From: a virus
Strand: one strand, 5' to 3'
IMG/VR virus record: IMGVR_UViG_3300012953_000020
Coordinates: 1-64,000 of that record
DNA: 64,000 nt
Shown: positions 1 to 64,000 of the stretch, piece by piece
How the letters are laid out: each line of letters opens with the position of its first letter
How positions within the stretch are numbered: the first letter of the stretch is position 1
The notes under the pieces: generated by a model
The model's database searches: none
What the model was told of the DNA's origin: nothing
Seen by the model: the letters and a program-made list of their open reading frames with translations, nothing else
Made by a program: the position numbers and the translations under genes

Positions 1-507
1 AAGCATCGCATCCATCCTTTTCGCCTGGCGTCTTACAGAATTACAATTTTCTGTGAGATTTACTTTACCGGACAGTGTGGTTGAACGAGTGTTCTTGCTT
101 AAAACGCGGTTCCGACCGCGACCTTCAGCAACGGAAATATTAACATCACCCTGCGCATTTACTGTTACGGATGTATTCTCGACTTCAGTTTTGTCGTCGG
201 ACATCTCATCTTCCAGTGCGGGGGGCTCTAGTAATTCGTCTTCGGGGAGAGGGGTGAGGTCTACTATTTCCTCGGTCTCTCCTTCAGGGGCAGAGTCAGG
301 CTCTTCATCATCAGACATCATCGCGATGTCAACGCCCGATATCTCATCATCCACGAGCTCATCTTGCTCGCCCATGATTTGCGCTTCGATCAAAGCCTTG
401 ATTCGAGGAGTTACCGCCTCTATAATCTTGTTCTTGGCATTTTGCTCTGCCATTTCCTTGAGCTGCTTTGCTTCAGCGATCGCTTGTTCATATAGATTAC
501 TTGTCAT
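1..507 (-). CDS. Probable prohead core/scaffold protein (N-terminal part; runs off the window edge; absent from the ORF track)
   Basis: ATG at 507 with AGGTGGT SD (517-511). The frame is open to position 1: MTSNLYEQAIAEAKQLKEMAEQNAKNKIIEAVTPRIKALIEAQIMGE..., a helical N-terminus followed by a very acidic region. It lies downstream of portal and protease, as T4 gp22 does. Confidence 0.65.
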   Translation of the reverse strand, partial: MTSNLYEQAIAEAKQLKEMAEQNAKNKIIEAVTPRIKALIEAQIMGEQDELVDDEISGVDIAMMSDDEEPDSAPEGETEEIVDLTPLPEDELLEPPALEDEMSDDKTEVENTSVTVNAQGDVNISVAEGRGRNRVLSKNTRSTTLSGKVNLTENCNSVRRQAKRMDAML

Positions 508-533
508 AACACCACCTATGGTCTGCTAAATGG

Positions 534-540
534 TAAATAT
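534..540 (-). promoter_or_regulatory. Candidate late-promoter motif ATA(A/C/T)TTA upstream of the scaffold gene
   Basis: ATATTTA; the same motif occurs in six intergenic gaps. Confidence 0.5.
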
Positions 541-595
541 CGACCAGAAAATTAAATTTACCATATCTCAATTATTTTACTTAAAAAAAAAGAAA

Positions 596-1141
596 TTATT
601 CGTCCTCGAGCATTTTTCTAATCACCATTCTGACTCGCTTTAATGGTAACTCTTCATCCTCTTGTTCTATGTCGGAGTGAAGAATATCTCTATCCGCGCC
701 CAAAGAGACATGCGGATGGCTATATCCTATAGTACTACCCGTCTGCTGTAAACTGCCAGGAGAATAAGCTTTAGGAGAACTGACGCCACCGCCGACTTGT
801 GTCCTCTTCTTGTACATTCCGGGCATAGGGGAAATGCTCGTTCCCACTGTTTCACTCAGCTTAGTGTTACCAGCCACGTAATAAAATGGATCGGTTCCCT
901 TCATAGCCAGATAATCACTAGCCAAGTAACCACCAATTAATTTCCTGAGCTTGTCTTGCATCTCTATTGGGATATCAGAAATATCCTCATCTTCGTAGTC
1001 ATCTTCTTCTTTATACGGAAATGAATTTACGGCTTGACGATCTTTGTGGAATCTTGGATTGAGCTGGCCATAGCCGCCTCCCGCCCGATCGTCGGGGCGG
1101 GAGCCGTGAGCTAGGTTGCCAAATGAGGCAGGCTGCGTCAT
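596..1141 (-). CDS. Hypothetical protein (head module), 181 aa
   Basis: Packed in the operon; acidic, Gly/Pro-rich; ends in an amphipathic helix (RVRMVIRKMLEDE). Confidence 0.75.
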   Translation of the reverse strand: MTQPASFGNLAHGSRPDDRAGGGYGQLNPRFHKDRQAVNSFPYKEEDDYEDEDISDIPIEMQDKLRKLIGGYLASDYLAMKGTDPFYYVAGNTKLSETVGTSISPMPGMYKKRTQVGGGVSSPKAYSPGSLQQTGSTIGYSHPHVSLGADRDILHSDIEQEDEELPLKRVRMVIRKMLEDE

Positions 1142-1144
1142 TTT

Positions 1145-1621
1145 TTATTTGCCGACGCCTTGGCCTAATTTATAATCGCCGAGAGTATGTCGAGCTGCGC
1201 GCTCTGAAGTACCTTTCGGGTTCTCCACAGCACCTACGCCAACAAAAGGCGTGGATGATGGAGTTTGACCGAACCCTTCTGGAGGATCAGCTAAATCGCT
1301 CGGATCAACTGAGCCCTCTCCTGGAGAAACCGGGTTTGGAACATATGGGCTGGCTGGTAGTCCACCCGCTCCGGTTTCGACCTCTTCCATGTTTGGTGCG
1401 TCCGAGTAATCCATCGTTTGGGTTCCGAAAGTGTGACCTTCATCGTTTATCACACCGTCCAGAACCAACTGTTGGTATTGAGCTCGTACGTCATCATCTT
1501 TTAATTCAAAAAGTGGGCTACCTGCAAATGCAGCCTTAATTGTCTTATCATCTCGAGCGCCTAAGGCTCGCGAGCTTGGTGCTCCTTTAGCTTCAACGAC
1601 ATTCTGTCTATGAGTTGGCAT
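1145..1621 (-). CDS. Hypothetical Pro/Gly-rich protein (head module), 158 aa
   Basis: AGGAG SD upstream of ATG; tight packing with neighbours. Confidence 0.8.
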   Translation of the reverse strand: MPTHRQNVVEAKGAPSSRALGARDDKTIKAAFAGSPLFELKDDDVRAQYQQLVLDGVINDEGHTFGTQTMDYSDAPNMEEVETGAGGLPASPYVPNPVSPGEGSVDPSDLADPPEGFGQTPSSTPFVGVGAVENPKGTSERAARHTLGDYKLGQGVGK

Positions 1622-1630
1622 TTTTTCTCC

Positions 1631-1900
1631 TTATTTAGAAAGTTTTCTTAATAGAACTTTTTTACTCTCTAAAATCCTCTTCAACCTTTTTCGGGTCTTG
1701 GATTCTTGGATCTTTAAAGCCTTGAGGTGATCTAAATCTTTTTCCAAAGCTGTAGCTAATTTACCAGCTTCAACTTCTTCAGCATCAACCTTCTCAGGAT
1801 CTTCATTTCCTTGCTCAAGAGTTTCGAAAACAGCTCTTCTCTTTTCCTCTTGGATCATCTTTCTAAGAATTCTAGGAGTTAACTTAACCGACTTTTTCAT
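1631..1900 (-). CDS. Small coiled-coil protein, possible prohead core protein
   Basis: Likely start is ATG 1900 (MKKSVKLTPRILRKMIQEE) with GGAG SD; charged helical sequence. Confidence 0.75.
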   Translation of the reverse strand: MKKSVKLTPRILRKMIQEEKRRAVFETLEQGNEDPEKVDAEEVEAGKLATALEKDLDHLKALKIQESKTRKRLKRILESKKVLLRKLSK

Positions 1901-1930
1901 AACACACTCCAAATAAAGTAGTTTATATTA

Positions 1931-2338
1931 TTATTTATGCTGCCCAGGTAGTTTCTTTTCAGAAAACGCGAGGTTTGCCCAATTACCGGCGGCATCGCCG
2001 AAAATATCTTCAGGATCATTTTGATCAACAGCTTGAGAAATACGGTCGCCAGCCACAATTCTGGGGTTCCTGTCTGCGTTGGTCTGCTCTTGTAAGGTTG
2101 TTTTTGCAGTATCAGCAAATATACTTTGCATCAAAGGATCATCAGTGACGCCCCTAATTGTTTCTGGGATTACATTTTTCTTCGCTGTTTGACGCCGTCT
2201 AGGGACTGGCTTCTTTTTAGCAGCAACTTTCTTTGATTCCTGAACCTGTTCGTTAGCCCCAACTAGTCCTTCGCTAAGAATCTCAACAAGACACTCTTTG
2301 ACTAGACTCTTTAAAACTGCTCTACTTACTTTAGCCAT
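1931..2338 (-). CDS. Hypothetical protein (head module), 135 aa
   Basis: AAGGA SD; N-terminal amphipathic helix LKSLVKECLVEILSEG. Confidence 0.8.
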   Translation of the reverse strand: MAKVSRAVLKSLVKECLVEILSEGLVGANEQVQESKKVAAKKKPVPRRRQTAKKNVIPETIRGVTDDPLMQSIFADTAKTTLQEQTNADRNPRIVAGDRISQAVDQNDPEDIFGDAAGNWANLAFSEKKLPGQHK

Positions 2339-2356
2339 GAATTAATCTTTCCTTAC

Positions 2357-2779
2357 TTAAGCCGGAGTTACCGTACCAATCGCGCCGTTACCTGCAGCGA
2401 CCTTTACAAAACTGACACCTTCAAGGGCTGAGATATCTGGAAAATCAGAGCGTTTCACGTTCGTTAATCCAGCCATCACTGTTACGTCAGTTTGGGCGTT
2501 AGAGTCAACGTATAGGTCTATACATTTAATTGGTAAAACCATCATTGAATTCTGTGGAATCACAAATCTCATAGCATCTCCAGCTTCATCTGACTGGCTG
2601 ACTTTGAATGCTATTGCAGCGTCAGCTGAGGGAGCTGTTACACAGATCCACTGAGTTACATACGGAAACTCTATCCGTAAATCAGCCATATCTGCGCCGT
2701 GCTGGTACACGAATGGAAAACCAGCTGTCTGATATTCTGCGGCATGACCGTGATGGGGCTTCGCTTGATTTAAAGGCAT
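2357..2779 (-). CDS. Hypothetical beta-rich protein, possible minor virion protein
   Basis: Likely start is ATG 2779, overlapping the protease stop (TAATG) with a GGAGG SD; alternating hydrophobic pattern. Confidence 0.75.
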   Translation of the reverse strand: MPLNQAKPHHGHAAEYQTAGFPFVYQHGADMADLRIEFPYVTQWICVTAPSADAAIAFKVSQSDEAGDAMRFVIPQNSMMVLPIKCIDLYVDSNAQTDVTVMAGLTNVKRSDFPDISALEGVSFVKVAAGNGAIGTVTPA

Positions 2780-3387
2780 TATTCTTCCTCCCAAGACAAG
2801 ATGTCGTTAAAAACTCTATCAATTCTATCAGACTTGTTAAAGAATGTATTGAGCTCTGCTTCGTTTATCTCCCTACCTTCATTCATCATAAAGGCACCAG
2901 GAGTCGAAGGCTCAGAAACAAAGTCCCAACAAATCAGTTGAAAATCGTCTTGAACAACTTGATGGTCTCCGCTTCGCTTTGTCGAACCAACACCACGAGA
3001 TGAAATGCCCAAAGTCACTCCTGACTCAACTAAACTCTGAAGAATCTTTCCTGCAGGGGTGTCCAGCAGTTCTACGCTTCCGTAGCAAACGTCGCCGTCC
3101 ATGTAGGCTTCACGAACAATGTGAGAAACGTTCTTGAGCTCAACGACACTGCTATCTGGGTGATCACATTCACCAAGCGCTCTGTTTTCCTGAATAAACT
3201 TTTGGTAGTTTCTAATCTCTCTATCCAGAATCGGCTTTGGATAAACTCGACCATTCTGGTTTAGCGTACCTGCTTTTTGCAATACACCTTTTAAGATCAC
3301 CTTACCGTCATTTTCCAACCTAGATTCGTTGACCATGTCTGGTGAGTATTCAAATTGTGACCAATTTGTTAATAGCTTCCTACTCAT
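2779..3387 (-). CDS. gp21: Prohead maturation protease (T4 gp21-like)
   Basis: Motifs NQNGRVYP, LGECDHP (catalytic His), ISSRGVGS (catalytic Ser), WDFVSEPS; near the portal gene. Confidence 0.95.
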   Translation of the reverse strand: MSRKLLTNWSQFEYSPDMVNESRLENDGKVILKGVLQKAGTLNQNGRVYPKPILDREIRNYQKFIQENRALGECDHPDSSVVELKNVSHIVREAYMDGDVCYGSVELLDTPAGKILQSLVESGVTLGISSRGVGSTKRSGDHQVVQDDFQLICWDFVSEPSTPGAFMMNEGREINEAELNTFFNKSDRIDRVFNDILSWEEE

Positions 3388-3389
3388 TA

Positions 3390-4223
3390 TTAGCTCCTTA
3401 GCTCATTACTTAGTTTCATAACCGTCAAATAACGAGAAACGACTTCATCATTAATGTTTTCGGTTGGAAGGCCGTCAATCTTTTCACAGACAATCGCGAT
3501 TTTAGATCTAACGATTTCACTTTCACAAGATGTTGAATATGTCTTTAACTCATTCAAACACTTTGTTTTTCTGCTCCCAAATACTTCAGAAATTTTCTCT
3601 TCTTTGTCTATGGAAAAAACGTAGTCCTGTAATAGACTGGCTTGCTCAGGTAGAAGCTCACTTGTAAATGACTCATTAAACTTCTTAGTCATAATATTAA
3701 CGGTCAAATTATTGACATCTTCCGTCTTTAGTTCGGATACGTCAACAGATCTTTTTTCTTGGACAAGCCAATTGTGAAGCTTTGCTTCATAGATCGCCTG
3801 TGAGTCAATATCAGGCTCATCTGAGCGCCAGCTCTCCAAGAGCCTCTGAATGGTAGCCAGTGTCTTGTAGCTGGAGACCCTCTGAGAATAGAACTTTGGA
3901 TCATTGAAAGCGTAATTTATCTCGTGTATCAGAGACGACTTTTCTTTATACAGCTTAGATGCGTTAAAATCCTTGGCAGCGCCTTTAGCTTCACCAATGA
4001 TCCTAGTCGCTAAACTCTCAGAAGGCATCGTGGTGCTGTAAAGCGCGTTAAAGAGACGGTATTCTCTATATAGCTCGGTACCTGACTTAAAATACTTATT
4101 GGTTATCTTGAGCACCTTAGATGCTTTTTCTTGATCATTCTCAACCAACGCAGTGGATGCGTATCTAGCTAGCTGCTCAAAAATGATTCCGACGTTTCTC
4201 TTCTTGTTATGGCTCTTTGGCAT
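3390..4223 (-). CDS. Hypothetical helical protein between portal and protease, 277 aa
   Basis: AAGGAGG SD; long ORF; N-terminus MPKSHNKKRNVGIIFEQL; lies inside the head module. Confidence 0.85.
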   Translation of the reverse strand: MPKSHNKKRNVGIIFEQLARYASTALVENDQEKASKVLKITNKYFKSGTELYREYRLFNALYSTTMPSESLATRIIGEAKGAAKDFNASKLYKEKSSLIHEINYAFNDPKFYSQRVSSYKTLATIQRLLESWRSDEPDIDSQAIYEAKLHNWLVQEKRSVDVSELKTEDVNNLTVNIMTKKFNESFTSELLPEQASLLQDYVFSIDKEEKISEVFGSRKTKCLNELKTYSTSCESEIVRSKIAIVCEKIDGLPTENINDEVVSRYLTVMKLSNELRS

Positions 4224-4243
4224 TCATGCCTCCTTCGTCAAAT

Positions 4244-6193
4244 TTAACTCGAACCCTCTTTACGATCAGGTTCACTAGAGTTGCTTAACTCATTTAAAAC
4301 TGTCTTTTTATTACTAAGTAGTCCTGATTTATCGATATTTCTTAAAACGCTTAAAATATCAGGAGACATTACCGGTCCGGCGGCTGCTTTTTGATCTAAA
4401 GATCTCTCAAAAGCCTCAAAAGAATTGAGTTGCTTTCGATTATACGGTTGCCTCATGGAATCCTGTGACCTTTTATTCATTGTCATATTCCCAAAATTAG
4501 GCATGTCGGCAGACGCCGCGGTCTTCTTATCTTTCTTGGGGCTCATTTCTTGTCCCCAGACATTCTTCATCTTTGCTTGCGCCTTGAGTGGTGCATCTTC
4601 ATCGTCAACAGATAATATTAGATCATCGTCTTCGTCGTCTTCCTCATTGATGTCTGCTTCATTAAACCCATCAGAGGGAGCAGCGCTTATAGGTGTATCG
4701 GGCAATAGGTTCTTATCAGATATTAGATCAACGTCAAATAACCCCCCGCCCTCATCATCTCCGCCGCCGGCGTCGTCGTCGCCTCCGCCACCTTCACCAC
4801 CAGTCGATTCAAGTTCGGCATCATCTTGCTTGTCTTTCTTCAGACCGTCTAGGACGCCTTCAATCTGATCATCTGTCAAGCCTAGAACATTTTTTCTGAC
4901 CCAGGTCTTGTCCAGCATTCCTTCCGGAACCTTTCCAGCAATGTCAAATCGCATGCTAATTAATTCAAGCTTCTGTAGCTGTGCAACTGATGATGGATTT
5001 GAAAGCCTTAACTCAAAGTCTAGTAAGTCTTCTCCGTCATAACCATGAGAGTACAGGTGGACCATGGCAAGTTTATTAAGCTCAGAAATAACAGTCTTCT
5101 GTATTCTCTGTATCGTCCTAGAGAACCTTATGTCTTCTTGTGCCAAGGTTGCCTTTGAACCAATGTCTTCATCATACCCTAGGTAAGCCTTAGGGATCTT
5201 AAGAGCTGCAAATAGCTTCTTTTGTACATACTCAACATCTTCTATAGCGGTGGCATTTTGACCACCGGCAAGGGTGTCAATTCTCGTACCACTATCTCCA
5301 CCACGGACAGGGATGTAGTAGTCTTCGTCAACAGCCATAGGGTTATATCGCAAATCAGCCTGGCCTTGCGCGCTGCTTGAAACTGTGCTTTTCTTCAAGG
5401 CAGTCTTAGCTTGCTCCACGTAGTTTGAAACATCTTCGGGAGGCACATTACCAACGTCAATATAGAAAACGCGCCTCTCAGGTGCGCGGATAATCCTGTA
5501 GACTAACATCGCGTCTTCGATCAGGATTAGTTGGCGCCAAATGCGACGAGCAGACTCTAGAACAGAAGTACCGTATGGCAAAAAGGCGTCGTTTGCTAAG
5601 AGCCTAAAGTGACTGATTTGCCAATTCTCTAAAATGGCGTTTCCTTGAGTTATCCACCGGTATCTTACAGCTGCAGGATTTTCTGGATCAAAGCCTTCTT
5701 CACGCTCAATCTCTGTTATTGGGATAGGGTATGTATTTATCACACCATATTCTGGATGTACATCATTAAAGAGAAAGAAGTCGCCATACTTGACAAGGTT
5801 CCTAACCCACATAACGAGGTTGAACTCTACGTTTATTGTGTCATGAAAAAGTGTGCCTAGAAGCTCTTGTTTTTGCGCATCATCAGAATAGATGTGTAAA
5901 ACCCGGCCATGCTCATCTGGTGAAACAGTCTCCTCAGAATATATGTCTAATGCCGAAGCCAGCTCTGGAGTTGCTTCCATCTCACTAAAATCACTGTATC
6001 TAGCCATTCTATCGAACGAACCGTAAGCGCTAAGTGTGCTGTTATAGATATCACTATGAGCACGCTTGAATAGCGCAGACGCAGAAGATTTAGATCCACC
6101 AGTCTGTTGCTGTTTGATCTTGCGCTTTACAACCGGACCGGTCCTGAAAAGACGAGTTAATTTCTGAAATAAATTTTTTTCTTTTTCTGCCAT
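4244..6193 (-). CDS. gp20: Portal protein (T4 gp20-like) with acidic C-terminal extension
   Basis: Motifs EDAMLVYRIIRAPERRVFYIDVGN, EDYYIPVRGG, IDTLAGGQN, DVEYVQKKLFAALKIPK, EDIRFSRTIQRIQ. Confidence 0.96.
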   Translation of the reverse strand: MAEKEKNLFQKLTRLFRTGPVVKRKIKQQQTGGSKSSASALFKRAHSDIYNSTLSAYGSFDRMARYSDFSEMEATPELASALDIYSEETVSPDEHGRVLHIYSDDAQKQELLGTLFHDTINVEFNLVMWVRNLVKYGDFFLFNDVHPEYGVINTYPIPITEIEREEGFDPENPAAVRYRWITQGNAILENWQISHFRLLANDAFLPYGTSVLESARRIWRQLILIEDAMLVYRIIRAPERRVFYIDVGNVPPEDVSNYVEQAKTALKKSTVSSSAQGQADLRYNPMAVDEDYYIPVRGGDSGTRIDTLAGGQNATAIEDVEYVQKKLFAALKIPKAYLGYDEDIGSKATLAQEDIRFSRTIQRIQKTVISELNKLAMVHLYSHGYDGEDLLDFELRLSNPSSVAQLQKLELISMRFDIAGKVPEGMLDKTWVRKNVLGLTDDQIEGVLDGLKKDKQDDAELESTGGEGGGGDDDAGGGDDEGGGLFDVDLISDKNLLPDTPISAAPSDGFNEADINEEDDEDDDLILSVDDEDAPLKAQAKMKNVWGQEMSPKKDKKTAASADMPNFGNMTMNKRSQDSMRQPYNRKQLNSFEAFERSLDQKAAAGPVMSPDILSVLRNIDKSGLLSNKKTVLNELSNSSEPDRKEGSS

Positions 6194-6209
6194 ATTCCCA
6201 CTCTATGCT

Positions 6210-6238
6210 ATAATATTAAAATTATCGCTTTCTTTAAA
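6210..6238 (-). promoter_or_regulatory. Candidate sigma70-like promoter TTTAAA-N17-TATTAT before the portal gene
   Basis: Same TTTAAN-N17-TAnnAT layout as 13145-13173 and 35926-35954. Confidence 0.35.
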
Positions 6239-6239
6239 A

Positions 6240-7841
6240 TTAAAGTAACCACCTAAACTCTGCATCGACGCTCCCAGATAAGAACCTTGAAACTTTATCA
6301 TAGGGTACCGCTCTCCTAGTGTTTAGAATATTCTTTAAGTATTCACCGCCAAAAGAAGATCCTACAGAGCCCTGAAATGAGCTTGACTCAGAGCCAAAAC
6401 CTGCCAACATCGCTTTGTTCACGTCTGCTGAGCTCTTTGAATGAAAATTAGAAGTGTCGTACAACCATATACCGATCGCCAACGATATAACAAGATCATC
6501 GTTCTTTCCACGCATCGCTTGGGGCTTGGACCCTTTCCAGACAAAAGTCTTCATCTCCTCGTAAAAGCGAGAAGAGTATGTTCTAATTTGCTTATTTCTT
6601 ATCACTTCCTCTAGCTTTGTCAAAATCTTGGATCTTGAAGGTCCTTGTGTTGAAAATCCCGCTTTAGAAATTGAACCATCACCGTAAAGCGCAGAGATCC
6701 TGTCTTTCTCTTTTTCAAAATAGATTTCTTGGCACTTTAGCTCTTTTAGCTTCATAAGAACAGCGTACCCGTAAGTGTTGCTCTCAGGACATACTGTGGC
6801 GTTATTGTACCGCTTGCTAGCCTCCATTAAAACAATAGCAAATTGGTCAGGCGGGGTTTTACCTTTAAACTCACAAACAACCTCTGATTCGTTTGTGTCA
6901 ATCACATGAAATGTAGAGAAGTCAGCTCCGTCTCCTCGAGCAACGTCAGCACTAATAACATAACGGTTACCTGGTGTCGAATATTTCCAAACCCAGACTG
7001 CGTTATTAGGTCCCCATCTCTCAACAGGGTTCTTGATTGACATCATCAAGAATTCAATATCTTTTTGAGTTATAAACGTCTCACCTGAAGCTTGAAAGTC
7101 GCACAACAGCTCCTGCGCTATCTGTCTCTTCGTCATGTTCTTGGTTTCTTTATCAAACCAAACGTCATCACGCTCAGGATGAACATCCCATGGCAACTTT
7201 ATTGCGTTAAAATCATTATCGCCATTCTCTGCCTGAGTATAGATGTCGTAATACTGACCACCGACCCCATTAGGCGTTGAAAGAACAATCGCGCGACCGC
7301 CAGTCGATAGAGTCGGATATAGGCCCATCCATAGATCATCAAAATTTCTAACAAACGCGGCCTCATCTACGATCAGTAAAGATAGTGCTTCTGAGCGCCC
7401 TGCATCTTCTGACGTTGGGACAGCTTTCACAATCGAACCGTTAGAGAACTCCAGAGACTGCTTATTGTTAGACACGATTTCAGGCATTAGTAACCAAGAG
7501 GGCAGAGACCGAATAGCGAACTTTACCTTTCTAATAAAGTTCTGAGCCACAGCCAGCTTGGTTGCGATTACTAGAACGTTTTTGTCTTTATAGAATATTG
7601 TAAGCCAAACAGCATACGCAGCGACCAGCGTGGAAAGCCCAAGTTGGCGACTTTTTACAATCACGTTGAAGCGATGATCATTAAAATCTTTTACGCATAC
7701 ATCTTGAAAATCGTAAGTGTTAAAAGGAAGGGTCCCTTTTGTTGCGTGCTGGATCTTTACGTACTTGTTAAAAAAGTAAACCGGATCCTTACCACACTTA
7801 ATTATCTCCTTGACTTGCCGCTGCTTGGTTGACGGTGGCAT
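6240..7841 (-). CDS. terL: Terminase large subunit (T4 gp17-like)
   Basis: Adenine-binding YDFQ, Walker A KSRQLGLST, Walker B LLIVDEAAF, motif III STPNG, nuclease ISADVARG and NDDLVISLA. Confidence 0.96.
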   Translation of the reverse strand: MPPSTKQRQVKEIIKCGKDPVYFFNKYVKIQHATKGTLPFNTYDFQDVCVKDFNDHRFNVIVKSRQLGLSTLVAAYAVWLTIFYKDKNVLVIATKLAVAQNFIRKVKFAIRSLPSWLLMPEIVSNNKQSLEFSNGSIVKAVPTSEDAGRSEALSLLIVDEAAFVRNFDDLWMGLYPTLSTGGRAIVLSTPNGVGGQYYDIYTQAENGDNDFNAIKLPWDVHPERDDVWFDKETKNMTKRQIAQELLCDFQASGETFITQKDIEFLMMSIKNPVERWGPNNAVWVWKYSTPGNRYVISADVARGDGADFSTFHVIDTNESEVVCEFKGKTPPDQFAIVLMEASKRYNNATVCPESNTYGYAVLMKLKELKCQEIYFEKEKDRISALYGDGSISKAGFSTQGPSRSKILTKLEEVIRNKQIRTYSSRFYEEMKTFVWKGSKPQAMRGKNDDLVISLAIGIWLYDTSNFHSKSSADVNKAMLAGFGSESSSFQGSVGSSFGGEYLKNILNTRRAVPYDKVSRFLSGSVDAEFRWLL

Positions 7842-8210
7842 CTACTCAACCTTCAGATGAACATTCATTCTGTAGTACGCGAGCTTCCTAGGGGTATAAG
7901 CAGAAACGCTAATTAGCTCTACGGAATCGTCTCGGGAATCTTCTGTCACTTTTACAGATCTACCAGCACGCTCCTTGAATTCTGCCTTCATCTTCTTTAA
8001 AGCGTCGGCAACACAATCGTTGGCGTCTTTCTCATGTTGAGCCTTTTGCTGCTCCATCGAAGACTCGCTTGCAAACTGGATCACTGCCGTGTATTTTAAA
8101 ATAAGACTATTTCCGTGCAGGCTAGATGTCACCTTCATGGTATCGCTAGAATAACCAAAACTATGATTGAACACTTGGCCCAAGATATTTACTTCTTCTG
8201 AACTTAACAT
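7842..8210 (-). CDS. Hypothetical protein, 122 aa
   Basis: AGGAG SD; its stop directly abuts the terL start. Confidence 0.8.
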   Translation of the reverse strand: MLSSEEVNILGQVFNHSFGYSSDTMKVTSSLHGNSLILKYTAVIQFASESSMEQQKAQHEKDANDCVADALKKMKAEFKERAGRSVKVTEDSRDDSVELISVSAYTPRKLAYYRMNVHLKVE

Positions 8211-8219
8211 TTTTCTCTC

Positions 8220-8480
8220 CTAAAAGAATTTATACATAGGCTTAAACTGCAGTTCTTTCTTTTGCAGCCAGCCCTTTATTTCTGCTTCACTTGGTTTCCA
8301 ACCAACGCCATTCACACTTCTGTTTGGCTCCAAAAAGGAAACAAAACAATCTCTACACCCACCATTATTGTAAGCACAAACAACATCCTCTAAAGATTGA
8401 AGTGTACCATGACAAACGTTGCAAGTTGCCGGGACTGGCTTATTCCTCTCGTCTATATAAATATCAATAAAATCACTCAT
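8220..8480 (-). CDS. Small putative zinc-binding protein
   Basis: CNVC...CRDC pairs; probable ATG at 8480 overlapping the end of the Mre11-Rad50 gene. Confidence 0.7.
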   Translation of the reverse strand: MSDFIDIYIDERNKPVPATCNVCHGTLQSLEDVVCAYNNGGCRDCFVSFLEPNRSVNGVGWKPSEAEIKGWLQKKELQFKPMYKFF

Positions 8481-11400
8481 AAACAACTAAAGAATTTTTT
8501 CCTTTGCTTCTGATGTCTAAAACGTTATCTACAACATCTTTAATCGCGTCAATGTGAGAAATAACGAATATATGTCTAAACCACTTCTTTAGTGCAACAA
8601 GTAGCCGGCTACAGGCCTCTATATTACCTTCATCCAGACTACCGAAGCCCTCATCAATTATAAGCAGATCTGACTTTGGTAAATTAGAAACGTTGATAAG
8701 GGCGACTCTAATCGCTAGAGAAGATAACATTTTCTCCATACCAGATGCACACTCTATTACCCTCTTAGAGTCTCCGTAATTTATAAATACGTCAAGAGCG
8801 TTGGTTGAATCGTCAGCCGATATCTCTATCGTAAACTCAACAACACCGTGTAATATCTTTTCTATCTCAGAATTTATGGCTGGCAACTGAACGCTCATAA
8901 TCTTTAAAGGAATACCCTTCTTATCGACAGCCTGCAAGAAGGCGTTATAGGCGTTCCACTGCTTTTTCATATTCGCGAATTTTTGCTTCTGCTCTTCAGA
9001 ATCGACCAGTTGCTGCTGAAGTAAGCCTATTTTTTCGCTTAACCTAAGTTTTTCAGCATCCAGAAAATTAGATCTCCCTGTAAGGGTTTTTAGCGTTTTC
9101 TTTAAGCGGGATATCTCTTTCTTTTCTGAGCCCTTTGTCGCATTTAATTTCATTTTTGAAAGCTTGTTTTTCTCTTCTAGAAGATTTTGAGCCACGTTGG
9201 AGTCCTCAACCTCCAACTCAGTCAGGCCAACAAGACTGTTCCCTCTTTCCAGCTTTAGATCTGATTCTGTTTTTAAGATATCATCGTACTTTTTAACTTT
9301 GTCTTCCAGAGACTCGCCGAGCATCTTTTTTAAATTCCGCTTGACAGCCGAACAGTTGGCTGATATCTCTGAAACACGCTCTTCTTGACCCGGAATTTTT
9401 TTCTTGGAAAGGTGAGAGTCTTTAATAAATTTACAAGTTGGATATGCATCACCGCACGGGACCACCTCTAAAGTACTGGCGCTCTTCTTTTGAGACTTTA
9501 GTAGCGTTCTCTCTTTTTCTAATAGGTGTTGAATATTTTGGAGACTATTTTCTATCTCTTTTTGCTGTCCTAGCTTTTCCTTCAGCTCTTCCACCGGGAA
9601 CTGATCTTTGATGGAAGCAATTTTGCTTAATTTTCCTTCTGTTTCTGATATCTCTTCTGAGATAGCTATAATCTTTTTCTTCATCTTATCACTTCTAGAT
9701 TTTAGCTCTTTAAGCAGAAGTTCTTGTGATTCTATCTCATCCTCGGTAAAAGACTCAGAGTTTTCGTGAGTCGCAAGGAGGAGCTTTAGGCTGTCTACTT
9801 CTTCTCTGACTTTTTTGCACTGCTGCTCTGTTTCATCTCTATCGCTTATTAAGGACTCCAGCTCGAGCCTTTTACTACGGATGATTGTTGCCCAATCTCT
9901 ATCAGGCGCGCTTTTCATTGATCCCTTAAGCTCGGAAAACTCATTCTTCGCGATGTTGAGCATATTGTCAAAAATACCTAAGTCAAGAAACTTCGTAAGA
10001 ATCGATTTTCTGACGGTCGCTCCATTCTTGATAAAGTTATTCATTGAACCCTGGCTGGCCAGCGATGTCAAAAGAAAGTCATCAGCTGTGCCGACAAGAG
10101 CTTTTAGATCTTTCTCTGTTTCTCGGCGCTGCTCGCCACTAAGATCTTCCACCTTGTTACCAGCTGGATCAATCTTCCAAAGGTTAAGGGCGGTTGAAGC
10201 TGAAGTCTTACCAGCTCTAGATGTGTGCTTAGCCGATTGTCTTTCTATCTTGTATGGCTTGCCGTTTACAGTTAGATCAACCTCTACATTACAAAAGCCT
10301 TTTCTAGAATTGATAACATGCAGATTCTTAATTGCACCACGATCTGTAGAATTGAATAGACCGTACATGATGGTACCGGGGATAGAAGACTTCCCTGTCC
10401 TGTTTTTTCCGAATATTCCAGTGATGCCGTGCATCTTTTCAAAGTCTATCTTATTCCCGTTTCCGTAGCCAAAAGTGTTGTCAAACCTCAGCTTCTTTAG
10501 AGACCACTTAAGGTTTTTTCTAGACTCTCCGCGAGAGGCTTCTGATGCAATTCTCTTGGTCATCGACTCTAGGATCTCTCGCTCTTCTTCACTTAGAACA
10601 AACGTCTTTGTATAGTCACTCATGAGCTTCACGTGAGTTGAAGGGTTTAAGAGATCACTCTTATCGAGCGTGGTATCTCCAATGCTGATAGTATCATCCT
10701 GGTTGTCTTCGATATCCCACTTAAAAACAACCTCTGTCGCTTTATAGGCTTCCCTTAATTCATTAAAGAGCTGTTTTATTTCAGATTGTGGGATAGTCTT
10801 ACTAGATCTGATCCTAAACCTGCCGTAGGTCATAGACTCATCAATAGTGTCCAATGTAGAAGAAACTGTTCCTGCCCATGGGATGGTATAGAAAGAAAAC
10901 CTATTTCTAACAGGAAAGAATTCTGTGCTAAAATTGTCTTTATCGATTATGTCCCATACCATGAACCCCTTCTCTAGATCTTCGCCATAGTTTTGCTGAA
11001 TTGTTGATCCGCAATAAGCAACTCTTTTTTCCGAGTCTAAAAACTGAGACTTATGGATATCGCCTAAAAAGGTAAAGTCAAAATCCTTAAAGAAATCTAC
11101 TGTGATCTGATTCGGTTCATCAATCTCCCAATCACTATCGACTTTCGACCCTTGTACAGGCCCGTGAAAAAGGGCGATATTAATCATCTGTGGGTCTGGT
11201 TTCACAGAAGACCATGACTCTTCATCAAAACAAGAAAATACACACCAGTTCACCCCGTGTGGCTCTAGCGGATATGTACCGGTGTCCTTGTACAAAAATA
11301 TTCTATCGTTGTTTATAGCTTGTATTATAGGGGTGATTGCATCTTGTCGATCTTTGTTTAAGATCAAGCCATCATGATTACCTAATATCACATGGACTGG

Positions 11401-11622
11401 CGCGACTTCAGCAAGACCCTTAAACCACCAGACCAAAACGTCAATCAGCTCAGGGGAAATCCCTTGGGTCTTTGAATGAACAATATCACCACCAATATAG
11501 ATGGCGTCTAATTCCATTTCCGACAATTGAACGAATATATCAGAGAAAACCTCTCTATATTCATCATGACGTGATAAACCACGAAAATGAATGTCAGCAA
11601 AATGCGCGCACTTAAAACCCAT
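8473..11622 (-). CDS. Fused Mre11(SbcD/gp47)-Rad50(SbcC/gp46) nuclease-ATPase, 1049 aa
   Basis: N-terminal metallophosphoesterase motifs ADIH, GGDIVH, GNHD, LFHG, GDIH. Then ABC-ATPase Walker A GKNRTGKSS, Q-loop LASQG, a long coiled coil, signature ASGME, Walker B/D-loop IIDEGFGSLD and H-loop ISH. Confidence 0.93.
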   Translation of the reverse strand: MGFKCAHFADIHFRGLSRHDEYREVFSDIFVQLSEMELDAIYIGGDIVHSKTQGISPELIDVLVWWFKGLAEVAPVHVILGNHDGLILNKDRQDAITPIIQAINNDRIFLYKDTGTYPLEPHGVNWCVFSCFDEESWSSVKPDPQMINIALFHGPVQGSKVDSDWEIDEPNQITVDFFKDFDFTFLGDIHKSQFLDSEKRVAYCGSTIQQNYGEDLEKGFMVWDIIDKDNFSTEFFPVRNRFSFYTIPWAGTVSSTLDTIDESMTYGRFRIRSSKTIPQSEIKQLFNELREAYKATEVVFKWDIEDNQDDTISIGDTTLDKSDLLNPSTHVKLMSDYTKTFVLSEEEREILESMTKRIASEASRGESRKNLKWSLKKLRFDNTFGYGNGNKIDFEKMHGITGIFGKNRTGKSSIPGTIMYGLFNSTDRGAIKNLHVINSRKGFCNVEVDLTVNGKPYKIERQSAKHTSRAGKTSASTALNLWKIDPAGNKVEDLSGEQRRETEKDLKALVGTADDFLLTSLASQGSMNNFIKNGATVRKSILTKFLDLGIFDNMLNIAKNEFSELKGSMKSAPDRDWATIIRSKRLELESLISDRDETEQQCKKVREEVDSLKLLLATHENSESFTEDEIESQELLLKELKSRSDKMKKKIIAISEEISETEGKLSKIASIKDQFPVEELKEKLGQQKEIENSLQNIQHLLEKERTLLKSQKKSASTLEVVPCGDAYPTCKFIKDSHLSKKKIPGQEERVSEISANCSAVKRNLKKMLGESLEDKVKKYDDILKTESDLKLERGNSLVGLTELEVEDSNVAQNLLEEKNKLSKMKLNATKGSEKKEISRLKKTLKTLTGRSNFLDAEKLRLSEKIGLLQQQLVDSEEQKQKFANMKKQWNAYNAFLQAVDKKGIPLKIMSVQLPAINSEIEKILHGVVEFTIEISADDSTNALDVFINYGDSKRVIECASGMEKMLSSLAIRVALINVSNLPKSDLLIIDEGFGSLDEGNIEACSRLLVALKKWFRHIFVISHIDAIKDVVDNVLDIRSKGKNSLVVYE

Positions 11623-11631
11623 TAAAATACC

Positions 11632-12597
11632 TTAAACTAGAGAACCGGACTTGATTGATGATATCAGTCCTAAGAGTCTATCATTTCTGCCAAAGGGCTT
11701 GGCAGCTTGCAAACGTTCGAGAAAACTGTCTTTAGACATTGCACCTACGTCTTCATATCCAGAACAGTCCAATACCCTCACGCTTATACCGTACGACAGT
11801 AACAAACGAGCGATGTTGTGGGACTTGTCTATAACGTCCGGATCAAGAGCCAGACAGACAGGCGTACCATTCTTCACTATCTTTTTAAATAATACCTGAT
11901 CTTCCTTTAAAGTACAACCAAGCAAGCAAGTAGCGTTATCATTAGCCTTTATCAAATCAAACGGGCCCTCAACTAAGGTAAGCTCCGAGGCCCAATCTAT
12001 GTTTATGTCGTTAAATATGACATCTTTCTTTGGGACCTTCGAATTGATGTACTTCATTCTAGACTGTTTCCCTACAGATCTAGCAACGAAATAGTTTAAT
12101 TCACCTGACTCGTCAAAAGAAGGCATTATCACTCTTCTTCTAAACCTCCCAGTGGTCACCGCGCCTAATTTAAAATACCACAAATCGCGAGTAGACATCC
12201 CTCTGGATTTAGCGTAATTGATAGATGCCTTAATATCAGGGTCAGGGTGATTAAATGCCTCTGCTAGCAGAACAAATCCCTCTGGTAGCTCAACATGATG
12301 TTCTTGCTGGGTTGGTGGATCTGCTGTTTTAGAAAAATCCTTGAATAAACGAATAGCTTCTGAAACTAAGCTAGGCTTAAACTTAGAAACCAGCTTTTTT
12401 ATACCAACACCAGACTCTGCGCAAACCCAGCAGTTGTATTGTTGGGTCTCCATGTGAATCACAAGTTTAAGCTTGGATGATCCATGAGACTTACACTTCT
12501 TGTTCGGACAAGCGACTTCTACATTATCGTTATTATCGGTTGTTCTGATTTTTGAAAATGCTCTTCTAAGAAAAGCTAATCTTTCTGTCCTAGACAA
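11632..12597 (-). CDS. DNA primase (zinc-binding plus TOPRIM, DnaG/gp61-like)
   Basis: CPNKKC...CWVC zinc ribbon; RVIMP...YFVARS, KYINS, VEGPFD, LDPD TOPRIM motifs; TTG start. Confidence 0.88.
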   Translation of the reverse strand: MSRTERLAFLRRAFSKIRTTDNNDNVEVACPNKKCKSHGSSKLKLVIHMETQQYNCWVCAESGVGIKKLVSKFKPSLVSEAIRLFKDFSKTADPPTQQEHHVELPEGFVLLAEAFNHPDPDIKASINYAKSRGMSTRDLWYFKLGAVTTGRFRRRVIMPSFDESGELNYFVARSVGKQSRMKYINSKVPKKDVIFNDINIDWASELTLVEGPFDLIKANDNATCLLGCTLKEDQVLFKKIVKNGTPVCLALDPDVIDKSHNIARLLLSYGISVRVLDCSGYEDVGAMSKDSFLERLQAAKPFGRNDRLLGLISSIKSGSLV

Positions 12598-13139
12598 TAT
12601 TCTTCCTGTACGACGGCGCTTTGAGCGATTACATATGCATCTGCCATATCATAACACTCTTTTACAAGAATTACACTTCCTTTCCTAGGACCGCCCTTGA
12701 GAACCTTTGTTGGCCAATGTAGGCCTGGATCTTTACCTTGCACAAATTCCAATATTTGCTGCTTTGTGTTTTTATCAGACTTTCTGTTGACCTTAATCCC
12801 TACAAGCTTTCTAGCAGCGTTGACATTGACAAATTCAGGTTCAATCTTAAAGACCTCTGAGGCCATGTAGGTGCAGACCCCATTAAACCTAGCCAGAGTC
12901 ACAATAGTTTTTGCGCTGGAAAGACCTGGTCGAAAAGCTTGAAGATTTTCTTCTATTACGACGCTATTAACTTTGTAATCTTTGTCTAGGGACTTTAAGA
13001 CCTCTTTAAACTTTTCAGCTTTTTGAAAGAGAGTCTTTTGCTTTGAGAGATCCACGAAATCTAAAAGCTTAACAGCACCCTTCGCATCAGTAATGCACAG
13101 CCCGATTGTAGACGTTGATATATCTAGTCCTAATATCAT
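12576..13139 (-). CDS. RuvC-like Holliday junction resolvase
   Basis: ILGLDISTSTIG, VVIEE and DMADAYVIA acidic catalytic motifs of the RuvC/RNase H fold. Confidence 0.85.
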   Translation of the reverse strand: MILGLDISTSTIGLCITDAKGAVKLLDFVDLSKQKTLFQKAEKFKEVLKSLDKDYKVNSVVIEENLQAFRPGLSSAKTIVTLARFNGVCTYMASEVFKIEPEFVNVNAARKLVGIKVNRKSDKNTKQQILEFVQGKDPGLHWPTKVLKGGPRKGSVILVKECYDMADAYVIAQSAVVQEEYCLGQKD

Positions 13140-13144
13140 GATAT

Positions 13145-13173
13145 ATTATAAACTTCTAGTAGTCGATCTTAAA
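13145..13173 (-). promoter_or_regulatory. Candidate sigma70-like promoter TTTAAG-N17-TATAAT before the RuvC-primase-Mre11/Rad50 cluster
   Basis: Perfect -10 hexamer 5 nt before the ATG; no SD. Confidence 0.45.
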
Positions 13174-16100
13174 CTTAAAGACGTAACGATCTTCATCTTT
13201 TCTGACTATTGGTCTAGAAAGATTTACTTTCCCAATAACATTCAGGTTCTCATCGTGCATGTGCATATTCGTGATCAAGTTACAACCGATCTCTGCATCG
13301 GCCGGTAAGTCAGTGGGGGAAAGCCTTTGATAGGTAGGGTTCGTAGATATCTTAGCTTCTTCAGCTGAGATTGGTACTCTCATCTCCAAGACGTGCAGGT
13401 TTCTGTCTCCCTTAAACGTAGTAACAAATTGTTGCGTCCCAAAAGATGGAATAGTCGGGTTTGTCAAACATACCAAGCCCTCTTCGTACAAAATGATGCC
13501 AGCAGAAGACCATGTCGGGTGACTACCTGAAGCATCGCACCTGTACAGCGCACCGTAACCATTGTCCTTGAATGTAAGTCTAATTTTGCCAGCAGATCCT
13601 GTGACGTATGGATCATGCATCTGGAAAGACTCGTACTTTATCGAATCGCCATAGAATATGTTCGATATGTCCAGAAACATTATTTCATTTGAATCGGTGT
13701 CTCTTGTACGATTTAACACGGTCAAACCAATGGAGCTCTGCATGCCGTAGGCTTTCGTGGAGGAAATTAGACCGATATCAGCTTGACCGTCAAGATCAGC
13801 GTCGACTGGCATTGCGACTTCGATGGGAGGGAATAACTGATCCTGAATCGACTCTACATTCCCTGTTTCTTCATCAAATGATACCAGCTCGTTATACTGC
13901 GCTTGTAGAGACAACATATTCCTTAACGTTACCATTCCCTTCGCCGGCTTACCTGCATCGTTAACAAAGAAAAAACCTGATGAACCTGTTGTCATAAGAG
14001 AGACTCTGTCGTCTAAAAAGCTCATACCAGGTTTAAGCTGACCTAAGTCGCTAGGAAGTATTGTTAGATTTCTCTTTCTATTTTCCGGTCTTATCAGCAA
14101 AGCCTCACTAGCAAGAATAAAGTCAAAATCATCAGATGAAAAATTAGACCATGTACCTTTTGGCTCTGTTGCTGAAAGATTGTGACACCTTGCTTGTTCT
14201 CCGGTTATGAAATCGTAACTGAAGTTTTCTAGATTTAGTAGTCTACCGCCTTGACCGAACGACAAGTCTGTGTTGAATGGAGTATAGCTGCTGGAATAAT
14301 GAGTTTGAGTCACTGAGCTCAGCATCTGCCTCACAGAGCTAGAGGGTACAAAGTACGGTGGCAAATAAAACAAGAAGTCTTCATCGCCAAAGTTGTAATA
14401 CCCTGACTCTGAAGTTGATCTTATCTCAGATATAGATCTCCATCTGCTGAATATTCTCACCTCTTGTAGTTCAGCGTTTAATGGTGAATCGAAACCATGG
14501 GTTAAGTTTTCTTCCTGCTCCATGTCTACTGCGTCTATTAACATCTTTGTGCCGTGCCTGACCGCTGAACCTGAATCAAACAGAAAACCAGTTTTTGAAG
14601 CAGTAGAATTAGAGTTACCGAAAACCGGTTCGCGAGAAGATATCTGAAACAAATCTGTCAAGTAGTTACCGTGAGAACCAGATGCTGCTTTTTGTTCTTT
14701 TGTTATTCTTACCGAACTCGACGCGATCAAATCAATACGGCCGGCCTCATACGTCAATTGAATTTGAGTATTATCTACTACTTGCGCATTTAAAATAGAA
14801 GAAAGAGAGCTGTTTATAAAATTCAACCCGCCAGTAAATTTATCAGGCACCGTCAAGTTTGTGATTGAAGACGGCGTGGTGGCAATATCTTTGTTGCCAG
14901 CCGTCCCTTTTACTTCTTGGGTCAAATTTAATCGGCCACCGGTGCTAGTAGCAACGATTGTTGATCCATGACCCCCGTATGAACCAGCTGGGTCTGTATT
15001 TATGGCCGCGGCTAAACTAGCAGCTGCGATTGCAGCCTTTTGAGACGCTGTACCAGAAGTACTACCCCTTTTGAACTTGGAGTTTGCAGAAGTAGAAGTA
15101 TAGTTGAATGAACCATCGTTGACTGCCTGGTACGTCTTACTAAGGCCAGCTGTGTTCGTCACCGTGATGGTGTTGTTAGCTGCTATCTCTCCAGTAAATA
15201 TCAATGTTGCGGCCGCGGCGGTGCCGAGGGTGAGCGTCTTGTCCACAGAAGCGCCGTTGATAGCAGATGTTAGAGCAGCAGCATTTTGAGAAGCCGTTCT
15301 TGTGTTGTTCAAATCAACTGTGTCTGCTGTAGGAGAGCCATCAACTTCTTCAAAAAATATCGTTCTTGTGCCGGCGAGGCTACCAGCACTTGTAAGATTT
15401 ATCTTTATGCTGCCGCTAGCGTGAGTGTTGGGTACAGTCGGGTTAAAACTTGAGCCGTCTACTACATTTATTAAATCGTCATCGTCAACAGAGAGTGAGT
15501 TTGAACACTTATATCTATTTCCAATAACTAGTGCCGAGGGCACATCGTTAGGATTTGATATCGTCGCGGTTTCTCTAGAGAGCTCAGTGTTTGGAATCAC
15601 AAAATCGCCGGCGTGAAGATTGTTGATGTAGAAGCTTCCAGTATAGTTGTTCTGTGTCGAGCCGCCCCACCTAATTGCACAATAACTCCACCTGTCTTTT
15701 TCTAGAAACCCATCTGCAGACCAGTACGTACGTGTTGACATGCTACCTGACGCTTCGTCTTTACTTATTGGTATGATCACTTTGCTCGGTGGTCTCACAG
15801 AATTATTTCCGAGCTGTAGCAGCAATCTGAACGATTTTGGTCGACCATGTTCATCTTTGTGAGATCCAGAGACCAAAGAAACAGAATAACAGTTCGGCAT
15901 GTGCATAATCGTACCAGCGTCATAAGAATCGGCAGCAGTGTCCGTTGTATATCTTGGGTTGATGTAAAACTCAAAGCTGAATGAACTAGAAGTGTAATAT
16001 CTAGTTGGTCTGTACCCCTCTGATACACTTCCGCTAGTCGGAATAGGATAAACTAGTGCCGTGTCGCTAGGTACATTTGAAGGGTGAGCAGCGGAAGAGG

Positions 16101-16572
16101 TGAAGAAGTTTAAACTGTGGTAATTTGAGAACCCAAAAGACATTGGTTTCTCATATTCTCCCTGGTAAAAGGGGAGCAAGTTCTTTATGAAAACTGATTT
16201 TCTTATCGTGTTTGAATTAAAGCGGTGGGGCATATCGAATTTATAGACAATAAGCTTCTTAGTATTATCTAGAGAGCCCGCAAGCTTTCCTAGATTCGTC
16301 AGGTAGTTCTCCACTAACCCAGCAATGTCGTTTCTAGATCTTTGATCATTCCTAATGACAATCCCAGAGTCGTCTTGGGTCAACAATGACTTTACATCAA
16401 ACGTATACTCTTCCAGTTCGCTAGTGATCTCTTTTAAGGTATCACTTCTTTCCGCGAAAAGAAACACATCACCAGTGATGCCACCAGCCGAAGAAGACAC
16501 AAAGCGCTGGTTGGGGTGAGTCTTTACTGAACTGACTTTTATGTCTTCAGGTAAAATAGGGATTAACGCCAT
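13156..16572 (-). CDS. Putative virion (baseplate/tail) protein with interrupted LamG-like domain and tail-collar-like C-terminus, 1138 aa
   Basis: FSFEFYINP...WSYCAIRW...FYINN...LVIGN followed much later by ELQEVRIFSR. The C-terminus HDENLNVIGKVNLSRPI...FKFKIDY parallels that of the 453-aa neighbour. Confidence 0.7.
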   Translation of the reverse strand: MALIPILPEDIKVSSVKTHPNQRFVSSSAGGITGDVFLFAERSDTLKEITSELEEYTFDVKSLLTQDDSGIVIRNDQRSRNDIAGLVENYLTNLGKLAGSLDNTKKLIVYKFDMPHRFNSNTIRKSVFIKNLLPFYQGEYEKPMSFGFSNYHSLNFFTSSAAHPSNVPSDTALVYPIPTSGSVSEGYRPTRYYTSSSFSFEFYINPRYTTDTAADSYDAGTIMHMPNCYSVSLVSGSHKDEHGRPKSFRLLLQLGNNSVRPPSKVIIPISKDEASGSMSTRTYWSADGFLEKDRWSYCAIRWGGSTQNNYTGSFYINNLHAGDFVIPNTELSRETATISNPNDVPSALVIGNRYKCSNSLSVDDDDLINVVDGSSFNPTVPNTHASGSIKINLTSAGSLAGTRTIFFEEVDGSPTADTVDLNNTRTASQNAAALTSAINGASVDKTLTLGTAAAATLIFTGEIAANNTITVTNTAGLSKTYQAVNDGSFNYTSTSANSKFKRGSTSGTASQKAAIAAASLAAAINTDPAGSYGGHGSTIVATSTGGRLNLTQEVKGTAGNKDIATTPSSITNLTVPDKFTGGLNFINSSLSSILNAQVVDNTQIQLTYEAGRIDLIASSSVRITKEQKAASGSHGNYLTDLFQISSREPVFGNSNSTASKTGFLFDSGSAVRHGTKMLIDAVDMEQEENLTHGFDSPLNAELQEVRIFSRWRSISEIRSTSESGYYNFGDEDFLFYLPPYFVPSSSVRQMLSSVTQTHYSSSYTPFNTDLSFGQGGRLLNLENFSYDFITGEQARCHNLSATEPKGTWSNFSSDDFDFILASEALLIRPENRKRNLTILPSDLGQLKPGMSFLDDRVSLMTTGSSGFFFVNDAGKPAKGMVTLRNMLSLQAQYNELVSFDEETGNVESIQDQLFPPIEVAMPVDADLDGQADIGLISSTKAYGMQSSIGLTVLNRTRDTDSNEIMFLDISNIFYGDSIKYESFQMHDPYVTGSAGKIRLTFKDNGYGALYRCDASGSHPTWSSAGIILYEEGLVCLTNPTIPSFGTQQFVTTFKGDRNLHVLEMRVPISAEEAKISTNPTYQRLSPTDLPADAEIGCNLITNMHMHDENLNVIGKVNLSRPIVRKDEDRYVFKFKIDY

Positions 16573-16584
16573 TTTATCCCCTTC

Positions 16585-17946
16585 TTAGAAGTCTAGCCTT
16601 ACTCTAATTGTGAGATCTTTCTCATCATTCTTCTCTATTGGTCGCGACACTTTCGCTACAGCCAGCAGATCGTCATAATCGCCGTAGAGACCTACAGTCG
16701 TTATATAAGAGAAGGGCTTCTGAAGACTATTGACCGAAGATTCAGTGACTACGATCTGTCCGTCGCTGGCAACATAAGTTGGGTTAGAAGAATAGTTAAA
16801 CTCGTCGGGTTGAGCTCTAATAAAATAAATCGTTGAATTGATCTCTGTAGCGTTCTGGAAAGTAATTGCAGTACCAGCATCACTACCGAATCTAGTCACG
16901 CAAACATGATCGACTATATTATCAATAGAACCAGATGTCCAAAAATAAGGCCACATTCTACCACCAGACTGATCGGCTGTGGATGGAATTGTTGCAGAGC
17001 CAATTGGGTTACCGAAAGTCAGAACCCCGCCGGTTGTCTGCAGCGGCGGACCAAAAAGTGCTTTGCCTCTAGGAACAGAGTCTGTGCCTGCATACACACT
17101 GTCTGCAGAACCTGAAGAAGCTGATTCTGTCATGGCGTCAATCTTTCCATGACCTACGTCCGTCTTATCAAAGACCTTCTCTACATCCAGTACAATTGTA
17201 CCGTGGTCATAAAAGATCAGACCAACTACCTGACTGGTATCAGAAGCGTACACTATATTTCCGACTTCGCCACCATGAGACTGGGGCCTATTTGTGGAGG
17301 CACCGAAGTCAGTGTAGATCCTCTCTGTCGCTCCCATAATTTGAAACAAATTATCGTGAAACTTGTTGCTTATTCCTCCCGCTTTAGTCCCAGCTGAATT
17401 GGCAACGTTATAGTTTAGGCGCATTGCAAAAGTTTCTCTCTTGATTCCGTCTCTTACAAAAAGTCGATGAAAGCTGAAGAACAAGGCTGCGTTTATATTA
17501 TTGACAGCCGATGTTGTATCCATGCTATAGGGAGCCTGAAAGACCGCTTTAGGATCTCCCAGTAGTGTTGCCGCAAACTGCTTATAGACATCTTGCTTTT
17601 CTCTCATCATTAAAGAAGTATGTTTGTATCTTCTTTTAAGAGCCGTGTCTGTGCCTATAAATGCACCAGGCGCAGAAGTTTTTTCTGTTGACTCTGTTGA
17701 CTCTGGGTAAAACCCAAATGTCAAATCAAAAAGACTGTTTGCTGTCTGTAGACTGAAGTCTTGATCAAAGACTGTCTGGTATAACGATGATGTTACACCT
17801 GGTCCGAAACTAGAGGTGACAAAAACCTCGTAGCTCTTTCTGGAATTTGACCCTGAGACGTCTTCTCTTACAATATCTACAAGCTGATTTAAAACAGACT
17901 TAGTATTCTTAATGTCGTTACTTAACAAAGATTTAAAAACAGCCAC
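16585..17946 (-). CDS. Putative virion structural protein, 453 aa
   Basis: C-terminal EFNYSSNPTY...YITTVGLYGDYDDLLAVAKVSRPIEKNDEKDLTIRVRLDF resembles tail-collar/baseplate C-terminal motifs; GTG start. Confidence 0.7.
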   Translation of the reverse strand: MAVFKSLLSNDIKNTKSVLNQLVDIVREDVSGSNSRKSYEVFVTSSFGPGVTSSLYQTVFDQDFSLQTANSLFDLTFGFYPESTESTEKTSAPGAFIGTDTALKRRYKHTSLMMREKQDVYKQFAATLLGDPKAVFQAPYSMDTTSAVNNINAALFFSFHRLFVRDGIKRETFAMRLNYNVANSAGTKAGGISNKFHDNLFQIMGATERIYTDFGASTNRPQSHGGEVGNIVYASDTSQVVGLIFYDHGTIVLDVEKVFDKTDVGHGKIDAMTESASSGSADSVYAGTDSVPRGKALFGPPLQTTGGVLTFGNPIGSATIPSTADQSGGRMWPYFWTSGSIDNIVDHVCVTRFGSDAGTAITFQNATEINSTIYFIRAQPDEFNYSSNPTYVASDGQIVVTESSVNSLQKPFSYITTVGLYGDYDDLLAVAKVSRPIEKNDEKDLTIRVRLDF

Positions 17947-17981
17947 TTAAATTATCCCCTAACTTAAAACTAAAACAATCA

Positions 17982-18746
17982 CTACTGGAATCTTATTGGG
18001 ATTGTAATGTGATGCTGGATCCCTGTCAGTAATCCAGTCACCACGACAACCGTTGTTACCACCCCTTGTGAGTCCCCAAAAGTGTTAAAGACTGTTTGGT
18101 TTAAGGATGATTTTGCCCTTAAAACAATAGAGATACCCGGGGTCGCTGCAGTGCTAGCGTCATTTCCATCTCTAGAAATATTTGCTGAAGCCCTGTAGGT
18201 AGCCATCTGGTCTCTTTCAGATATATAAGCTGCCGGTAAAATACCCGCACCAGTGCTCACAGTCAAAAACCTGTTTGAAGCCTTGATCATAAAAACTGAT
18301 TCTTGTAAGTCTATCGGTATTGAACCACCCTGTACTCGGTCACCAGAACCAACTGTTTGTGATAAGTTGATGGTTCTCGATGGGCGGCGACCCTGGCGGG
18401 TTAATGCTTGAGCGTCTTGGTATACAGTGGACGTTGAATTACCTTGATCAACATTCACGAGACTCGGGATGAACGTTTCGACCTGACTTGACATACTCAA
18501 GAGCTTGTATTTTAAGCCTAAGTTTGAACTAGTTTGAGCTTCGAATATAGGAGTATTTTTCTCAATTTTTTCGCGGCCTACAGTTAGTCCGAACTTCTTG
18601 ATTATCTCATAGTCAATTTCATCATCGCCTAAGGCAAATTTCACAATAGAAAAAGAGCCGTCATTCTGAGACAGTCTCTTTCTACCTAAATCAGTTAAGA
18701 CAGCATCCACTATAATGTTGTTAGTGCTGTGATCTAAAAATCCCAT
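17982..18746 (-). CDS. Putative virion structural protein, 254 aa
   Basis: N-terminal DAVLTDLGRKRLS...IVKFALGDDEIDY; AGGAG SD. Confidence 0.7.
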   Translation of the reverse strand: MGFLDHSTNNIIVDAVLTDLGRKRLSQNDGSFSIVKFALGDDEIDYEIIKKFGLTVGREKIEKNTPIFEAQTSSNLGLKYKLLSMSSQVETFIPSLVNVDQGNSTSTVYQDAQALTRQGRRPSRTINLSQTVGSGDRVQGGSIPIDLQESVFMIKASNRFLTVSTGAGILPAAYISERDQMATYRASANISRDGNDASTAATPGISIVLRAKSSLNQTVFNTFGDSQGVVTTVVVVTGLLTGIQHHITIPIRFQ

Positions 18747-18770
18747 ATTTTTCTCCTGATTTATACTTTC

Positions 18771-18777
18771 TAAATAT
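18771..18777 (-). promoter_or_regulatory. Candidate late-promoter motif ATATTTA
   Basis: 24 nt before the ATG of the 254-aa gene. Confidence 0.5.
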
Positions 18778-18830
18778 ACCTAGGCACAAAAAACAGTAAA
18801 ATTTAATATGCTGTGCCTCGGAAGGTAAAC

Positions 18831-21143
18831 TTAACTCTTTAAATTCTGGCTGGACAAGCCCATCAAGTGCGCAACCTCTGCTAATTCCTTTTCATCCTGA
18901 ACAACTTCAAGATGATCATTTATTTGATACCTTAGTACGACATCGTTAGCTCTGTCTGGATTAATTATCTGTAAGAAGTAGCAATTTGAACTGTCACCAT
19001 CATCATCCTCTGAGATTCCGTGTACTATCTTCTTGTTAGCGCCGTCTATCTCAACTGATTTATAGTCAGGCCTAAATCTAAGCGTAGCGCGCTTGTATCT
19101 GGCTGTCCTAGCGACATCTTCAAATGCTTTTCCTTTTATAAAAAAGTTAGGTAAAGCCAAAGGAGCACCAGGAGGCGAAATTTGTTGCACACTTAACTTG
19201 TAGAGACGACTATCAAGCCTTATTTTGAGTTGAGCGCTATAATTTGACATCTGTCCGTGAGCGTCAATAGCACAGACAGTGTAAATGTAGTCAGTGTCAG
19301 GCTTGAAATTACGATCTTTGTACATCGTGTTCGGTTCACCGGGTCTTAATCGTTTTATCTTATTAAGAGTATCAGGGGTCTCCGATCTTGTGAACCGTCC
19401 CTTATCATGACCAAATATTCTCGCTTTTATTTCATTAGCGCTCTGTAACGGATCTGAAATAGAATAGTTAAAATCGTAAACCCTCAATAGTTGAAATGGT
19501 TCGTATATCGATTTTCTCCTGAATATTGCAAAATAAGTTACGTCTCGCTGTTTGTTTACAGGAAAAGCCCAGTGAAGCGCCAGAGCGCCGTCTTCGTCAG
19601 TGTAATATTCATGAAATGCCCAAACGTCCCTAGGATAGGGTGGGGGTTCGAGCTCTCTAGTCTCTATTGTTAGTACAGTAGAATACGGGGAATTCATAAA
19701 GTAGTGAAACCTCTTGTTCACAACCCCGTTAGCTTCCTCAACAGGAACGTCTAAACTAAACGAAAAAACAGCTCGGATAGTGTAGTCATATTCTTTATCA
19801 TAATTAATCGCAGCGTCTACATAGCTAGTGGCCATGCTACCTACGTTACAAGGTACAAAAATTAAAGGAAATTTTTCATAAGCCCACTTTACCTCATCTT
19901 CTTCAGCACTGTTTTCTGTCTCGACACGCTGAGTTTTTTCTATCACAAACCCAACGATCCTAAAATCAAGCTCTGCAGTACCTGGTGACCTATTCAAGTC
20001 TTCTATATCGTACGGGTATGAATTATTGACTATATGCTCCAAAGGACCCACTGTCCTTGTGCCTGATTCTACGATGTCATTAAAGCCAACAGAAGAACCA
20101 ATACTCACCCCAGCTTTTACTAAGACTTCTTGCCAATGAGCAATGCTTCTTACTCTTGATTGCATTCCCAGCAATAACCCTGAGTTGTTTTTTGAAGCAG
20201 CCGTTATTGACCAAGCATGATCTGTGTTTAAAACAATGGTAGTGTCTTCCGGAAGCGTTCTGTCCCAAGTTGGGAAATTCAAGTTCTCTAACAAGGCGCT
20301 ATCGTACACCTGGGCTTGAGCCACATCTATCTCTTCCGCCATGTTCGAATTATTAAAATCATCAGCAACCGCGCTGAGATCTTGAGAATCTATGTTATAT
20401 TCGACGCGTCTAAAACTCGTTGAATCTACGTCTATATCAGGTACGTACGTTTCAAAACCAGGACCAGAAAAGTTCTTATATTTTTTATCTGCGTCTACTA
20501 TATCTCTATATAAAAACTCCATTCTTTGCTGAAAGTTTGTTGAGTCTAGCTCTTCTGCAAACCAGTTATTCACAGGCTGGCCATCCGGATCAAAACTAAA
20601 CATGTCTAGATATTCGTTCGTTACTCGAACATAATCCTGTTGATGTAACTCGAAATTCTCCATGCTGATTGGTGTGATGTTATAAGATGTGTTGCCTCTA
20701 TCAGATAGACCGCCCAAGTATTTAAACGCGTTAATCCTAGACTCGTCAGCAATTTTAAAGTCGCCTTCAAAGCCAGGGGGAGGTGACCACGTAAGTCTTA
20801 TGTAAGAAGGAATCATGTTACTGGATATTCTTTCCCAATGAGCCTGGCCTCTAACTTGTTCACCTGTTATGTCCTTTATCGCTGTATCTACTAAACTATT
20901 AGGAGCCGTCTGGTAGGTTGAATTATGAAAATTGTAACGCTTTCTTTCATCTAAAGTGAAGAAATTATAGATAAAAAGGTTTTCAAAGTTTAGATTCTTA
21001 ACGTCAGCCTTAATATCTTGTAGATTGGTCCCTGACGTGAGCGGAGATCTCCACGCTGGAGGCTTTGAGACAGCAATCACTACAGCCTTAGAATATTTTG
21101 ACTTATTCCCGTCAAAACCATTTCTTGAAAACATATTACTCAT
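18831..21143 (-). CDS. Putative virion protein with fibronectin type III-like domains, 770 aa
   Basis: IRLTWSPP; YVDAAINYDKEYDYTIRAV; ALHWAFP...FAIFRR...YKDRNFKPDTDYIYTVCAIDAHGQMSNYS. Confidence 0.7.
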   Translation of the reverse strand: MSNMFSRNGFDGNKSKYSKAVVIAVSKPPAWRSPLTSGTNLQDIKADVKNLNFENLFIYNFFTLDERKRYNFHNSTYQTAPNSLVDTAIKDITGEQVRGQAHWERISSNMIPSYIRLTWSPPPGFEGDFKIADESRINAFKYLGGLSDRGNTSYNITPISMENFELHQQDYVRVTNEYLDMFSFDPDGQPVNNWFAEELDSTNFQQRMEFLYRDIVDADKKYKNFSGPGFETYVPDIDVDSTSFRRVEYNIDSQDLSAVADDFNNSNMAEEIDVAQAQVYDSALLENLNFPTWDRTLPEDTTIVLNTDHAWSITAASKNNSGLLLGMQSRVRSIAHWQEVLVKAGVSIGSSVGFNDIVESGTRTVGPLEHIVNNSYPYDIEDLNRSPGTAELDFRIVGFVIEKTQRVETENSAEEDEVKWAYEKFPLIFVPCNVGSMATSYVDAAINYDKEYDYTIRAVFSFSLDVPVEEANGVVNKRFHYFMNSPYSTVLTIETRELEPPPYPRDVWAFHEYYTDEDGALALHWAFPVNKQRDVTYFAIFRRKSIYEPFQLLRVYDFNYSISDPLQSANEIKARIFGHDKGRFTRSETPDTLNKIKRLRPGEPNTMYKDRNFKPDTDYIYTVCAIDAHGQMSNYSAQLKIRLDSRLYKLSVQQISPPGAPLALPNFFIKGKAFEDVARTARYKRATLRFRPDYKSVEIDGANKKIVHGISEDDDGDSSNCYFLQIINPDRANDVVLRYQINDHLEVVQDEKELAEVAHLMGLSSQNLKS

Positions 21144-24100
21144 TATGAATCACTCCCAACTTTACAAACGCTGACCCTTAAGGTTAGCGGATAAAGAGAA
21201 TTATCCAACACTGTTCCGTCTGGTAATTCATCGTCACCCCTAGCCAGATACGTCAATTGAGACTTTAACTCTTCGTAGTAGCCATCTGTCAAAAGTAACC
21301 TTGTTCCATCCTGCACAATTTTTGGAGATGTTTGATCATTTATCATAGAGTTTACGGCGTCTATCGGCTCTCCGTTTAGATTATCACGGCACTCTTGGGA
21401 AAGCTCAAAATCGCTAAGCTTGTAAGGAACCCCAACTATTCTGTCAAAAAGAAACCCATCCCTGAACTCTCTCATAACATTAGCAGAATACTCGTTAACA
21501 GCGGTTAAGATCTCGGCTGCCTGTAAGCTCTTTCTAGTTATTGGACTAGTAAACCTAAAAGGATACATTCTGGGATTGTCAGGGTCGTCTAGGTTTATTG
21601 AGTCCGATGCAAGCAGACCAAAGTCCACTTCGCCTGTAGACAGAAGTGACAGTCTACCGACACTGTCAGAGTGTGTTACTACATCTAGACCAACAAGATC
21701 TTTCAAGTTTTTTCTATCTAAAAAGTACTTTAAAATATGATGAATAGATCCTAAGCCTAACGAGCCGTCTTCACCTTGAGAGGCCTCTTTTATCTTCTCT
21801 ATCAAGATCATCGTATACTCGTTTATACGCTCTTGATAATTTCTTTCTTCTGGAAGCAGGCCCCCAGCATTTGATATATCGGGAATGTAGTCAGCAATTG
21901 GTGGATTGCTACCAAGCTTTGGAATCATAAACTCAAAAAAGTCCAAACCCAATACTCGACTAGCGTAGGTTTTAAGAAATACATCATAAAGATCATACCC
22001 ACTCTTCACAGTCAAGTTTTCAGAGCGCGATGGAATGAACTCTTCGGGAAGAGGATCCCTGTACTTAAAATTAGCGGTGTCGTTTAATGACATTACAGCC
22101 TGACCGCCGAGTAGCCTTTCTAAGGAAGAAGTCCTTAAATTACAGTTTCTTAGCTCTGTATCATCATAGCCAGACGTCTCAATAAGCGTCGGCATCGACC
22201 TACCTGGAGTAAAGACCCTGTACGGTTTTTCCCTGGACACAATCACAGGTTTCTTATGGTTAAACTTTAACCAAGGACGAAAAAAGTCAAATAGCTCAAG
22301 CTTTATCTCAAAATTAAGAACCTTTTCTTTATAAGCTTCTCTGCCTTCTTCCCAATCTTCTAGTCTATTACTTCCCGCGAGGTTACCTTGCCTGAACGTT
22401 CCGTCCCTGCTCAAGACACCGTAAGAAGTAGCAGGCGCATGAATCATTTTGTGAAGCTCACCGGCCTCAATGCCGATGAAGCAAACCCGGGTTTTGTTGT
22501 CATCAAAGACCTTTTCATTCGTGTCATCATACACAAACTCTCTTTCGAACCTTTTCCAGTCATCAATCTCCCTCGTGTTTGGTTTTAGACGTCTGGATTT
22601 TTGATCTTCCGCCATCTGTGATGGTACATCTATATCATAAGGAGATATCTTGAACGGAACCTGTGAAAAAGAGAATGGGTATAGCTCGATGCCTAGAGCC
22701 TTGGAGCGAATATCTCCGGGCTCGCCTTCACCGAGAGAGTATTGTTCCATGTGTAATCTATAGATTGCGTCTAAATTAGATATAATATCAGGTGTGATAC
22801 CAGAAAGACCGTTACTTTCTACAAATTTTGACACCTCATCTTGAATAACAGACTTTGTCATCTTGCCAGTCAGAGCCTTGTCGTTAGCTATATCTTCATC
22901 TGAAGGTGTTTTTAACATTTTGCTTAAAGCCCCTTCGTACAGCGACATACCCGCTCTAAACGAATCGTGTAGCATCTCTCCGTGATCTTCCATCGCGTAC
23001 AAATAAGTCAAAAATTGCTTTTCTAAAAGATGTACAGACTTTGTCCTGTCTTTCAAGAAACCGTCAGAAAAAGAATCACTGCGCGGATTTGATATATTCC
23101 CCACAGATTTCTCCCTAAGAAGATCCCAATTGAAGTCTACATAGGTGTCGCCCGGGATCACATCAATCTCACTACGCAATTTAAGGCTTAATTCTAGATA
23201 AGGAAATTGAATCATCCAATCATAAAAATAAGGGAATTTCCCTATCATCACTCTTAGCCAGCGAGCTTCATCAGCGGTGAGAGACTTGCGAGAAATAAAG
23301 GATTCTATGGCGTTTCGAAGGTTGTTAAAGAAACTAATCGCGAAAGGACGAGAAGCTTCAGAGACTTTTCTAGCAGACTCCCTAAAATAATCTTCAAGAT
23401 CGTTGTTCGTCATTCCCAAGAACTCTTCTGTCGGTACCGTCTGCGTGTAAGGTAGATGATCATCTGACAGAAGGTCTAAATCTAGTGCAGCAGACAGATG
23501 TCTAGACCAGTCATACCGAACAATAAGGGGAAGACTGGTATTTACATTATATGTGTCAGTAAGAACTTCAAGCCCAAGAGGCTCACCTGGTACATAAGGC
23601 CCATAGAACCTAGGACCACCAGAAGAAGCAAACTTAAACTGGATTGAAGACAACAAGGTCGGTCTAAGAGCTACAACCTGGGTCGCGTCGCGGCTAAGTC
23701 CTGCGTAAAGATCACTAATTGGTCTAGCTGTTGGGTGATCTGTTTCGTCCTCGTATATCGGGGTAGTGCTATAATGGGACCACAGCGATCCATTTCTAGC
23801 TAAGTAAAGCTCAATTCGAATTTTCGGATCGTCTGTTTGAGTTGTGACTCTGTCCAGCTTATTCGTCAACTCGAACTCCGGGAACTCAAACCTGAAGCTG
23901 TAATTAGGATCCCCGTTATGAGGGTTCGCGTAAGTACCCACCTTACGTCTAAAACCTTTACCGTCATAGTGCGATGAAAAAATAGCCAGTGCAGGAGTTT
24001 GCGGTGTCTGTGTCCGATAATAATGGTGACTACCCCTACCATGGATTTTATTAGCGCTTAAGAGCGTCGGTGGGCTTGTACTTCTCCACTCCCAAAATTC

Positions 24101-27100
24101 ATCCCATTTTGAAGATGGTGTGCCACCAGATTGATCCCACCACTCGATCATTTCCCTTGGAAGAACATTCTCAAGGTTATTGTGAAAGACGTAACCTCGA
24201 CATCTTTCTTTTACTTCTGAATACAGCGCATCGGCGGGAATTCCGTCGAGGGAGTAACTAGTATGTCGGCTGGAAGTGTCTTGGTGTCCGTTTCCGAGTG
24301 AGTCTACTATCAACGGGTCACCGGCCATTAGGGGAGAACGATCCACCGCGAACGCTAGCATTGCAAACTGATATGCCAGGCCCTGCTTCTTATTTATCTC
24401 CGGAGGATTGCCACTGCCGAGTGGGATGATAGGGGCGTACATCCGTTGAGAAATATCACTACCCAGACTATTGAACCCAGTGTCCAAAGGATCTTGGACG
24501 ATTCTTCTCGTGTCAAGTACCGCGCCGCTTTGGTTTCGGCGCTGTTCTAGTGTTGTGCACCCGGATCCATCAAGAAACGTCGCAGCGACGCTCGCAAGGT
24601 CTGTGAATATACTTCTGACGTATTGAAATCCTCCATACTCGTAATTGTAATGTTGCACATCGTTTATCGGGCCAAGAATCTGGCCATCCCATGGATTATT
24701 AATACTGAGTGGTGGGTTTGAATTTACTCGATAAGCTTTAGCAAACTGATATGTCGTTTTCTTAATGCTGAACTCAACAGTCAGTTTATACCTGGTCTTT
24801 TGTACCGGAGGCTCAAGCTTTACGAATCTAAACTCGGGATGGCTAGTAGTCTGTTGTCTGAGCATTTGATCAAAATTAGCTCTATCGCTCTGGTTCTTTA
24901 AGACCTGCATTTTTTCTTGCATTTTTCTATTTTTTTGCAACATCTTAGCGTAGATCTTCGGAGGAGTAAGAGCTAAATTTTTCTTGTAGTACTCGTTCAA
25001 AGCCTCGAAACCCTGACCGTCTGTTTGGGTCTCTTCAGAAATCATCCCGGCACCGAAGTCCGCAGGTGTGCCGGAAAACTGGTTTAGCACGCCAGAAGTG
25101 GTAGCTTGCTTGTTAAGCCCGCTGGGATCATTATTCACTTGAAAATTAGAATTAAACAGAGCGCCATCTACAGCTTGAAAATTTCCTTGAGTCACTTCTA
25201 TGTTATAAACAAATCCAAAGCAAGAATTTGGGATCGCCGGTAAGCTAGAAAATGCAGTTACGCGGTTGCCTGTTCTTTCGTCAAGAATTGTGTCGTCCAT
25301 TGTATAGTCTGGGTGGTATACAATTCTTGAGTCCTGATTGTAGGGCATCATAGTGTTTTGGTGCTGTCTCTCTGTTCTAAGCATAAAAATGTTAAAGTCT
25401 CTATCACCCTGAATACCGAGTGAGGGGCCGCCTCTATTTGAAATAGTCCCCGTCGCTTTTGTTGTTCTAAGACCTAGTCTATCTTTAATCGCATTCGGGA
25501 TTAATATATTAGGATCTTTGTCTGCGTTACCAGTTCGTATTTTACTCGGATCAGCATTTTTCATGAAGCGAATAGCGTGATAAGCAAAATCGTTCTCTAT
25601 AGAAACATGGTCCAGAAAACCTAGTCGTATATTCTTGGCAAGCTGCTCTAAAGGAACAGAGGGATCTGCACTCTTTTTTCTTAGTCTTAGCTTAAACTCT
25701 GGCTCTTTAGCCACTTCTTTCTCAGCTAGTGCAAAAAAAGCAGCGGCATGAGTTGTCATATTGAATACGTCGTCTACTAAGCCGCGTTTTCGTTGCTCTG
25801 CTTCTTCAAAAGTACTGGCTCCAAAAAGTCCTATCGCTCGATTTATGTTTGTGCTCGCAGTCTTCGAGTTTTGGTTTGGCTCGTATACGCTAGGCGGTAG
25901 ATATGAGTCGAGGTTGCGTCTTACTCTTCTTAGCGTTGCATCTAGCCCACCAGACCAGATATTACTTCTCGCCAAACTGTAAACATCATCAAGCTCTGTG
26001 TATTCTGATTCAGGTTCAAACGCGGCGTGGTGGTGTGTAGAGCGACGAGTCGCGCGATCAAACTCAACATCGAGCTCTACATCTGGTAATTGATCTATGA
26101 TCTGATCAGCTATTACACAGTAGCCCCAGACTACGTCAAATAATTCTCTTTGAGTCATGTCGACGTTTCCACTATCATCCATCAGACTTAGAGAGTCTAA
26201 GATTCCGTGGGCATTTGTCTCGAAAGATGACAAAAACTGTGGATTAAACATTTCTCCAGAAGTTTCAGGAGGAAAGCCGAAGAACAGTTGTGCACATATA
26301 TTTTCAGAAAACGCTATGAGAAGGTTTTTGGTCCTATCAAACGGTAATATGTGGTGTCTTAGCCCTTCTAAAGCGGCATCCTTAAAGCTGTCGGAAACAT
26401 CCCCGTCAGAATCAGAAATTTCAGCCGATGCAAACCCAGTTGACATTGCAGGACCACCTGCGACTTGACCTCTTACACCCACCACATCACCGTTCTCAGT
26501 GGCAAAACTAACAGCGTTTGTTTCTTCGAAGTAGGTCATCTGGCTATCTCTAGCTGTGTAGTAGTGGCCAATACGATCAGCTCTATCATCTTGATATCCG
26601 CCGCCCCCGTCAAAGAAGTCCTGGATAACGTACGCCCAGTTTTGCTTATCTGGGCTGGCATGAGTATCCAAAAATGTCTTCGCGTCTAAAGCGTATTGCC
26701 TTCTCAGCTGTTGTGTGTTTAAACCATGATCCCTAGTGTCCAAGCGAGTAAGTCGATTCATAAGATCATACATGATGTCGCTATATGTATTAAGCGCATT
26801 CTCCATCGTACCAGGTATGTGACTTATTCTATCGTGCAAAGAAACCACATCGTCAAAAGCACCATGAAGTGGGCCTCCTGAGTTTGTACTAAAGACTACT
26901 TTCTTTATTCTGCTCAGGATGTGCTTATTAACTTTTGTTTTCTCTGATAAAGTCGCAGTCGAAAAAGAAACGGGTCCCGGGCTTATTCCTGCAACTTCAA
27001 AGAAATCAGAGACATTATTACCGGGTTCGCCAACAAAAGAAGTAACGCCTAATCTTATCCTATATTCATCAAACAAAGCGTCAGCAATACCCGGGATTTT

Positions 27101-29356
27101 TCTTCCTTGCATCCTTTGGCTTTCGACAGTAGATCTCTGAAAGAAGAATGGGAGGTTGATGTCGTCTCCGCCGGCGACTTCAGATAGCTGCAGCAGAATA
27201 CAGAAAAATATATACTCCCTCCTAAGACTACTCGGAGTCGCCTTCGTGAATGTAGTGTTTAACAGTGAGATCAAGTCGTCGGATACTTGTCTTTTATCAT
27301 TTAAGAAGCCTGCGTAAATGCTTGTGTCCTCTGACATTGTTTGGCCTGTTGACGCTTCGGATATTATCAGCGCGTCTTGAGACTCTTCAACTCTATTACC
27401 GTAAATATCTAAAGCGTTTCTCTCTCGAGAACCAGCATTACTCGGAAGTTTTTGGTTCAATACCTTTATTTTGTAAAAATGATCTGAGTATCCTGAACTA
27501 GTTGCTGTTCTGTAGGATTTCTCTAGGGCAGCGTTCATTATAGTTTGCCCAACTATCCCCCGAGTGAGATGAGCCACAATATTTCTATGATCTATTAGTA
27601 ATAGCGCTTTCTTAAGGCTGAGGCTGTCAGACTCTGATATTGGGCAAAATTGGTTTATTAAAGATCTGTTTAGAGCAGCCAGACTTTTAGGACCGTAATC
27701 AAAAGTAAATTTTCTTAGCTGCTCTTTTTGTTTTTCTAAATCCTCATCGCTTGATTTTGAGTCCGATCTTAACGAGCTAAATAGCTGTAGTGCCACGCCC
27801 TTCTTAAGATTGAAGATATCAGGCATAGTTAAGAAATGATTGATCTCCCCTTTCGGGCCGCGGCCTACAAAGTCACTAATCAGATAAGGAGCAATCGTTA
27901 CCAAGTTATCCTCATCTAACGCGTGTACTCTCAGCATTAGTTTCTGTATATCGTCATGAACGTAGTTATCGTGAATGTCAGGTATTACCGTCTTGCCCTC
28001 GGCTATCGAGTTAGGACCTTTCGAAAACACCCTGGAGTTTGGGTATCTCTTAATCCAAAGTGCTTTTAGAAGCTTCTTTCTGATTCTTAAGGATTTTGAA
28101 TATACATCATCGTTTACGTCGAAGTGATTGAGCTGAAAGAGAGACCCGTTTTTTGATAAAGTATTCCAGGGTTTTAACTTTCCCTGATACTCGTCATACC
28201 GCGTTACATCAAACCAATTCGGGGTTTCTCCGCCATGTAGATCAGTTCTTGAGTCTTCGTCTCTGTACGTAAATGTGCCATCTTTTAAATACGTAGATAT
28301 TAATCTTGTCGTCTCTATAACAGACTTTATGAACCCTTGCTGATTGTCCGGATCATGTAGTCTAAGATTTAAATACTTTCCAGTCTCTTTAGGAATGAAA
28401 GTAAATCCATGAGGAATGTTTTGATTTGACTGTTGTTTAAGATCTCGCTTCAAGTTTACACGTCTGGCTATTCTTTTTGCCGCAGCCACTATTGGAGAGC
28501 TGTCATCTTGTAAAGCGTCACCGTCAAAGTAGGTGTGCATATAAGTCGTGATATCCATAACTCTGTTTAGATTGTCACCTCTAACTTTGGCGAAAGGGTT
28601 TAAGGTGAAAATCAAAGTTATAAAATCTTCCAGATAATACAGGTCAGTGTAACCTTGTATTAGATTGCTCAGAACCCATCGGTTTATTTTAGAATTAAAA
28701 GCCTCGAGGGTCGGCTGGTGTAAAGGGTAAGGAGAGATATTACCGCTCGTCTGCGGTGAGGCAGCCGCGGTGTTAAAAACAGATGATAGTTTATCGTCAG
28801 ATAATTCACGAAGATCGTTATTAGTCCCCTCAGGGCCTAGCACTATTTCAGTTATTAAAGAATTGGCAACCCAGTCCCTCCAGGCTCTAGCATTCGTGTT
28901 TCTCGACCATACCCTAGCAGCCCCAGAGTCCGCTTCGTTTGCCAAATTGACTGAGTTATTGAGGGTCGCATAATCAAAATCAGCTAATATTTGTGCTGGT
29001 CGTCTTTGATTCTGGCCTTTCAGGAACATTTGACCTTTAGGTTTCGACAAATAACTGATAAAATCGTTATCTTCATAATTGAAATCGCTTTGGTGACCTG
29101 CGATCAGTGCATTAGAACTAGGAGCTATTAAAAAGCTTTTGTCTGCGAGCGGACCTGAAATTACATTGCCGCTGTAAGGAACCTTTATAGCTGGAAGTTG
29201 TATCGGCGTAAACACAAGCAGCGGTACGTCTATTTTTATGCTTTTCTTGTTAAGCTTCAGGCCTTTGTGCACTTTAGAGCTTACGCCAGAGCTCTTAAAT
29301 GACTTTTGAGATTTGCTGACTCCGGTGATCGAGCCTAACCCTTTTTTTATTGCCAT
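21143..29356 (-). CDS. Very large hypothetical protein, 2737 aa
   Basis: 8.2 kb open frame abutting both neighbours; no recognisable motif. Confidence 0.85.
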   Translation of the reverse strand: MAIKKGLGSITGVSKSQKSFKSSGVSSKVHKGLKLNKKSIKIDVPLLVFTPIQLPAIKVPYSGNVISGPLADKSFLIAPSSNALIAGHQSDFNYEDNDFISYLSKPKGQMFLKGQNQRRPAQILADFDYATLNNSVNLANEADSGAARVWSRNTNARAWRDWVANSLITEIVLGPEGTNNDLRELSDDKLSSVFNTAAASPQTSGNISPYPLHQPTLEAFNSKINRWVLSNLIQGYTDLYYLEDFITLIFTLNPFAKVRGDNLNRVMDITTYMHTYFDGDALQDDSSPIVAAAKRIARRVNLKRDLKQQSNQNIPHGFTFIPKETGKYLNLRLHDPDNQQGFIKSVIETTRLISTYLKDGTFTYRDEDSRTDLHGGETPNWFDVTRYDEYQGKLKPWNTLSKNGSLFQLNHFDVNDDVYSKSLRIRKKLLKALWIKRYPNSRVFSKGPNSIAEGKTVIPDIHDNYVHDDIQKLMLRVHALDEDNLVTIAPYLISDFVGRGPKGEINHFLTMPDIFNLKKGVALQLFSSLRSDSKSSDEDLEKQKEQLRKFTFDYGPKSLAALNRSLINQFCPISESDSLSLKKALLLIDHRNIVAHLTRGIVGQTIMNAALEKSYRTATSSGYSDHFYKIKVLNQKLPSNAGSRERNALDIYGNRVEESQDALIISEASTGQTMSEDTSIYAGFLNDKRQVSDDLISLLNTTFTKATPSSLRREYIFFCILLQLSEVAGGDDINLPFFFQRSTVESQRMQGRKIPGIADALFDEYRIRLGVTSFVGEPGNNVSDFFEVAGISPGPVSFSTATLSEKTKVNKHILSRIKKVVFSTNSGGPLHGAFDDVVSLHDRISHIPGTMENALNTYSDIMYDLMNRLTRLDTRDHGLNTQQLRRQYALDAKTFLDTHASPDKQNWAYVIQDFFDGGGGYQDDRADRIGHYYTARDSQMTYFEETNAVSFATENGDVVGVRGQVAGGPAMSTGFASAEISDSDGDVSDSFKDAALEGLRHHILPFDRTKNLLIAFSENICAQLFFGFPPETSGEMFNPQFLSSFETNAHGILDSLSLMDDSGNVDMTQRELFDVVWGYCVIADQIIDQLPDVELDVEFDRATRRSTHHHAAFEPESEYTELDDVYSLARSNIWSGGLDATLRRVRRNLDSYLPPSVYEPNQNSKTASTNINRAIGLFGASTFEEAEQRKRGLVDDVFNMTTHAAAFFALAEKEVAKEPEFKLRLRKKSADPSVPLEQLAKNIRLGFLDHVSIENDFAYHAIRFMKNADPSKIRTGNADKDPNILIPNAIKDRLGLRTTKATGTISNRGGPSLGIQGDRDFNIFMLRTERQHQNTMMPYNQDSRIVYHPDYTMDDTILDERTGNRVTAFSSLPAIPNSCFGFVYNIEVTQGNFQAVDGALFNSNFQVNNDPSGLNKQATTSGVLNQFSGTPADFGAGMISEETQTDGQGFEALNEYYKKNLALTPPKIYAKMLQKNRKMQEKMQVLKNQSDRANFDQMLRQQTTSHPEFRFVKLEPPVQKTRYKLTVEFSIKKTTYQFAKAYRVNSNPPLSINNPWDGQILGPINDVQHYNYEYGGFQYVRSIFTDLASVAATFLDGSGCTTLEQRRNQSGAVLDTRRIVQDPLDTGFNSLGSDISQRMYAPIIPLGSGNPPEINKKQGLAYQFAMLAFAVDRSPLMAGDPLIVDSLGNGHQDTSSRHTSYSLDGIPADALYSEVKERCRGYVFHNNLENVLPREMIEWWDQSGGTPSSKWDEFWEWRSTSPPTLLSANKIHGRGSHHYYRTQTPQTPALAIFSSHYDGKGFRRKVGTYANPHNGDPNYSFRFEFPEFELTNKLDRVTTQTDDPKIRIELYLARNGSLWSHYSTTPIYEDETDHPTARPISDLYAGLSRDATQVVALRPTLLSSIQFKFASSGGPRFYGPYVPGEPLGLEVLTDTYNVNTSLPLIVRYDWSRHLSAALDLDLLSDDHLPYTQTVPTEEFLGMTNNDLEDYFRESARKVSEASRPFAISFFNNLRNAIESFISRKSLTADEARWLRVMIGKFPYFYDWMIQFPYLELSLKLRSEIDVIPGDTYVDFNWDLLREKSVGNISNPRSDSFSDGFLKDRTKSVHLLEKQFLTYLYAMEDHGEMLHDSFRAGMSLYEGALSKMLKTPSDEDIANDKALTGKMTKSVIQDEVSKFVESNGLSGITPDIISNLDAIYRLHMEQYSLGEGEPGDIRSKALGIELYPFSFSQVPFKISPYDIDVPSQMAEDQKSRRLKPNTREIDDWKRFEREFVYDDTNEKVFDDNKTRVCFIGIEAGELHKMIHAPATSYGVLSRDGTFRQGNLAGSNRLEDWEEGREAYKEKVLNFEIKLELFDFFRPWLKFNHKKPVIVSREKPYRVFTPGRSMPTLIETSGYDDTELRNCNLRTSSLERLLGGQAVMSLNDTANFKYRDPLPEEFIPSRSENLTVKSGYDLYDVFLKTYASRVLGLDFFEFMIPKLGSNPPIADYIPDISNAGGLLPEERNYQERINEYTMILIEKIKEASQGEDGSLGLGSIHHILKYFLDRKNLKDLVGLDVVTHSDSVGRLSLLSTGEVDFGLLASDSINLDDPDNPRMYPFRFTSPITRKSLQAAEILTAVNEYSANVMREFRDGFLFDRIVGVPYKLSDFELSQECRDNLNGEPIDAVNSMINDQTSPKIVQDGTRLLLTDGYYEELKSQLTYLARGDDELPDGTVLDNSLYPLTLRVSVCKVGSDS

Positions 29357-32113
29357 CTATAGCTCCTGTATTCTTTTTCTAGTGTCAGTTATCTCAACTT
29401 GGCACGAGTCGCTAGGCGGTAATTGCACCTGGAAATCATTATAAACAGTATACACTCTAAATTTAACACTAGAAGCAGCACCTAAGAACGTATTTGTCCG
29501 AACTTGATAAGTCATATATCCTGTAAAAGGTCGTGCTTCTATGGGGATTTCTACACCATTAATCTCGGCCGTTATTACAAAAAAGTCTATTTGCTCATGA
29601 GCGCTTTGAGTGAAAACGTCATTCTGCTGGCAAGCAAACCGGACAATACACTCTCCATCGTCTGGGTGATATAAAGCACTAACATATCTAATGTCATGGT
29701 ATACACGCTCAGATGACTTACTGTCTTCTAGCATTCCGCCGATGCAAGTCACTCTGTGAAATGGGTCTTTATAATTACTTCTAGACTCGTGAGCGTAGAA
29801 TGTAAAACCGCTCTTCTTATCGTGGACTTCAGCAGGGAGTTGACCGTTCGCCATCGTGAAAGTGTTAAAGTAGGCCTCTGTTCTTCTCTTAAATAGCTTT
29901 CTTGTCTTAGGATCTTCTATATCATCAAATCCTGCAGTGACTAACTCTATTGGGTTTGTTATTATTAAATTATACGAAACGATGTAGTCAGATCCGCCGG
30001 CGTAGTTAGTACGCGTACGGTTTACAGGTATCTTGAACTGTATTTGTCCTGCGTTATTTGTAACAGAAGACTGAACAAAGGTAGTAATTGAACCAGTCTT
30101 TTTATCATATAACGTAACATAAAGCTGGTACAGACTTCCGATATTTTGCAGATTTTTGTTAACTCTTTCAGCGAAATTTTCTGTGTAGAATGTTTGAGCG
30201 TCTGTTCCACTAAACATATTAGATAATGAAGTCTTTATATTGGCAGCGATGCTCTGAGAACCTTCTTCTGACACAGTTATAATGGCACCCTGAGTATTCC
30301 TGCTTGTGACTGATAAATTTATGTTCGGCAGGCCCATACGAAAAGTACGATGGGGGATAGAAATACTTTGAAAATCGCTATACCCATTCTTTTCTATGAA
30401 GAAAACTTCGTATGTGTACCTAGCTCCCGGTACGGGACTTACATGGGAAACCTCGTTTGATTGACTGTCCAGCACTGGCAGTTCAAATGGAGAACCTGTT
30501 CCATTGGGACGACACAAGACCCTCGACACGGAAATGTCAGAGTGCTTATTGCAGATTTTTATAACGTTTCTGGGGTATCTTGCGTTCTGCGCATCACCTC
30601 TAGATATAGTCGCGACATAAAGCTTAACATTCTCAAGCAATTGCTTGATTCTAGACTTGTTGTAGTGTCCCATTATTTTGTTAGGGCTGACGGTAGAATT
30701 CAGCATCATTTCGCCTGTTCTTCTGTTGAATATAAAGTCCCTTTTAAGAAGAAAATCAGCCACAACCGGCTGGAAGACTGAAGTTATCAGTTTACTAGAC
30801 AATTTCAAATCTGTAATGGCAAATGAGTTGTTAGCGTTAGGATCTCTGCTGACCGTCCTGCTAGCCGTATAGACTTCTATATCATCATCCAGCTTTTGAT
30901 CTCTCTCTATTGCGAAGTCTACTTTGAAAGATGAAATCCCTGAAGCATTCATTTTTTCTCTGGATATATTCACCGGAAATCCGCCTAAGTCGCCAGTCCT
31001 TGATCTCTCTTTAATCGAAGATTGAGCTTCTATAATCGGTGCAAAGTCCCTAATAGCGATTACATCTTGCGGCTTGTTTCTTTTCGTGAGACTCAGCCGA
31101 AGGTTACTTAGCAAATCTTCATCGAACCCTTCAAAAAATAAGACAGTTGTGATTTTTTTAAAATTCGTATACGAGTTAGCTATCTTGACATCGCTGATAT
31201 ATCTGTTCTTGAACGCGTCTTCGTCAGAAGATCTAGGCATGTTAAGCTGGGCAGCTAACATAAAGTTGGCGACCATCGCCTTTTCTTCTGGTCTCATATC
31301 AGAAATGGAAATCCTGCTTTGGCTAGGCTTTATAAAGTTTGAATTCACAAACGTACTCATTGGATCGATCCCCATTAAGATTAATTGGTGACAGGATTCC
31401 TTGAACACTTCATAGTGAGCTCTGGGGTTGGTATCGTCTAGAATAGTCGACGCAGCAATTTTCGCAATATCTCTATAATGACCGGTTACTGGTATGCTTA
31501 GGATAGGAGAGCTATTGTTCGCGTAATTTGAACTTTCAAAATATGAGCTCTTGTACATGTACGCTTTTCCACCAAGCATCTTTATTTCAGGAAACTTAGA
31601 GTTGATAGCTTCCACTTTCATACCGGTAAAGGTCGTCTGATTTTCGTCCATGGCAAAAAGATCTCTATATTTTCTTCTCTCGTTTATCCTGTTTGTATAA
31701 TCCCCTCCCTTAAACTTAAAAACGGTGTCAGAGCCAGCAAGCAGCGTGTCCATCTCTCTCATGACCTTCAACGTGCCTGATATGTAATCAATGATCGCTT
31801 GCTCTCTAGAATTTAGCTTCTCGTAAAGATTGATATACTTAACGTGTTTTCTCTTACCGTTAATCTCAAGATAAAGCTCGAGGGTATCATATCCAAAAGC
31901 CAAAGCAAAAATGTTGTAATACATAGTGATCGCGATTTCAACGTTCTGCTTGTTTGTCTCTCTATTAAGCTGGCGAAACACTAACCTGTAACAGTCATCT
32001 TTCAAAGAAAGCATCTCACCGCCCAACAGCTGTGGTATATCCGGCAAGTCTTTAGGCGATTTTTTCTTAAGCTGAAAGACTGATTCAAAGAAGGGTAAAG
32101 GAGTTTTTGACAT
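29357..32113 (-). CDS. Hypothetical protein, 918 aa (beta-rich C-terminal half)
   Basis: Long ORF with a GAGG SD inside the upstream gene end; its stop abuts the next start. Confidence 0.85.
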   Translation of the reverse strand: MSKTPLPFFESVFQLKKKSPKDLPDIPQLLGGEMLSLKDDCYRLVFRQLNRETNKQNVEIAITMYYNIFALAFGYDTLELYLEINGKRKHVKYINLYEKLNSREQAIIDYISGTLKVMREMDTLLAGSDTVFKFKGGDYTNRINERRKYRDLFAMDENQTTFTGMKVEAINSKFPEIKMLGGKAYMYKSSYFESSNYANNSSPILSIPVTGHYRDIAKIAASTILDDTNPRAHYEVFKESCHQLILMGIDPMSTFVNSNFIKPSQSRISISDMRPEEKAMVANFMLAAQLNMPRSSDEDAFKNRYISDVKIANSYTNFKKITTVLFFEGFDEDLLSNLRLSLTKRNKPQDVIAIRDFAPIIEAQSSIKERSRTGDLGGFPVNISREKMNASGISSFKVDFAIERDQKLDDDIEVYTASRTVSRDPNANNSFAITDLKLSSKLITSVFQPVVADFLLKRDFIFNRRTGEMMLNSTVSPNKIMGHYNKSRIKQLLENVKLYVATISRGDAQNARYPRNVIKICNKHSDISVSRVLCRPNGTGSPFELPVLDSQSNEVSHVSPVPGARYTYEVFFIEKNGYSDFQSISIPHRTFRMGLPNINLSVTSRNTQGAIITVSEEGSQSIAANIKTSLSNMFSGTDAQTFYTENFAERVNKNLQNIGSLYQLYVTLYDKKTGSITTFVQSSVTNNAGQIQFKIPVNRTRTNYAGGSDYIVSYNLIITNPIELVTAGFDDIEDPKTRKLFKRRTEAYFNTFTMANGQLPAEVHDKKSGFTFYAHESRSNYKDPFHRVTCIGGMLEDSKSSERVYHDIRYVSALYHPDDGECIVRFACQQNDVFTQSAHEQIDFFVITAEINGVEIPIEARPFTGYMTYQVRTNTFLGAASSVKFRVYTVYNDFQVQLPPSDSCQVEITDTRKRIQEL

Positions 32114-32116
32114 TTT

Positions 32117-35100
32117 TTAATCTACCTCAAGATCACATGCCAGGCTAAATATAGGGAAGAAATATATCTCAGTCCCTGGATTATTAGGGTTTGTCTTTTT
32201 TTGTATTAGCTTTCCAAAAGCAAAAACGTGTTGTAGTCGATTCCGGCGATCTGATCTGTCGAAAGAGTCACCGACTATTCCGCTCTTCCACCTTGTCTCG
32301 TCTTCCGTTGTCCGCCACCTGTAAACTGATCCATGATCCAGCTCTCCCCAGTACCTCTTGACGCCTAAATCCATAATTGCTAACTTAGTGAACGTTGCCT
32401 TGCCATCTTCCTTTGCACACTCAAACATTTGAATAAATGAATTGTTAAGTAGACTGGTATTCTCAAACTCTATAACTTCGTTAAAGCGCTCTAAAGGAAA
32501 TTCTATGTTGTTTCTTCCGCCACCACCTGGAATATTCACGTCTCTGATCAGATACTGCACTAGGCCCTGATTTGAATCTTGGTTTGGATGAGTGCCAAAT
32601 CTCTTAACTAGTTCCCTCATTGTCTCATCTGGTACCAGACTCTTGTACCACGTTCTCATTAATTCAAGATAGCGCTCTTTCGTCTGGTCCGTACCGATCC
32701 ATCTCTCTGATATTTCGCCATCCCTGGCTTTTTCTAAGTCCTGATCAAATCTAACAGATCTTCTTCTTAAAAATTCTCGCCACGACATCATATCTTCCAA
32801 GCTGTCTATTTCTCCGTCATGTTGAAACTTGAAATAATCTGCAGCTATTGGGGGTAATAGAAAATAATTCGGCATACGTGAGCTAGAGAATGTCAGTTCA
32901 TCATTGTCTATCTCATTATCAATAATTTCTTCTATATGATAGACAGTACCGGCATTCTCAAGAAACCTACCAGAAGCCGGGCCCTTGGTGTTCTCTATTC
33001 TCCTCGGTTTATTGCTGTGATAGTTATTAGGAGATTTTCCATAAATAGGCTCTTGAAACGGAAATTGTTTTAAGCGAGTATGGAATTTGACAGTTTCGTT
33101 TTCAGGTATTTCCACTCTTGCAATTTGTGACTGCCCAGGATTGGCTGTTTCTAGTTCCATCATCTTGGTTCTCTTAATCGTTAGTGGGGCGCTACCTGAA
33201 ACTGGTACTTCTAAATCTAAGTGCTGTAGTAGGCCTAAATGTCGATAAGCGCGGAGACTACCAGACATCGCCGTCATCGCCATGTCTACAACTTCCTCGA
33301 CTGTAGCTCTCTTAGTTCCGTCTTCCAGCTGCTGCTCTTTTACAAATGTTTTTGTCCCTTTACCGGCGAAGAAAAGCGCTGCTTCATTTCTGATTGGGTT
33401 ATAGTTAGTCCACTCCCTTAATGAGTCTCTCACGTGAATCACAGAGCCACTTAGGGTCACATGTGAGCCGCCGGCGACGTTAAAGTGGCTGGGTCTGCTA
33501 GATCTATACCTGACTAAATTGTCAACTGCTTGATCAGCAGGGTCTTCAGCAGTCTCTGGAAACATACCCGTCATATTAAAGAAATCGGAAGATCTTAAGA
33601 TGCTGATTTGATCATTATATTTGTCGTTTATAGAGCCGGTTAAAAGCGCCGGAACGTTGGGGTTCGTATTTTGATCCACAACGTTAGAATAAGTCGGTTT
33701 TATGAAATATTGACACTCTTGGATGTAACCTTTTAGCCTTTGATCTTCGTCTGGTAAGCTGGAAAGATTATCTAAATTAGCACCGAGTATTAAGTCTGTC
33801 ATGTTCTTCATGCTGAAGCCGCTGGTCGACAATAGTTGGGGTGTGCCTGTCTTTCTAAATGACTTTCTTTTGTCTCCATCCAGAGTTACATGTAGTATGT
33901 TTTCAGGATCATCAGTGAAAGCCGGCCCATACACTACAGATAACCTGTGCCACGTTTCTGGATCTATTCCATCGGAGCTTACTTCCTCCAAAAATGCCGT
34001 ACCATCATCTTTAAAGTATTTTACCTTAAGAGTGTTATTAACGGCGTAGATCTCAACAACTTTTTTAGTTGGTCCAGAAAAGAGTTGTAATATTGTCTGG
34101 TTTGGGGAAGGACTGTCAAAGCCCTCTGACTGAATATAAAACCAGACAGACACTTGGTTTTGGTAGTTATTGAGGTTGATACCTTCGCCGCTGCCCCAGT
34201 CATTCCCGTACAATGGTTCACCTAAATCGTTCACACCGGAATTGTAGTGTTTTTCCTGTAGGTTTATATGAATGAAACTGCTTGTCCTTGTTTTGTAAGA
34301 TTTTCCAAGATCTGATATGGCTGGCAGATGATTAGCTTCAAAGACTGGAGAAGAATCAATCACACTGTTGTTTGTCGAAGTATCGTAAAACCTGTACGCG
34401 GCGTTTGTTGATAAAGGACTGCTTGAAGACAGATTTTGACTCACGTTGGCGCTCAAGAAGTCCATACTATTAACAGCTGAAGCCAGCATTATCATATGTG
34501 GCCGAGCGTCCCTCTTAGAGTTTACATCGCCTTCGGCGGCTTGGATCAGATTAACAGAAAAAGCTGGAGAATACTTTACATTTATGATAGGAGAAGGTTG
34601 CTCAGGTAAAGATGCGATAGAGAAAGCTATTCTTTCACCAGTCGCGTGATCTTTAAATCCGATGACATCTCCTATGGCTGGAGCAAAGTTTACATTTTGA
34701 TCAAACTCGATTGTGGTCGTTGCTTCTGATAGTGAGATTGGAGCAGTCGCTGTACCGGTAACACCATTTATCTTAGACACTGCGGGATGGTTTAAAATAT
34801 CTCTCTCAAAATTTAGAAAAGCCGGATCGGTAAACTCATTTAGTTGTGTTACAGTACTGTCGAATATCCACCAACCCTTTAGACCTGAAGCTGCGCTGTC
34901 ATAGAACAATTCTTGAGACCGGCTACCACTGACATAAAATGGTGATCTGGGATCATACTCAACTTTTTTGGTGTCTATACCAGAACTAGTTACAACCAGC
35001 ACTTGCTTACCAGTAGGAAACGATAATACTTCTTTCCCGAAAGTAGATCCGTCGAGAAGTGAGGTTTGGGTCACAGTACCATCAGAGCCAGTTACTTCTT

Positions 35101-35383
35101 TAGCAAGAAAAGCAGGTTGTGACGCAGGGTTCCTGAGCTCCATCATGTTTAAAATGCTTGGGTTCTCTGCGACGATTGCGTCTTGAGGCCGAGACATAGC
35201 TTCAAAGAAAACAGCACCATCTTTCGTATCGATTACACCAAGCTCTGACTGCTCATATGCAGTGAGACTATCAGAAAACGATATGAACCGAGTGCGGATC
35301 TCTCCGTTGGCCAATTGACGTCGACCTTCTCGAGTAATAAAGGTATCGAAAAATCGTGTTTTTGGGTTAAGAATTCCAGCCAT
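32117..35383 (-). CDS. Putative virion protein with LamG-like domain, 1088 aa
   Basis: VSVWFYI...TWHRLSVVY...HVTLDG...LILG...LKGYIQE. The N-terminus DTFITREGRRQLANG...FISFSD resembles the 254-aa protein. Confidence 0.7.
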   Translation of the reverse strand: MAGILNPKTRFFDTFITREGRRQLANGEIRTRFISFSDSLTAYEQSELGVIDTKDGAVFFEAMSRPQDAIVAENPSILNMMELRNPASQPAFLAKEVTGSDGTVTQTSLLDGSTFGKEVLSFPTGKQVLVVTSSGIDTKKVEYDPRSPFYVSGSRSQELFYDSAASGLKGWWIFDSTVTQLNEFTDPAFLNFERDILNHPAVSKINGVTGTATAPISLSEATTTIEFDQNVNFAPAIGDVIGFKDHATGERIAFSIASLPEQPSPIINVKYSPAFSVNLIQAAEGDVNSKRDARPHMIMLASAVNSMDFLSANVSQNLSSSSPLSTNAAYRFYDTSTNNSVIDSSPVFEANHLPAISDLGKSYKTRTSSFIHINLQEKHYNSGVNDLGEPLYGNDWGSGEGINLNNYQNQVSVWFYIQSEGFDSPSPNQTILQLFSGPTKKVVEIYAVNNTLKVKYFKDDGTAFLEEVSSDGIDPETWHRLSVVYGPAFTDDPENILHVTLDGDKRKSFRKTGTPQLLSTSGFSMKNMTDLILGANLDNLSSLPDEDQRLKGYIQECQYFIKPTYSNVVDQNTNPNVPALLTGSINDKYNDQISILRSSDFFNMTGMFPETAEDPADQAVDNLVRYRSSRPSHFNVAGGSHVTLSGSVIHVRDSLREWTNYNPIRNEAALFFAGKGTKTFVKEQQLEDGTKRATVEEVVDMAMTAMSGSLRAYRHLGLLQHLDLEVPVSGSAPLTIKRTKMMELETANPGQSQIARVEIPENETVKFHTRLKQFPFQEPIYGKSPNNYHSNKPRRIENTKGPASGRFLENAGTVYHIEEIIDNEIDNDELTFSSSRMPNYFLLPPIAADYFKFQHDGEIDSLEDMMSWREFLRRRSVRFDQDLEKARDGEISERWIGTDQTKERYLELMRTWYKSLVPDETMRELVKRFGTHPNQDSNQGLVQYLIRDVNIPGGGGRNNIEFPLERFNEVIEFENTSLLNNSFIQMFECAKEDGKATFTKLAIMDLGVKRYWGELDHGSVYRWRTTEDETRWKSGIVGDSFDRSDRRNRLQHVFAFGKLIQKKTNPNNPGTEIYFFPIFSLACDLEVD

Positions 35384-35388
35384 ACACT

Positions 35389-35395
35389 TAATTAT
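35389..35395 (-). promoter_or_regulatory. Candidate late-promoter motif ATAATTA (leaderless?)
   Basis: ATAATTAAGTGT-ATG with no SD. Confidence 0.5.
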
Positions 35396-35439
35396 ACCCC
35401 TTCAGAATTCTCTAAGCACAATAGATAACAGCAAACCCA

Positions 35440-35901
35440 CTAATCAGTCTTAGATTGCTCTTCCTTCTTGAGCTCTTCTGCCTTTCTTTTTCTTTTCAGT
35501 TGTTCAGGCCGCTCGCCAATTTTTCTTGGCTTTTCACCATCAGCGTTTGCAGACTCTGCTAGACCTTCAACTCTTTTTCTCTCTTCTTCTTCTAGTCTAA
35601 CTTCATTCTCCAAAGTCTCGAGACATTGTCTAATCGCAGCTACTCTAGCTGATTGCTCTCTTCTGGTGACTCTGGCCTCATTGATTAATTCACCTAAAAT
35701 GCCTGGGATATCTCTGAGGGCCTGTATAGCTGTGTCTAGTAGCTCTTGAGAATCTTCTATTTCTGGAAGCTTTCCTAAAACACTCGCGATGTAATTATTA
35801 AAAGGCGTTAAAATTCTTTCTCCGTTAAGATCAGATTTTGATAACCCAACTAATTTATCCTGTTCTTCTTTTAATAGTTTTTGTAAAGTATCAACTTGCA
35901 T
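35440..35901 (-). CDS. Hypothetical coiled-coil protein, 153 aa
   Basis: AAGGAG SD; highly charged helical sequence. Confidence 0.8.
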   Translation of the reverse strand: MQVDTLQKLLKEEQDKLVGLSKSDLNGERILTPFNNYIASVLGKLPEIEDSQELLDTAIQALRDIPGILGELINEARVTRREQSARVAAIRQCLETLENEVRLEEEERKRVEGLAESANADGEKPRKIGERPEQLKRKRKAEELKKEEQSKTD

Positions 35902-35925
35902 AGATCTCTCCTTTCGAACAATAAC

Positions 35926-35954
35926 ATTCTAAGCAGAATCGTGAATCAGTTAAA
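35926..35954 (-). promoter_or_regulatory. Candidate sigma70-like promoter TTTAAC-N17-TAGAAT right after the terminator
   Basis: Placed to restart transcription of the 153-aa gene. Confidence 0.4.
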
Positions 35955-35980
35955 AAAAAAGAGGGGGACGAATCCCCCTC
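35952..35980 (-). terminator. Rho-independent terminator after the 1675-aa gene
   Basis: Minus strand GAGGGGGA-TTCG-TCCCCCTC followed by T9: a perfect 8-bp stem with a UUCG loop, 31 nt after the stop. Confidence 0.92.
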
Positions 35981-36011
35981 TCCAGTCAAAGGCTTGACTT
36001 AAGCTTAGAGC

Positions 36012-39000
36012 TTACTTGTAGACCAAGACTTGGATGTTGTCACCGGAAAAGAGATCGTAAGTAAAACTTAGCGTCTCCGTACCGAATGCATTAATGTCTT
36101 GCTGGGTCACTTTCTGCATCGCTGTGATGTTAGAAACAGTGATTGTGCTGACACTTCCACCAACTCCTGCCGAATCAGAAACTGCGATTGTTGTGTTAAT
36201 CGGCTTAATAAAGCCAGACGCAGCGACTCCGGAAACGTCCAAAGTCGTTGTACCAGATATCACAGTCGCTGATGAAATTGCAACATTGGAACCTGTAGCA
36301 GATCCTAATGTAAGGTCAACAACGGTAACACCGTCAAAAGCACGAACAATCTTGGTTGCTCCGCCAGCAGCTGACAAGAACGCGGTAGCTGAGGAATCGT
36401 CGTTAAAGACTAAGTTACCAGAGCTAGCCAAGTTAATGTCTGCTCCACTTGAGTTAAAGCTAGAAAGACTTATAGCACTTCCGACAATATCACCCATTAC
36501 AAGGTCAGTTGGCGATGAGTTACTCGAATCAGTAATACGAAGTACTGATCCTGGCTCAAAGGTAGCAGCAAAAGTCTTTGCATTTGCCTGAGAGCTTAAA
36601 TCAAGAGAACTTAAGCTTGAACCAATGCTCGAAATCGATGAACCATTAATCAAAGATTTCAACGAGCTATGTACACTAGCCTCCAGAATAACCCCTTGAG
36701 AGGACGTCTTCTTGAAGTTTGAACCAGTCAACTGGTGTTGACCGTTTACAAACGGCAGGACCTTGTTGCCCTTCGCTGCGAAGGTAGAGGCCGACCAAGT
36801 TACGTCTGAATCACCAACAGGAGTCACTCCACTAAAGTCCACCACGTCACCAGGCTTGTGATCTCTTGTGAGATCCAAGTTGTAAAGTGTTGGGCCAACA
36901 GTTAAAGGACCACCGTTCCAGTGCAGTTCCCCACTCACATTGTAGAGCTTGCCAGTTACCGTAGAAGGCTCCGTGATTTGCTCCAACTTCAGCGGGCTAT
37001 TCTCAAAATAAACAGAGTCATTTTGATCGCCACCAGAAAAAATCATACCTGAAGCTGAATCAAGATGTATCGCGGTGTCACTTCCGTCTAGGCCTGCATT
37101 TAGCTTCACGCCACCGACGTCAGACGTCAATAGAATAGCTGGCGTTACCAATAAGATCTTGGCACTGCTGCCAGTCATACCAGAAATGCTCAGTAGACCA
37201 TTACTTTCTAACACTGACGGATCAGTGAAAGGTACCACGACAGCCGAACCGCCGGCGTAGGTGCCTATTGTCACGTCAGCAGTAGACGTCCCATCAGAAA
37301 ACCTAACACGTGACGTAGCAGGGAAGGCAGTCGCGAACGCTGCTGCATTCGACGCGGAATCAAACGTGATATTCCCTGCAGCGGTTAGGTCTAGAGTAGA
37401 ACCATCTAGATTACCACCGTGAGTGTCCTTGGTATTGCTACCTAGGGTTGTACCTTGATCGGAGTGAATCTTGATTGTCTCACTTGTACCAGCATTTGCC
37501 CGAAGGTAAATTGCGTTAGCCTCATCGACAGTAGACGTTACGTTGATATTACCAGAGCCTGCGATCGAAAGATCGGTACCTGAATGGGTGAAACTAACAT
37601 CTTGATCAGCACCAAATGCAAGGACAGAACTGTCACCTAGGTAAAGGTTCGCCCACTCGGCAGAGGTGCTGCCTAGTGACATTATTGTACTACCAGTAGT
37701 AGCCATCATTGCGGATGTAATTTGGACTCTGTCGCCGTCTCCGGCTTCAAAAACGATAGTATCATCGCCTTGAGAGCGAATCGAAGTATCGTCATCAGCG
37801 TCCAAAACGATCTTACCAACGTCAGCTGCCTTACTAGCGCCTGTTGAAAAGCCACCTATGCTGACACTGCCTTGACCATTCAGGTCGATGTCATCAACGA
37901 AAAGCTTACGCCAAGCGACCTGTGCTGTTGCTGCAGTTACTGAACCACCCGCTGTGGCTCCGGAAGGAGAGCCTGAGCTCGAGAACGTACCGAGTGTACT
38001 TAAATCGTCTCTTGGATCACCAACAAAGCCCCAAGGAGTACTTGAAGTAATGGCTGCAGCTAACACGAATATCGCGGTGCCACCACTAAAGGTATATCCA
38101 ACAGTCTGTCCAGCAGAAGCTGAAACGCCTGATAGACCAGAACCAGAGAAAGAACCACCATAGGAACTTATGCTCGATACTGAACCAATAGATGTAGTGT
38201 GACCACTAATATTAGGTAATGCACAAATCGACATTGATGAACCGCCAGAATAAGCCGACGTGACAACAAAGAAAAATTTGCTACTGCTACCATTAAGCGA
38301 TAAGACAGTTCCTACAGCTATAGAACTTCCACTGTAAGAGTTTGAAATAGTCAATGTACCGTTAAAGGTGCTGGAAAAAGAGCTAAGACTAACCGATGAA
38401 CCAACAGCTGATTCTAAACCAGAAGGAGCAGAAGAAGCAGAAGGTGCTGTCAAGCTCGATCCATAAAGAACCGCTACATTACCGGAACTGCTCATAGCAA
38501 AGCTTTGGCCAGATGAGAGACCGCTTGTCAATCCAGAAGATGATGAACCTGCGGAGTGAGATGCGTCTACGGCTGCTTTACCGAGATCATCCTCACTGTC
38601 TCCACCAGGTTTAACGTTGTTACCACCCGGGTTTAAAACAATATCAGCTGCGGCAATAACCTGAAGGTCTGTCGACACGTCTAGGTAGTTGTCAGTTGAA
38701 TCGGTGGGGTCAATATGCAGCTTACCAACTGCGAGACCATGGTAGCTTGAGCCTTTCTTAAGCTCCATTCTGTCACCAGTGGCATGCTGCTGAAACGTGA
38801 TATCATCACCAGTACCACCCTCTAAAGTAAGTCCGCAACCATCAGTCACAGCGGTACCACCGTTATCCTGATCTAAAACAATATTGTGATCAGAGAATGA
38901 TGAAACATTTGAGTCGATAGTCGTATTAGTGCCGGTAACTGTTAGATTGCCTGTAACTGTAACAGTCGTCGGAACAGTATACGTACCCATCGCAGAAGGA

Positions 39001-41039
39001 GGGTCAGTAAGCGTTCCCTGCTTAATCACTTCGTTGTCTGACTCTGTAGTGTCCAGCGTCAAGCTAGTTGAGGTTGCAGAAGAACTGACACTTCCAGCCG
39101 TTGAGTAAACTAAATCACCAAGCAACGTCAATGTCTTAACCGACGAAATGTTAGAAGAAGGACTGCTGATCGTGGTTATGTTTGAAGCCGCCGAAACAGG
39201 TGTAACATCAATTGATGTGAGGCCTGAGGTGACCGCATCATCAAAACTAAACGCTATAAACCCGGCAGTTGTCTTAAGTCTAATTATCGTCCCAGCATCA
39301 GCAGAAAAACCAGCATCCGGACTGAATGTGATTGAGGTTGCAGAGGCAGCTAAGGAACTACCTTGTATTCTTGAAGCCTGGAAACCTGAAGGCCCTGTAC
39401 TTTCAGAATAAAAAGTAAAGTAGAACTTTTGTCCTGTGCTATACGCGGCACCGAACTGTGTGCTACCACCCAGATCCAGCGTAATCGAAGTTCCGCCGAA
39501 ACTGCTAGGCTGATCTAACGCACCACCTGTCATCCAAGTCGTCGATAAATCACTTCCTTTCTGGGCCCCAATACCAATGGTAACGCCAGTCGAGCTGGTG
39601 CCACCGATCGCGATTGCGGCGGTTGCATCGATGTTTGCTGCTCCACCTGTTGCATCAACATCAAGTGTTTGACCCTGAAGACCTAGCGCGCCGACAGCGG
39701 ATAATATTGCACCACCCGCGGGTGAACCGCCCGACTGACCGGCTGAAAAGCTGTCAGAGGATGAGAAAGTGTTATTATTACTACGATCACCATCTGGACG
39801 AACGATTAATGCGATGGCAGAGCTGCTAACGGCAACCTTCACCTGAAACACGTATTCAACTCCACCAGACTTGGTGAATTTGATGTACTGATCGGCTGTT
39901 ATGCTACCGCTGTACGCGCTACCTGAAACGCTACCCACTGATTCAAACGCGTCTGGACCAGAGCTCATACTCAATGATGAACTTGAAGTCTGACCTGCGA
40001 TATTTGAGAGGTGAGCCACCTTCATTGTCGATCCGCTGGAGAAAGCCTCGAGCAAAAGGAAGTAAAGAATATCACTTCCTTCAGTAAACTTAAGGATGGT
40101 ACCAGCAGCTAGTGACATTGTGTTTGAACCAACAGCGATCGTAGACGCCGTCTTTGCCAAGCCGCTCAAGCTGCTAAAAGCGCCGCTAGCGCCAGAAATC
40201 GAACTAGCACTTCCTGCGGTCAGGCTGCTTCCGTAAAGGATGACAGCCAGGTCTGTACCGATATCCATAAGTATCGTCTGGCCTGAGGCCAAATTGCTTG
40301 TTAGGCCAGAATCGCTCGAAAGACCAGAAAGACCAGAAGAGTGATTACGTAATCTGACGTCTTGATCTGCACCTAAATACAGAGACTTTCCTTCTGCTAG
40401 GAAAAGATCACCCCATTCTGCTGAAGTCGATCCAATGTCGCGAGCTCCAGATGAATCAGGGAGAATGTTGTGGTGAAATTGTCCGGCAGATGAAGACATA
40501 AAGGAGTCAGCGCCATGGACACGTTTGACCGCTGAGGCAATTTCTGAAATTACAGAACCTAAGTTCTCACCAGCGTATACACCAGCAGATGCCACAGAAC
40601 CCTTTGCGACTGAACCAGAAGCAGTAGAGACCGTTGAGATATATGTCATCGCTCCCGATTGGGTACCACTGGCAGAAACAGCGGCATTGAGTGAGTAGAC
40701 ATAAATCTTACCACTACTATCTGAAATATAAAATCTTGTACCAGCTGGGTACGCAACACCCCAGGTACCACCACTGACCGTTATTCCGGGTGCAGAGATG
40801 TTACCAGCTGTAAAATTGTCTGGAGCCGTAATAGATGTGCCCCAGGTACCTGAAACTAATCTATTTGCGCTCAGAGCTATTTGATGACCAGCAGCAAGAG
40901 CGCCTGATCGTACAGCACGATCATCAACGACTTGGAAGCCACCCGCGATGAGTGTCGTTCCACTACCAGACTCGGCCACAACTTCCGTCGGGCCGAACGA
41001 GCCAGTAACTTGTTCTAGTCTTGTTTTTGTTTTAGCCAT
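36012..41039 (-). CDS. Ser/Gly-rich fibre-like virion protein, 1675 aa; paralogue of 41126-42994 with six in-frame insertions
   Basis: Colinear blocks shared with the 622-aa protein (DIGSTSAEWGD, SDHNI.LD, AWRKLFVDDIDLNGQG, DQNDSVYFENSPLKLEQI); AAGGA SD. Confidence 0.8.
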   Translation of the reverse strand: MAKTKTRLEQVTGSFGPTEVVAESGSGTTLIAGGFQVVDDRAVRSGALAAGHQIALSANRLVSGTWGTSITAPDNFTAGNISAPGITVSGGTWGVAYPAGTRFYISDSSGKIYVYSLNAAVSASGTQSGAMTYISTVSTASGSVAKGSVASAGVYAGENLGSVISEIASAVKRVHGADSFMSSSAGQFHHNILPDSSGARDIGSTSAEWGDLFLAEGKSLYLGADQDVRLRNHSSGLSGLSSDSGLTSNLASGQTILMDIGTDLAVILYGSSLTAGSASSISGASGAFSSLSGLAKTASTIAVGSNTMSLAAGTILKFTEGSDILYFLLLEAFSSGSTMKVAHLSNIAGQTSSSSLSMSSGPDAFESVGSVSGSAYSGSITADQYIKFTKSGGVEYVFQVKVAVSSSAIALIVRPDGDRSNNNTFSSSDSFSAGQSGGSPAGGAILSAVGALGLQGQTLDVDATGGAANIDATAAIAIGGTSSTGVTIGIGAQKGSDLSTTWMTGGALDQPSSFGGTSITLDLGGSTQFGAAYSTGQKFYFTFYSESTGPSGFQASRIQGSSLAASATSITFSPDAGFSADAGTIIRLKTTAGFIAFSFDDAVTSGLTSIDVTPVSAASNITTISSPSSNISSVKTLTLLGDLVYSTAGSVSSSATSTSLTLDTTESDNEVIKQGTLTDPPSAMGTYTVPTTVTVTGNLTVTGTNTTIDSNVSSFSDHNIVLDQDNGGTAVTDGCGLTLEGGTGDDITFQQHATGDRMELKKGSSYHGLAVGKLHIDPTDSTDNYLDVSTDLQVIAAADIVLNPGGNNVKPGGDSEDDLGKAAVDASHSAGSSSSGLTSGLSSGQSFAMSSSGNVAVLYGSSLTAPSASSAPSGLESAVGSSVSLSSFSSTFNGTLTISNSYSGSSIAVGTVLSLNGSSSKFFFVVTSAYSGGSSMSICALPNISGHTTSIGSVSSISSYGGSFSGSGLSGVSASAGQTVGYTFSGGTAIFVLAAAITSSTPWGFVGDPRDDLSTLGTFSSSGSPSGATAGGSVTAATAQVAWRKLFVDDIDLNGQGSVSIGGFSTGASKAADVGKIVLDADDDTSIRSQGDDTIVFEAGDGDRVQITSAMMATTGSTIMSLGSTSAEWANLYLGDSSVLAFGADQDVSFTHSGTDLSIAGSGNINVTSTVDEANAIYLRANAGTSETIKIHSDQGTTLGSNTKDTHGGNLDGSTLDLTAAGNITFDSASNAAAFATAFPATSRVRFSDGTSTADVTIGTYAGGSAVVVPFTDPSVLESNGLLSISGMTGSSAKILLVTPAILLTSDVGGVKLNAGLDGSDTAIHLDSASGMIFSGGDQNDSVYFENSPLKLEQITEPSTVTGKLYNVSGELHWNGGPLTVGPTLYNLDLTRDHKPGDVVDFSGVTPVGDSDVTWSASTFAAKGNKVLPFVNGQHQLTGSNFKKTSSQGVILEASVHSSLKSLINGSSISSIGSSLSSLDLSSQANAKTFAATFEPGSVLRITDSSNSSPTDLVMGDIVGSAISLSSFNSSGADINLASSGNLVFNDDSSATAFLSAAGGATKIVRAFDGVTVVDLTLGSATGSNVAISSATVISGTTTLDVSGVAASGFIKPINTTIAVSDSAGVGGSVSTITVSNITAMQKVTQQDINAFGTETLSFTYDLFSGDNIQVLVYK
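37610..37658. repeat. 49-bp exact direct repeat, copy in the 1675-aa gene
   Basis: caccaaatgcaaggacagaactgtcacctaggtaaaggttcgcccactc is identical to 41797-41845. Confidence 0.95.
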
Positions 41040-41125
41040 TTTTTTTCCTTATCATTTAATATTTTGGGCTATCACTTATCAAGATGATAAATCATCTCGT
41101 TGCGAAAATTCTATTTTAATGTATC

Positions 41126-42994
41126 TTACTTGAAGACCTGAACCTGAATCACGTCATCAACCTTAAGAGCGTAAGTGAACGTGAGTGAACCAGAGCCAGA
41201 AAGAGTTACATCTTTACCAGCACCAACTCTCTGAAGCTGGCCATTGAGGTAAACAAGAACCTTATTGACCGCGGTCGAACCAGACCAAGTTACATCAGCG
41301 TCACCAGTAACAGAAAAACCTGAGCTGATAGCTGATGAAGCTGAAACTGCTGCTGCCAGAACTTTCGAATACAAAGTTGGACCAACTGCAACAGGAGCGC
41401 CATTCCAATAGAGCTCGCCACTTACATTGTAAAGCTTATCAGTTACAGAAGAAGGCTCAGAGATCTGCTCCAGCTTTAACGGGCTGTTCTCAAAGTAAAC
41501 AGAGTCGTTCTGATCACCACCAGCGACTGTAATACCTGAAGCTGAATCAAGGTGGATTGCTGCAGCATCACCATCTAGGCCTGCGTTAATTTTTACACCG
41601 CCAACATCAGAATCAACAAGAATTGATGTTGCGCTTGTGCCCTGGTCTGCATGAACCTTGATTGACTCGCTTGTACCACCATTAGCATGGATTAAGATCG
41701 CGTTGGCTTCATTAACAGTAGACGTTACGTTGATATTACCAGCGCCTGCTATCGAAAGATCGGTACCTGAATGGGTAAAGCTAACATCTTGACCATCACC
41801 AAATGCAAGGACAGAACTGTCACCTAGGTAAAGGTTCGCCCACTCAGCAGAGGCGCTGCCTAATGACATGCCGCCGGCGGTTGACGGAGCCAGCATAGCT
41901 GCAGTGATCTGGACTCTGTCCGTGCCACCAGCTTCAAAAGTGATGATATCATCAGCAGATGCACGAATTGAGGTATCATCATCAGCATCAAGATCAATAC
42001 GACCTGTTCCACCCATGCTAATTGAGCCTTGACCGTTTAGGTCAATATCGTCAACGAAAAGCTTACGCCAAGCTGTGCCCGAAACACCGAGATCATCCTC
42101 ACTGTCTCCACCAGGAAGAACATTGTTACCACCTGGATTTAAAACAATATCTGCCGCAGAGACAACCTGAAGGTCTGTCGACACGTCTAGGTAATTGGTG
42201 GCTGTGTCAATCATCAACTTCCCAACTGCGAGACCATGGTAATTTGTGTCACCTTTCTTAAGCTCCATTCTGTCGCCAGAAGCCAGTTGCTGGAACGTAA
42301 TATTATCTCCAGAGTTGCCATCAAGGGTAAGGCCAGCACCATCAGCAACTGCGGTGCCGCTGTTATCTCTGTCCAAAATAATGTTGTGATCAGAAATGGC
42401 TGTGTTTGTTGTATCAATGGTAGTCAATGTACCATTAACATCAAGGTTACCAGCAAGCGTCACAGTCTGGCCTGCGCGGCCGATAGTGACACCTGTCGAA
42501 TTTGTACCACCGATTGCGATTGCGCCGGTGGCGTCAATGTTGGCTGCACCGCCTGTTGCATCGATGTCAAGGGTTGCGCCCTGAAGGCCTAACGCACCAC
42601 CCGCTGTGAGAGTACCATCAGAAGTACTGCTGTGGGTAAGTGTAACATCCTGGTCTAGACCAAGCTTGAGAGACTTTGAGTCACCGAGGAAAACGTCACC
42701 CCACTCTGCAGAAGTTGATCCAATATCAGATCCACCAGCAGAAGAAGGAACGATGTTATGCGCGAAAACACCTGCGGCTGAAGCCATGAATGAAGCTGCA
42801 CCATGGACACGCTTGATGGATGAAACAACTTCTGACAAGATACCTGTCAGGTCGTTCGAAGCCAAGCTTTGGCCAGAGGCAGCGGTTGAAGATAGCGCAC
42901 CTGCTTGTGCACTGCGGCTATCGATGATATGACCAGAGCCTGCGCCGAATGAACCGGTGATCTGCTGTAGTCTTATTTGTGTACTACTAGACAT
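41126..42994 (-). CDS. Fibre-like virion protein, 622 aa
   Basis: Three copies of a (D/S)(I/L)G....W..(L/V)(F/Y) fibre-type repeat; C-terminal VLVYLNGQLQ...LTF...DDVIQV domain; AAGGAG SD. Confidence 0.8.
   Translation of the reverse strand: MSSSTQIRLQQITGSFGAGSGHIIDSRSAQAGALSSTAASGQSLASNDLTGILSEVVSSIKRVHGAASFMASAAGVFAHNIVPSSAGGSDIGSTSAEWGDVFLGDSKSLKLGLDQDVTLTHSSTSDGTLTAGGALGLQGATLDIDATGGAANIDATGAIAIGGTNSTGVTIGRAGQTVTLAGNLDVNGTLTTIDTTNTAISDHNIILDRDNSGTAVADGAGLTLDGNSGDNITFQQLASGDRMELKKGDTNYHGLAVGKLMIDTATNYLDVSTDLQVVSAADIVLNPGGNNVLPGGDSEDDLGVSGTAWRKLFVDDIDLNGQGSISMGGTGRIDLDADDDTSIRASADDIITFEAGGTDRVQITAAMLAPSTAGGMSLGSASAEWANLYLGDSSVLAFGDGQDVSFTHSGTDLSIAGAGNINVTSTVNEANAILIHANGGTSESIKVHADQGTSATSILVDSDVGGVKINAGLDGDAAAIHLDSASGITVAGGDQNDSVYFENSPLKLEQISEPSSVTDKLYNVSGELYWNGAPVAVGPTLYSKVLAAAVSASSAISSGFSVTGDADVTWSGSTAVNKVLVYLNGQLQRVGAGKDVTLSGSGSLTFTYALKVDDVIQVQVFK
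41797..41845. repeat. 49-bp exact direct repeat, copy in the 622-aa gene
   Basis: Identical to 37610-37658. Further exact blocks: 42051-42073 = 37894-37916, 42086-42115 = 38580-38609, 42164-42193 = 38658-38687. Confidence 0.95.
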
Positions 42995-43135
42995 ATTTTC
43001 TCCTTATGTATTTTTTTTAGTAGTTTGTTGTTCTTTTTGAGATCAAATTAGATCTCAACACTAGACTGTCTTTAAACGACAAATGAAATGAAATTAAATA
43101 GTTATGAAATTAACTAACAAAAGAATTGATACAAA

Positions 43136-43142
43136 TAAATAT
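43136..43142 (-). promoter_or_regulatory. Candidate late-promoter motif ATATTTA
   Basis: In the 192-bp gap before the 622-aa gene. Confidence 0.4.
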
Positions 43143-43186
43143 GTAACTGGACAGAAAAAGACTCAAAAAAACAAAAACAAAATCGA

Positions 43187-43408
43187 CTAGTACAACAACT
43201 TTTTTAGATTCTTAAGGTGAGTGTCAAAGACACAAAATTCTGATGAAATAAATTCAACAGCTAATGACTTTGCTTGGCTCTTAGGATCCTCAAACTCAAA
43301 CTTAAACCTACCGCTCGTCTCACGAGTAGCTGATAATAACTTTAAACCTCGCAGCATCAAGTAAGCTGCTATGGCTATATCTGATGTGGTGTATACGGTG
43401 TCACTCAA
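43187..43408 (-). CDS. Small protein resembling DUF5659, 73 aa
   Basis: YTTSDIAIAAYL...G..L.......GRFKFEFED...LKNLKKLLY matches my recollection of DUF5659; TTG start with AAGGGG SD. Confidence 0.65.
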   Translation of the reverse strand: MSDTVYTTSDIAIAAYLMLRGLKLLSATRETSGRFKFEFEDPKSQAKSLAVEFISSEFCVFDTHLKNLKKLLY

Positions 43409-43432
43409 AACATTTTCCCCTTGTTCTATTTA

Positions 43433-43439
43433 TAAGTAT
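43433..43439 (-). promoter_or_regulatory. Candidate late-promoter motif ATACTTA, overlapping TATAAATA
   Basis: ATACTTATAAATAG upstream of the DUF5659-like gene; includes the T4 late consensus TATAAATA. Confidence 0.45.
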
Positions 43440-46147
43440 TAGATCACACTTATTGTGACATTGTCATCAGCAAAAAGATCAAAAGTAAAAGCAACATTAC
43501 TAGTGGGTTGGATTAGGTAATCCTTCTGAGAGCCGCTGGTCAATAAAACACCGTTTACATACACGTCTATTCTTTCTGGATCATATGTCGCTTTCGAGAA
43601 ATCAAAACTAGCGTTAAGCGGATTCCCGGCAGCTAAGACAGCGTTAATCGGTAGCATTATTTTCTTTCTCTTTACGTCAAAGTCTATGAAGCCGGCGTCG
43701 GTGGTCGTAATTGACATAAAATCAGAGGGTCTGACAACTCTTTCATTCTCTAGAGCCTCGTGTGTGCCGAAGGTCACATAGGGTGCGTCGGCTCCAGCAA
43801 ACCCTCCGCCGCCGCCAGAAGCCTTGTTTATTACGACCCCTAATGTGTCATTAGACTCAACGGGAAATGAGAACTGAAGGGCGCTGGCCCCTGTTAAACA
43901 GTAATCAGCTTGTGCGCTCTGAACCTGTGTAAGAGAACCTGATATCATTAGTGATCCATTTAGGAAAATGTCTATCAAGTGTGGGTCATACAGGACTTCG
44001 GCGGTGTTGGACTCAGCGATAGATATATTTGTCAACGCGTTGGTGGCGGAGAGAGAGTACACTTCTTTGTCTCTAAGATTATCTACGCTAATTGTTACCG
44101 CGCCATTACTACCAGTTGTGATGCTGACATTATTCCCAGACATCAAATAAGGAGAGCCGTCTGTCAGTTTTTGAAGAGAGCCTGCCAAACCTTGAGTCGC
44201 AGTTACAGTGCCATTGAATACGCTGTCTGTGACATTTACAATCATGCTTCCTGGGGAACCTACAGTTATATTACCAGTGTCTGTCTCCAAGTTTATGGGA
44301 CCATTTCCTTTCACTATATCGTCAGCAGCCAGCCTCACGTCTTCGTCAAACGTATTTGTAATAATCACTTGTCCTATAGACGATGTCGTAACTGAAATTC
44401 CTGTTCCACCTTTAATAAACGCTTCCCCACTTGTCAGGGTCTGCATAGAGCCAGATACTTCACTGCTGAACTTTACGATACCTGCGAAGTCAGACCCAGA
44501 TATGGTCGCGACGATTGAGTCGTCAATTCTGGCAGTCACCGCAGAGGAACCGTTATAAGTAAAGGGTAAAAGCCCGGTGCTGCTGATTATGTTGTTTGGC
44601 ATTTTTTGAACAAAAATGCCAGACGAAGTTGCTCCAATGGTGTCATTCGCAATTTTAACAGATAGGGCTGCGGGAGTTGTAGGACTAAGAGCCACAGAAG
44701 ATATTGTATTGCTTCCTTGCACTAACGTCGATCTATCAACAGAATCCGCTATAGCAGCAATAGTCGTCTTTCTATTAGATCCCCCGGACTCGAATAGCAT
44801 CAGATCACTTCGGTTAGGGGTGGCAGACGAGAGTGAAGCAACGCTGATTGAATTGCTAGCGTTAACAGTTAAGGTTCCATGGGTGGAGTCTTTCGATATG
44901 CTGATATTGGTGCCAGCCTTTATTAGATCGTTTCCATCTCCCCCATGTAGCACTTTTGTTTGTAGATTTCCGCCAACAGTCATATTCCCAGTAAAAGTGT
45001 TGGAGCTAGCAGCAAGAAGCGGGACCGTAGCAGTATCAATAGCGATAGTCGTGTTTGTAGATCCGTTAAAATTTAAAGATGCGATGCCTGTTGAGTGAGT
45101 TAAGGCGCCAGGGGTAGAAGTAACAGATACGCCGGAGGACGAAACAGATACTGTAGAGCCGTCTCCCTTGACTTGGATAGTCTTAGCCGCGGTGTTGTTA
45201 TAAGTAATCCCAGAAGTGGTATACTCAACCCCATTTCCTGCTGTAAGTGCGTTGCTTAGAGATGCTGGCCGAAGGGCGGCGACAGTCACCTTTTTAACAT
45301 TACCGCTGTCTGACGTATCTCCTATGAGTACCACATCATCATCAGCTATTGAAGACTCAGACGCTGCAGCAGATGGCGATACTATTAACTTGTTGCTAGA
45401 ATCAAAAGCCAGTCCTGCGTTGGTAGCCAGGTCTACTTTTATTGTCCTAGCAGAACTGTTATCGTAAGTTGTCCCTGAAGTGTAAGCTATTCCTTGTCCT
45501 GAAGTCAATGCGTTATTAAAGGTAACAGACGCTTGAGCGTTTGTACTAATACTGGAAAAGTTAAATTTCTTAAGAGTGTTGTCTGTCGCGTCCCGCATTA
45601 TTAGAAAATCGCCAGCCGTTGGTGTGGCTTCAGACAATGTGTTAATATCGACTTTTAGCTTTTCGGAAGAAATCCCTAAACCAGAATTAGTTGCTAGAGA
45701 TATTCTCAAAGTATCAGCAGAAGCCCCCGTGAATGTTGATCCGCCTGATGATAACTCTACACCGTTTCCAGCTGTTAAAGCATTAGTCAATGTGCCAGAG
45801 AACCCAGTCCCTGAAGTCCCTATCGTGATAGATCCGTCGGTGTTGTTTGTGATAGTGATGTCAGAATCGCCCCTAAGATAGCTAGTACCGTCAGGTAGCT
45901 TTTGCAGGGATCCTGTTATCCCAGATTTCATTAGAGCGCCGCCTGTGACAACTAGGTGAGACTTAAACTCATCACCAGAAAGCTCGGTATAACCGATTTG
46001 AAAATTGTGGGGTGAAATTGTACGTGATATTGCTGTTGAATCAGCGTTGGGCACTGACGTCATTTGTGTCGTACGAAGTGTCTGCCTATCTTCATTCGCT
46101 TTCGACTTAGTACCAACACGGTACATGTGCTGTTTCATGTTTGCCAT
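43439..46147 (-). CDS. Repeat-rich fibre-like virion protein, 902 aa
   Basis: Three NALT(A/S)G(N/Q)G repeats, three GS(L/M)Q(K/T)L..G repeats, and two C-terminal ID(I/V)..NG...DY...F.F domains. Confidence 0.75.
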   Translation of the reverse strand: MANMKQHMYRVGTKSKANEDRQTLRTTQMTSVPNADSTAISRTISPHNFQIGYTELSGDEFKSHLVVTGGALMKSGITGSLQKLPDGTSYLRGDSDITITNNTDGSITIGTSGTGFSGTLTNALTAGNGVELSSGGSTFTGASADTLRISLATNSGLGISSEKLKVDINTLSEATPTAGDFLIMRDATDNTLKKFNFSSISTNAQASVTFNNALTSGQGIAYTSGTTYDNSSARTIKVDLATNAGLAFDSSNKLIVSPSAAASESSIADDDVVLIGDTSDSGNVKKVTVAALRPASLSNALTAGNGVEYTTSGITYNNTAAKTIQVKGDGSTVSVSSSGVSVTSTPGALTHSTGIASLNFNGSTNTTIAIDTATVPLLAASSNTFTGNMTVGGNLQTKVLHGGDGNDLIKAGTNISISKDSTHGTLTVNASNSISVASLSSATPNRSDLMLFESGGSNRKTTIAAIADSVDRSTLVQGSNTISSVALSPTTPAALSVKIANDTIGATSSGIFVQKMPNNIISSTGLLPFTYNGSSAVTARIDDSIVATISGSDFAGIVKFSSEVSGSMQTLTSGEAFIKGGTGISVTTSSIGQVIITNTFDEDVRLAADDIVKGNGPINLETDTGNITVGSPGSMIVNVTDSVFNGTVTATQGLAGSLQKLTDGSPYLMSGNNVSITTGSNGAVTISVDNLRDKEVYSLSATNALTNISIAESNTAEVLYDPHLIDIFLNGSLMISGSLTQVQSAQADYCLTGASALQFSFPVESNDTLGVVINKASGGGGGFAGADAPYVTFGTHEALENERVVRPSDFMSITTTDAGFIDFDVKRKKIMLPINAVLAAGNPLNASFDFSKATYDPERIDVYVNGVLLTSGSQKDYLIQPTSNVAFTFDLFADDNVTISVI

Positions 46148-46153
46148 GTTACT

Positions 46154-46160
46154 TAATTAT
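46154..46160 (-). promoter_or_regulatory. Candidate late-promoter motif ATAATTA (leaderless?)
   Basis: ATAATTAAGTAAC-ATG with no SD. Confidence 0.5.
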
Positions 46161-46183
46161 TTGACAAAAGGTTTTAGTCACCT

Positions 46184-49100
46184 TTAAAATTCTGAGAATG
46201 GATCGCCGTCGCCGGGACTGAAGATGGAAATCTGTTCTTGTATAATTTCGCTATTTAATCGAACACGACCGCCCTTCCCTCCTCGGCTTGGATGAGGTAA
46301 GTCGAAAAACGGCACTCTTGATCTCTGGTACCTGTCCAGGTTCTGGGAGAACAGGAGATTTAGGGCGCTATTGTTTGTTATCTCGCGGCGAGCTGGATCA
46401 AAAAACCGTGTCTCCACAGTCACTGTCCTGTTATCAGCGCTTATCTCATTATTGTTATTAAATGTACCCTCTACGTTAGTACAAACTGCCAGCTTTCTGC
46501 CCTCTAAAAGATCGCAAAAATAACCAAAGTGGTTTCTTCTAAAAACCACCTTAGGACGAAGATGATCATAATTCATCATTCCGTACTTCACCCCCTTGGG
46601 GTGCTCTAGGGTTTGTCGTGTCTGCTCTGGTAACGCGTTCCAGTTTCCTCCGCCATAGGCATCGCTAGCGGCGGCGGTAAAATTATCCGGAAAACCAACA
46701 CCGTCATGACCAGACATGCTACCAGTGTTTACGGTCATTAAGTTCCTGTTGACCCCTGAACCAAAGCCGAAAAGCAAAGCTGCGGCTTGTCTAAAGCTAC
46801 TGTCATTGACTTGATCAATTTGATCTGTATACACTGGCTGTAAAGTGGCCCCAGACAAGTCTGTTATTTTTATTTTTTGAGTACCAGCGTCATAAAAAGT
46901 GTGGTAAACATCACTATAATCGCCGCCTTGTGTAGCTTTCATAACTGAAACGAGTGTATCTGTATTTAAGTTAGAGCTCTTATCAAAGAATGCAGCAGTG
47001 GCGTTGGTATTTGTTATCGTCAGCTGCTTTTTAACTGTTGGACTTTGGAAGATCTTTAATGTGCCACCAGATTCTTTACCCGCAAAATTATACTTATCGT
47101 CAGAAGTGTTAAGACCAAAGTTCGCAAATTCTTCTGTCTTTGTTAAGTCCCTGTTGTCAGCAGGATCAAAGTCTTCTTCCGCGAATATGTTAACACGGTT
47201 GCCGGCTTCGTCGAAATTATAAGTCTCAAAAATGAAGCGATGTCTCCAATCTGCTACAAATTGACTTTCAAAAGTCGAGATTGGCAGATTGGTCGCGGCG
47301 TCTACGTGATCTTTTGATCTAACAATAACCCTGGTGTTCGTGTGTAGAGATATTGAAGCGTTTTCCTTGCCCTTAACAAATTCAAGATTCAATACGTTTC
47401 TCGTCCCGCCAGAGCTGGCGATACTAGTGACATTAAATATCATAAAATCACCATCGTCGGCAGCGTGGTCCCTAAACTCTATTTGTGTCTCGCCGCCCGA
47501 TACGGCAGCTACAGCACCTCTAACGCTGAGCTGTATATTGGCTAGTTGGCCCATCGTAATAGAAGTAGTCGCTTGAGTTATTGTAGCGCTTGGCGCAGAT
47601 TCCGCAGTATCTGCATACAAACTACCAAGCGTGTCATTGAAGTAAGTGTTTCTCTGCCTGATAGGTGCGCCTATGAATAGTGCAAGATTATTATCATCAA
47701 TGTATGTGCCATTTTCTGTGTGCACCTGCAGTAAGACTGGAGACATTGAGAAATCTGATTGTCGACTACCTGAAGTTAAGAACTTGGTAGGGACAATTTT
47801 CTTCCCTGGTACGTGGGCCGGCATATATTTCGATATATCAACAGGTAAGGAGTCAAAAAACACTAAATCATGATTTTCAGAAATGTTGCTGGAGTCGCCC
47901 TTATAAATTGACATAAAACGATCAACAGAACCGGTTGTAAGTAAAGCCTTAGGGCTACCCCCAACTTCATTAGTCCTAGATCCAAAAGTTATAGTCGACA
48001 CACTTGAGTTAGTCCTTACAAAAGACGTTGGAGAAATAATTTCTGATGCCATAGATCCAGAGAACTCAGAGTCTAATCTAAGCTCATATTGATCATATGT
48101 TTCATCCCCTATCACAGAATACACCACACCGGGGTTTACATAGTCAGTCTTTCTCTTCGGATACCTGGGTACGTTATTCTGGATGTAAGAACCATATAGC
48201 ACTAACTTTGACTGGCTGTGGGGCCCGAAAGTGGTCTCAATGCATTTACCAGTGTCAATAGCTCGAGTTCGGTTGCCGACTGAATGAACCGTTTGTCTGT
48301 TGCCCATATCATCGAGCTGTGGTGGTATTTGACCACCACCTAGATTAACGAAAGAAGGAAAACCAGAATGAAATCCCGGGACAGCTGTTTGGAAACCTAA
48401 AACGATGTCGTCTTCTGGCTCTAAAATGTATGGATTTTCTTCCTCAAAATTTGTCCCAGTTGAAATATCCTCTGTAAAGAAACTCTTATATTGGTCTTTA
48501 GTCGGATCAAACTGGTCAAAACTGTCCAGGTAAAAAGACATTTGGTTAAGTTTAAAGCTCTGGCCGCTAGGAGCGTCGCCAGACACAGTCTTAGCAGCGC
48601 GTGTGCCTCCTAAGCCATCAAAATCGTAACTTCCAATGAAGTTTGCTGTTGGGCTCACATTCACAAATTGAGGTAGTGTGGCTTGTGAAGGATTATCGTA
48701 CTGATCTAAAATCGCGAGGCGATACGGAAAATATTTCGCCAACTTCGGTGTGGTTTTACAGCTCCCCTTAACAGCTATAAGTCCAGAGTGCAAATTGTAG
48801 TTCCCTTTGTACGTATTCGCATGGGAAGTAGCAGTTGCGTGAGAGACAAACCTGATAGCCTGGAGCCCAGCGGGAGCAGTTATACCAGCTAGTGAGCCAC
48901 CAGCGTTGTCAACCAGATCCGTCGTGCCATCCTCACCCTTAAAAGGTCCGGATGATCCTTTTTTTGAATGATTCAAGCTAGAGACCTTTTTAGGTATTGA
49001 AAACTTTAGACCCGTGACAGTGTTACGTGGGCCTTGAGACGAATAAAGAACGTCTACAAATGGATTATCATGAGGATCGGCATCTATCTTGATATTTAAT

Positions 49101-52100
49101 TCACGTCCCAAGCCATTCTCGAGAAGATTTAAACCATTAGAACCAGTCGTTTCAAAGCTGCCGAATACTCCAAGGTGAGGATGCTCCATCGTCTGCTTGT
49201 TAGAACCAGTTGAAGCCGTGATGTGGTCTGTTCCACGGTAATAAAGATGACCAGGATCATTGACGAAGTAATAGTGGCCGAGCTTTCCTGAATTTTCATA
49301 GGCCATCATTGCATAACCGTGATAAGCAACTTGTGAATATGCAATCAACTCACGTGTCGAATTGGTGATTGAGCAGCTCTGAGACGTTATATTGAAACCT
49401 CCTGCCCGAATATAACTTCGGTATTCTTCTTGGCCAGGTGCTGTGTCTGTAGAGGGCGGTCTGTCGATAGTGTTACCGCTGTACACAAATTCTGATGTTG
49501 CGTGAGGACTTGGAGTGGCATCAACGGGCGTGGCATTGGCAAATGGTCTTATAAGGCCAGGGTCGCCGTACCCACCGCTAACACTATGCTCGTAAGCGAA
49601 TGTATTTTGGTATTGATCGCCCCTAAAATCCCTCATACGGTCATCCAGAGTATAATAGAGGTACCTACTTAGATTAGTGTCCTGATTAGACGTTATCGAA
49701 GCTTCCGTCTGAAGATCAGAGCTGCTAAAATCAAGACTACTGACATTATCGATAGAAACTGTAAGGGTGTCAGAAGTAGTTCCGCCCAGTCGAGCAGTCA
49801 AAGAATTTGCAGATATATACGGCAAATTGTCAATAGGGTTTGTATACTCTTGAACAAATTTGATGATCTGTCTAATAGAGAGGAAGAGCTCAAAAATGTG
49901 CGGTTGGTAATAAGGGCCGGCGCCGGCGAACTGTTGATAGACATTTTTAGCGTCAATACCGAAGATTAGACCCTCGCCGCTATAGCGCTTATTAACGTCA
50001 TTATTAATGACGACGGGAGTGGCGGTATCGTATAAAATACCACGTCTCAGCATGCCGAACCATGCCGCGTAGTCGGCACCGGTGGTAGCTGCACCCACCG
50101 TCGGCCCATCAAGAAAGCTATCAAAGCCTCGGGACGTCACAATGTAAATACGTATCTTATGAGGAATTTCCCTTACTTTCACGTTTGCAGACGTGGTTTC
50201 AACAGCCAGATTTGTGATATTAGAAACTGCCGCAGATCCTGTATTGGCGTTTGTTTCTGACAAGTATATACGCTGTATTCCAGAAGCTTCACTGGGCACT
50301 GCGCTTACCACAAGTTTGTTATTGTGACCGTTAGAGTGTACAATTGCCTCCCTAAGAAGTGTAAGAACGCCATGTTGGGTTGGAGGAGACGATGAAAAAT
50401 CAAATCCAACTGCGATTCCTGTCGCTCCGGAAGTAAGCGTGGCGGTAGTGGCGGGGCTGGAACCATTACTTTTAAGTGTTTGACCAGCCGTGACAGTAGC
50501 CAAGTGCGCCCGACCACCATCACCGGTGTCCGATATAAAATAGTCTACGACCGTGCCGTCTGCAGAATTGATAGTGATTTTTTGCCCGGCGGTCATTCCA
50601 TGGGCGCCATCACCATCAGTCACTTTTAATACTGCATTCATGGTACGTAACGCAGTGAAGACATTGCTGTATGTTACACCGGCGTGAGCTTCCGAGGCAG
50701 GAGTATTATCACCGGCCTCTGGGGTGCTCGAATATATGTTAGACAGCTCGGCAGAGCCAGGAAAGCCAGAACCAGCGGAATATATACGGTACTTTCTGCC
50801 CTTGATAATAGAGTTCTTGATAAAGGGGTCAAATGCTGGACTGTGAGGCGTTATTTCTAGATACGGTAGATTGGTGTCACTTGTAAAAGTCCTAAGCCAA
50901 ATGTTTATGTGGGCATCAGTGGCGGAACCAAAGAAGTGCCCGAGTACCGCGGTGGGGTTAGGCCATGCAATGTAGTCAATAAGGTACGGGTGGCCATAGA
51001 CCTCGTATGTTTTCGGATGAGTCTCTGGAACAAGTCCAGAAAACGCGCTTTGACCATCAGCGAACACCTGCAAGTACATTCGTCCACCTGTAGGACCGGT
51101 CAACGCGTCTAGCGCTGTTGATTTAACTGCACCGGGTATCGGGACAGAGAATGTTGTGTCGACGCAGGGTTTCTCACGCATTAAGAAGAAAGTATCACAG
51201 CGCCAGAAAGCAGAGCCCTCGTTAGTCGTAGCGTTAGAGGTATCACCAGACGTAAGATAACCCGTGAACTGATCATCTCGATTGTAAATATTACCACCGA
51301 CCCTGTGATATGCTCCTTCTTTTTCAAGCCGCTCCTTAGTAAAAGATGTGAGGCGGTTACCATGATTGCTATAGCTGTTTGTTAACAAAGCGAAAGGTTG
51401 CGTCCTGTTGGTATGAGGATAAAACCTCTCGTATAATCGCTGAGCTTCGATATTCCTGAATCTATCGTCGTATAACCCCATGTAGCTAATTAGAGATGAT
51501 GATTTAGAACTATCAGTGTTGGAATAAGTTACGCCGTTAAGGTTTCCATAATTGCTAAATGGTAAATCGTCAGAAGTCTCAGGTAAGATACGAGCAATAC
51601 CTTCTTGAACTTCATCACGAATTGAAGAGCTACAGATTATCTCAAATTTCTCTAGCATGAACGGTCCGTCTAGATAATTAGACAGGTTTAATCTCTGACC
51701 GTCGGACGGCTTAAAGGTATCAGAGAAAGGAAAACCAAAGCTTGAGATAGGGCGCGCGCGGAGGGGCAGTTCCGCGTAATGCAAGTCGTTAAAATCTGTG
51801 CCTCTATTTCTATCATTTTCAGCCGTATGGATACCCCCTACAAAAGATGTATACTTACCAGCAAAATCTTCTGCTTCAGCGCCGGTAAAAGTTTTTTCCA
51901 TAGTGAGTGTCGCGTTGGCGACAACATCGTCAGAGCCATTTCCAAGAAAAACCTGCGGGAATATTGAGACTTGATCATGATAAAAATCGATCACCAATTC
52001 GCCATCATTTCCAGACCCAGTGTTTGAAACTTCAACCCCTGAATTATTGGCGATAATAGCTTTCATCACATTGTCGTATGTAGCCTTCGCCGAGCTGCTA

Positions 52101-55100
52101 TCTACCACTACAGTGACAATTCGGCCTGATATAGCGCCAGTAGTACCGCTGACAAAGAACCTGTATTGAGTCTCTGATTTACCAGGGTTACCATAGCCAT
52201 CGCTTGTTCCATCTAAAACAACACAGATGCGCTGGCCCGAGTTGGGATTACCTACATATTTGAGCTTATATCTTACTTTAGCGTGGCCGGTGATCCTGAG
52301 GGGCTCGATCGTATTGTAAATTCGCTGATTACCCGCTGCGCCCGGTAATACTTGCTCTAGCTTAAGTGGAGTTTCCTTTAGAGGATCCACTATACCATAA
52401 TCTGTTATATCAGACGTTGAAACAGGAGCACTCACGTTAGTTGAATAATTTAAGTCTGGCACCAGCGTTGCGACCTTAGCAGAAGGGCCTACTTGGCTGT
52501 CTAGTGTGTACACCCTGTACGTTCCCGGACTCACATAAAAGTATAGTCTGGTGCCTGCATCGTAAGAGCGACCAAAGGCGATCTCAAAGGTGACAACCAG
52601 ATTAGAGTTGACTACAAAACCGCTGGGACTTCCGGAAGCTGTTAAGCTAACAATAGAACCCCACGTTGACTTTTGAGTATCAAGAGGTAGGGTACAGTTT
52701 ATTTTGTCCGTATGCCCGACAGATATCGCGCTCTTTAACTGAAATAGTAGGCTCTGATTGTTGACTCCAGAAGTGGTTGTGGTAAGAGCAACTGCCACTG
52801 CGCCATTTTTTGCTGTTACGACAGCCGACGTTCCAAATCTATCCACAGCGGCCCCATCTACGACAGTGGCGCCAGTGGAGAGAGTTGTAAAATCGTCTCT
52901 ATCAACGAAGACGTAGTCTTTAGTCGTCCCATCAGTCGATGTCAATTGGAGCTTGTGACCAGCTGTGATTTGTCGGCCGCGGCCGGTGGTGCCGATCCTC
53001 TTAAATGATTCCATATCAGCTCTAGCAAGAGACCCGCCAGATATACCTGCGTTATGCTTGGAACGAGTGAAGGGCACCACCACAGATGTACCACCAGCGT
53101 ATGTTCCCATCGCTATCTCGACGTAGTGTTGGGTAGAATCTTTTTTTATCTCTATCAATGTACCTGAGGGGTTGGCAGAAGCGAAATCGCTGGCTGCTGA
53201 AGCGTCAGCAAAAGTTAAATTTCCGCTAGATCCAAAGGTCACACTGGCTGGTGAGGCCGCCAGCAAGGAGGCACCTGAACCTAAAGTGTTACTATGCGTT
53301 TCAGTTAATGAGAACGCGCTACCACTTACATAGGAAATATAAGCGCAGGCTAGTCCTAGGACGTCTTTACGATGAATGCTGAAACCATAGGTACCTCCAA
53401 ATCCGATAGGGGCTCCGTCTTGAAATGCTGCAACTGCATCAATAATGGCTTGGTTACGTGTAGTACCAGCTGCCGCAGCTGTCCGGTCTGTCTCAATCTT
53501 TGGGGAAAATGTCGACTTTGTAATGGACTCCCACTTTTTATCTGCAAAATTGAAATAGCCCATTGGATTATAGTTTGCAACTGCAAAGCCGTCAGAGGTT
53601 GCGTCAGCTGATCCTGTTGTGAAGCCAAGTGTGGTCTTTTGAGATGGGTTTATGTCGATTTCTATTCTAACTCTATTACGAGTGCCGGCATTAAACCTGC
53701 TAGCAGAACCTGATAGGACTGAGCCGGCAGCAAAGTAAGACAGAGCGATGTCCATCCTATCATCATCTACAAAGGGCTTGCTGATGGTGAGACTCGGTTC
53801 CCTGATAAAAAGTGACTCTCTAGCCGCTAAAGAAACATCTGGGTTCAACATCAAATTGAAACCAGTGATATCGAACAGGAAGCTAGACGGGCTTTGTGTA
53901 CTAGTCCCGTATCCAATAAAGTTTACACGACTTACACTGGCATCCGGATCGTTAGGAGTCAGTGTAATAACTGCGTTGTTAGTGCTAACTTCTATCGGTA
54001 AATTATCTTTAGCTACTGAGTCTGCTATTGAGTTTGCTAGGGAAGTCGCTAAATCAGAACTTGATGTTAAGTCGGACGTCCCTACGTTATATCGATTAGA
54101 CGAAGCCATGGTTAGCTTAGAGTCTAGTCTAGCGCTGTATCTAATACCTTGTACTACGAAACTTATAATAGGCTTAAGAGGAGTATTATTATCCTTGTAG
54201 CTGCGCGGCTGATTTTGCACATCCACGAATTGTCTATTAATATCACGTTCAGCAGTAGGGTCTGATAGTAAATTTTCTATATATTCTTGATCTACCGCAG
54301 AGCCCTCTATGAAATTTTGTAACCCGGTAGCGCTACACTCTATGGTAGCTTTAACATCTTCAGCTACCTTACGACCGACGACTATTTTCTTATCTCGTGG
54401 TGTAGAAGAAAAGTCAACCAATCGAGGGTCCGGTGATTTTAGTCCTGACATTCTCAAGTCTGAGACGGTTATGTTGGAAGCTGGGCTACTGGAAACAACA
54501 CATAAGGATGTAGGGGCCGGTTGTATCAAACAAAAATCAGCACGCTTTCCAAACTCATTGTCTGAAGAAGGGTTCTCAGTTATTGTAAGCGATTTACCGA
54601 AGTCTGGGATTAGCGTCATACTGGCTTTATTGGAAGAACCGCCGTTGTTGATCGCAGTTATGCCGAAACTAGAGACAGCGTTTATTTTTGCGACTAGCTC
54701 AGCGACAGCCAGAGTGGCGGCTCGGTCAGTACCAATACCCACTTTATCAGAGTCTGCATGATCTAAATTGTCTCCGGAGCCAGCTGCGGTCGTGTAACTA
54801 GAAGTAGCAGTCCCATTAGATATCTGCAGTACTTGTGACGTTGGGATATTACCTGTATCGAAGGTGTTGTTAAAAGTTACCACTTTTGCAGAACTGTTAT
54901 ACTCGCTACTTGCAGATCCGGCAGCTTGATACTCGATCTTAATTGAATTAAAAGAAAGTCTAGAAACTTTAACAGGGATCCCTGAATATTTTCTGATCTT
55001 ATTTAGCAAGCCTTGCAGCTGATCTACAACAGCGGTTTGAGTTGACAGACTGTTTATACCACACCCAAACCTAGTGGCAGCTGCAACGGGTGCCTTAATG

Positions 55101-58100
55101 TTGCTAGAATCAGTTATGACGCTGGTGTTATTGTCTAGCGTAAAACCGTCAGCGGTAGTAGTTGTTGTGTCAAAAACTACCTGGAAATCCCTTCCGTCTG
55201 GAAGGCGCATGCTAAAAGCTGAATCGTTTACCGGCATGTCAGAAAAAGTAAATACTACAGATCCTGTCACTCCTGTCGGCATCATGTGCGGGTAGGCGAC
55301 ATCAACAGAAGCTAACTGATCGCTGAGTAAATCATCTTTAAATGGTGAATATGAATCCCCAACGATATCGAGTTCCCTAAACTTCCTTTCCAGAAATTTC
55401 TTGGGTAAATCAGATTTGAACCCTGATTTTGTCCTCAAGAGTAGGTGAGACTCAGCGATCTTAGAAGCTTCATCTTGTGATAACTTCCTATCCAGTATAC
55501 TCAGCTCTGCTAGGTTGAAGTTATTATAGAAACTGGCAGCATCGGCGTTTTGCTGCGGTGAGGTGCCGAAATTTGTCGCGACGCCAGAAGTTTTGCTTCC
55601 ATAGCCTATAAATAGTCGAGGGTTAATAGATCCCAAGCTATCCTCTGCGTTTTGTGCTCCAGCAGGCGCTGAACCGACTGAAGAGAAAGTAGAATGTCCA
55701 ACTTGTGCACCGTGATTTTCAGAATCATAAAGTGCCATGAAATTAGTTTCGTCGCTGTAATCGAAACCCGCCTCACTAAACGCGATTACCAGCGTGTACC
55801 ACTTATCTAGTGGGAGACCTATGGCGTTCCTGTCTATGGTCGCATTCCAATAAGTACTGTCTGCCACGTCGCCATCAGGACGTAGTCTAAACTCAAATTT
55901 AGTCTTGTCTGCCTTTAGGTAATACCTCGCTTTTGCGCTGGTGCCGCCGCCAGACATGGTGAATATCACACCATCTGTCCCAGATACCGGCTCGTTGTTG
56001 TAGACGCGGACTATGATTGTCTTATGACCTCTTGCCTTTAAACCAGCTGAGCCTTGTGTCATACCGGCAGCGCTGCTAAACCCTCCGCTGAAACCGCTTA
56101 ACCCAAGATTGCTAATCTTGGATGTCATATCAGTTGATCCTGATTTAAAAGTAATTGTTCCTGGGCCGCCTTCTGCTACAGGTATGTTAGTGATCAGTGT
56201 GTTACCAGCAGCTTCACCAAAATTACCGCTATTTGTATTAAGTGCATCCTCAGTGACAGTGACAGTAGCCCCAGTGCCACCCTCGATGTTAAGGGAAGCG
56301 TCAGATGCAGTATTACCTGCGACCACTGTAGCTGTGACATTCATAGTAGCATTAGCGTTGATTCTGGTGACCATGTGACTCACGACATTGTCGTTGGTGT
56401 TGCCACCGCCTACGTCGATGCCATAAGCGAAATTTAAATGGCTTACGCTAGCGCTAGTAGAGTGCTCTTGAGTGCTGGCAAGACTCTTGAAAGTGATATA
56501 ATGCCGAACATTTGCACCGAAAGAAGCTGTCTCGTCGGATCCATATTCGTCAACGTTGAAAGGGTGTGCTATGACTGTCGCCTTGAGTCGAGCAGCAAGC
56601 GTTTTTACGTCGTTGGCGCCTTGAATACCGATTGTAGTGCCTGAAGTGGAAGTTGTCGCGTCACTAAACGTGAACGTCACTAAAGTGTTACTTGAATCTC
56701 TTAGCGTAAGCGTCTTTCCGTGCAAATCGCTTATTGTAGTACCCGCCTCTATGTATACAATAAGCTGCTTGCTGTCCAAATAATTGACAGCAGCGAAGTC
56801 TATATAATTTGTGCCGTCGCTGATTCTTAAGCGAGGAGCATTACCACCATTATAACTACCGAAAGCCCCCATTCCGAACTCGCCTCCAGTCACAAACCTG
56901 ACTCTCTTTCCGCCGGCGGTGGCTGCGGACTCAAACGCTTCTGAGGTCCTTAAGACAAGACTTATTTTACTGTCTCTTAGAGTCGTCCCATGTAGAACCT
57001 TTTTAGGAGTAGGACCAACAACTGCAGCGCCTATGTATTGTCTCTTGGTCAGTGTTCCATACTCAGAGGGGCTTGAGCTAGAGGTTCCTGACGCTGTAGA
57101 GTTTAGCGCGTCTAGTGTAAGGACTGCTACATCTTGGTCCTTGAGTATACCAGAAGCTGTTCGGTATACATAGTCAACGCTGCCAACAGTGAAGTAAAAA
57201 GCTTGACCTGGTTTATAAAACTCTGGAAATGAAGAAGCCCCAATAGACAGTGTTATGCTACTATCACCATATTGCTGGCCAGCTTGAAGGCTTAGAGTGC
57301 CCCAAGAGCTCAACGCGGTTTTGGTAGACGTCTTTACGTGACCTCCTAAAGTGGGTTTGGAAATAGCAGACTTTAGATTATCAAAAAAGCTTAAATAATT
57401 AGTATTCTTGTCATATCGAACAACAATATCACCTATGCGATAATCATTTGCAGATACTGTCGAGACCCCATCGTAAGCATTAGCCACTAAAGGCTGGCCG
57501 GTCTCTGGTATATCATAAATCGGATCAGGAAACTCAGCTGAAGTAAATTCAGCAGAAATAAAACCCTCGCTATATGCTGTGCCTGAAACCTCTAAAGAGG
57601 CGTGAGTTTCAGCGCCGGTGCTCTGCACAATTATTTCAAACGCCTTCCTAAAGCTAGTAGATCCTAACGGTGTAATTTCTACAGGCGTTGAAGCGGGGGC
57701 ACCGGGCTGATGATTGATAACGGTAATAGTATCACCGGAAAGCGTAGTATTAAATGCGGCGTTGGCACTTACATCGTCGGATGCTCCTGACTCGGGTCCA
57801 TGAATGTATGAAAACGGCAGATCTTCTATTATGCCATCCAAGACAGCGGCAACTCGAGTGGCAGATAATGTCACATCATCAGTGTCTGTGACAGCACAGA
57901 ACCCAGCGGTCTTTCCGAACTGGCCGTCGCCGTGCTCGGTAACAGATATTGTTCTTATCGATAGATCACCTGTCCGTCTGGTTTTGGGTTGTAATATCAG
58001 GCTAGCTGCAGTGTCCCCCCCTGTAAAGACACCATTGGACGCCGCTGAGGCTGAGCCAACCGTGGTGTTAGCAAGGTTACTTGTTACCGTGGTGTTACCT

Positions 58101-61100
58101 GCAGAGCCTTTAGCTTTTTGAGTTATCGTTATAGCAGCCCCAGACACTGCGCTCACTGTGACCAACGAAGCTATGGTACTTTGTTCAATGGCAGATTTCA
58201 GTGCGATAGCAGAAGAGGTGCTTGAGCCGGCAACAGAAAAAAGTGTAGCGCTTGTTGTGCTAGCATGAGCAGTAATCGTTGCTGAAGTGGTGGTCGAAGC
58301 GTCAGCGTTGAGAGCAACAATCGTGATTGCGTTACCTGCCGTTGGAGTATTAGAGAAAGTAATTGTTACTGAAGCCGCTGAAGAGGCTCCTACATCAAGT
58401 GCAATAACGTCCAAATTGCTGGCGTTAATTTTCCTCACAAACTCGTCCACCACGACATCAGATGCTCTAGATGTACCAACACCAATTTGAGTGTTAGACG
58501 ATGCGTCTGCACCTCCCGATGTGGTCGCTGTAGTGTACGTAACTGTTGTTGCCCCGTCCGAAATGACTAGAGTATCGCCCGGGTCTATATTACTTGACGT
58601 AAAGTTACCAGTGAACGAGACTGTCTTGGCACCTGCAACTCGGACGGCGGTGTGGCCGTCGGAAGTTGCAGCAGAAGCAGAATTTGTTACCTCTAGCTTG
58701 TAGATATTATTTAGTTTGTCTACCAGATGTATTTGTTTCCCGTTTGCTTGGGTAATTGTCGGGCACTTGACGGTAAAGCGCATGTAAGATTTGTCAATAT
58801 CTAACCTTAGAGACTCTTCAAAATCGCCTGAGTGAGTTAAGATATTGCTTAGTGTCCCCGCTGCAGAGCTGGCTATACTGGCCATTATCGCGCTCTTTAA
58901 GTTAGCGACGGTGAGGGTGGCTAATCGGCTTGCAGGAATGGGTACAGTAACATTAGACGTGTCTTGACCTGAGATTGAGCTAGCTGATTCGCTAAAGGTA
59001 AATGTCACAGTTGTGTTTGTGAGATCAGTCAGCTTCAGCTGCTTACCGGTTGTTAAATTAGGATTATCTACAAACAGGGTAGTTGAGTTTTGGGAGTTAC
59101 TAAAGCTAGCGCAAGATTGCTGTCTCCTCACTGGGTCAGGGAAATAAACAGGAGAAAATTTCTGAGCGTTACTGGGGATAGCTATACTCTGCGTCAGCCC
59201 AGATGTCACGGTCACAAGGCTTGTTTTTTGTTCAAGCTTTATATAAGAAAATGTATCTGTCTCATTAAAGACAGATGCGCTAACGTTCAAATCAGAGTCT
59301 GCGTTTATTAAGTCTGTTATGTTGTTTGCTGCAGTGGGGACCGTGTTATCATAAGCCAGCCGAGTTGCGCTGTAGATGGTGAATATCTCTGAATCTGTTA
59401 GGATTGAGTTCCAGATCGCGAATTCAGCAATTTTTCCCTGGAAGGCCCTCGTACCGTTATGGCGGTTACCTATACAGGCTGCTTCAGTGTTAGAGCTAAA
59501 ACCGACGTATGTGCCTAGCGGTTCATCTATCTCATCCGGATTATCAGTAATTAATACACCGTTGATATACATTCTGGGGTTGTTGGCGATATTATTGGCA
59601 TCGTAAGTAACGACTACGTGATGCCAATTGTTATCTAGATTAGCTACTGCGGCTGGGGTTCTCCAGTCACCGTATGATGAGGACCACTTTGTATAGAAGC
59701 CGACTTTGTTATTATTTGCAGTTCCGTCTTTAACAATATAGACGAACATGTCTCCGCCGATGTCAAATATCCTGGGATAATTACCGGTACCGTTACCTGT
59801 TACGTAAATCCAAGCAGAAATAGATACCTTTTTTGTGGTGCCAGAAGTAGCGCCCACTATAGCGCTCCACTGGCTGGCGGTCCCTACATTCACAAAGTCG
59901 TTGCCGCCTATGAAGGTATAAGCTGGGTGATTTTTATTCCCAAGCGTGTTAGATGTAATCTTCAATGATAGATCGTTAACGCTATATGACGGAACTATGG
60001 CTGTGGCAGATCCAGTAGCCGTCAAAATTGTTCCGAGCCGTACATATTTCTGCAAACTTTGATCTGAACGATAGGATGACATGGGTCTAGCATACAGCTC
60101 ATGAACTTCATCAACAGTTAGAACCCTTTTCCAGAAACCGAAATCAGCGTAAAGACCTTTTAGGTACCTAGTAGCAGCGTTAGATCCGTAATCGGTTCCA
60201 AGGATTGTCTCATTAACAGTCGCTCCAGCTCCACCAATAGCGACTGTTTGAATAGTGCCGGCAGCTGCTGTGACAGTAGTGGTCGAGGCAGCCCTGCCGT
60301 TTACGTAGATAATTGGTATATTTGAAGCGCTGGTTCCATCGTAAGTGATCGCGATGTGAATCCAGCCGGGAGTCTCGTAGCGAGATGTTGCAGTGGACGT
60401 TTCGTCTGCATGAGAAGCGTTCGCAATGCTGACAATAGATTCTACCGTTCTCACCACCAGATCAGTAGTCGACCAACTCCTGTGGAACTCTAACTTTCCG
60501 CTAATGTCAGATTTTGATCTGATTCGGATGGCATACTTACCCGCCTGAGTACTAAAAATTGTCTGAATATCACTACTGTTGGTGGCTGAATCAGACGGGC
60601 TTTGGTTTGAATGCGGTCTAACCCAGCAAGAGAATGTCGATATGTGTCCTGAGCTTGCCCCTGAAATTGCGTCCCATTGAGTTCTTGTTCCCATGGAGAG
60701 ATGCTGGTGTGTATCAATAGCAGTGTCAAGGGAGCGGCGCCACATATTGTTATGAGCTGCCGGCAATATCGCAGGAACGGACTGATCTACAAACGCATTC
60801 GTACCATGACTGGTATCGTTATAAGCGAAAGCCAGCGTTTCAGTACCCACGTTGGCTGGAGAAGCCGAGAATGTACCTATCCAGACTTTGGCATCCTTAA
60901 TCAGGTCATAGCTTCCAGAAGCATAAGCTTTCTCGTATGTAGAAGGAGCAGCAGAACCTGTTGGTAAATAGTTAGCTCGGGCAGCAAGATTATAACCGGC
61001 GTTTGGGATAAACGCGCTAAAGGCAGAGCCCGTTGCGAAAATAGTAAAGGCCGCTGAATCAACTTTGTACTGTCTTCTAGTGGGTGAAGAATCAAAATCT

Positions 61101-61846
61101 GCTATAGAAAATGAAAAGTCAGCATTTCTACCGTCATCAATCCCAAAGTATTTTCCGTTAGCCGGGGATATGCCACTCTGCAAGGACAACCTCTGAGTTG
61201 ACGGCTGAGCTCTGTCTTCATAAAAAAGAGAAGAATAATTCTTGACTATGTCTCCGTCATCCGATGTCGGGATTGTTATAGATAGCCTTGACCCAGAAAT
61301 TTCGTTCCTTCTAAATGGTATAGAGCTGCTGACACAAAGCTCTGCTATATGGGGTGCAGCAGATAGTAGTTCTAGAGATCTAGGGTTGTATCTGGTAAGA
61401 ATCTTAGAGCTAAAATTCTCTGGTTGATACATGAAAAAATAGTTAGCTACAAAACTCTTTCCATCAACCGTAACCTGTTTGCTTATGAACGGAGAAATAT
61501 TAGAAAGAAAATTCGAATACTGCACAGACATATTGTCGACGTTGTTCGGGACAGAATCTGCATCTGATGATGCGGATACAATATACGTGTTCATAGCCCC
61601 ATCAGATCCAGATGCATTGAAAACTAGACTTGACTTAACACCTTCTATCTTTTGAAATTTTTGGTTAATAAAAACGATGTTGTTTAATCCATCGTCCTCT
61701 AGATATCTATTCTGTACTGCGTCGTCAACAAATCGATCAAAGACAAAGTTTGCTATGACGTTTCGACTAACGTTTATTCTGCCTTCTCGATGCTGAACAT
61801 CAGCTAGTAGGTCTGGTACAATTCTCTTCTTTCTGCTATCAAACAT
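46184..61846 (-). CDS. Giant putative virion protein, 5220 aa, with LamG domains and many inserted modules
   Basis: 15.6 kb open frame. LamG-like domains at about 60090-60700 (FSCWVR/WIHIAITYDG/YVNG/GLYADFGFW), 59370-59920 (ISAWIY/WHHVVVTYD/YING/GKIAEFAIW) and 55450-56030. Repeated Ser/Thr/Gly-rich modules. Confidence 0.85.
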   Translation of the reverse strand: MFDSRKKRIVPDLLADVQHREGRINVSRNVIANFVFDRFVDDAVQNRYLEDDGLNNIVFINQKFQKIEGVKSSLVFNASGSDGAMNTYIVSASSDADSVPNNVDNMSVQYSNFLSNISPFISKQVTVDGKSFVANYFFMYQPENFSSKILTRYNPRSLELLSAAPHIAELCVSSSIPFRRNEISGSRLSITIPTSDDGDIVKNYSSLFYEDRAQPSTQRLSLQSGISPANGKYFGIDDGRNADFSFSIADFDSSPTRRQYKVDSAAFTIFATGSAFSAFIPNAGYNLAARANYLPTGSAAPSTYEKAYASGSYDLIKDAKVWIGTFSASPANVGTETLAFAYNDTSHGTNAFVDQSVPAILPAAHNNMWRRSLDTAIDTHQHLSMGTRTQWDAISGASSGHISTFSCWVRPHSNQSPSDSATNSSDIQTIFSTQAGKYAIRIRSKSDISGKLEFHRSWSTTDLVVRTVESIVSIANASHADETSTATSRYETPGWIHIAITYDGTSASNIPIIYVNGRAASTTTVTAAAGTIQTVAIGGAGATVNETILGTDYGSNAATRYLKGLYADFGFWKRVLTVDEVHELYARPMSSYRSDQSLQKYVRLGTILTATGSATAIVPSYSVNDLSLKITSNTLGNKNHPAYTFIGGNDFVNVGTASQWSAIVGATSGTTKKVSISAWIYVTGNGTGNYPRIFDIGGDMFVYIVKDGTANNNKVGFYTKWSSSYGDWRTPAAVANLDNNWHHVVVTYDANNIANNPRMYINGVLITDNPDEIDEPLGTYVGFSSNTEAACIGNRHNGTRAFQGKIAEFAIWNSILTDSEIFTIYSATRLAYDNTVPTAANNITDLINADSDLNVSASVFNETDTFSYIKLEQKTSLVTVTSGLTQSIAIPSNAQKFSPVYFPDPVRRQQSCASFSNSQNSTTLFVDNPNLTTGKQLKLTDLTNTTVTFTFSESASSISGQDTSNVTVPIPASRLATLTVANLKSAIMASIASSAAGTLSNILTHSGDFEESLRLDIDKSYMRFTVKCPTITQANGKQIHLVDKLNNIYKLEVTNSASAATSDGHTAVRVAGAKTVSFTGNFTSSNIDPGDTLVISDGATTVTYTTATTSGGADASSNTQIGVGTSRASDVVVDEFVRKINASNLDVIALDVGASSAASVTITFSNTPTAGNAITIVALNADASTTTSATITAHASTTSATLFSVAGSSTSSAIALKSAIEQSTIASLVTVSAVSGAAITITQKAKGSAGNTTVTSNLANTTVGSASAASNGVFTGGDTAASLILQPKTRRTGDLSIRTISVTEHGDGQFGKTAGFCAVTDTDDVTLSATRVAAVLDGIIEDLPFSYIHGPESGASDDVSANAAFNTTLSGDTITVINHQPGAPASTPVEITPLGSTSFRKAFEIIVQSTGAETHASLEVSGTAYSEGFISAEFTSAEFPDPIYDIPETGQPLVANAYDGVSTVSANDYRIGDIVVRYDKNTNYLSFFDNLKSAISKPTLGGHVKTSTKTALSSWGTLSLQAGQQYGDSSITLSIGASSFPEFYKPGQAFYFTVGSVDYVYRTASGILKDQDVAVLTLDALNSTASGTSSSSPSEYGTLTKRQYIGAAVVGPTPKKVLHGTTLRDSKISLVLRTSEAFESAATAGGKRVRFVTGGEFGMGAFGSYNGGNAPRLRISDGTNYIDFAAVNYLDSKQLIVYIEAGTTISDLHGKTLTLRDSSNTLVTFTFSDATTSTSGTTIGIQGANDVKTLAARLKATVIAHPFNVDEYGSDETASFGANVRHYITFKSLASTQEHSTSASVSHLNFAYGIDVGGGNTNDNVVSHMVTRINANATMNVTATVVAGNTASDASLNIEGGTGATVTVTEDALNTNSGNFGEAAGNTLITNIPVAEGGPGTITFKSGSTDMTSKISNLGLSGFSGGFSSAAGMTQGSAGLKARGHKTIIVRVYNNEPVSGTDGVIFTMSGGGTSAKARYYLKADKTKFEFRLRPDGDVADSTYWNATIDRNAIGLPLDKWYTLVIAFSEAGFDYSDETNFMALYDSENHGAQVGHSTFSSVGSAPAGAQNAEDSLGSINPRLFIGYGSKTSGVATNFGTSPQQNADAASFYNNFNLAELSILDRKLSQDEASKIAESHLLLRTKSGFKSDLPKKFLERKFRELDIVGDSYSPFKDDLLSDQLASVDVAYPHMMPTGVTGSVVFTFSDMPVNDSAFSMRLPDGRDFQVVFDTTTTTADGFTLDNNTSVITDSSNIKAPVAAATRFGCGINSLSTQTAVVDQLQGLLNKIRKYSGIPVKVSRLSFNSIKIEYQAAGSASSEYNSSAKVVTFNNTFDTGNIPTSQVLQISNGTATSSYTTAAGSGDNLDHADSDKVGIGTDRAATLAVAELVAKINAVSSFGITAINNGGSSNKASMTLIPDFGKSLTITENPSSDNEFGKRADFCLIQPAPTSLCVVSSSPASNITVSDLRMSGLKSPDPRLVDFSSTPRDKKIVVGRKVAEDVKATIECSATGLQNFIEGSAVDQEYIENLLSDPTAERDINRQFVDVQNQPRSYKDNNTPLKPIISFVVQGIRYSARLDSKLTMASSNRYNVGTSDLTSSSDLATSLANSIADSVAKDNLPIEVSTNNAVITLTPNDPDASVSRVNFIGYGTSTQSPSSFLFDITGFNLMLNPDVSLAARESLFIREPSLTISKPFVDDDRMDIALSYFAAGSVLSGSASRFNAGTRNRVRIEIDINPSQKTTLGFTTGSADATSDGFAVANYNPMGYFNFADKKWESITKSTFSPKIETDRTAAAAGTTRNQAIIDAVAAFQDGAPIGFGGTYGFSIHRKDVLGLACAYISYVSGSAFSLTETHSNTLGSGASLLAASPASVTFGSSGNLTFADASAASDFASANPSGTLIEIKKDSTQHYVEIAMGTYAGGTSVVVPFTRSKHNAGISGGSLARADMESFKRIGTTGRGRQITAGHKLQLTSTDGTTKDYVFVDRDDFTTLSTGATVVDGAAVDRFGTSAVVTAKNGAVAVALTTTTSGVNNQSLLFQLKSAISVGHTDKINCTLPLDTQKSTWGSIVSLTASGSPSGFVVNSNLVVTFEIAFGRSYDAGTRLYFYVSPGTYRVYTLDSQVGPSAKVATLVPDLNYSTNVSAPVSTSDITDYGIVDPLKETPLKLEQVLPGAAGNQRIYNTIEPLRITGHAKVRYKLKYVGNPNSGQRICVVLDGTSDGYGNPGKSETQYRFFVSGTTGAISGRIVTVVVDSSSAKATYDNVMKAIIANNSGVEVSNTGSGNDGELVIDFYHDQVSIFPQVFLGNGSDDVVANATLTMEKTFTGAEAEDFAGKYTSFVGGIHTAENDRNRGTDFNDLHYAELPLRARPISSFGFPFSDTFKPSDGQRLNLSNYLDGPFMLEKFEIICSSSIRDEVQEGIARILPETSDDLPFSNYGNLNGVTYSNTDSSKSSSLISYMGLYDDRFRNIEAQRLYERFYPHTNRTQPFALLTNSYSNHGNRLTSFTKERLEKEGAYHRVGGNIYNRDDQFTGYLTSGDTSNATTNEGSAFWRCDTFFLMREKPCVDTTFSVPIPGAVKSTALDALTGPTGGRMYLQVFADGQSAFSGLVPETHPKTYEVYGHPYLIDYIAWPNPTAVLGHFFGSATDAHINIWLRTFTSDTNLPYLEITPHSPAFDPFIKNSIIKGRKYRIYSAGSGFPGSAELSNIYSSTPEAGDNTPASEAHAGVTYSNVFTALRTMNAVLKVTDGDGAHGMTAGQKITINSADGTVVDYFISDTGDGGRAHLATVTAGQTLKSNGSSPATTATLTSGATGIAVGFDFSSSPPTQHGVLTLLREAIVHSNGHNNKLVVSAVPSEASGIQRIYLSETNANTGSAAVSNITNLAVETTSANVKVREIPHKIRIYIVTSRGFDSFLDGPTVGAATTGADYAAWFGMLRRGILYDTATPVVINNDVNKRYSGEGLIFGIDAKNVYQQFAGAGPYYQPHIFELFLSIRQIIKFVQEYTNPIDNLPYISANSLTARLGGTTSDTLTVSIDNVSSLDFSSSDLQTEASITSNQDTNLSRYLYYTLDDRMRDFRGDQYQNTFAYEHSVSGGYGDPGLIRPFANATPVDATPSPHATSEFVYSGNTIDRPPSTDTAPGQEEYRSYIRAGGFNITSQSCSITNSTRELIAYSQVAYHGYAMMAYENSGKLGHYYFVNDPGHLYYRGTDHITASTGSNKQTMEHPHLGVFGSFETTGSNGLNLLENGLGRELNIKIDADPHDNPFVDVLYSSQGPRNTVTGLKFSIPKKVSSLNHSKKGSSGPFKGEDGTTDLVDNAGGSLAGITAPAGLQAIRFVSHATATSHANTYKGNYNLHSGLIAVKGSCKTTPKLAKYFPYRLAILDQYDNPSQATLPQFVNVSPTANFIGSYDFDGLGGTRAAKTVSGDAPSGQSFKLNQMSFYLDSFDQFDPTKDQYKSFFTEDISTGTNFEEENPYILEPEDDIVLGFQTAVPGFHSGFPSFVNLGGGQIPPQLDDMGNRQTVHSVGNRTRAIDTGKCIETTFGPHSQSKLVLYGSYIQNNVPRYPKRKTDYVNPGVVYSVIGDETYDQYELRLDSEFSGSMASEIISPTSFVRTNSSVSTITFGSRTNEVGGSPKALLTTGSVDRFMSIYKGDSSNISENHDLVFFDSLPVDISKYMPAHVPGKKIVPTKFLTSGSRQSDFSMSPVLLQVHTENGTYIDDNNLALFIGAPIRQRNTYFNDTLGSLYADTAESAPSATITQATTSITMGQLANIQLSVRGAVAAVSGGETQIEFRDHAADDGDFMIFNVTSIASSGGTRNVLNLEFVKGKENASISLHTNTRVIVRSKDHVDAATNLPISTFESQFVADWRHRFIFETYNFDEAGNRVNIFAEEDFDPADNRDLTKTEEFANFGLNTSDDKYNFAGKESGGTLKIFQSPTVKKQLTITNTNATAAFFDKSSNLNTDTLVSVMKATQGGDYSDVYHTFYDAGTQKIKITDLSGATLQPVYTDQIDQVNDSSFRQAAALLFGFGSGVNRNLMTVNTGSMSGHDGVGFPDNFTAAASDAYGGGNWNALPEQTRQTLEHPKGVKYGMMNYDHLRPKVVFRRNHFGYFCDLLEGRKLAVCTNVEGTFNNNNEISADNRTVTVETRFFDPARREITNNSALNLLFSQNLDRYQRSRVPFFDLPHPSRGGKGGRVRLNSEIIQEQISIFSPGDGDPFSEF

Positions 61847-63986
61847 ATCTTAAACCGCCAAAAGCTATGGAGTCTGTACCTGGGTGCGGTGAAGAAAAAT
61901 CAAAGCCGGCTCTTCTTCTAAAGTTTTCTGCGCCCAAATTTGTATCATCTATATGATTCAATTCCTGTACCTGTAGTACCAGTTTATCGATCTCATTAGA
62001 CTCTGGGTTGTTACCGTTCAAGGGGTTAGCTTGAAAAATCCTCTCCTCAGTGTCTATATAAGGTCTAATTCTGGCATCATTCTTAAAAATAATACCTGGC
62101 ACTCTTGCGTAAAAAACATTATTCGCCTGCTGGGTGGCATCTAGATCAGTGTATTGTATTAACGCTTGACCATTTTGGACCACCAACTCCGTAACTGTTG
62201 GGCAGTTGTCAAAGAAAGCCACATTCTTGGCTTCCTCAAAATTTATTTTGTTGTGTATAAGACATGCTTCGTTTCTTATAGAAGAAAAAGAATATTCACC
62301 GCCCATTTCCCCCTTAAGACCCCGCATAGGGGCTTCAGCAGTGTTTCTTTCTAGCATTAAGGTTCTTATGTCAAGAGGCTCTATGGTACCGTCAGTTTCA
62401 AAACCCAAGATATTCCCTAAATTATTTACCTGGACTGGGAACCTTACATGAGGTGATGCGGTTAGGAAAAAGACTGGATCGATGTCCAGTGTATTTGGAT
62501 AGTCGCCTGATACTAATCGAGGCCCGTTCATAGAAAGATCATCATAAAACTTTAAGTCGCTAGTTCTTTTTCCGAATCCAAAACTGCGCACTTCAACATC
62601 ATGATTAGGTTTTATATAGTGAGAAAGACCGGGGCCCGGGTCTCGAAGCTCTATGTTGAAAACAGGGGCGGAGAAATCCTCTATATTATAAACATTGTCA
62701 AAAGATCTAAAACCAAGACCCTCCATGGCCTCTACGCCGTTTCCTCCCCAATTTGGGTATGCGTCGCCATGAAGACTTGTTAACTTAACTGACTTGCTAG
62801 ATATGTAGTCATTCGCTCCTGAAAAGCCTGAAACTTCATAAGCTGCGGGTAAAGAGTCGGTGATATTGTTATTTCCTGCTGTACCGCCCACGACCTGCTT
62901 CATGTTCAGATGTTGTATTGTTGATGGGTCATCACCTGCCGAATTTACGCCACCAATGTAGATCACGCTATCAGAGTTACCTGCGTTATGACCGTTTTCG
63001 CTGTTGATAGCCTTAGCCAATTCAAGCAAAACGTCTCTTCTTTTAGCGGTGGACTTTATATTGACAGCGACTGTGCCTATACTCGCGTGCCCTCCGGAAA
63101 CTGTAGAACCGTCTGCGTAAGATGAACCTTGGCGTATTATTTCGCCTGTTTGAATTGCTTTATTTCCCGATGAACCCCCGTGCACGATTGTGTACGTTTT
63201 GGCAAGATCAGAAGTGGAAGTTAAACTAATAGAGTTTAAAGCAGTTGTTCCATGAGCCGCAGTGTCTGCGTCTTCGACCTTTATACTAGCGGCAGCGTGA
63301 TTAATCGCTGGTGTAACTTTTAGGTTACCATCTGATACAGCTAAAGCGATCGTGTCATAAACTCTGTTTTTTAAATCGTGTGCGTTCTGGACACCTTTGG
63401 TACCGATGTGGTAAGCGTTTACAGGAAACATCTCTTGGACAGTTCCGTGGTTTGTGCCGTCAGTGCCGCCCCCTAGAACGCCGCCGTTATCTCCCTCAAT
63501 GACTGAAGTTGCAACAAAAACCTCTCCTACATTAGGCGAATTTGAAGATGCACCTAGGGCCTTCCAGTTTGTTGTGGATGCTACACTCAGTATCTTATAT
63601 TCTTTCCTCTTTCGTAAGGAATCTTTATCATTCACCTTTATAGCTGGGTTTGGTACGTGGGGAGAGATAATAGGAGTGTAAAGCGCTTCGTTAGATGACA
63701 GATAAATTTTCTTTGAGTCTTGATTAAACGACCCAGGACTAGAAAGAGTAGAAGCGTTACCTGATTCAAAGAAACCAGTCACATCATCTCTCATAAAAGA
63801 AAAATATGTGCTTTTGTCGCTAGAAACAAGACCCTCTGTCATAGAAATCTCTATGCTGGTTAATTTGGTCGTGGTCTCAAAAATAGATATAGTATATTGA
63901 AAATTTGCCTCAGAAACTGTTTTAAGAACAAAATTTAGAGGGGTAGCCTTAGTCAACTTATCCAAAAGCTCCTTGAATAAATTCAT
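61839..63986 (-). CDS. Putative virion protein, 715 aa, containing an inserted module shared with the giant protein
   Basis: Long ORF overlapping the start of the giant gene; module AAASIKVED...LAKAINSENGHN...QVVGGTAGNNNIT...GFSG. Confidence 0.75.
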   Translation of the reverse strand: MNLFKELLDKLTKATPLNFVLKTVSEANFQYTISIFETTTKLTSIEISMTEGLVSSDKSTYFSFMRDDVTGFFESGNASTLSSPGSFNQDSKKIYLSSNEALYTPIISPHVPNPAIKVNDKDSLRKRKEYKILSVASTTNWKALGASSNSPNVGEVFVATSVIEGDNGGVLGGGTDGTNHGTVQEMFPVNAYHIGTKGVQNAHDLKNRVYDTIALAVSDGNLKVTPAINHAAASIKVEDADTAAHGTTALNSISLTSTSDLAKTYTIVHGGSSGNKAIQTGEIIRQGSSYADGSTVSGGHASIGTVAVNIKSTAKRRDVLLELAKAINSENGHNAGNSDSVIYIGGVNSAGDDPSTIQHLNMKQVVGGTAGNNNITDSLPAAYEVSGFSGANDYISSKSVKLTSLHGDAYPNWGGNGVEAMEGLGFRSFDNVYNIEDFSAPVFNIELRDPGPGLSHYIKPNHDVEVRSFGFGKRTSDLKFYDDLSMNGPRLVSGDYPNTLDIDPVFFLTASPHVRFPVQVNNLGNILGFETDGTIEPLDIRTLMLERNTAEAPMRGLKGEMGGEYSFSSIRNEACLIHNKINFEEAKNVAFFDNCPTVTELVVQNGQALIQYTDLDATQQANNVFYARVPGIIFKNDARIRPYIDTEERIFQANPLNGNNPESNEIDKLVLQVQELNHIDDTNLGAENFRRRAGFDFSSPHPGTDSIAFGGLRYV

Positions 63987-64000
63987 GAACCGTCTTTTTA

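What the first reader, a model, noticed from the sequence alone, without database searches (positions are those of the whole stretch)
36099..40334. Nested ('Russian doll') insertions: modules inserted inside modules
Seen: insertion 3 begins TWMTGG...TSITLDLGGSTQFGAAYSTGQKFYFTF and resumes LVYSTAGSVSSSATSTSLTLDTTES...SAMGTY after about 99 aa (39114-39410). The uninterrupted counterpart is in the giant protein at about 57045-57310 (SWGT...SSITLSIGASSFPEFYKPGQAFYFTVGSVDYVYRTASG...LTLDALNS...SEYGT). Insertion 6 similarly splits LDLSSQANAKTFAATFEPGSVLRITD...DLVMG from its remainder with an internal related unit (INLASSGNLVFNDDSSATAF...DLTLG). Insertions 2 and 4 are paralogous (SGLTSNLASGQ...VILYGSSLTAGSASS vs SGLTSGLSSGQ...VLYGSSLTAPSASS) and also appear doubled. 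Inference: recursive insertion rather than tandem duplication, which would give branched or stacked domain trees. I do not recognise this as a described mechanism.
Basis: partly seen in the sequence, partly recalled or inferred. Interest (0 to 1): 0.85.

Follow-up and report, generated by a model that had tools for sequence, protein, structure and literature searches.

The report
Barrel-in-barrel domains in phage fibre
A 1675-residue tail-fibre-like protein of an uncultured jumbo phage carries small beta-barrel modules plugged into its loops, and in at least two cases one barrel sits inside a loop of another; the architecture is real, but nested domain insertion is already known from other phage and bacterial proteins.

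Summary
The gene 36012-41039(-) is the neighbouring 622-aa gene (41126-42994(-)) plus six in-frame inserts of about 100 or 200 aa.

- **Insert 3: nested.** Removing residues 546-640 joins two partial matches into one full match to the intact module (41.8 bits against 17.4; 30 shuffles gave 25-31). The excised piece is an autonomous 85-aa module found whole in six other protein clusters.
- **Inserts 4 and 2: also nested.** A confident AlphaFold model (pLDDT 88) has one contiguous small barrel (about residues 51-143 of the insert). It sits inside a second barrel built from the two flanks.
- **Insert 6: not confirmed as nested.** Its profile coordinates run 1-65 and then 4-81, like a head-to-tail pair. 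No test resolved it.

The double-barrel block is present or absent at one precise backbone site in related phages. It is 94% identical to a block in a protein whose flanks are only about 41% identical, so it moves as a recombination cassette. No sign of a self-mobile element was found.

Nested insertion is already described for T4 gp18 and cyanobacterial RNA polymerase Si3. This is a new variant of a known kind and moderately interesting. The same scan had noted this stretch before, in notes on this genome.

The parts
36012..41039 (-). Gene A1675: 1675-aa tail-fibre-like virion protein (P0001), backbone plus six inserts
   Evidence: ORF list and translation. No Pfam or PHROG hit. A relative, P0008, carries the Peptidase_S74 fibre chaperone domain.
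41126..42994 (-). Gene B622: 622-aa paralogue with all six sites empty
   Evidence: Collinear blocks at 65-95% aa identity and 75-88% nt identity.
40599..40889 (-). Insert 1 (A51-147): intact type-I module
   Evidence: Profile positions 1-93, E 5e-37.
39705..40322 (-). Insert 2 (A240-445): diverged paralogue of insert 4, so the same barrel-in-barrel block by homology
   Evidence: phmmer E 9.6e-18 over query 9-215.
39405..39560 (-). Insert 3, outer type-I module, N half (A494-545), ending in the strand KFYFTF
   Evidence: Profile positions 4-48.
39120..39404 (-). Insert 3, inner 'FQ' module (A546-640): a contiguous small beta-barrel in the central hairpin turn of the outer module
   Evidence: Best excision. 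Full-length matches in P0010, P0012 and P0016-P0020, E 1e-8 to 1e-13. AF2 pLDDT 80-92.
38967..39119 (-). Insert 3, outer type-I module, C half (A641-691), resuming at GD-LVYST
   Evidence: Profile positions 52-78. The rejoined sequence gives one domain covering positions 4-79.
38430..38561 (-). Insert 4, outer barrel, N part (about A827-870)
   Evidence: AF2 strands at 7-9, 26-28, 35-39 and 48-50. VIA alignments span model 12..219 with only about 88 aligned residues.
38151..38429 (-). Insert 4, inner barrel (about A871-963), contiguous
   Evidence: VIA hits confined to model 50-142: 8rk3_o Z 5.4, 8ck1_A Z 5.2, 8vjh_A Z 5.0. HHalign to the FQ core, P 2e-4.
37932..38150 (-). Insert 4, outer barrel, C part (about A964-1036)
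   Evidence: AF2 strands at 159-164, 167-173, 184-189 and 207-215. HHalign to the FQ core, P 5e-4.
37137..37436 (-). Insert 5 (A1202-1301): intact type-II module
   Evidence: Profile positions 1-81, E 2e-29.
36471..36665 (-). Insert 6, unit a (A1459-1523): type-II profile positions 1-65 of 81
36213..36464 (-). Insert 6, unit b (A1526-1609): type-II profile positions 4-81
36105..36212 (-). Insert 6 tail (A1610-1645): unassigned. It is either a linker or the missing end of unit a.
   Evidence: Length bookkeeping only. Similarity tests have no power here.
57050..57307 (-). Intact type-I module in the 5220-aa protein (G1514-1599), the uninterrupted counterpart of the insert-3 outer module
52388..52669 (-). 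Second intact type-I module in the 5220-aa protein (G3060-3153)
53027..53275 (-). Intact type-II module in the 5220-aa protein (G2858-2940)

Best explanation
A1675 is a tail-fibre-like structural protein of an uncultured T4-like jumbo phage. Its backbone is that of the neighbouring 622-aa paralogue.

Six surface loops of that backbone carry small (about 85-100 aa), Ser/Thr/Gly-rich beta-barrel modules. These belong to at least four sequence families that are weakly related at profile level.

A small barrel has its two ends close together, so it can be spliced in frame into any exposed loop, including a loop of another barrel. This has happened at least twice:
- In insert 3, an 'FQ' barrel sits in the turn of the central hairpin of a type-I module.
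- In the 217-aa block that forms inserts 4 and 2, a contiguous barrel sits between the first strands and the core hairpin of an outer barrel.

The two inner barrels occupy different loops of their outer barrels, so these were independent events.

The blocks are gained, lost and exchanged as cassettes by ordinary recombination at short conserved backbone motifs (DSxDxLG | AWxxL[YF]VDxIDLNGQG). No dedicated mobility machinery is involved.

Shown: the anatomy, the nesting in inserts 3 and 4/2, the presence/absence polymorphism and the mosaic identity. Inferred: that the modules project from the fibre shaft and serve as decoration or adhesion modules (about 50% likely), and that recombination at the flanking motifs is the route of exchange.
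For: Backbone and six inserts.

Insert 3:
- Split profile hit (4-48 and 52-78). The optimum of 12,561 excisions is at A546-640: 41.8 against 17.4 bits, E 7e-15. None of 30 shuffles exceeds 31.3 bits.
- The inner unit is autonomous. In a search of 1.84 billion representatives, all six non-self hits match only the inner unit, as a contiguous unit of about 85 aa with two copies per protein.
- In the AF2 model, the inner domain has pLDDT 80-92. It is flanked by long strands at residues 45-55 and 140-153.

Insert 4:
- AF2 pLDDT 88.3, pTM 0.86 with 12 rows.
- Small-barrel PDB domains align in two ways. Some align to model 50-142 contiguously (8rk3_o Z 5.4, 79 aligned). Others align to model 12..219 with only about 88 residues aligned to a chain stretch of about 90 residues (9in6_M Z 5.6, 7qof_A 4.6, 8iw2_A 4.5, 7w1c_A 4.3).
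- 9in6_M residues 62-152 also match the contiguous inner barrel of insert 3 (Z 6.1).
- The FQ core profile hits insert 4 twice.

Cassette behaviour:
- The site is empty in B622, L043, L044, L045, L046 and L007. It is filled in A, P0004, L042, P0003 (twice), P0005-7 and P0021-25, with the same boundaries.
- Between A and P0004, the block is 94% identical and the flanks 41% and 40%. Between A and B, the flanks are 75% and 77% identical.
- GC3 of insert 4 is 0.29 against 0.40 for the backbone.
- Other proteins carry the FQ module after a similar DSxxxLG motif.
Against: - No coordinates were available. The pairing of the flanking strands in insert 3 and the discontinuous outer barrel of insert 4 are read from secondary-structure strings and from aligned length against aligned range. 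They were not read from contacts.
- The outer module of insert 3 was modelled at pLDDT below 50, because no alignment rows covered it.
- All structural matches are Z 6.1 or lower, which shows a generic small barrel and not a family.
- Insert 6 does not fit the nested pattern by any test run here.
- The direction of change (gain or loss) is inferred only for insert 4.
- Function is untested.
- The fibre assignment rests on relatives and on gene neighbourhood.
Confidence: 0.75

Rival explanations
1. The 200-aa inserts are simple head-to-tail tandem pairs of one module, made by tandem duplication.
For: Insert 6 reads as type-II profile positions 1-65 followed directly by positions 4-81. No excision raises the score meaningfully.
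Against: - Insert 3: the order along the chain is outer positions 4-48, then a complete unrelated module, then outer positions 52-78.
- Insert 4: one barrel is contiguous and the other is built from both flanks.
- In insert 6, unit a lacks about 31 residues at its end, and about 27 surplus residues follow unit b. That would fit nesting as well.
Confidence: 0.05
2. The modules are an actively mobile, in-frame 'plug-in' element with its own targeting or transfer mechanism. It seeks loop-coding hot spots, including loops of its own copies.
For: - The same module families occur in otherwise unrelated virion genes of this phage.
- The site is precisely empty or filled in several phages.
- The block is 94% identical inside flanks that are about 41% identical.
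- Different modules occupy similar DSxxxLG-type backbone motifs.
- Earlier notes of this scan report nesting in other genes of the same genome. Those notes were not checked here.
Against: - No target-site duplication, terminal repeat or conserved DNA end is seen at the six junctions.
- Copies within the genome share only 30-43% aa identity and show no nucleotide-level repeat.
- No Pfam domain of any kind, intein, endonuclease or transposase included, was found in the gene.
- The nested 217-aa block is inherited as one unit.
- Mosaic exchange at conserved motifs is ordinary for fibre genes.
Confidence: 0.1
3. All sites were filled ancestrally. B622 and the other empty versions are deletion derivatives, so nothing was ever inserted in this lineage.
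For: Clean in-frame junctions are equally compatible with deletion. The insert-4 block is widespread among homologues.
Against: - A's backbone is closest to B (75-77%), while its insert-4 block is closest to P0004 (94%), whose flanks are about 41% identical. So the block arrived or was replaced independently of the backbone.
- Inserts 3, 5 and 6 have no counterpart in any homologue found.
- Six independent precise deletions in one gene copy are less parsimonious.
Confidence: 0.12
4. The resemblances are artefacts of Ser/Thr/Gly/Ala-rich low-complexity sequence.
For: The inserts are 21.6% Ser. Uncorrected BLAST gives many spurious long alignments. Shuffled sequence still reaches 25-31 bits in the excision scan.
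Against: - The real excision score is 41.8 bits, above all 30 shuffles.
- Whole-library E-values are 1e-13 for the inner module.
- AF2 pLDDT is 88 for insert 4.
- Block boundaries are conserved across phages.
Confidence: 0.02

Closest known systems
T4 tail sheath protein gp18 (domain I in II, II in III, III in IV)
   Same: A phage virion protein with successive nested domain insertions. [quoted passage not shown] In sheath proteins, jumbo phages have the most added domains (PMC9230969).
   Different: The gp18 domains have different folds and sit in a sheath subunit. Here, barrels of one fold class nest in each other and the host is a fibre backbone. The nested block also shows presence/absence polymorphism and is exchanged between phages.
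Si3 insertion of cyanobacterial RNA polymerase (eight SBHM modules)
   Same: Repeats of one small beta module that are not in simple tandem order. Several modules are assembled from distant parts of the chain, so the same fold is nested in the same fold, inside a loop of the host protein (PMC10895346).
   Different: The fold is different (SBHM; not among the structural matches here, which is inconclusive). The host is a cellular enzyme, with no evidence of cassette exchange.
Motif-mediated module exchange in T-even distal tail fibres (gp37/gp38 conserved boxes) and general fibre mosaicism (my own knowledge, not checked in a paper here; a literature search found no usable source)
   Same: Short conserved motifs flank variable segments and allow recombination to swap them between phages, giving sharp identity breaks like the 94% against 41% seen here.
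   Different: In those systems, terminal or contiguous adhesin segments are swapped. Here, whole folded barrels are added to or removed from internal loops of the shaft, and of each other.
Ig-like, FN3 and BACON decoration domains on phage virion proteins (my own knowledge), and insertion domains of HK97-fold capsid proteins such as the P22 I-domain
   Same: Small, dispensable beta modules added to structural proteins and thought to aid weak adhesion or stability. The P22 I-domain appears among the weak structural matches (2m5s, Z 3.1).
   Different: No Pfam Ig, FN3 or BACON match. The fold is a closed small barrel, not a sandwich. The modules are loop-inserted and nested, not appended.

Membership tests
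Nested (discontinuous) domain insertion, as in T4 gp18 | The inner domain is contiguous and exists on its own elsewhere | tested here: met
   The insert-3 inner unit matches full length in P0010, P0012 and P0016-20. The insert-4 inner barrel aligns contiguously to PDB barrels.
Nested (discontinuous) domain insertion, as in T4 gp18 | The outer domain is formed by the two flanking segments and equals an intact domain once the inner one is removed | tested here: met
   Insert 3: the rejoined halves give one 41.8-bit match to intact copies, with 0 of 30 shuffles reaching it. Insert 4: about 88 residues within model 12..219 align to single barrels of about 90 residues. Folding of an excised construct could not be run, because the tools refuse altered sequences.
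Nested (discontinuous) domain insertion, as in T4 gp18 | The same holds for insert 6 | tested here: inconclusive
   The profile order is 1-65, then 4-81, then a 36-aa tail. There is no gain on excision, the tail comparison has no power and no homologues were found.
Head-to-tail tandem repeat | Profile coordinates run start to end, then start to end again, along the chain | tested here: not met
   Not met for insert 3 or insert 4. Insert 6 alone is compatible with it.
Intein or other self-splicing / homing protein element | Hint-domain splice junction residues and motifs, often with an endonuclease domain | tested here: not met
   No Pfam family at E up to 1 in the whole protein. The junction residues (for example Q|K...T|T at insert 3 and G|K...Q|V at insert 4) are not intein-like.
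In-frame mobile DNA repeats (Rickettsia palindromic element type) | Many near-identical nucleotide copies with palindromic ends | tested here: not met
   The only long direct DNA repeats in 36012-42994 are the A/B backbone blocks. No nucleotide-level repeat occurs among the modules, and their aa identity is 30-43%.
Ig-like / FN3 / BACON phage decoration domains | A match to the Pfam models, or a beta-sandwich fold | tested here: inconclusive
   No Pfam match. The best structural matches are small closed barrels at Z 6.1 or lower. A family that is not listed is not thereby excluded.
SBHM modules (RNA polymerase Si3) | Sandwich-barrel hybrid fold | tested here: inconclusive
   No RNA polymerase chain is among the 50 listed structural matches for either model. 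Absence from the list is not exclusion.
Tail fibres with a C-terminal S74 intramolecular chaperone | A Peptidase_S74 domain at the C terminus | tested here: not met
   A1675 and B622 have no such hit. The relative P0008 has one (E 9e-14). So A is fibre-like by kinship and not a member by this feature.

The most novel reading that the evidence does not exclude
A family of small beta-barrel cassettes spreads in frame among the virion genes of this phage lineage, within and between phages. It lands preferentially in loop-coding hot spots, including loops of earlier cassettes. This recursive accretion would be the main route by which the giant virion proteins of the phage (5220, 2737 and 1675 aa) were built and by which their surfaces are diversified.
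Probability: 0.2. Interest if true: 0.8.

Novelty: new variant of a known kind. Interest (0 to 1): 0.45.

Why it matters
It gives a clean natural example of loop-insertable barrels nesting in one another. An empty-site paralogue sits next door, and empty and filled orthologues exist in other phages.

That makes three things testable. First, how fibre shafts tolerate whole-domain insertions. Second, whether such modules act as adhesins. Third, whether module accretion explains the very large virion proteins of jumbo phages.

For protein engineering, the conserved DSxDxLG | AW site and the barrel hairpins are candidate permissive sites for grafting binding domains onto phage fibres. The architecture itself is not new in principle.

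Tried and rejected
- **The look-up of encoding contigs:** DNA for P0004, P0012 and others could not be fetched that way. The search for related loci was used instead.
- **Phage GenBank collection:** tblastn with P0001 found nothing. PHROGs and Pfam gave nothing for A, B or their large neighbours.
- **Alignment rows for the insert-3 outer module:** MAFFT would not place the intact type-I modules across the split. The insert-3 model was therefore run with rows for the inner module only, and its outer part came out at pLDDT below 50.
- **Foldseek:** against PDB and BFVD it gave no match at E 0.001 or better.
- **Insert 6:** the excision scan, local alignment of its tail to module C termini with shuffles (p 0.16-0.73) and a database search with A1441-1650 (self only) all failed to decide between nested and tandem.
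- **Complex prediction** of unit a (A1441-1525) with the tail (A1619-1650) returned no verdict (score 0.01). It is not counted as evidence either way.
- **First shuffle control:** timed out and was rerun smaller.
- **Considered and rejected:** inteins, in-frame DNA repeat elements and a compositional artefact. The reasons are in the membership tests and the rival explanations.
Full report
**Context.** The window is the first 64 kb of a 90.9-kb IMG/VR viral contig judged about 31% complete, so the phage is a jumbo one. It encodes a T4-type portal, a large terminase and an S77 prohead protease. Its portal is about 40% identical to those of Microcystis phage Mel-JY01 and Flavobacterium 'immuto' phages. 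All long ORFs lie on the minus strand and include proteins of 5220, 2737, 1675, 1138, 1088 and 1049 aa. The finding lies inside ORF 36012-41039(-), 1675 aa, called A here (P0001).

**The observation.** A is collinear with the adjacent 622-aa ORF 41126-42994(-), called B. Shared blocks are 65-95% identical in protein and 75-88% in DNA. Six segments of A have no counterpart in B: A51-147 (97 aa), A240-445 (206), A494-691 (198), A821-1040 (220), A1202-1301 (100) and about A1441-1645 (205). The junctions are clean and in frame, with no duplicated flank. Neither protein matches Pfam or PHROGs. A relative, P0008, ends in the Peptidase_S74 fibre chaperone domain, so I call the family tail-fibre-like.

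**Insert 3 is nested.**
- I built a profile from three intact 'type-I' modules only: A61-147, and 1510-1600 and 3058-3152 of the 5220-aa protein. In A it hits positions 4-48 at A500-543 and positions 52-78 at A642-666.
- I made all 12,561 possible excisions within A494-691 and scored each rejoined sequence. The optimum removes A546-640 and gives a single domain over positions 4-79 at 41.8 bits (E 7e-15). The unexcised sequence scores 17.4 bits.
- I shuffled everything downstream of residue 549 thirty times and repeated a reduced scan of excisions. This gave 25.2-31.3 bits.
- The break falls in the turn of the central hairpin. Intact copies read FYFTV-GSVD-YVYRT or RFYIS-DSSGK-IYVYS. Insert 3 reads KFYFTF-[95 aa]-GD-LVYST.
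- The excised piece is a module in its own right. In a HMMER search of 1.84 billion representatives with the whole insert, only six other proteins scored. All of them match only the inner part, as a contiguous unit of about 85 aa beginning S-F-Q-x-S-R-[IL]-Q, with two copies per protein.
- AlphaFold2, with six such modules as alignment rows, models the inner part as a compact beta domain (pLDDT 80-92). It is flanked by two long strands, residues 45-55 and 140-153 of the insert.
- The outer module had no alignment rows and was modelled at pLDDT below 50.

**Inserts 4 and 2 are nested too.**
- Insert 4 recurs as one block of about 217 aa in P0003 (twice), P0004-P0007 and P0021-P0025, at 46-97% identity. 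Insert 2 is a diverged copy (E 1e-17, 40-43% identity).
- With 12 rows, AlphaFold2 gives pLDDT 88.3 and pTM 0.86.
- Aligning the model to 48,161 PDB chains gives two kinds of match to the same class of small barrels. Some chains align to model residues 50-142 contiguously (8rk3_o Z 5.4 with 79 aligned, 8ck1_A Z 5.2, 8vjh_A Z 5.0).
- Other chains align to a range of 12..219 with only about 88 aligned residues, against a chain stretch of about 90 residues. These are 9in6_M Z 5.6, 7qof_A 4.6, pyruvate kinase 8iw2_A 4.5, 7w1c_A 4.3, HerA 4d2i_B 3.6 and F1 ATPase 1fx0_A 3.5.
- The 9in6_M stretch 62-152 also matches the contiguous inner barrel of insert 3 (Z 6.1).
- The simplest reading is that one barrel occupies residues of about 51-143. 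A second barrel is made of residues of about 7-50 plus 144-216.
- Profile comparison agrees. The core of the FQ module matches insert 4 twice, at columns 75-123 (P 2e-4) and 149-181 (P 5e-4).
- Here the inner barrel lies before the core hairpin of the outer barrel (strands 159-164 and 167-173 are uninterrupted). In insert 3 it lies in the turn of the core hairpin. I infer that these are two separate events.

**Insert 6 is not resolved.** A 'type-II' profile (from insert 5 and residues 2858-2940 of the giant protein) matches A1459-1523 over positions 1-65 of 81. It then matches A1526-1609 over positions 4-81, and 36 residues follow. That is the order of a head-to-tail pair whose first unit is cut short. 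No excision improves the match (23.9 to at most 26.2 bits). The C-terminal parts are too diverged for any comparison: even bona fide equivalents give p = 0.16. No homologue exists in the searched length range. One hint of nesting remains. Unit a lacks about 31 residues, and about 27 surplus residues follow unit b.

**What the modules are.** Structural matches are weak (Z 6.1 or lower; Foldseek found nothing at E 0.001 or better). They point to a generic small closed beta-barrel. The same kind occurs as an accessory or inserted domain in phage capsid, tail-tip and baseplate proteins, in pyruvate kinase domain B, in EF-Tu domain 2 and in HerA and F1 N-terminal barrels. The families are only weakly related by profile (FQ against type I, P 4e-4). 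The inserts are 21.6% serine.

**How the blocks behave.** The backbone site of insert 4 is conserved: DSxDxLG, then about four residues, then AWxxL[YF]VDxIDLNGQG.
- The site is empty in B and in fibre genes of five other viral contigs (L043, L044, L045, L046, L007). It is filled with the double barrel, at the same boundaries, in A, P0004, L042 and the other homologues.
- Between A and P0004, the block is 94% identical while the flanks are 41% and 40% identical. Between A and B, the flanks are 75% and 77% identical.
- Insert 4 has GC3 of 0.29 against 0.40 for the backbone.
- Other proteins carry the FQ module directly after a similar DSxxxLG motif.

So the nested block is an old unit that is gained, lost and exchanged as a cassette. 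I found no terminal repeats, no target duplication, no nucleotide-level copies and no enzyme domain that would indicate a self-mobile element. Recombination at the short conserved motifs is the most economical route, and this is an inference.

**Comparison with what is known.** Nested domain insertion is described.
- Sheath proteins of jumbo phages carry the most added domains, some formed from two regions of the chain (PMC9230969).

Three things are new here. The host is a fibre backbone. The modules belong to unannotated barrel families. And a filled/empty series exists, both side by side in one genome and across phages.

**Verdict.** The interpretation as insertion rather than tandem duplication is right for those three. 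The claim of an undescribed mechanism is not. Earlier notes of this scan on the same genome report the same pair of genes and further nesting in other virion genes. I tested only those that bear on this gene.

Noticed in passing
window 37920-38579 (insert 4) compared with P0004: The 220-aa double-barrel block is 94% identical to that of P0004, while the flanking backbone is only 40-41% identical. Its GC3 (0.29) is well below that of the rest of the gene (0.40). This looks like a recent cassette exchange between phage lineages.
   Followed up: partly
L043:5917-9018, L044:5986-9552, L045:5983-9201, L046:1-1947, L007:8727-11867 compared with L042:5530-8376: Fibre genes of other viral contigs have the insert-4 site empty (LG-ASGT-AW) or filled with the same 217-aa block at identical boundaries. 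P0003 carries the block twice (645-863 and 1158-1374).
   Followed up: partly
window 54494-54916 (residues 2311-2451 of the 5220-aa protein) and 58355-58633, 56177-56473: A 140-aa module of the giant protein matches residues 1072-1164 with only its positions 9-104, and residues 1792-1890 with only its positions 38-136. No excision test was run.
   Followed up: partly
window 37137-37160 / 37113-37136 (end of insert 5 and the backbone after it): Insert 5 ends KILLVTPA and the backbone resumes ILLTSD (B: ILVDSD). The short repeat of a strand-like motif occurs at the right junction only. It may mark the true breakpoint or a mimicked strand.
   Followed up: no
window 8473-11622 (-): A single 1049-aa ORF combines an SbcD-like Metallophos nuclease domain (residues 4-191) with an SbcC/Rad50-like ATPase. 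It appears to be a fused SbcCD.
   Followed up: no
window 36000-42000: AT skew is positive (+0.08 to +0.12) here and negative over most of the rest of the window. This fits the Ser/Thr/Gly/Ala-rich coding of the two fibre genes on the minus strand.
   Followed up: no
P0012, P0016-P0020, P0010 (L028, L039, L041): The FQ module always occurs twice per protein, once near residue 100 and once after a GGN.KP..DS..LG motif, in fibre-like proteins of marine metagenomes. It is otherwise extremely rare: seven clusters in 1.84 billion representatives.
   Followed up: partly

What the first reader, a model, noticed from the sequence alone, without database searches (positions are those of the whole stretch)
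52388..57310. The same module families are shared between non-homologous genes (fibre gene and giant protein)
Seen: giant protein 52994-53303 (ETHSNTL...SSGNLTFADASAASDFASANPSG...MGTYAGGTSVVVPFT) matches insertion 5 of the 1675-aa gene (DTHGGNL...AAGNITFDSASNAAAFATAFPAT...IGTYAGGSAVVVPFT). 52388-52669 (STWGSIV...FGRSYDAGTRLYFYVSPGTYRVYTLDSQV) matches insertion 1 (GTWGTSI...WGVAYPAGTRFYISDSSGKIYVYSLNAAV). 57045-57310 matches the outer part of insertion 3. The host proteins otherwise look unrelated, so the modules appear to move between genes within one genome. No transposase, intein motif or reverse transcriptase is visible in the window.
Basis: partly seen in the sequence, partly recalled or inferred. 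Interest (0 to 1): 0.8.

Follow-up and report, generated by a model that had tools for sequence, protein, structure and literature searches.

The report
Plug-in domains shared by phage virion proteins
Two families of small folded domains turn up, in frame, in unrelated tail and baseplate proteins of an uncultured marine T4-like phage and its relatives, gained and lost as clean units; this is a well-documented new case of the known way phage virion proteins grow, not a new mobile element.

Summary
All three stretches of the 5220-aa protein (G) are homologous to inserts 5, 1 and 3 of the 1675-aa fibre protein (F).

They form two families:
- Family A is about 80 aa.
- Family B is about 90 aa and is predicted to be a six-stranded all-beta domain.

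Profiles built from copies in one host class find the copies in the other class at 1e-8 to 1e-14. Noise starts at about 0.02-0.06.

The hosts are otherwise unrelated, and vertical inheritance is excluded. Orthologous giant proteins of related phages have clean empty sites for each G module. One relative carries module A inside a LamG domain instead. F's tandem paralogue lacks every insert.

Gain and loss both occur. An outgroup fibre has A at the insert-5 site, so the short paralogue probably lost it.

Nothing points to an active element:
- No reverse transcriptase, transposase, homing endonuclease or intein was found on the 90.9-kb contig.
- No terminal repeats or DNA similarity link the copies, and synonymous sites are randomised.

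The best reading is a set of promiscuous accessory surface domains spread by rare recombination and then selected. The closest precedents are the Ig-like domains and carbohydrate-binding modules of other phages. The families themselves are new and seem confined to this clade.

The same scan noted this phenomenon before on this genome.

The parts
46184..61846 (-). G, the giant 5220-aa virion (baseplate-region) protein. It hosts one A and two B modules and has two LamG domains near the N-terminus.
   Evidence: ORF, translation, Laminin_G_3 6.6e-22. Full-length orthologues: g1 5186 aa, P0010 4349 aa, L019g 3611 aa. The gp25 baseplate wedge gene lies upstream in the same gene block.
57047..57319 (-). 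B-family module at 'site C' of G (aa 1510-1600). It is the uninterrupted counterpart of the outer part of F insert 3.
   Evidence: Present in G and g1 and cleanly absent in P0010, with conserved flanks. AF2 model pLDDT 81.9, six strands. A contig from another study bridges it (record 27).
52976..53305 (-). A-family module of G. The core is aa 2848-2930; aa 2851-2957 is the block missing from the orthologue g1.
   Evidence: phmmer 4.5e-9 to F insert 5. Cross-validated profiles. Empty site in g1 and L019g, present in P0010.
52403..52678 (-). B-family module at 'site B' of G (aa 3057-3148), counterpart of F insert 1.
   Evidence: Present at the same site in g1 and P0010; the region is absent from L019g.
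36012..41039 (-). F, the 1675-aa fibre-like protein. It is the scaffold shared with F2 plus six inserts.
   Evidence: 66% identity to F2 over the scaffold, with clean insert boundaries.
40584..40859 (-). F insert 1, a B-family module (aa 61-152).
   Evidence: 2.4e-9 with a profile built from giant-borne copies only. Absent from F2 and from the outgroup fibre P0008.
38967..39560 (-). F insert 3 (aa 494-691). A B-family module (aa 497-546 plus 642-691) is split by an unrelated 95-aa inner piece (aa 547-641; 39117-39401).
   Evidence: joined score 127, z 14. The hmmsearch hit comes in two pieces. The split falls in the turn between strands 3 and 4 of the B model.
37137..37451 (-). F insert 5, an A-family module (core aa 1197-1275; indel against F2 aa 1202-1301).
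   Evidence: The same site is occupied by an A module in the outgroup fibre P0008.
36249..36677 (-). Two tandem A-family modules inside F insert 6 (aa 1455-1531 and 1527-1597).
41126..42994 (-). F2, the 622-aa tandem paralogue of F, without any of the modules. It serves as the natural empty-site control.
   Evidence: It has no hit to the A or B profiles.

Best explanation
The three stretches of the giant protein and inserts 1, 3, 5 and 6 of the fibre protein are copies of two families of small, self-folding accessory domains. Family A is about 80 aa, with a predicted order of strand-strand-helix-strand-strand-strand. Family B is about 90 aa and is predicted to be a six-stranded beta domain whose nearest, weak structural neighbours are small beta-barrels.

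In a clade of uncultured marine T4-like phages these domains are spliced in frame into loops or inter-domain linkers of otherwise unrelated tail and baseplate proteins.

Shown:
- The copies are homologous across host classes.
- The host proteins are unrelated outside the modules.
- Presence and absence are clean at each site among orthologues and paralogues.
- The same family occurs at different sites: a fibre loop, a giant-protein linker, and the inside of a LamG domain.
- Tandem duplication and one nested insertion occur.
- Both gain and loss occur.
- The events are old.

Inferred:
- The copies arose by rare illegitimate or short-homology recombination of domain-sized DNA segments. This could happen within a genome or between co-infecting relatives during the recombination-rich T4-type replication.
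- In-frame products that fold and help the virion were then kept by selection. No dedicated mobility enzyme is needed.
- The domains are tolerated because they fold on their own and sit on the surface.
- Their most likely job, by analogy only, is extra low-affinity binding to host surface polysaccharide, as for the carbohydrate-binding modules and Ig-like domains of other phages.
For: Homology:
- Shuffle tests give z 13.6, 8.7 and 7.6.
- The pairs are reciprocal best hits in the contig proteome.
- Cross-validated profiles between host classes score 1e-8 to 1e-14, with noise starting at 0.016-0.06.
- The A profile searched against 1.84 billion representatives returns only giant-protein orthologues and F-like fibres, plus two partial repeat hits.

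Insertion and deletion as units:
- F and F2 are 66% identical, with clean gaps at the inserts.
- Alignments of G, g1 and P0010 have conserved flanks and empty sites at site C (P0010), site A (g1) and the LamG site (G, P0010).
- Module A sits inside the second LamG domain in g1 and P0003.

Polarity:
- The giant-protein tree is ((G,g1),P0010),g19.
- P0008 is an outgroup fibre that has A at the insert-5 site but lacks insert 1.

Autonomous fold:
- The AF2 model of B has pLDDT 81.9 and pTM 0.74. The model of A has pLDDT 68.5.
- The nested piece of insert 3 lies in a hairpin turn of the B model.

Age, and no element:
- F insert 5 and G_A share 47% nucleotide identity, and third bases of identical codons match in 11 of 32.
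- No DNA repeats link the modules or mark the junctions.
- GC3 of the modules lies within the host-gene range.
- No reverse transcriptase, transposase, integrase, homing endonuclease or Hint domain was found in any ORF.

Precedent:
- Carbohydrate-binding modules occur in four different structural proteins of lactococcal 936 phages and are described there as common 'bricks' (PMC6669499).
Against: - The function is pure analogy. No fold search gave a carbohydrate-binding, Ig-like or any other clear match. The best Z values were 4.9 and 5.7, to generic small beta-barrels.
- The A model has only moderate confidence.
- The recombination mechanism is inferred from the absence of alternatives. No recent event with preserved DNA junctions was found, so microhomology could not be assessed.
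- The module trees are poorly resolved. Donors and the number of transfers are therefore unknown, and some presence/absence patterns could be differential loss.
- The contig is a fragment, so a mobility enzyme encoded elsewhere in the genome is not excluded.
Confidence: 0.75

Rival explanations
1. This is an active in-frame mobile element. The modules would be cargo or ends of a cassette that is still moved between virion genes by a dedicated enzyme, such as a homing endonuclease, a recombinase or a retroelement. Alternatively they would be intein-like protein-level elements.
For: - The same family occurs at several non-homologous sites, with empty sites, tandem copies and nesting.
- In the A tree, F insert 5 and G_A of the same genome pair with 86/89 support, rather than G_A pairing with P0010's copy at the same site.
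- The contig is incomplete, so an enzyme could be encoded elsewhere.
Against: - The modules are 75-107 aa, too small to encode an enzyme.
- No Hint/intein, homing endonuclease, reverse transcriptase, transposase or integrase domain was found in any ORF of the 90.9-kb contig.
- There are no terminal repeats or shared DNA at the junctions.
- The copies have saturated synonymous sites.
- No module-skipping joints appeared in four marine runs, although cover was thin.
- The A-tree pairing rests on one long branch in an 81-column alignment.
Confidence: 0.07
2. The pattern is differential loss only. An ancestral, heavily decorated set of virion proteins carried all the modules, and today's patchwork reflects repeated clean deletions with no transfer between genes.
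For: - Loss does occur. A at the insert-5 site is shared by F and the outgroup P0008 but is missing in F2.
- Site A is present in G and P0010 but absent in g1, which lies inside that group in the tree.
Against: - Loss alone cannot place one family in unrelated host folds: a fibre scaffold, a giant-protein linker, and a loop inside a LamG domain.
- It also cannot explain one module sitting inside another.
- Insert 1 is absent from both F2 and P0008. The LamG-site copy is confined to g1 and P0003. Both patterns look like gains.
- At least two duplicative insertions into new contexts are needed under any scenario.
Confidence: 0.1
3. The similarity is a chance or compositional artefact of Ser/Thr/Gly/Ala-rich proteins, or an assembly artefact.
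For: - F is 17% Ser and 12% Gly.
- Composition-adjusted whole-protein BLASTP gives only E 0.002 to 0.09.
- Two borderline database hits (P0007, P0009) are unrelated repeat proteins.
Against: - Shuffles that keep the composition give z 7.6-13.6.
- Cross-validated profiles separate members from noise by six or more orders of magnitude.
- Independent orthologues carry the same modules.
- The DNA copies are only 47% identical, so assembly could not have confused them.
- The source run covers G without differences, and contigs from three other studies match at 95-100%.
Confidence: 0.02

Closest known systems
Carbohydrate-binding modules decorating lactococcal 936/Skunavirus virions, including 'evolved' Dit (Hayes et al. 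2019, PMC6669499)
   Same: One module family appears in several non-homologous structural proteins there (neck passage structure, major tail protein extension, Dit; abstract read). From my own knowledge of this literature, not read here: the module is inserted in frame into a loop of the host domain in 'evolved' Dit, and some phages carry it while close relatives lack it. The authors interpret the modules as common 'bricks' that add host binding.
   Different: Here the folds are small domains with no detectable relation to known carbohydrate-binding modules. The hosts are T4-type baseplate and fibre proteins of marine phages. Density is far higher, with six inserts in one fibre, nesting, and a 5220-aa host. 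Binding is untested.
Promiscuous Ig-like domains (I-set, FN3, Big_2) on tailed-phage structural proteins (Fraser et al. 2006, J Mol Biol; cited from my own knowledge, not read here)
   Same: These are small accessory beta domains scattered over unrelated virion proteins. Their distribution among relatives is patchy. They are thought to spread horizontally and to give weak binding to surface carbohydrate.
   Different: Ig-like domains are mostly appended at termini or added by frameshifting, and they are widespread across phages. Families A and B are inserted internally, and they appear confined to one clade, with only about 8 true hits among 1.84 billion representatives. No Ig-like match appeared in the fold searches.
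Mosaic T-even distal tail-fibre adhesins (gp37/gp38 segment swapping and duplication; Tetart et al. 1996, 1998; cited from my own knowledge)
   Same: Both involve T4-type phages, recombination-driven exchange and duplication of short coding segments in fibre genes, and host range as the likely selective force.
   Different: Those exchanges are between homologous genes at homologous positions, guided by conserved motifs. Here whole folded domains land in unrelated proteins, and no guiding DNA motif was found.
Inteins and homing-endonuclease-associated insertions
   Same: These are also in-frame insertions with empty-site alleles in relatives.
   Different: No Hint or endonuclease domain was found. 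The modules are too small and have no splice-junction residues. The insert is kept as part of the mature protein family, and the copies are ancient.

Membership tests
Promiscuous accessory domains of phage virion proteins (the kind that includes Ig-like domains and CBM 'bricks') | The same domain family is present in non-homologous structural proteins. | tested here: met
   A and B occur in the fibre family (F, P0005, P0006, P0008) and in the giant-protein family (G, g1, P0010, P0003). Cross-validated profiles score 1e-8 to 1e-14. The hosts are unrelated outside the modules.
Promiscuous accessory domains of phage virion proteins (the kind that includes Ig-like domains and CBM 'bricks') | Presence and absence are discrete among close homologues of the host protein, so the domain is dispensable. 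| tested here: met
   F against F2. G, g1 and P0010 at three sites with conserved flanks.
Promiscuous accessory domains of phage virion proteins (the kind that includes Ig-like domains and CBM 'bricks') | The domain is compact and folds on its own. | tested here: inconclusive
   AF2 from 5-sequence alignments gives B pLDDT 81.9 and pTM 0.74, and A pLDDT 68.5 and pTM 0.58. These are predictions only.
Promiscuous accessory domains of phage virion proteins (the kind that includes Ig-like domains and CBM 'bricks') | The fold belongs to a known Ig-like or carbohydrate-binding class. | tested here: inconclusive
   There is no Pfam or PHROG hit. Foldseek against PDB and BFVD gives nothing at E <= 0.001. 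The best VIA Z values are 4.9 (A) and 5.7 (B), to small beta-barrels including the phage Carin-1 tail chain 8ck1_A 586-673.
Promiscuous accessory domains of phage virion proteins (the kind that includes Ig-like domains and CBM 'bricks') | The domain binds host cell-surface carbohydrate. | not testable with these tools
   This needs purified modules and the unknown host.
Inteins | A Hint domain with splice-junction residues, typically 130 aa or more. | tested here: not met
   No Hint or intein family appears in the Pfam scans of G and F. The modules are 75-107 aa, and their junctions vary between copies.
DNA mobile elements (IS/transposon, homing-endonuclease cassette, retroelement/DGR) | An element-encoded or nearby transposase, endonuclease or reverse transcriptase. 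| tested here: not met
   Pfam scans of the ORFs of the 90.9-kb contig found none. The contig is a fragment, so absence from the whole genome is not shown.
DNA mobile elements (IS/transposon, homing-endonuclease cassette, retroelement/DGR) | Terminal repeats, target-site duplications or conserved DNA ends. | tested here: not met
   The junction sequences of all F inserts against the F2 empty sites show none. The repeat scan of 36-62 kb finds only F/F2 scaffold blocks.
Laminin_G_3 / ConA-like lectin domain (context: a host domain in G and its orthologues) | A Pfam PF13385 match above the gathering score. | tested here: met
   G scores 6.6e-22 at 78.7 bits against a cut-off of 27.6, in two stretches. 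The 2266-aa neighbour scores 1.9e-23.

The most novel reading that the evidence does not exclude
The phages of this clade might have a directed way of copying domain-sized coding segments in frame into surface loops of virion genes. It could work through recombination hot-spots at module borders, or through an enzyme encoded on the unsampled part of the genome. That would make these 'plug-in' domains a true protein-domain-level mobile system rather than the residue of rare accidents.
Probability: 0.07. Interest if true: 0.85.

Novelty: new member of a known kind. Interest (0 to 1): 0.45.

Why it matters
- It is an unusually clean natural record of how giant phage virion proteins are built. There are empty and filled sites for the same small domains in a paralogue pair and in several orthologues, insertion into a linker, into a fibre loop and into the middle of a LamG domain, tandem copies, and one domain inside another.
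- It defines two previously undescribed domain families and a set of insertion-tolerant sites. These could guide engineering of phage fibres, and they help explain proteins of 4000-5000 aa in marine T4-like phages.
- It does not reveal a new mechanism. The principle of shared accessory 'bricks' on virions is established.

Tried and rejected
- **GenBank phages:** megablast of 36-58 kb and tblastn of two G segments found nothing. Two earlier tries were out of frame.
- **Word-based protein searches:** the A and B profiles with 'longer' lengths returned only F itself. This is weak evidence of rarity.
- **IMG/VR pattern scans:** the scan with A3 could not be run because no conserved stretch was available. 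The scan with A4 found only the g1 contig.
- **PDB by sequence:** only pentraxins matched, for the LamG domain. Nothing matched F.
- **PHROGs:** no hit for G or F.
- **ESM Atlas for module A:** all scores were under 0.85 and are not used.
- **Fold searches of both models:** PDB by Foldseek, about 48,000 chains by VIA, and BFVD gave no clear match.
- **hhalign of A against B:** no relation. Both models do rank the same Carin-1 domain among their weak hits.
- **Recent gene conversion between F insert 5 and G_A:** suggested by the shared C-terminal motif and by the A tree. Rejected, because third codon positions are randomised.
- **Module composition:** GC and GC3 are not distinct from the host genes.
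- **Laying contigs of four marine runs on G:** no joint skips a module. Cover by the three independent runs was thin and patchy around 52.4-53.3 kb, so this says little.
- **P0007 and P0009:** these are partial, repeated matches in unrelated repeat proteins. I do not count them as members.
- **The inner 95-aa piece of insert 3:** no significant relative was found.
- **The motif LKLEQ-x9-[KR][IL]YN:** shared by F, F2 and P0008 with G and P0010, but not significant (iE 0.63).
- **Module trees:** too poorly resolved to name donors.

Full report
**Setting.** The window is the first 64 kb of a single 90.9-kb viral contig. All long genes lie on the minus strand.

The contig is a distant T4-type phage, on this evidence:
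- The large terminase is 43% identical to that of Microcystis phage Mel-JY01.
- It has a T4-like portal and prohead protease, SbcCD-like nucleases and gp25 baseplate wedge.

The finding lies in a block of very large genes downstream of gp25: 2266, 1253, 5220 (G), 902, 622 (F2), 1675 (F), 1088, 918 and 2737 aa. Near-identical pieces occur in marine metagenomes from at least three other studies.

Composition-adjusted BLASTP of the whole proteins is only marginal. Module-level tests are not:
- Smith-Waterman z-scores against shuffles are 13.6, 8.7 and 7.6.
- Each pair is the reciprocal best non-self hit in the contig's 48 proteins.

The match of 57045-57310 to the 'outer part' of insert 3 is real. 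F 497-546 and 642-691 align collinearly with G 1513-1600 once the 95-aa inner piece is removed (score 127, z 14). The C-terminal half independently chooses the end of insert 3 as its best place.

**Two families, tested without circularity.**
- Family A comprises F insert 5, two tandem copies in insert 6, and G 2848-2930.
- Family B comprises F insert 1, the outer part of insert 3, G 3057-3148 and G 1510-1600. A copy from a related phage (g1 site C) bridges all of them.

A full HMMER search of the A profile against 1.84 billion representative proteins gave ten hits. Eight are either orthologues of G or F-like fibres, and two are partial matches in unrelated repeat proteins.

An A profile built from fibre-borne copies alone finds all four giant-borne copies at 5e-13 to 3e-9, with noise from 0.016. 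The reverse also holds. A B profile built from giant-borne copies alone finds F insert 1 at 2.4e-9 and insert 3 at 1.7e-8, with noise from 0.06. Chance and composition are therefore excluded.

**The hosts are unrelated and the modules are indels.** F is the tandem paralogue of F2, 66% identical over the scaffold, plus six clean inserts. F2 has no similarity to G.

Orthologues of G were recovered:
- g1, 5186 aa, about 48% identical, in a syntenic block of a 188-kb viral contig.
- P0010, 4349 aa.
- P0003, a fragment.
- L019g, 3611 aa, more distant.

Alignments with well-conserved flanks show the following:

| Site | Present in | Absent from |
|---|---|---|
| Site C (B module) | G, g1 | P0010 |
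| Site A (A module) | G, P0010 | g1, L019g |
| Inside the second LamG domain (A module, about 125 aa, before the last strands) | g1, P0003 | G, P0010 |
| Site B (B module) | G, g1, P0010 | L019g |

One family thus occupies a fibre loop, a giant-protein linker and the interior of a lectin-like domain.

**Gain and loss.** The giant proteins give the tree ((G,g1),P0010),g19. On that tree, site C looks like a gain, and site A needs either a loss in g1 or two gains.

P0008, an F-like fibre about 30% identical to both F and F2, carries module A at exactly the insert-5 site but has no insert 1. The short paralogue F2 therefore probably lost insert 5, while F gained insert 1. Deletion is as clean as insertion.

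Other fibres carry two or three tandem A modules (P0005, P0004). The single fibre gene of the g1 phage carries a module of the insert-2/insert-4 family.

**What the modules look like.** AF2 with five-sequence alignments gives:
- Family B: a six-stranded all-beta domain (pLDDT 81.9, pTM 0.74).
- Family A: strand-strand-helix-strand-strand-strand (pLDDT 68.5).

Fold searches find only weak neighbours, all small beta-barrels: the F1-ATPase crown domain, the HerA barrel and several phage tail proteins. Residues 586-673 of the Carin-1 phage tail chain 8ck1_A rank high for both models (Z 4.4 and 5.7). This is a lead for a common fold, not an assignment.

The inner piece of insert 3 interrupts the B domain in the turn between strands 3 and 4. 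That is where an inserted domain would be tolerated.

**No sign of an active element.**
- Pfam scans of the ORFs on the contig found no reverse transcriptase, transposase, integrase, homing endonuclease or intein.
- The junctions of the F inserts show no terminal repeats or duplications against the F2 empty sites.
- A repeat scan of 36-62 kb finds only the F/F2 scaffold blocks and nothing linking module copies.
- F insert 5 and G_A share 47% nucleotide identity, and third bases of identical codons match in 11 of 32, which is close to random. The pairing of these two copies in the module tree is therefore not recent conversion.
- Module GC3 lies within the host range.
- Contigs of four marine runs show no form that skips a module, but cover was thin.

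**Interpretation.** The evidence fits promiscuous accessory domains that are duplicated, inserted, nested and deleted as units by rare recombination, then retained by selection on virion surface properties.

The closest documented parallel is the set of carbohydrate-binding modules found in several non-homologous structural proteins of lactococcal 936 phages, which the authors describe as shared 'bricks' (PMC6669499). The Ig-like domains of phage structural proteins and the mosaic T-even adhesins are further parallels; I cite those from my own knowledge.

The binding function here is inferred only by analogy and from the company of LamG lectin-like domains. The recombination mechanism is inferred from the lack of any element signature.

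The families are new to Pfam, PHROGs and the PDB, and seem confined to this clade. The principle is known, so I rate this a new member of a known kind.

Earlier notes of this scan on the same genome describe the same phenomenon. I used them as leads and re-tested the parts that bear on this finding.

Noticed in passing
window 37448-37682 vs 41635-41869; 38580-38691 vs 42086-42197: Some F/F2 scaffold blocks are 86-88% identical at the DNA level, while the scaffold averages 66%. This mosaic similarity suggests gene conversion between the tandem paralogues, and it stops at the insert borders.
   Followed up: no
window 52343-52396 (G aa about 3151-3168) and 36930-36990 (F aa about 1350-1370): A short motif, LKLEQ-x9-[KR][IL]YN, is shared by F, F2 and P0008 with G and P0010. 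It lies just after the B module in G. It is the top non-self hit of a fibre profile but is not significant (iE 0.63).
   Followed up: partly
window 46184-61846, 13156-16572; contig 61839-74299 (L033): G shares further module families with the 2266-, 1253-, 632- and 1138-aa proteins. These include LamG domains and a repeated unit of about 100-150 aa with a helix ending in 'AI..' (BLASTP 1e-33 to 1e-5). Module sharing is therefore general in this gene block.
   Followed up: partly
G002:C1:19133-21259 (L019/L031-L032), 709-aa protein: The orthologue of the window's 902-aa gene (43439-46147) in a related phage carries an inserted unit that is 54% identical to G aa 1812-1888. The 902-aa protein itself lacks it. 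This is another host class for a shared module.
   Followed up: no
G001:C1:33056-35839 (L030), 928-aa fibre: The related phage has a single F-like fibre gene instead of the F2+F pair. It carries a module of the insert-2/insert-4 family (7.5e-19) but no A or B module.
   Followed up: partly
contig 81909-90606 (L034): A sugar-nucleotide and glycosyltransferase cluster lies directly upstream of the baseplate genes. It includes GDP-mannose 4,6-dehydratase, an epimerase/reductase, a cytidylyltransferase, several GT4 enzymes and a PD-(D/E)XK nuclease.
   Followed up: no
PDB 8ck1 chain A residues 586-673: The A and B models, which are unrelated by sequence, both rank the same small domain of the Carin-1 phage tail protein among their best weak structural hits (Z 4.4 with 23% identity, and Z 5.7). 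The two families may share one fold.
   Followed up: no
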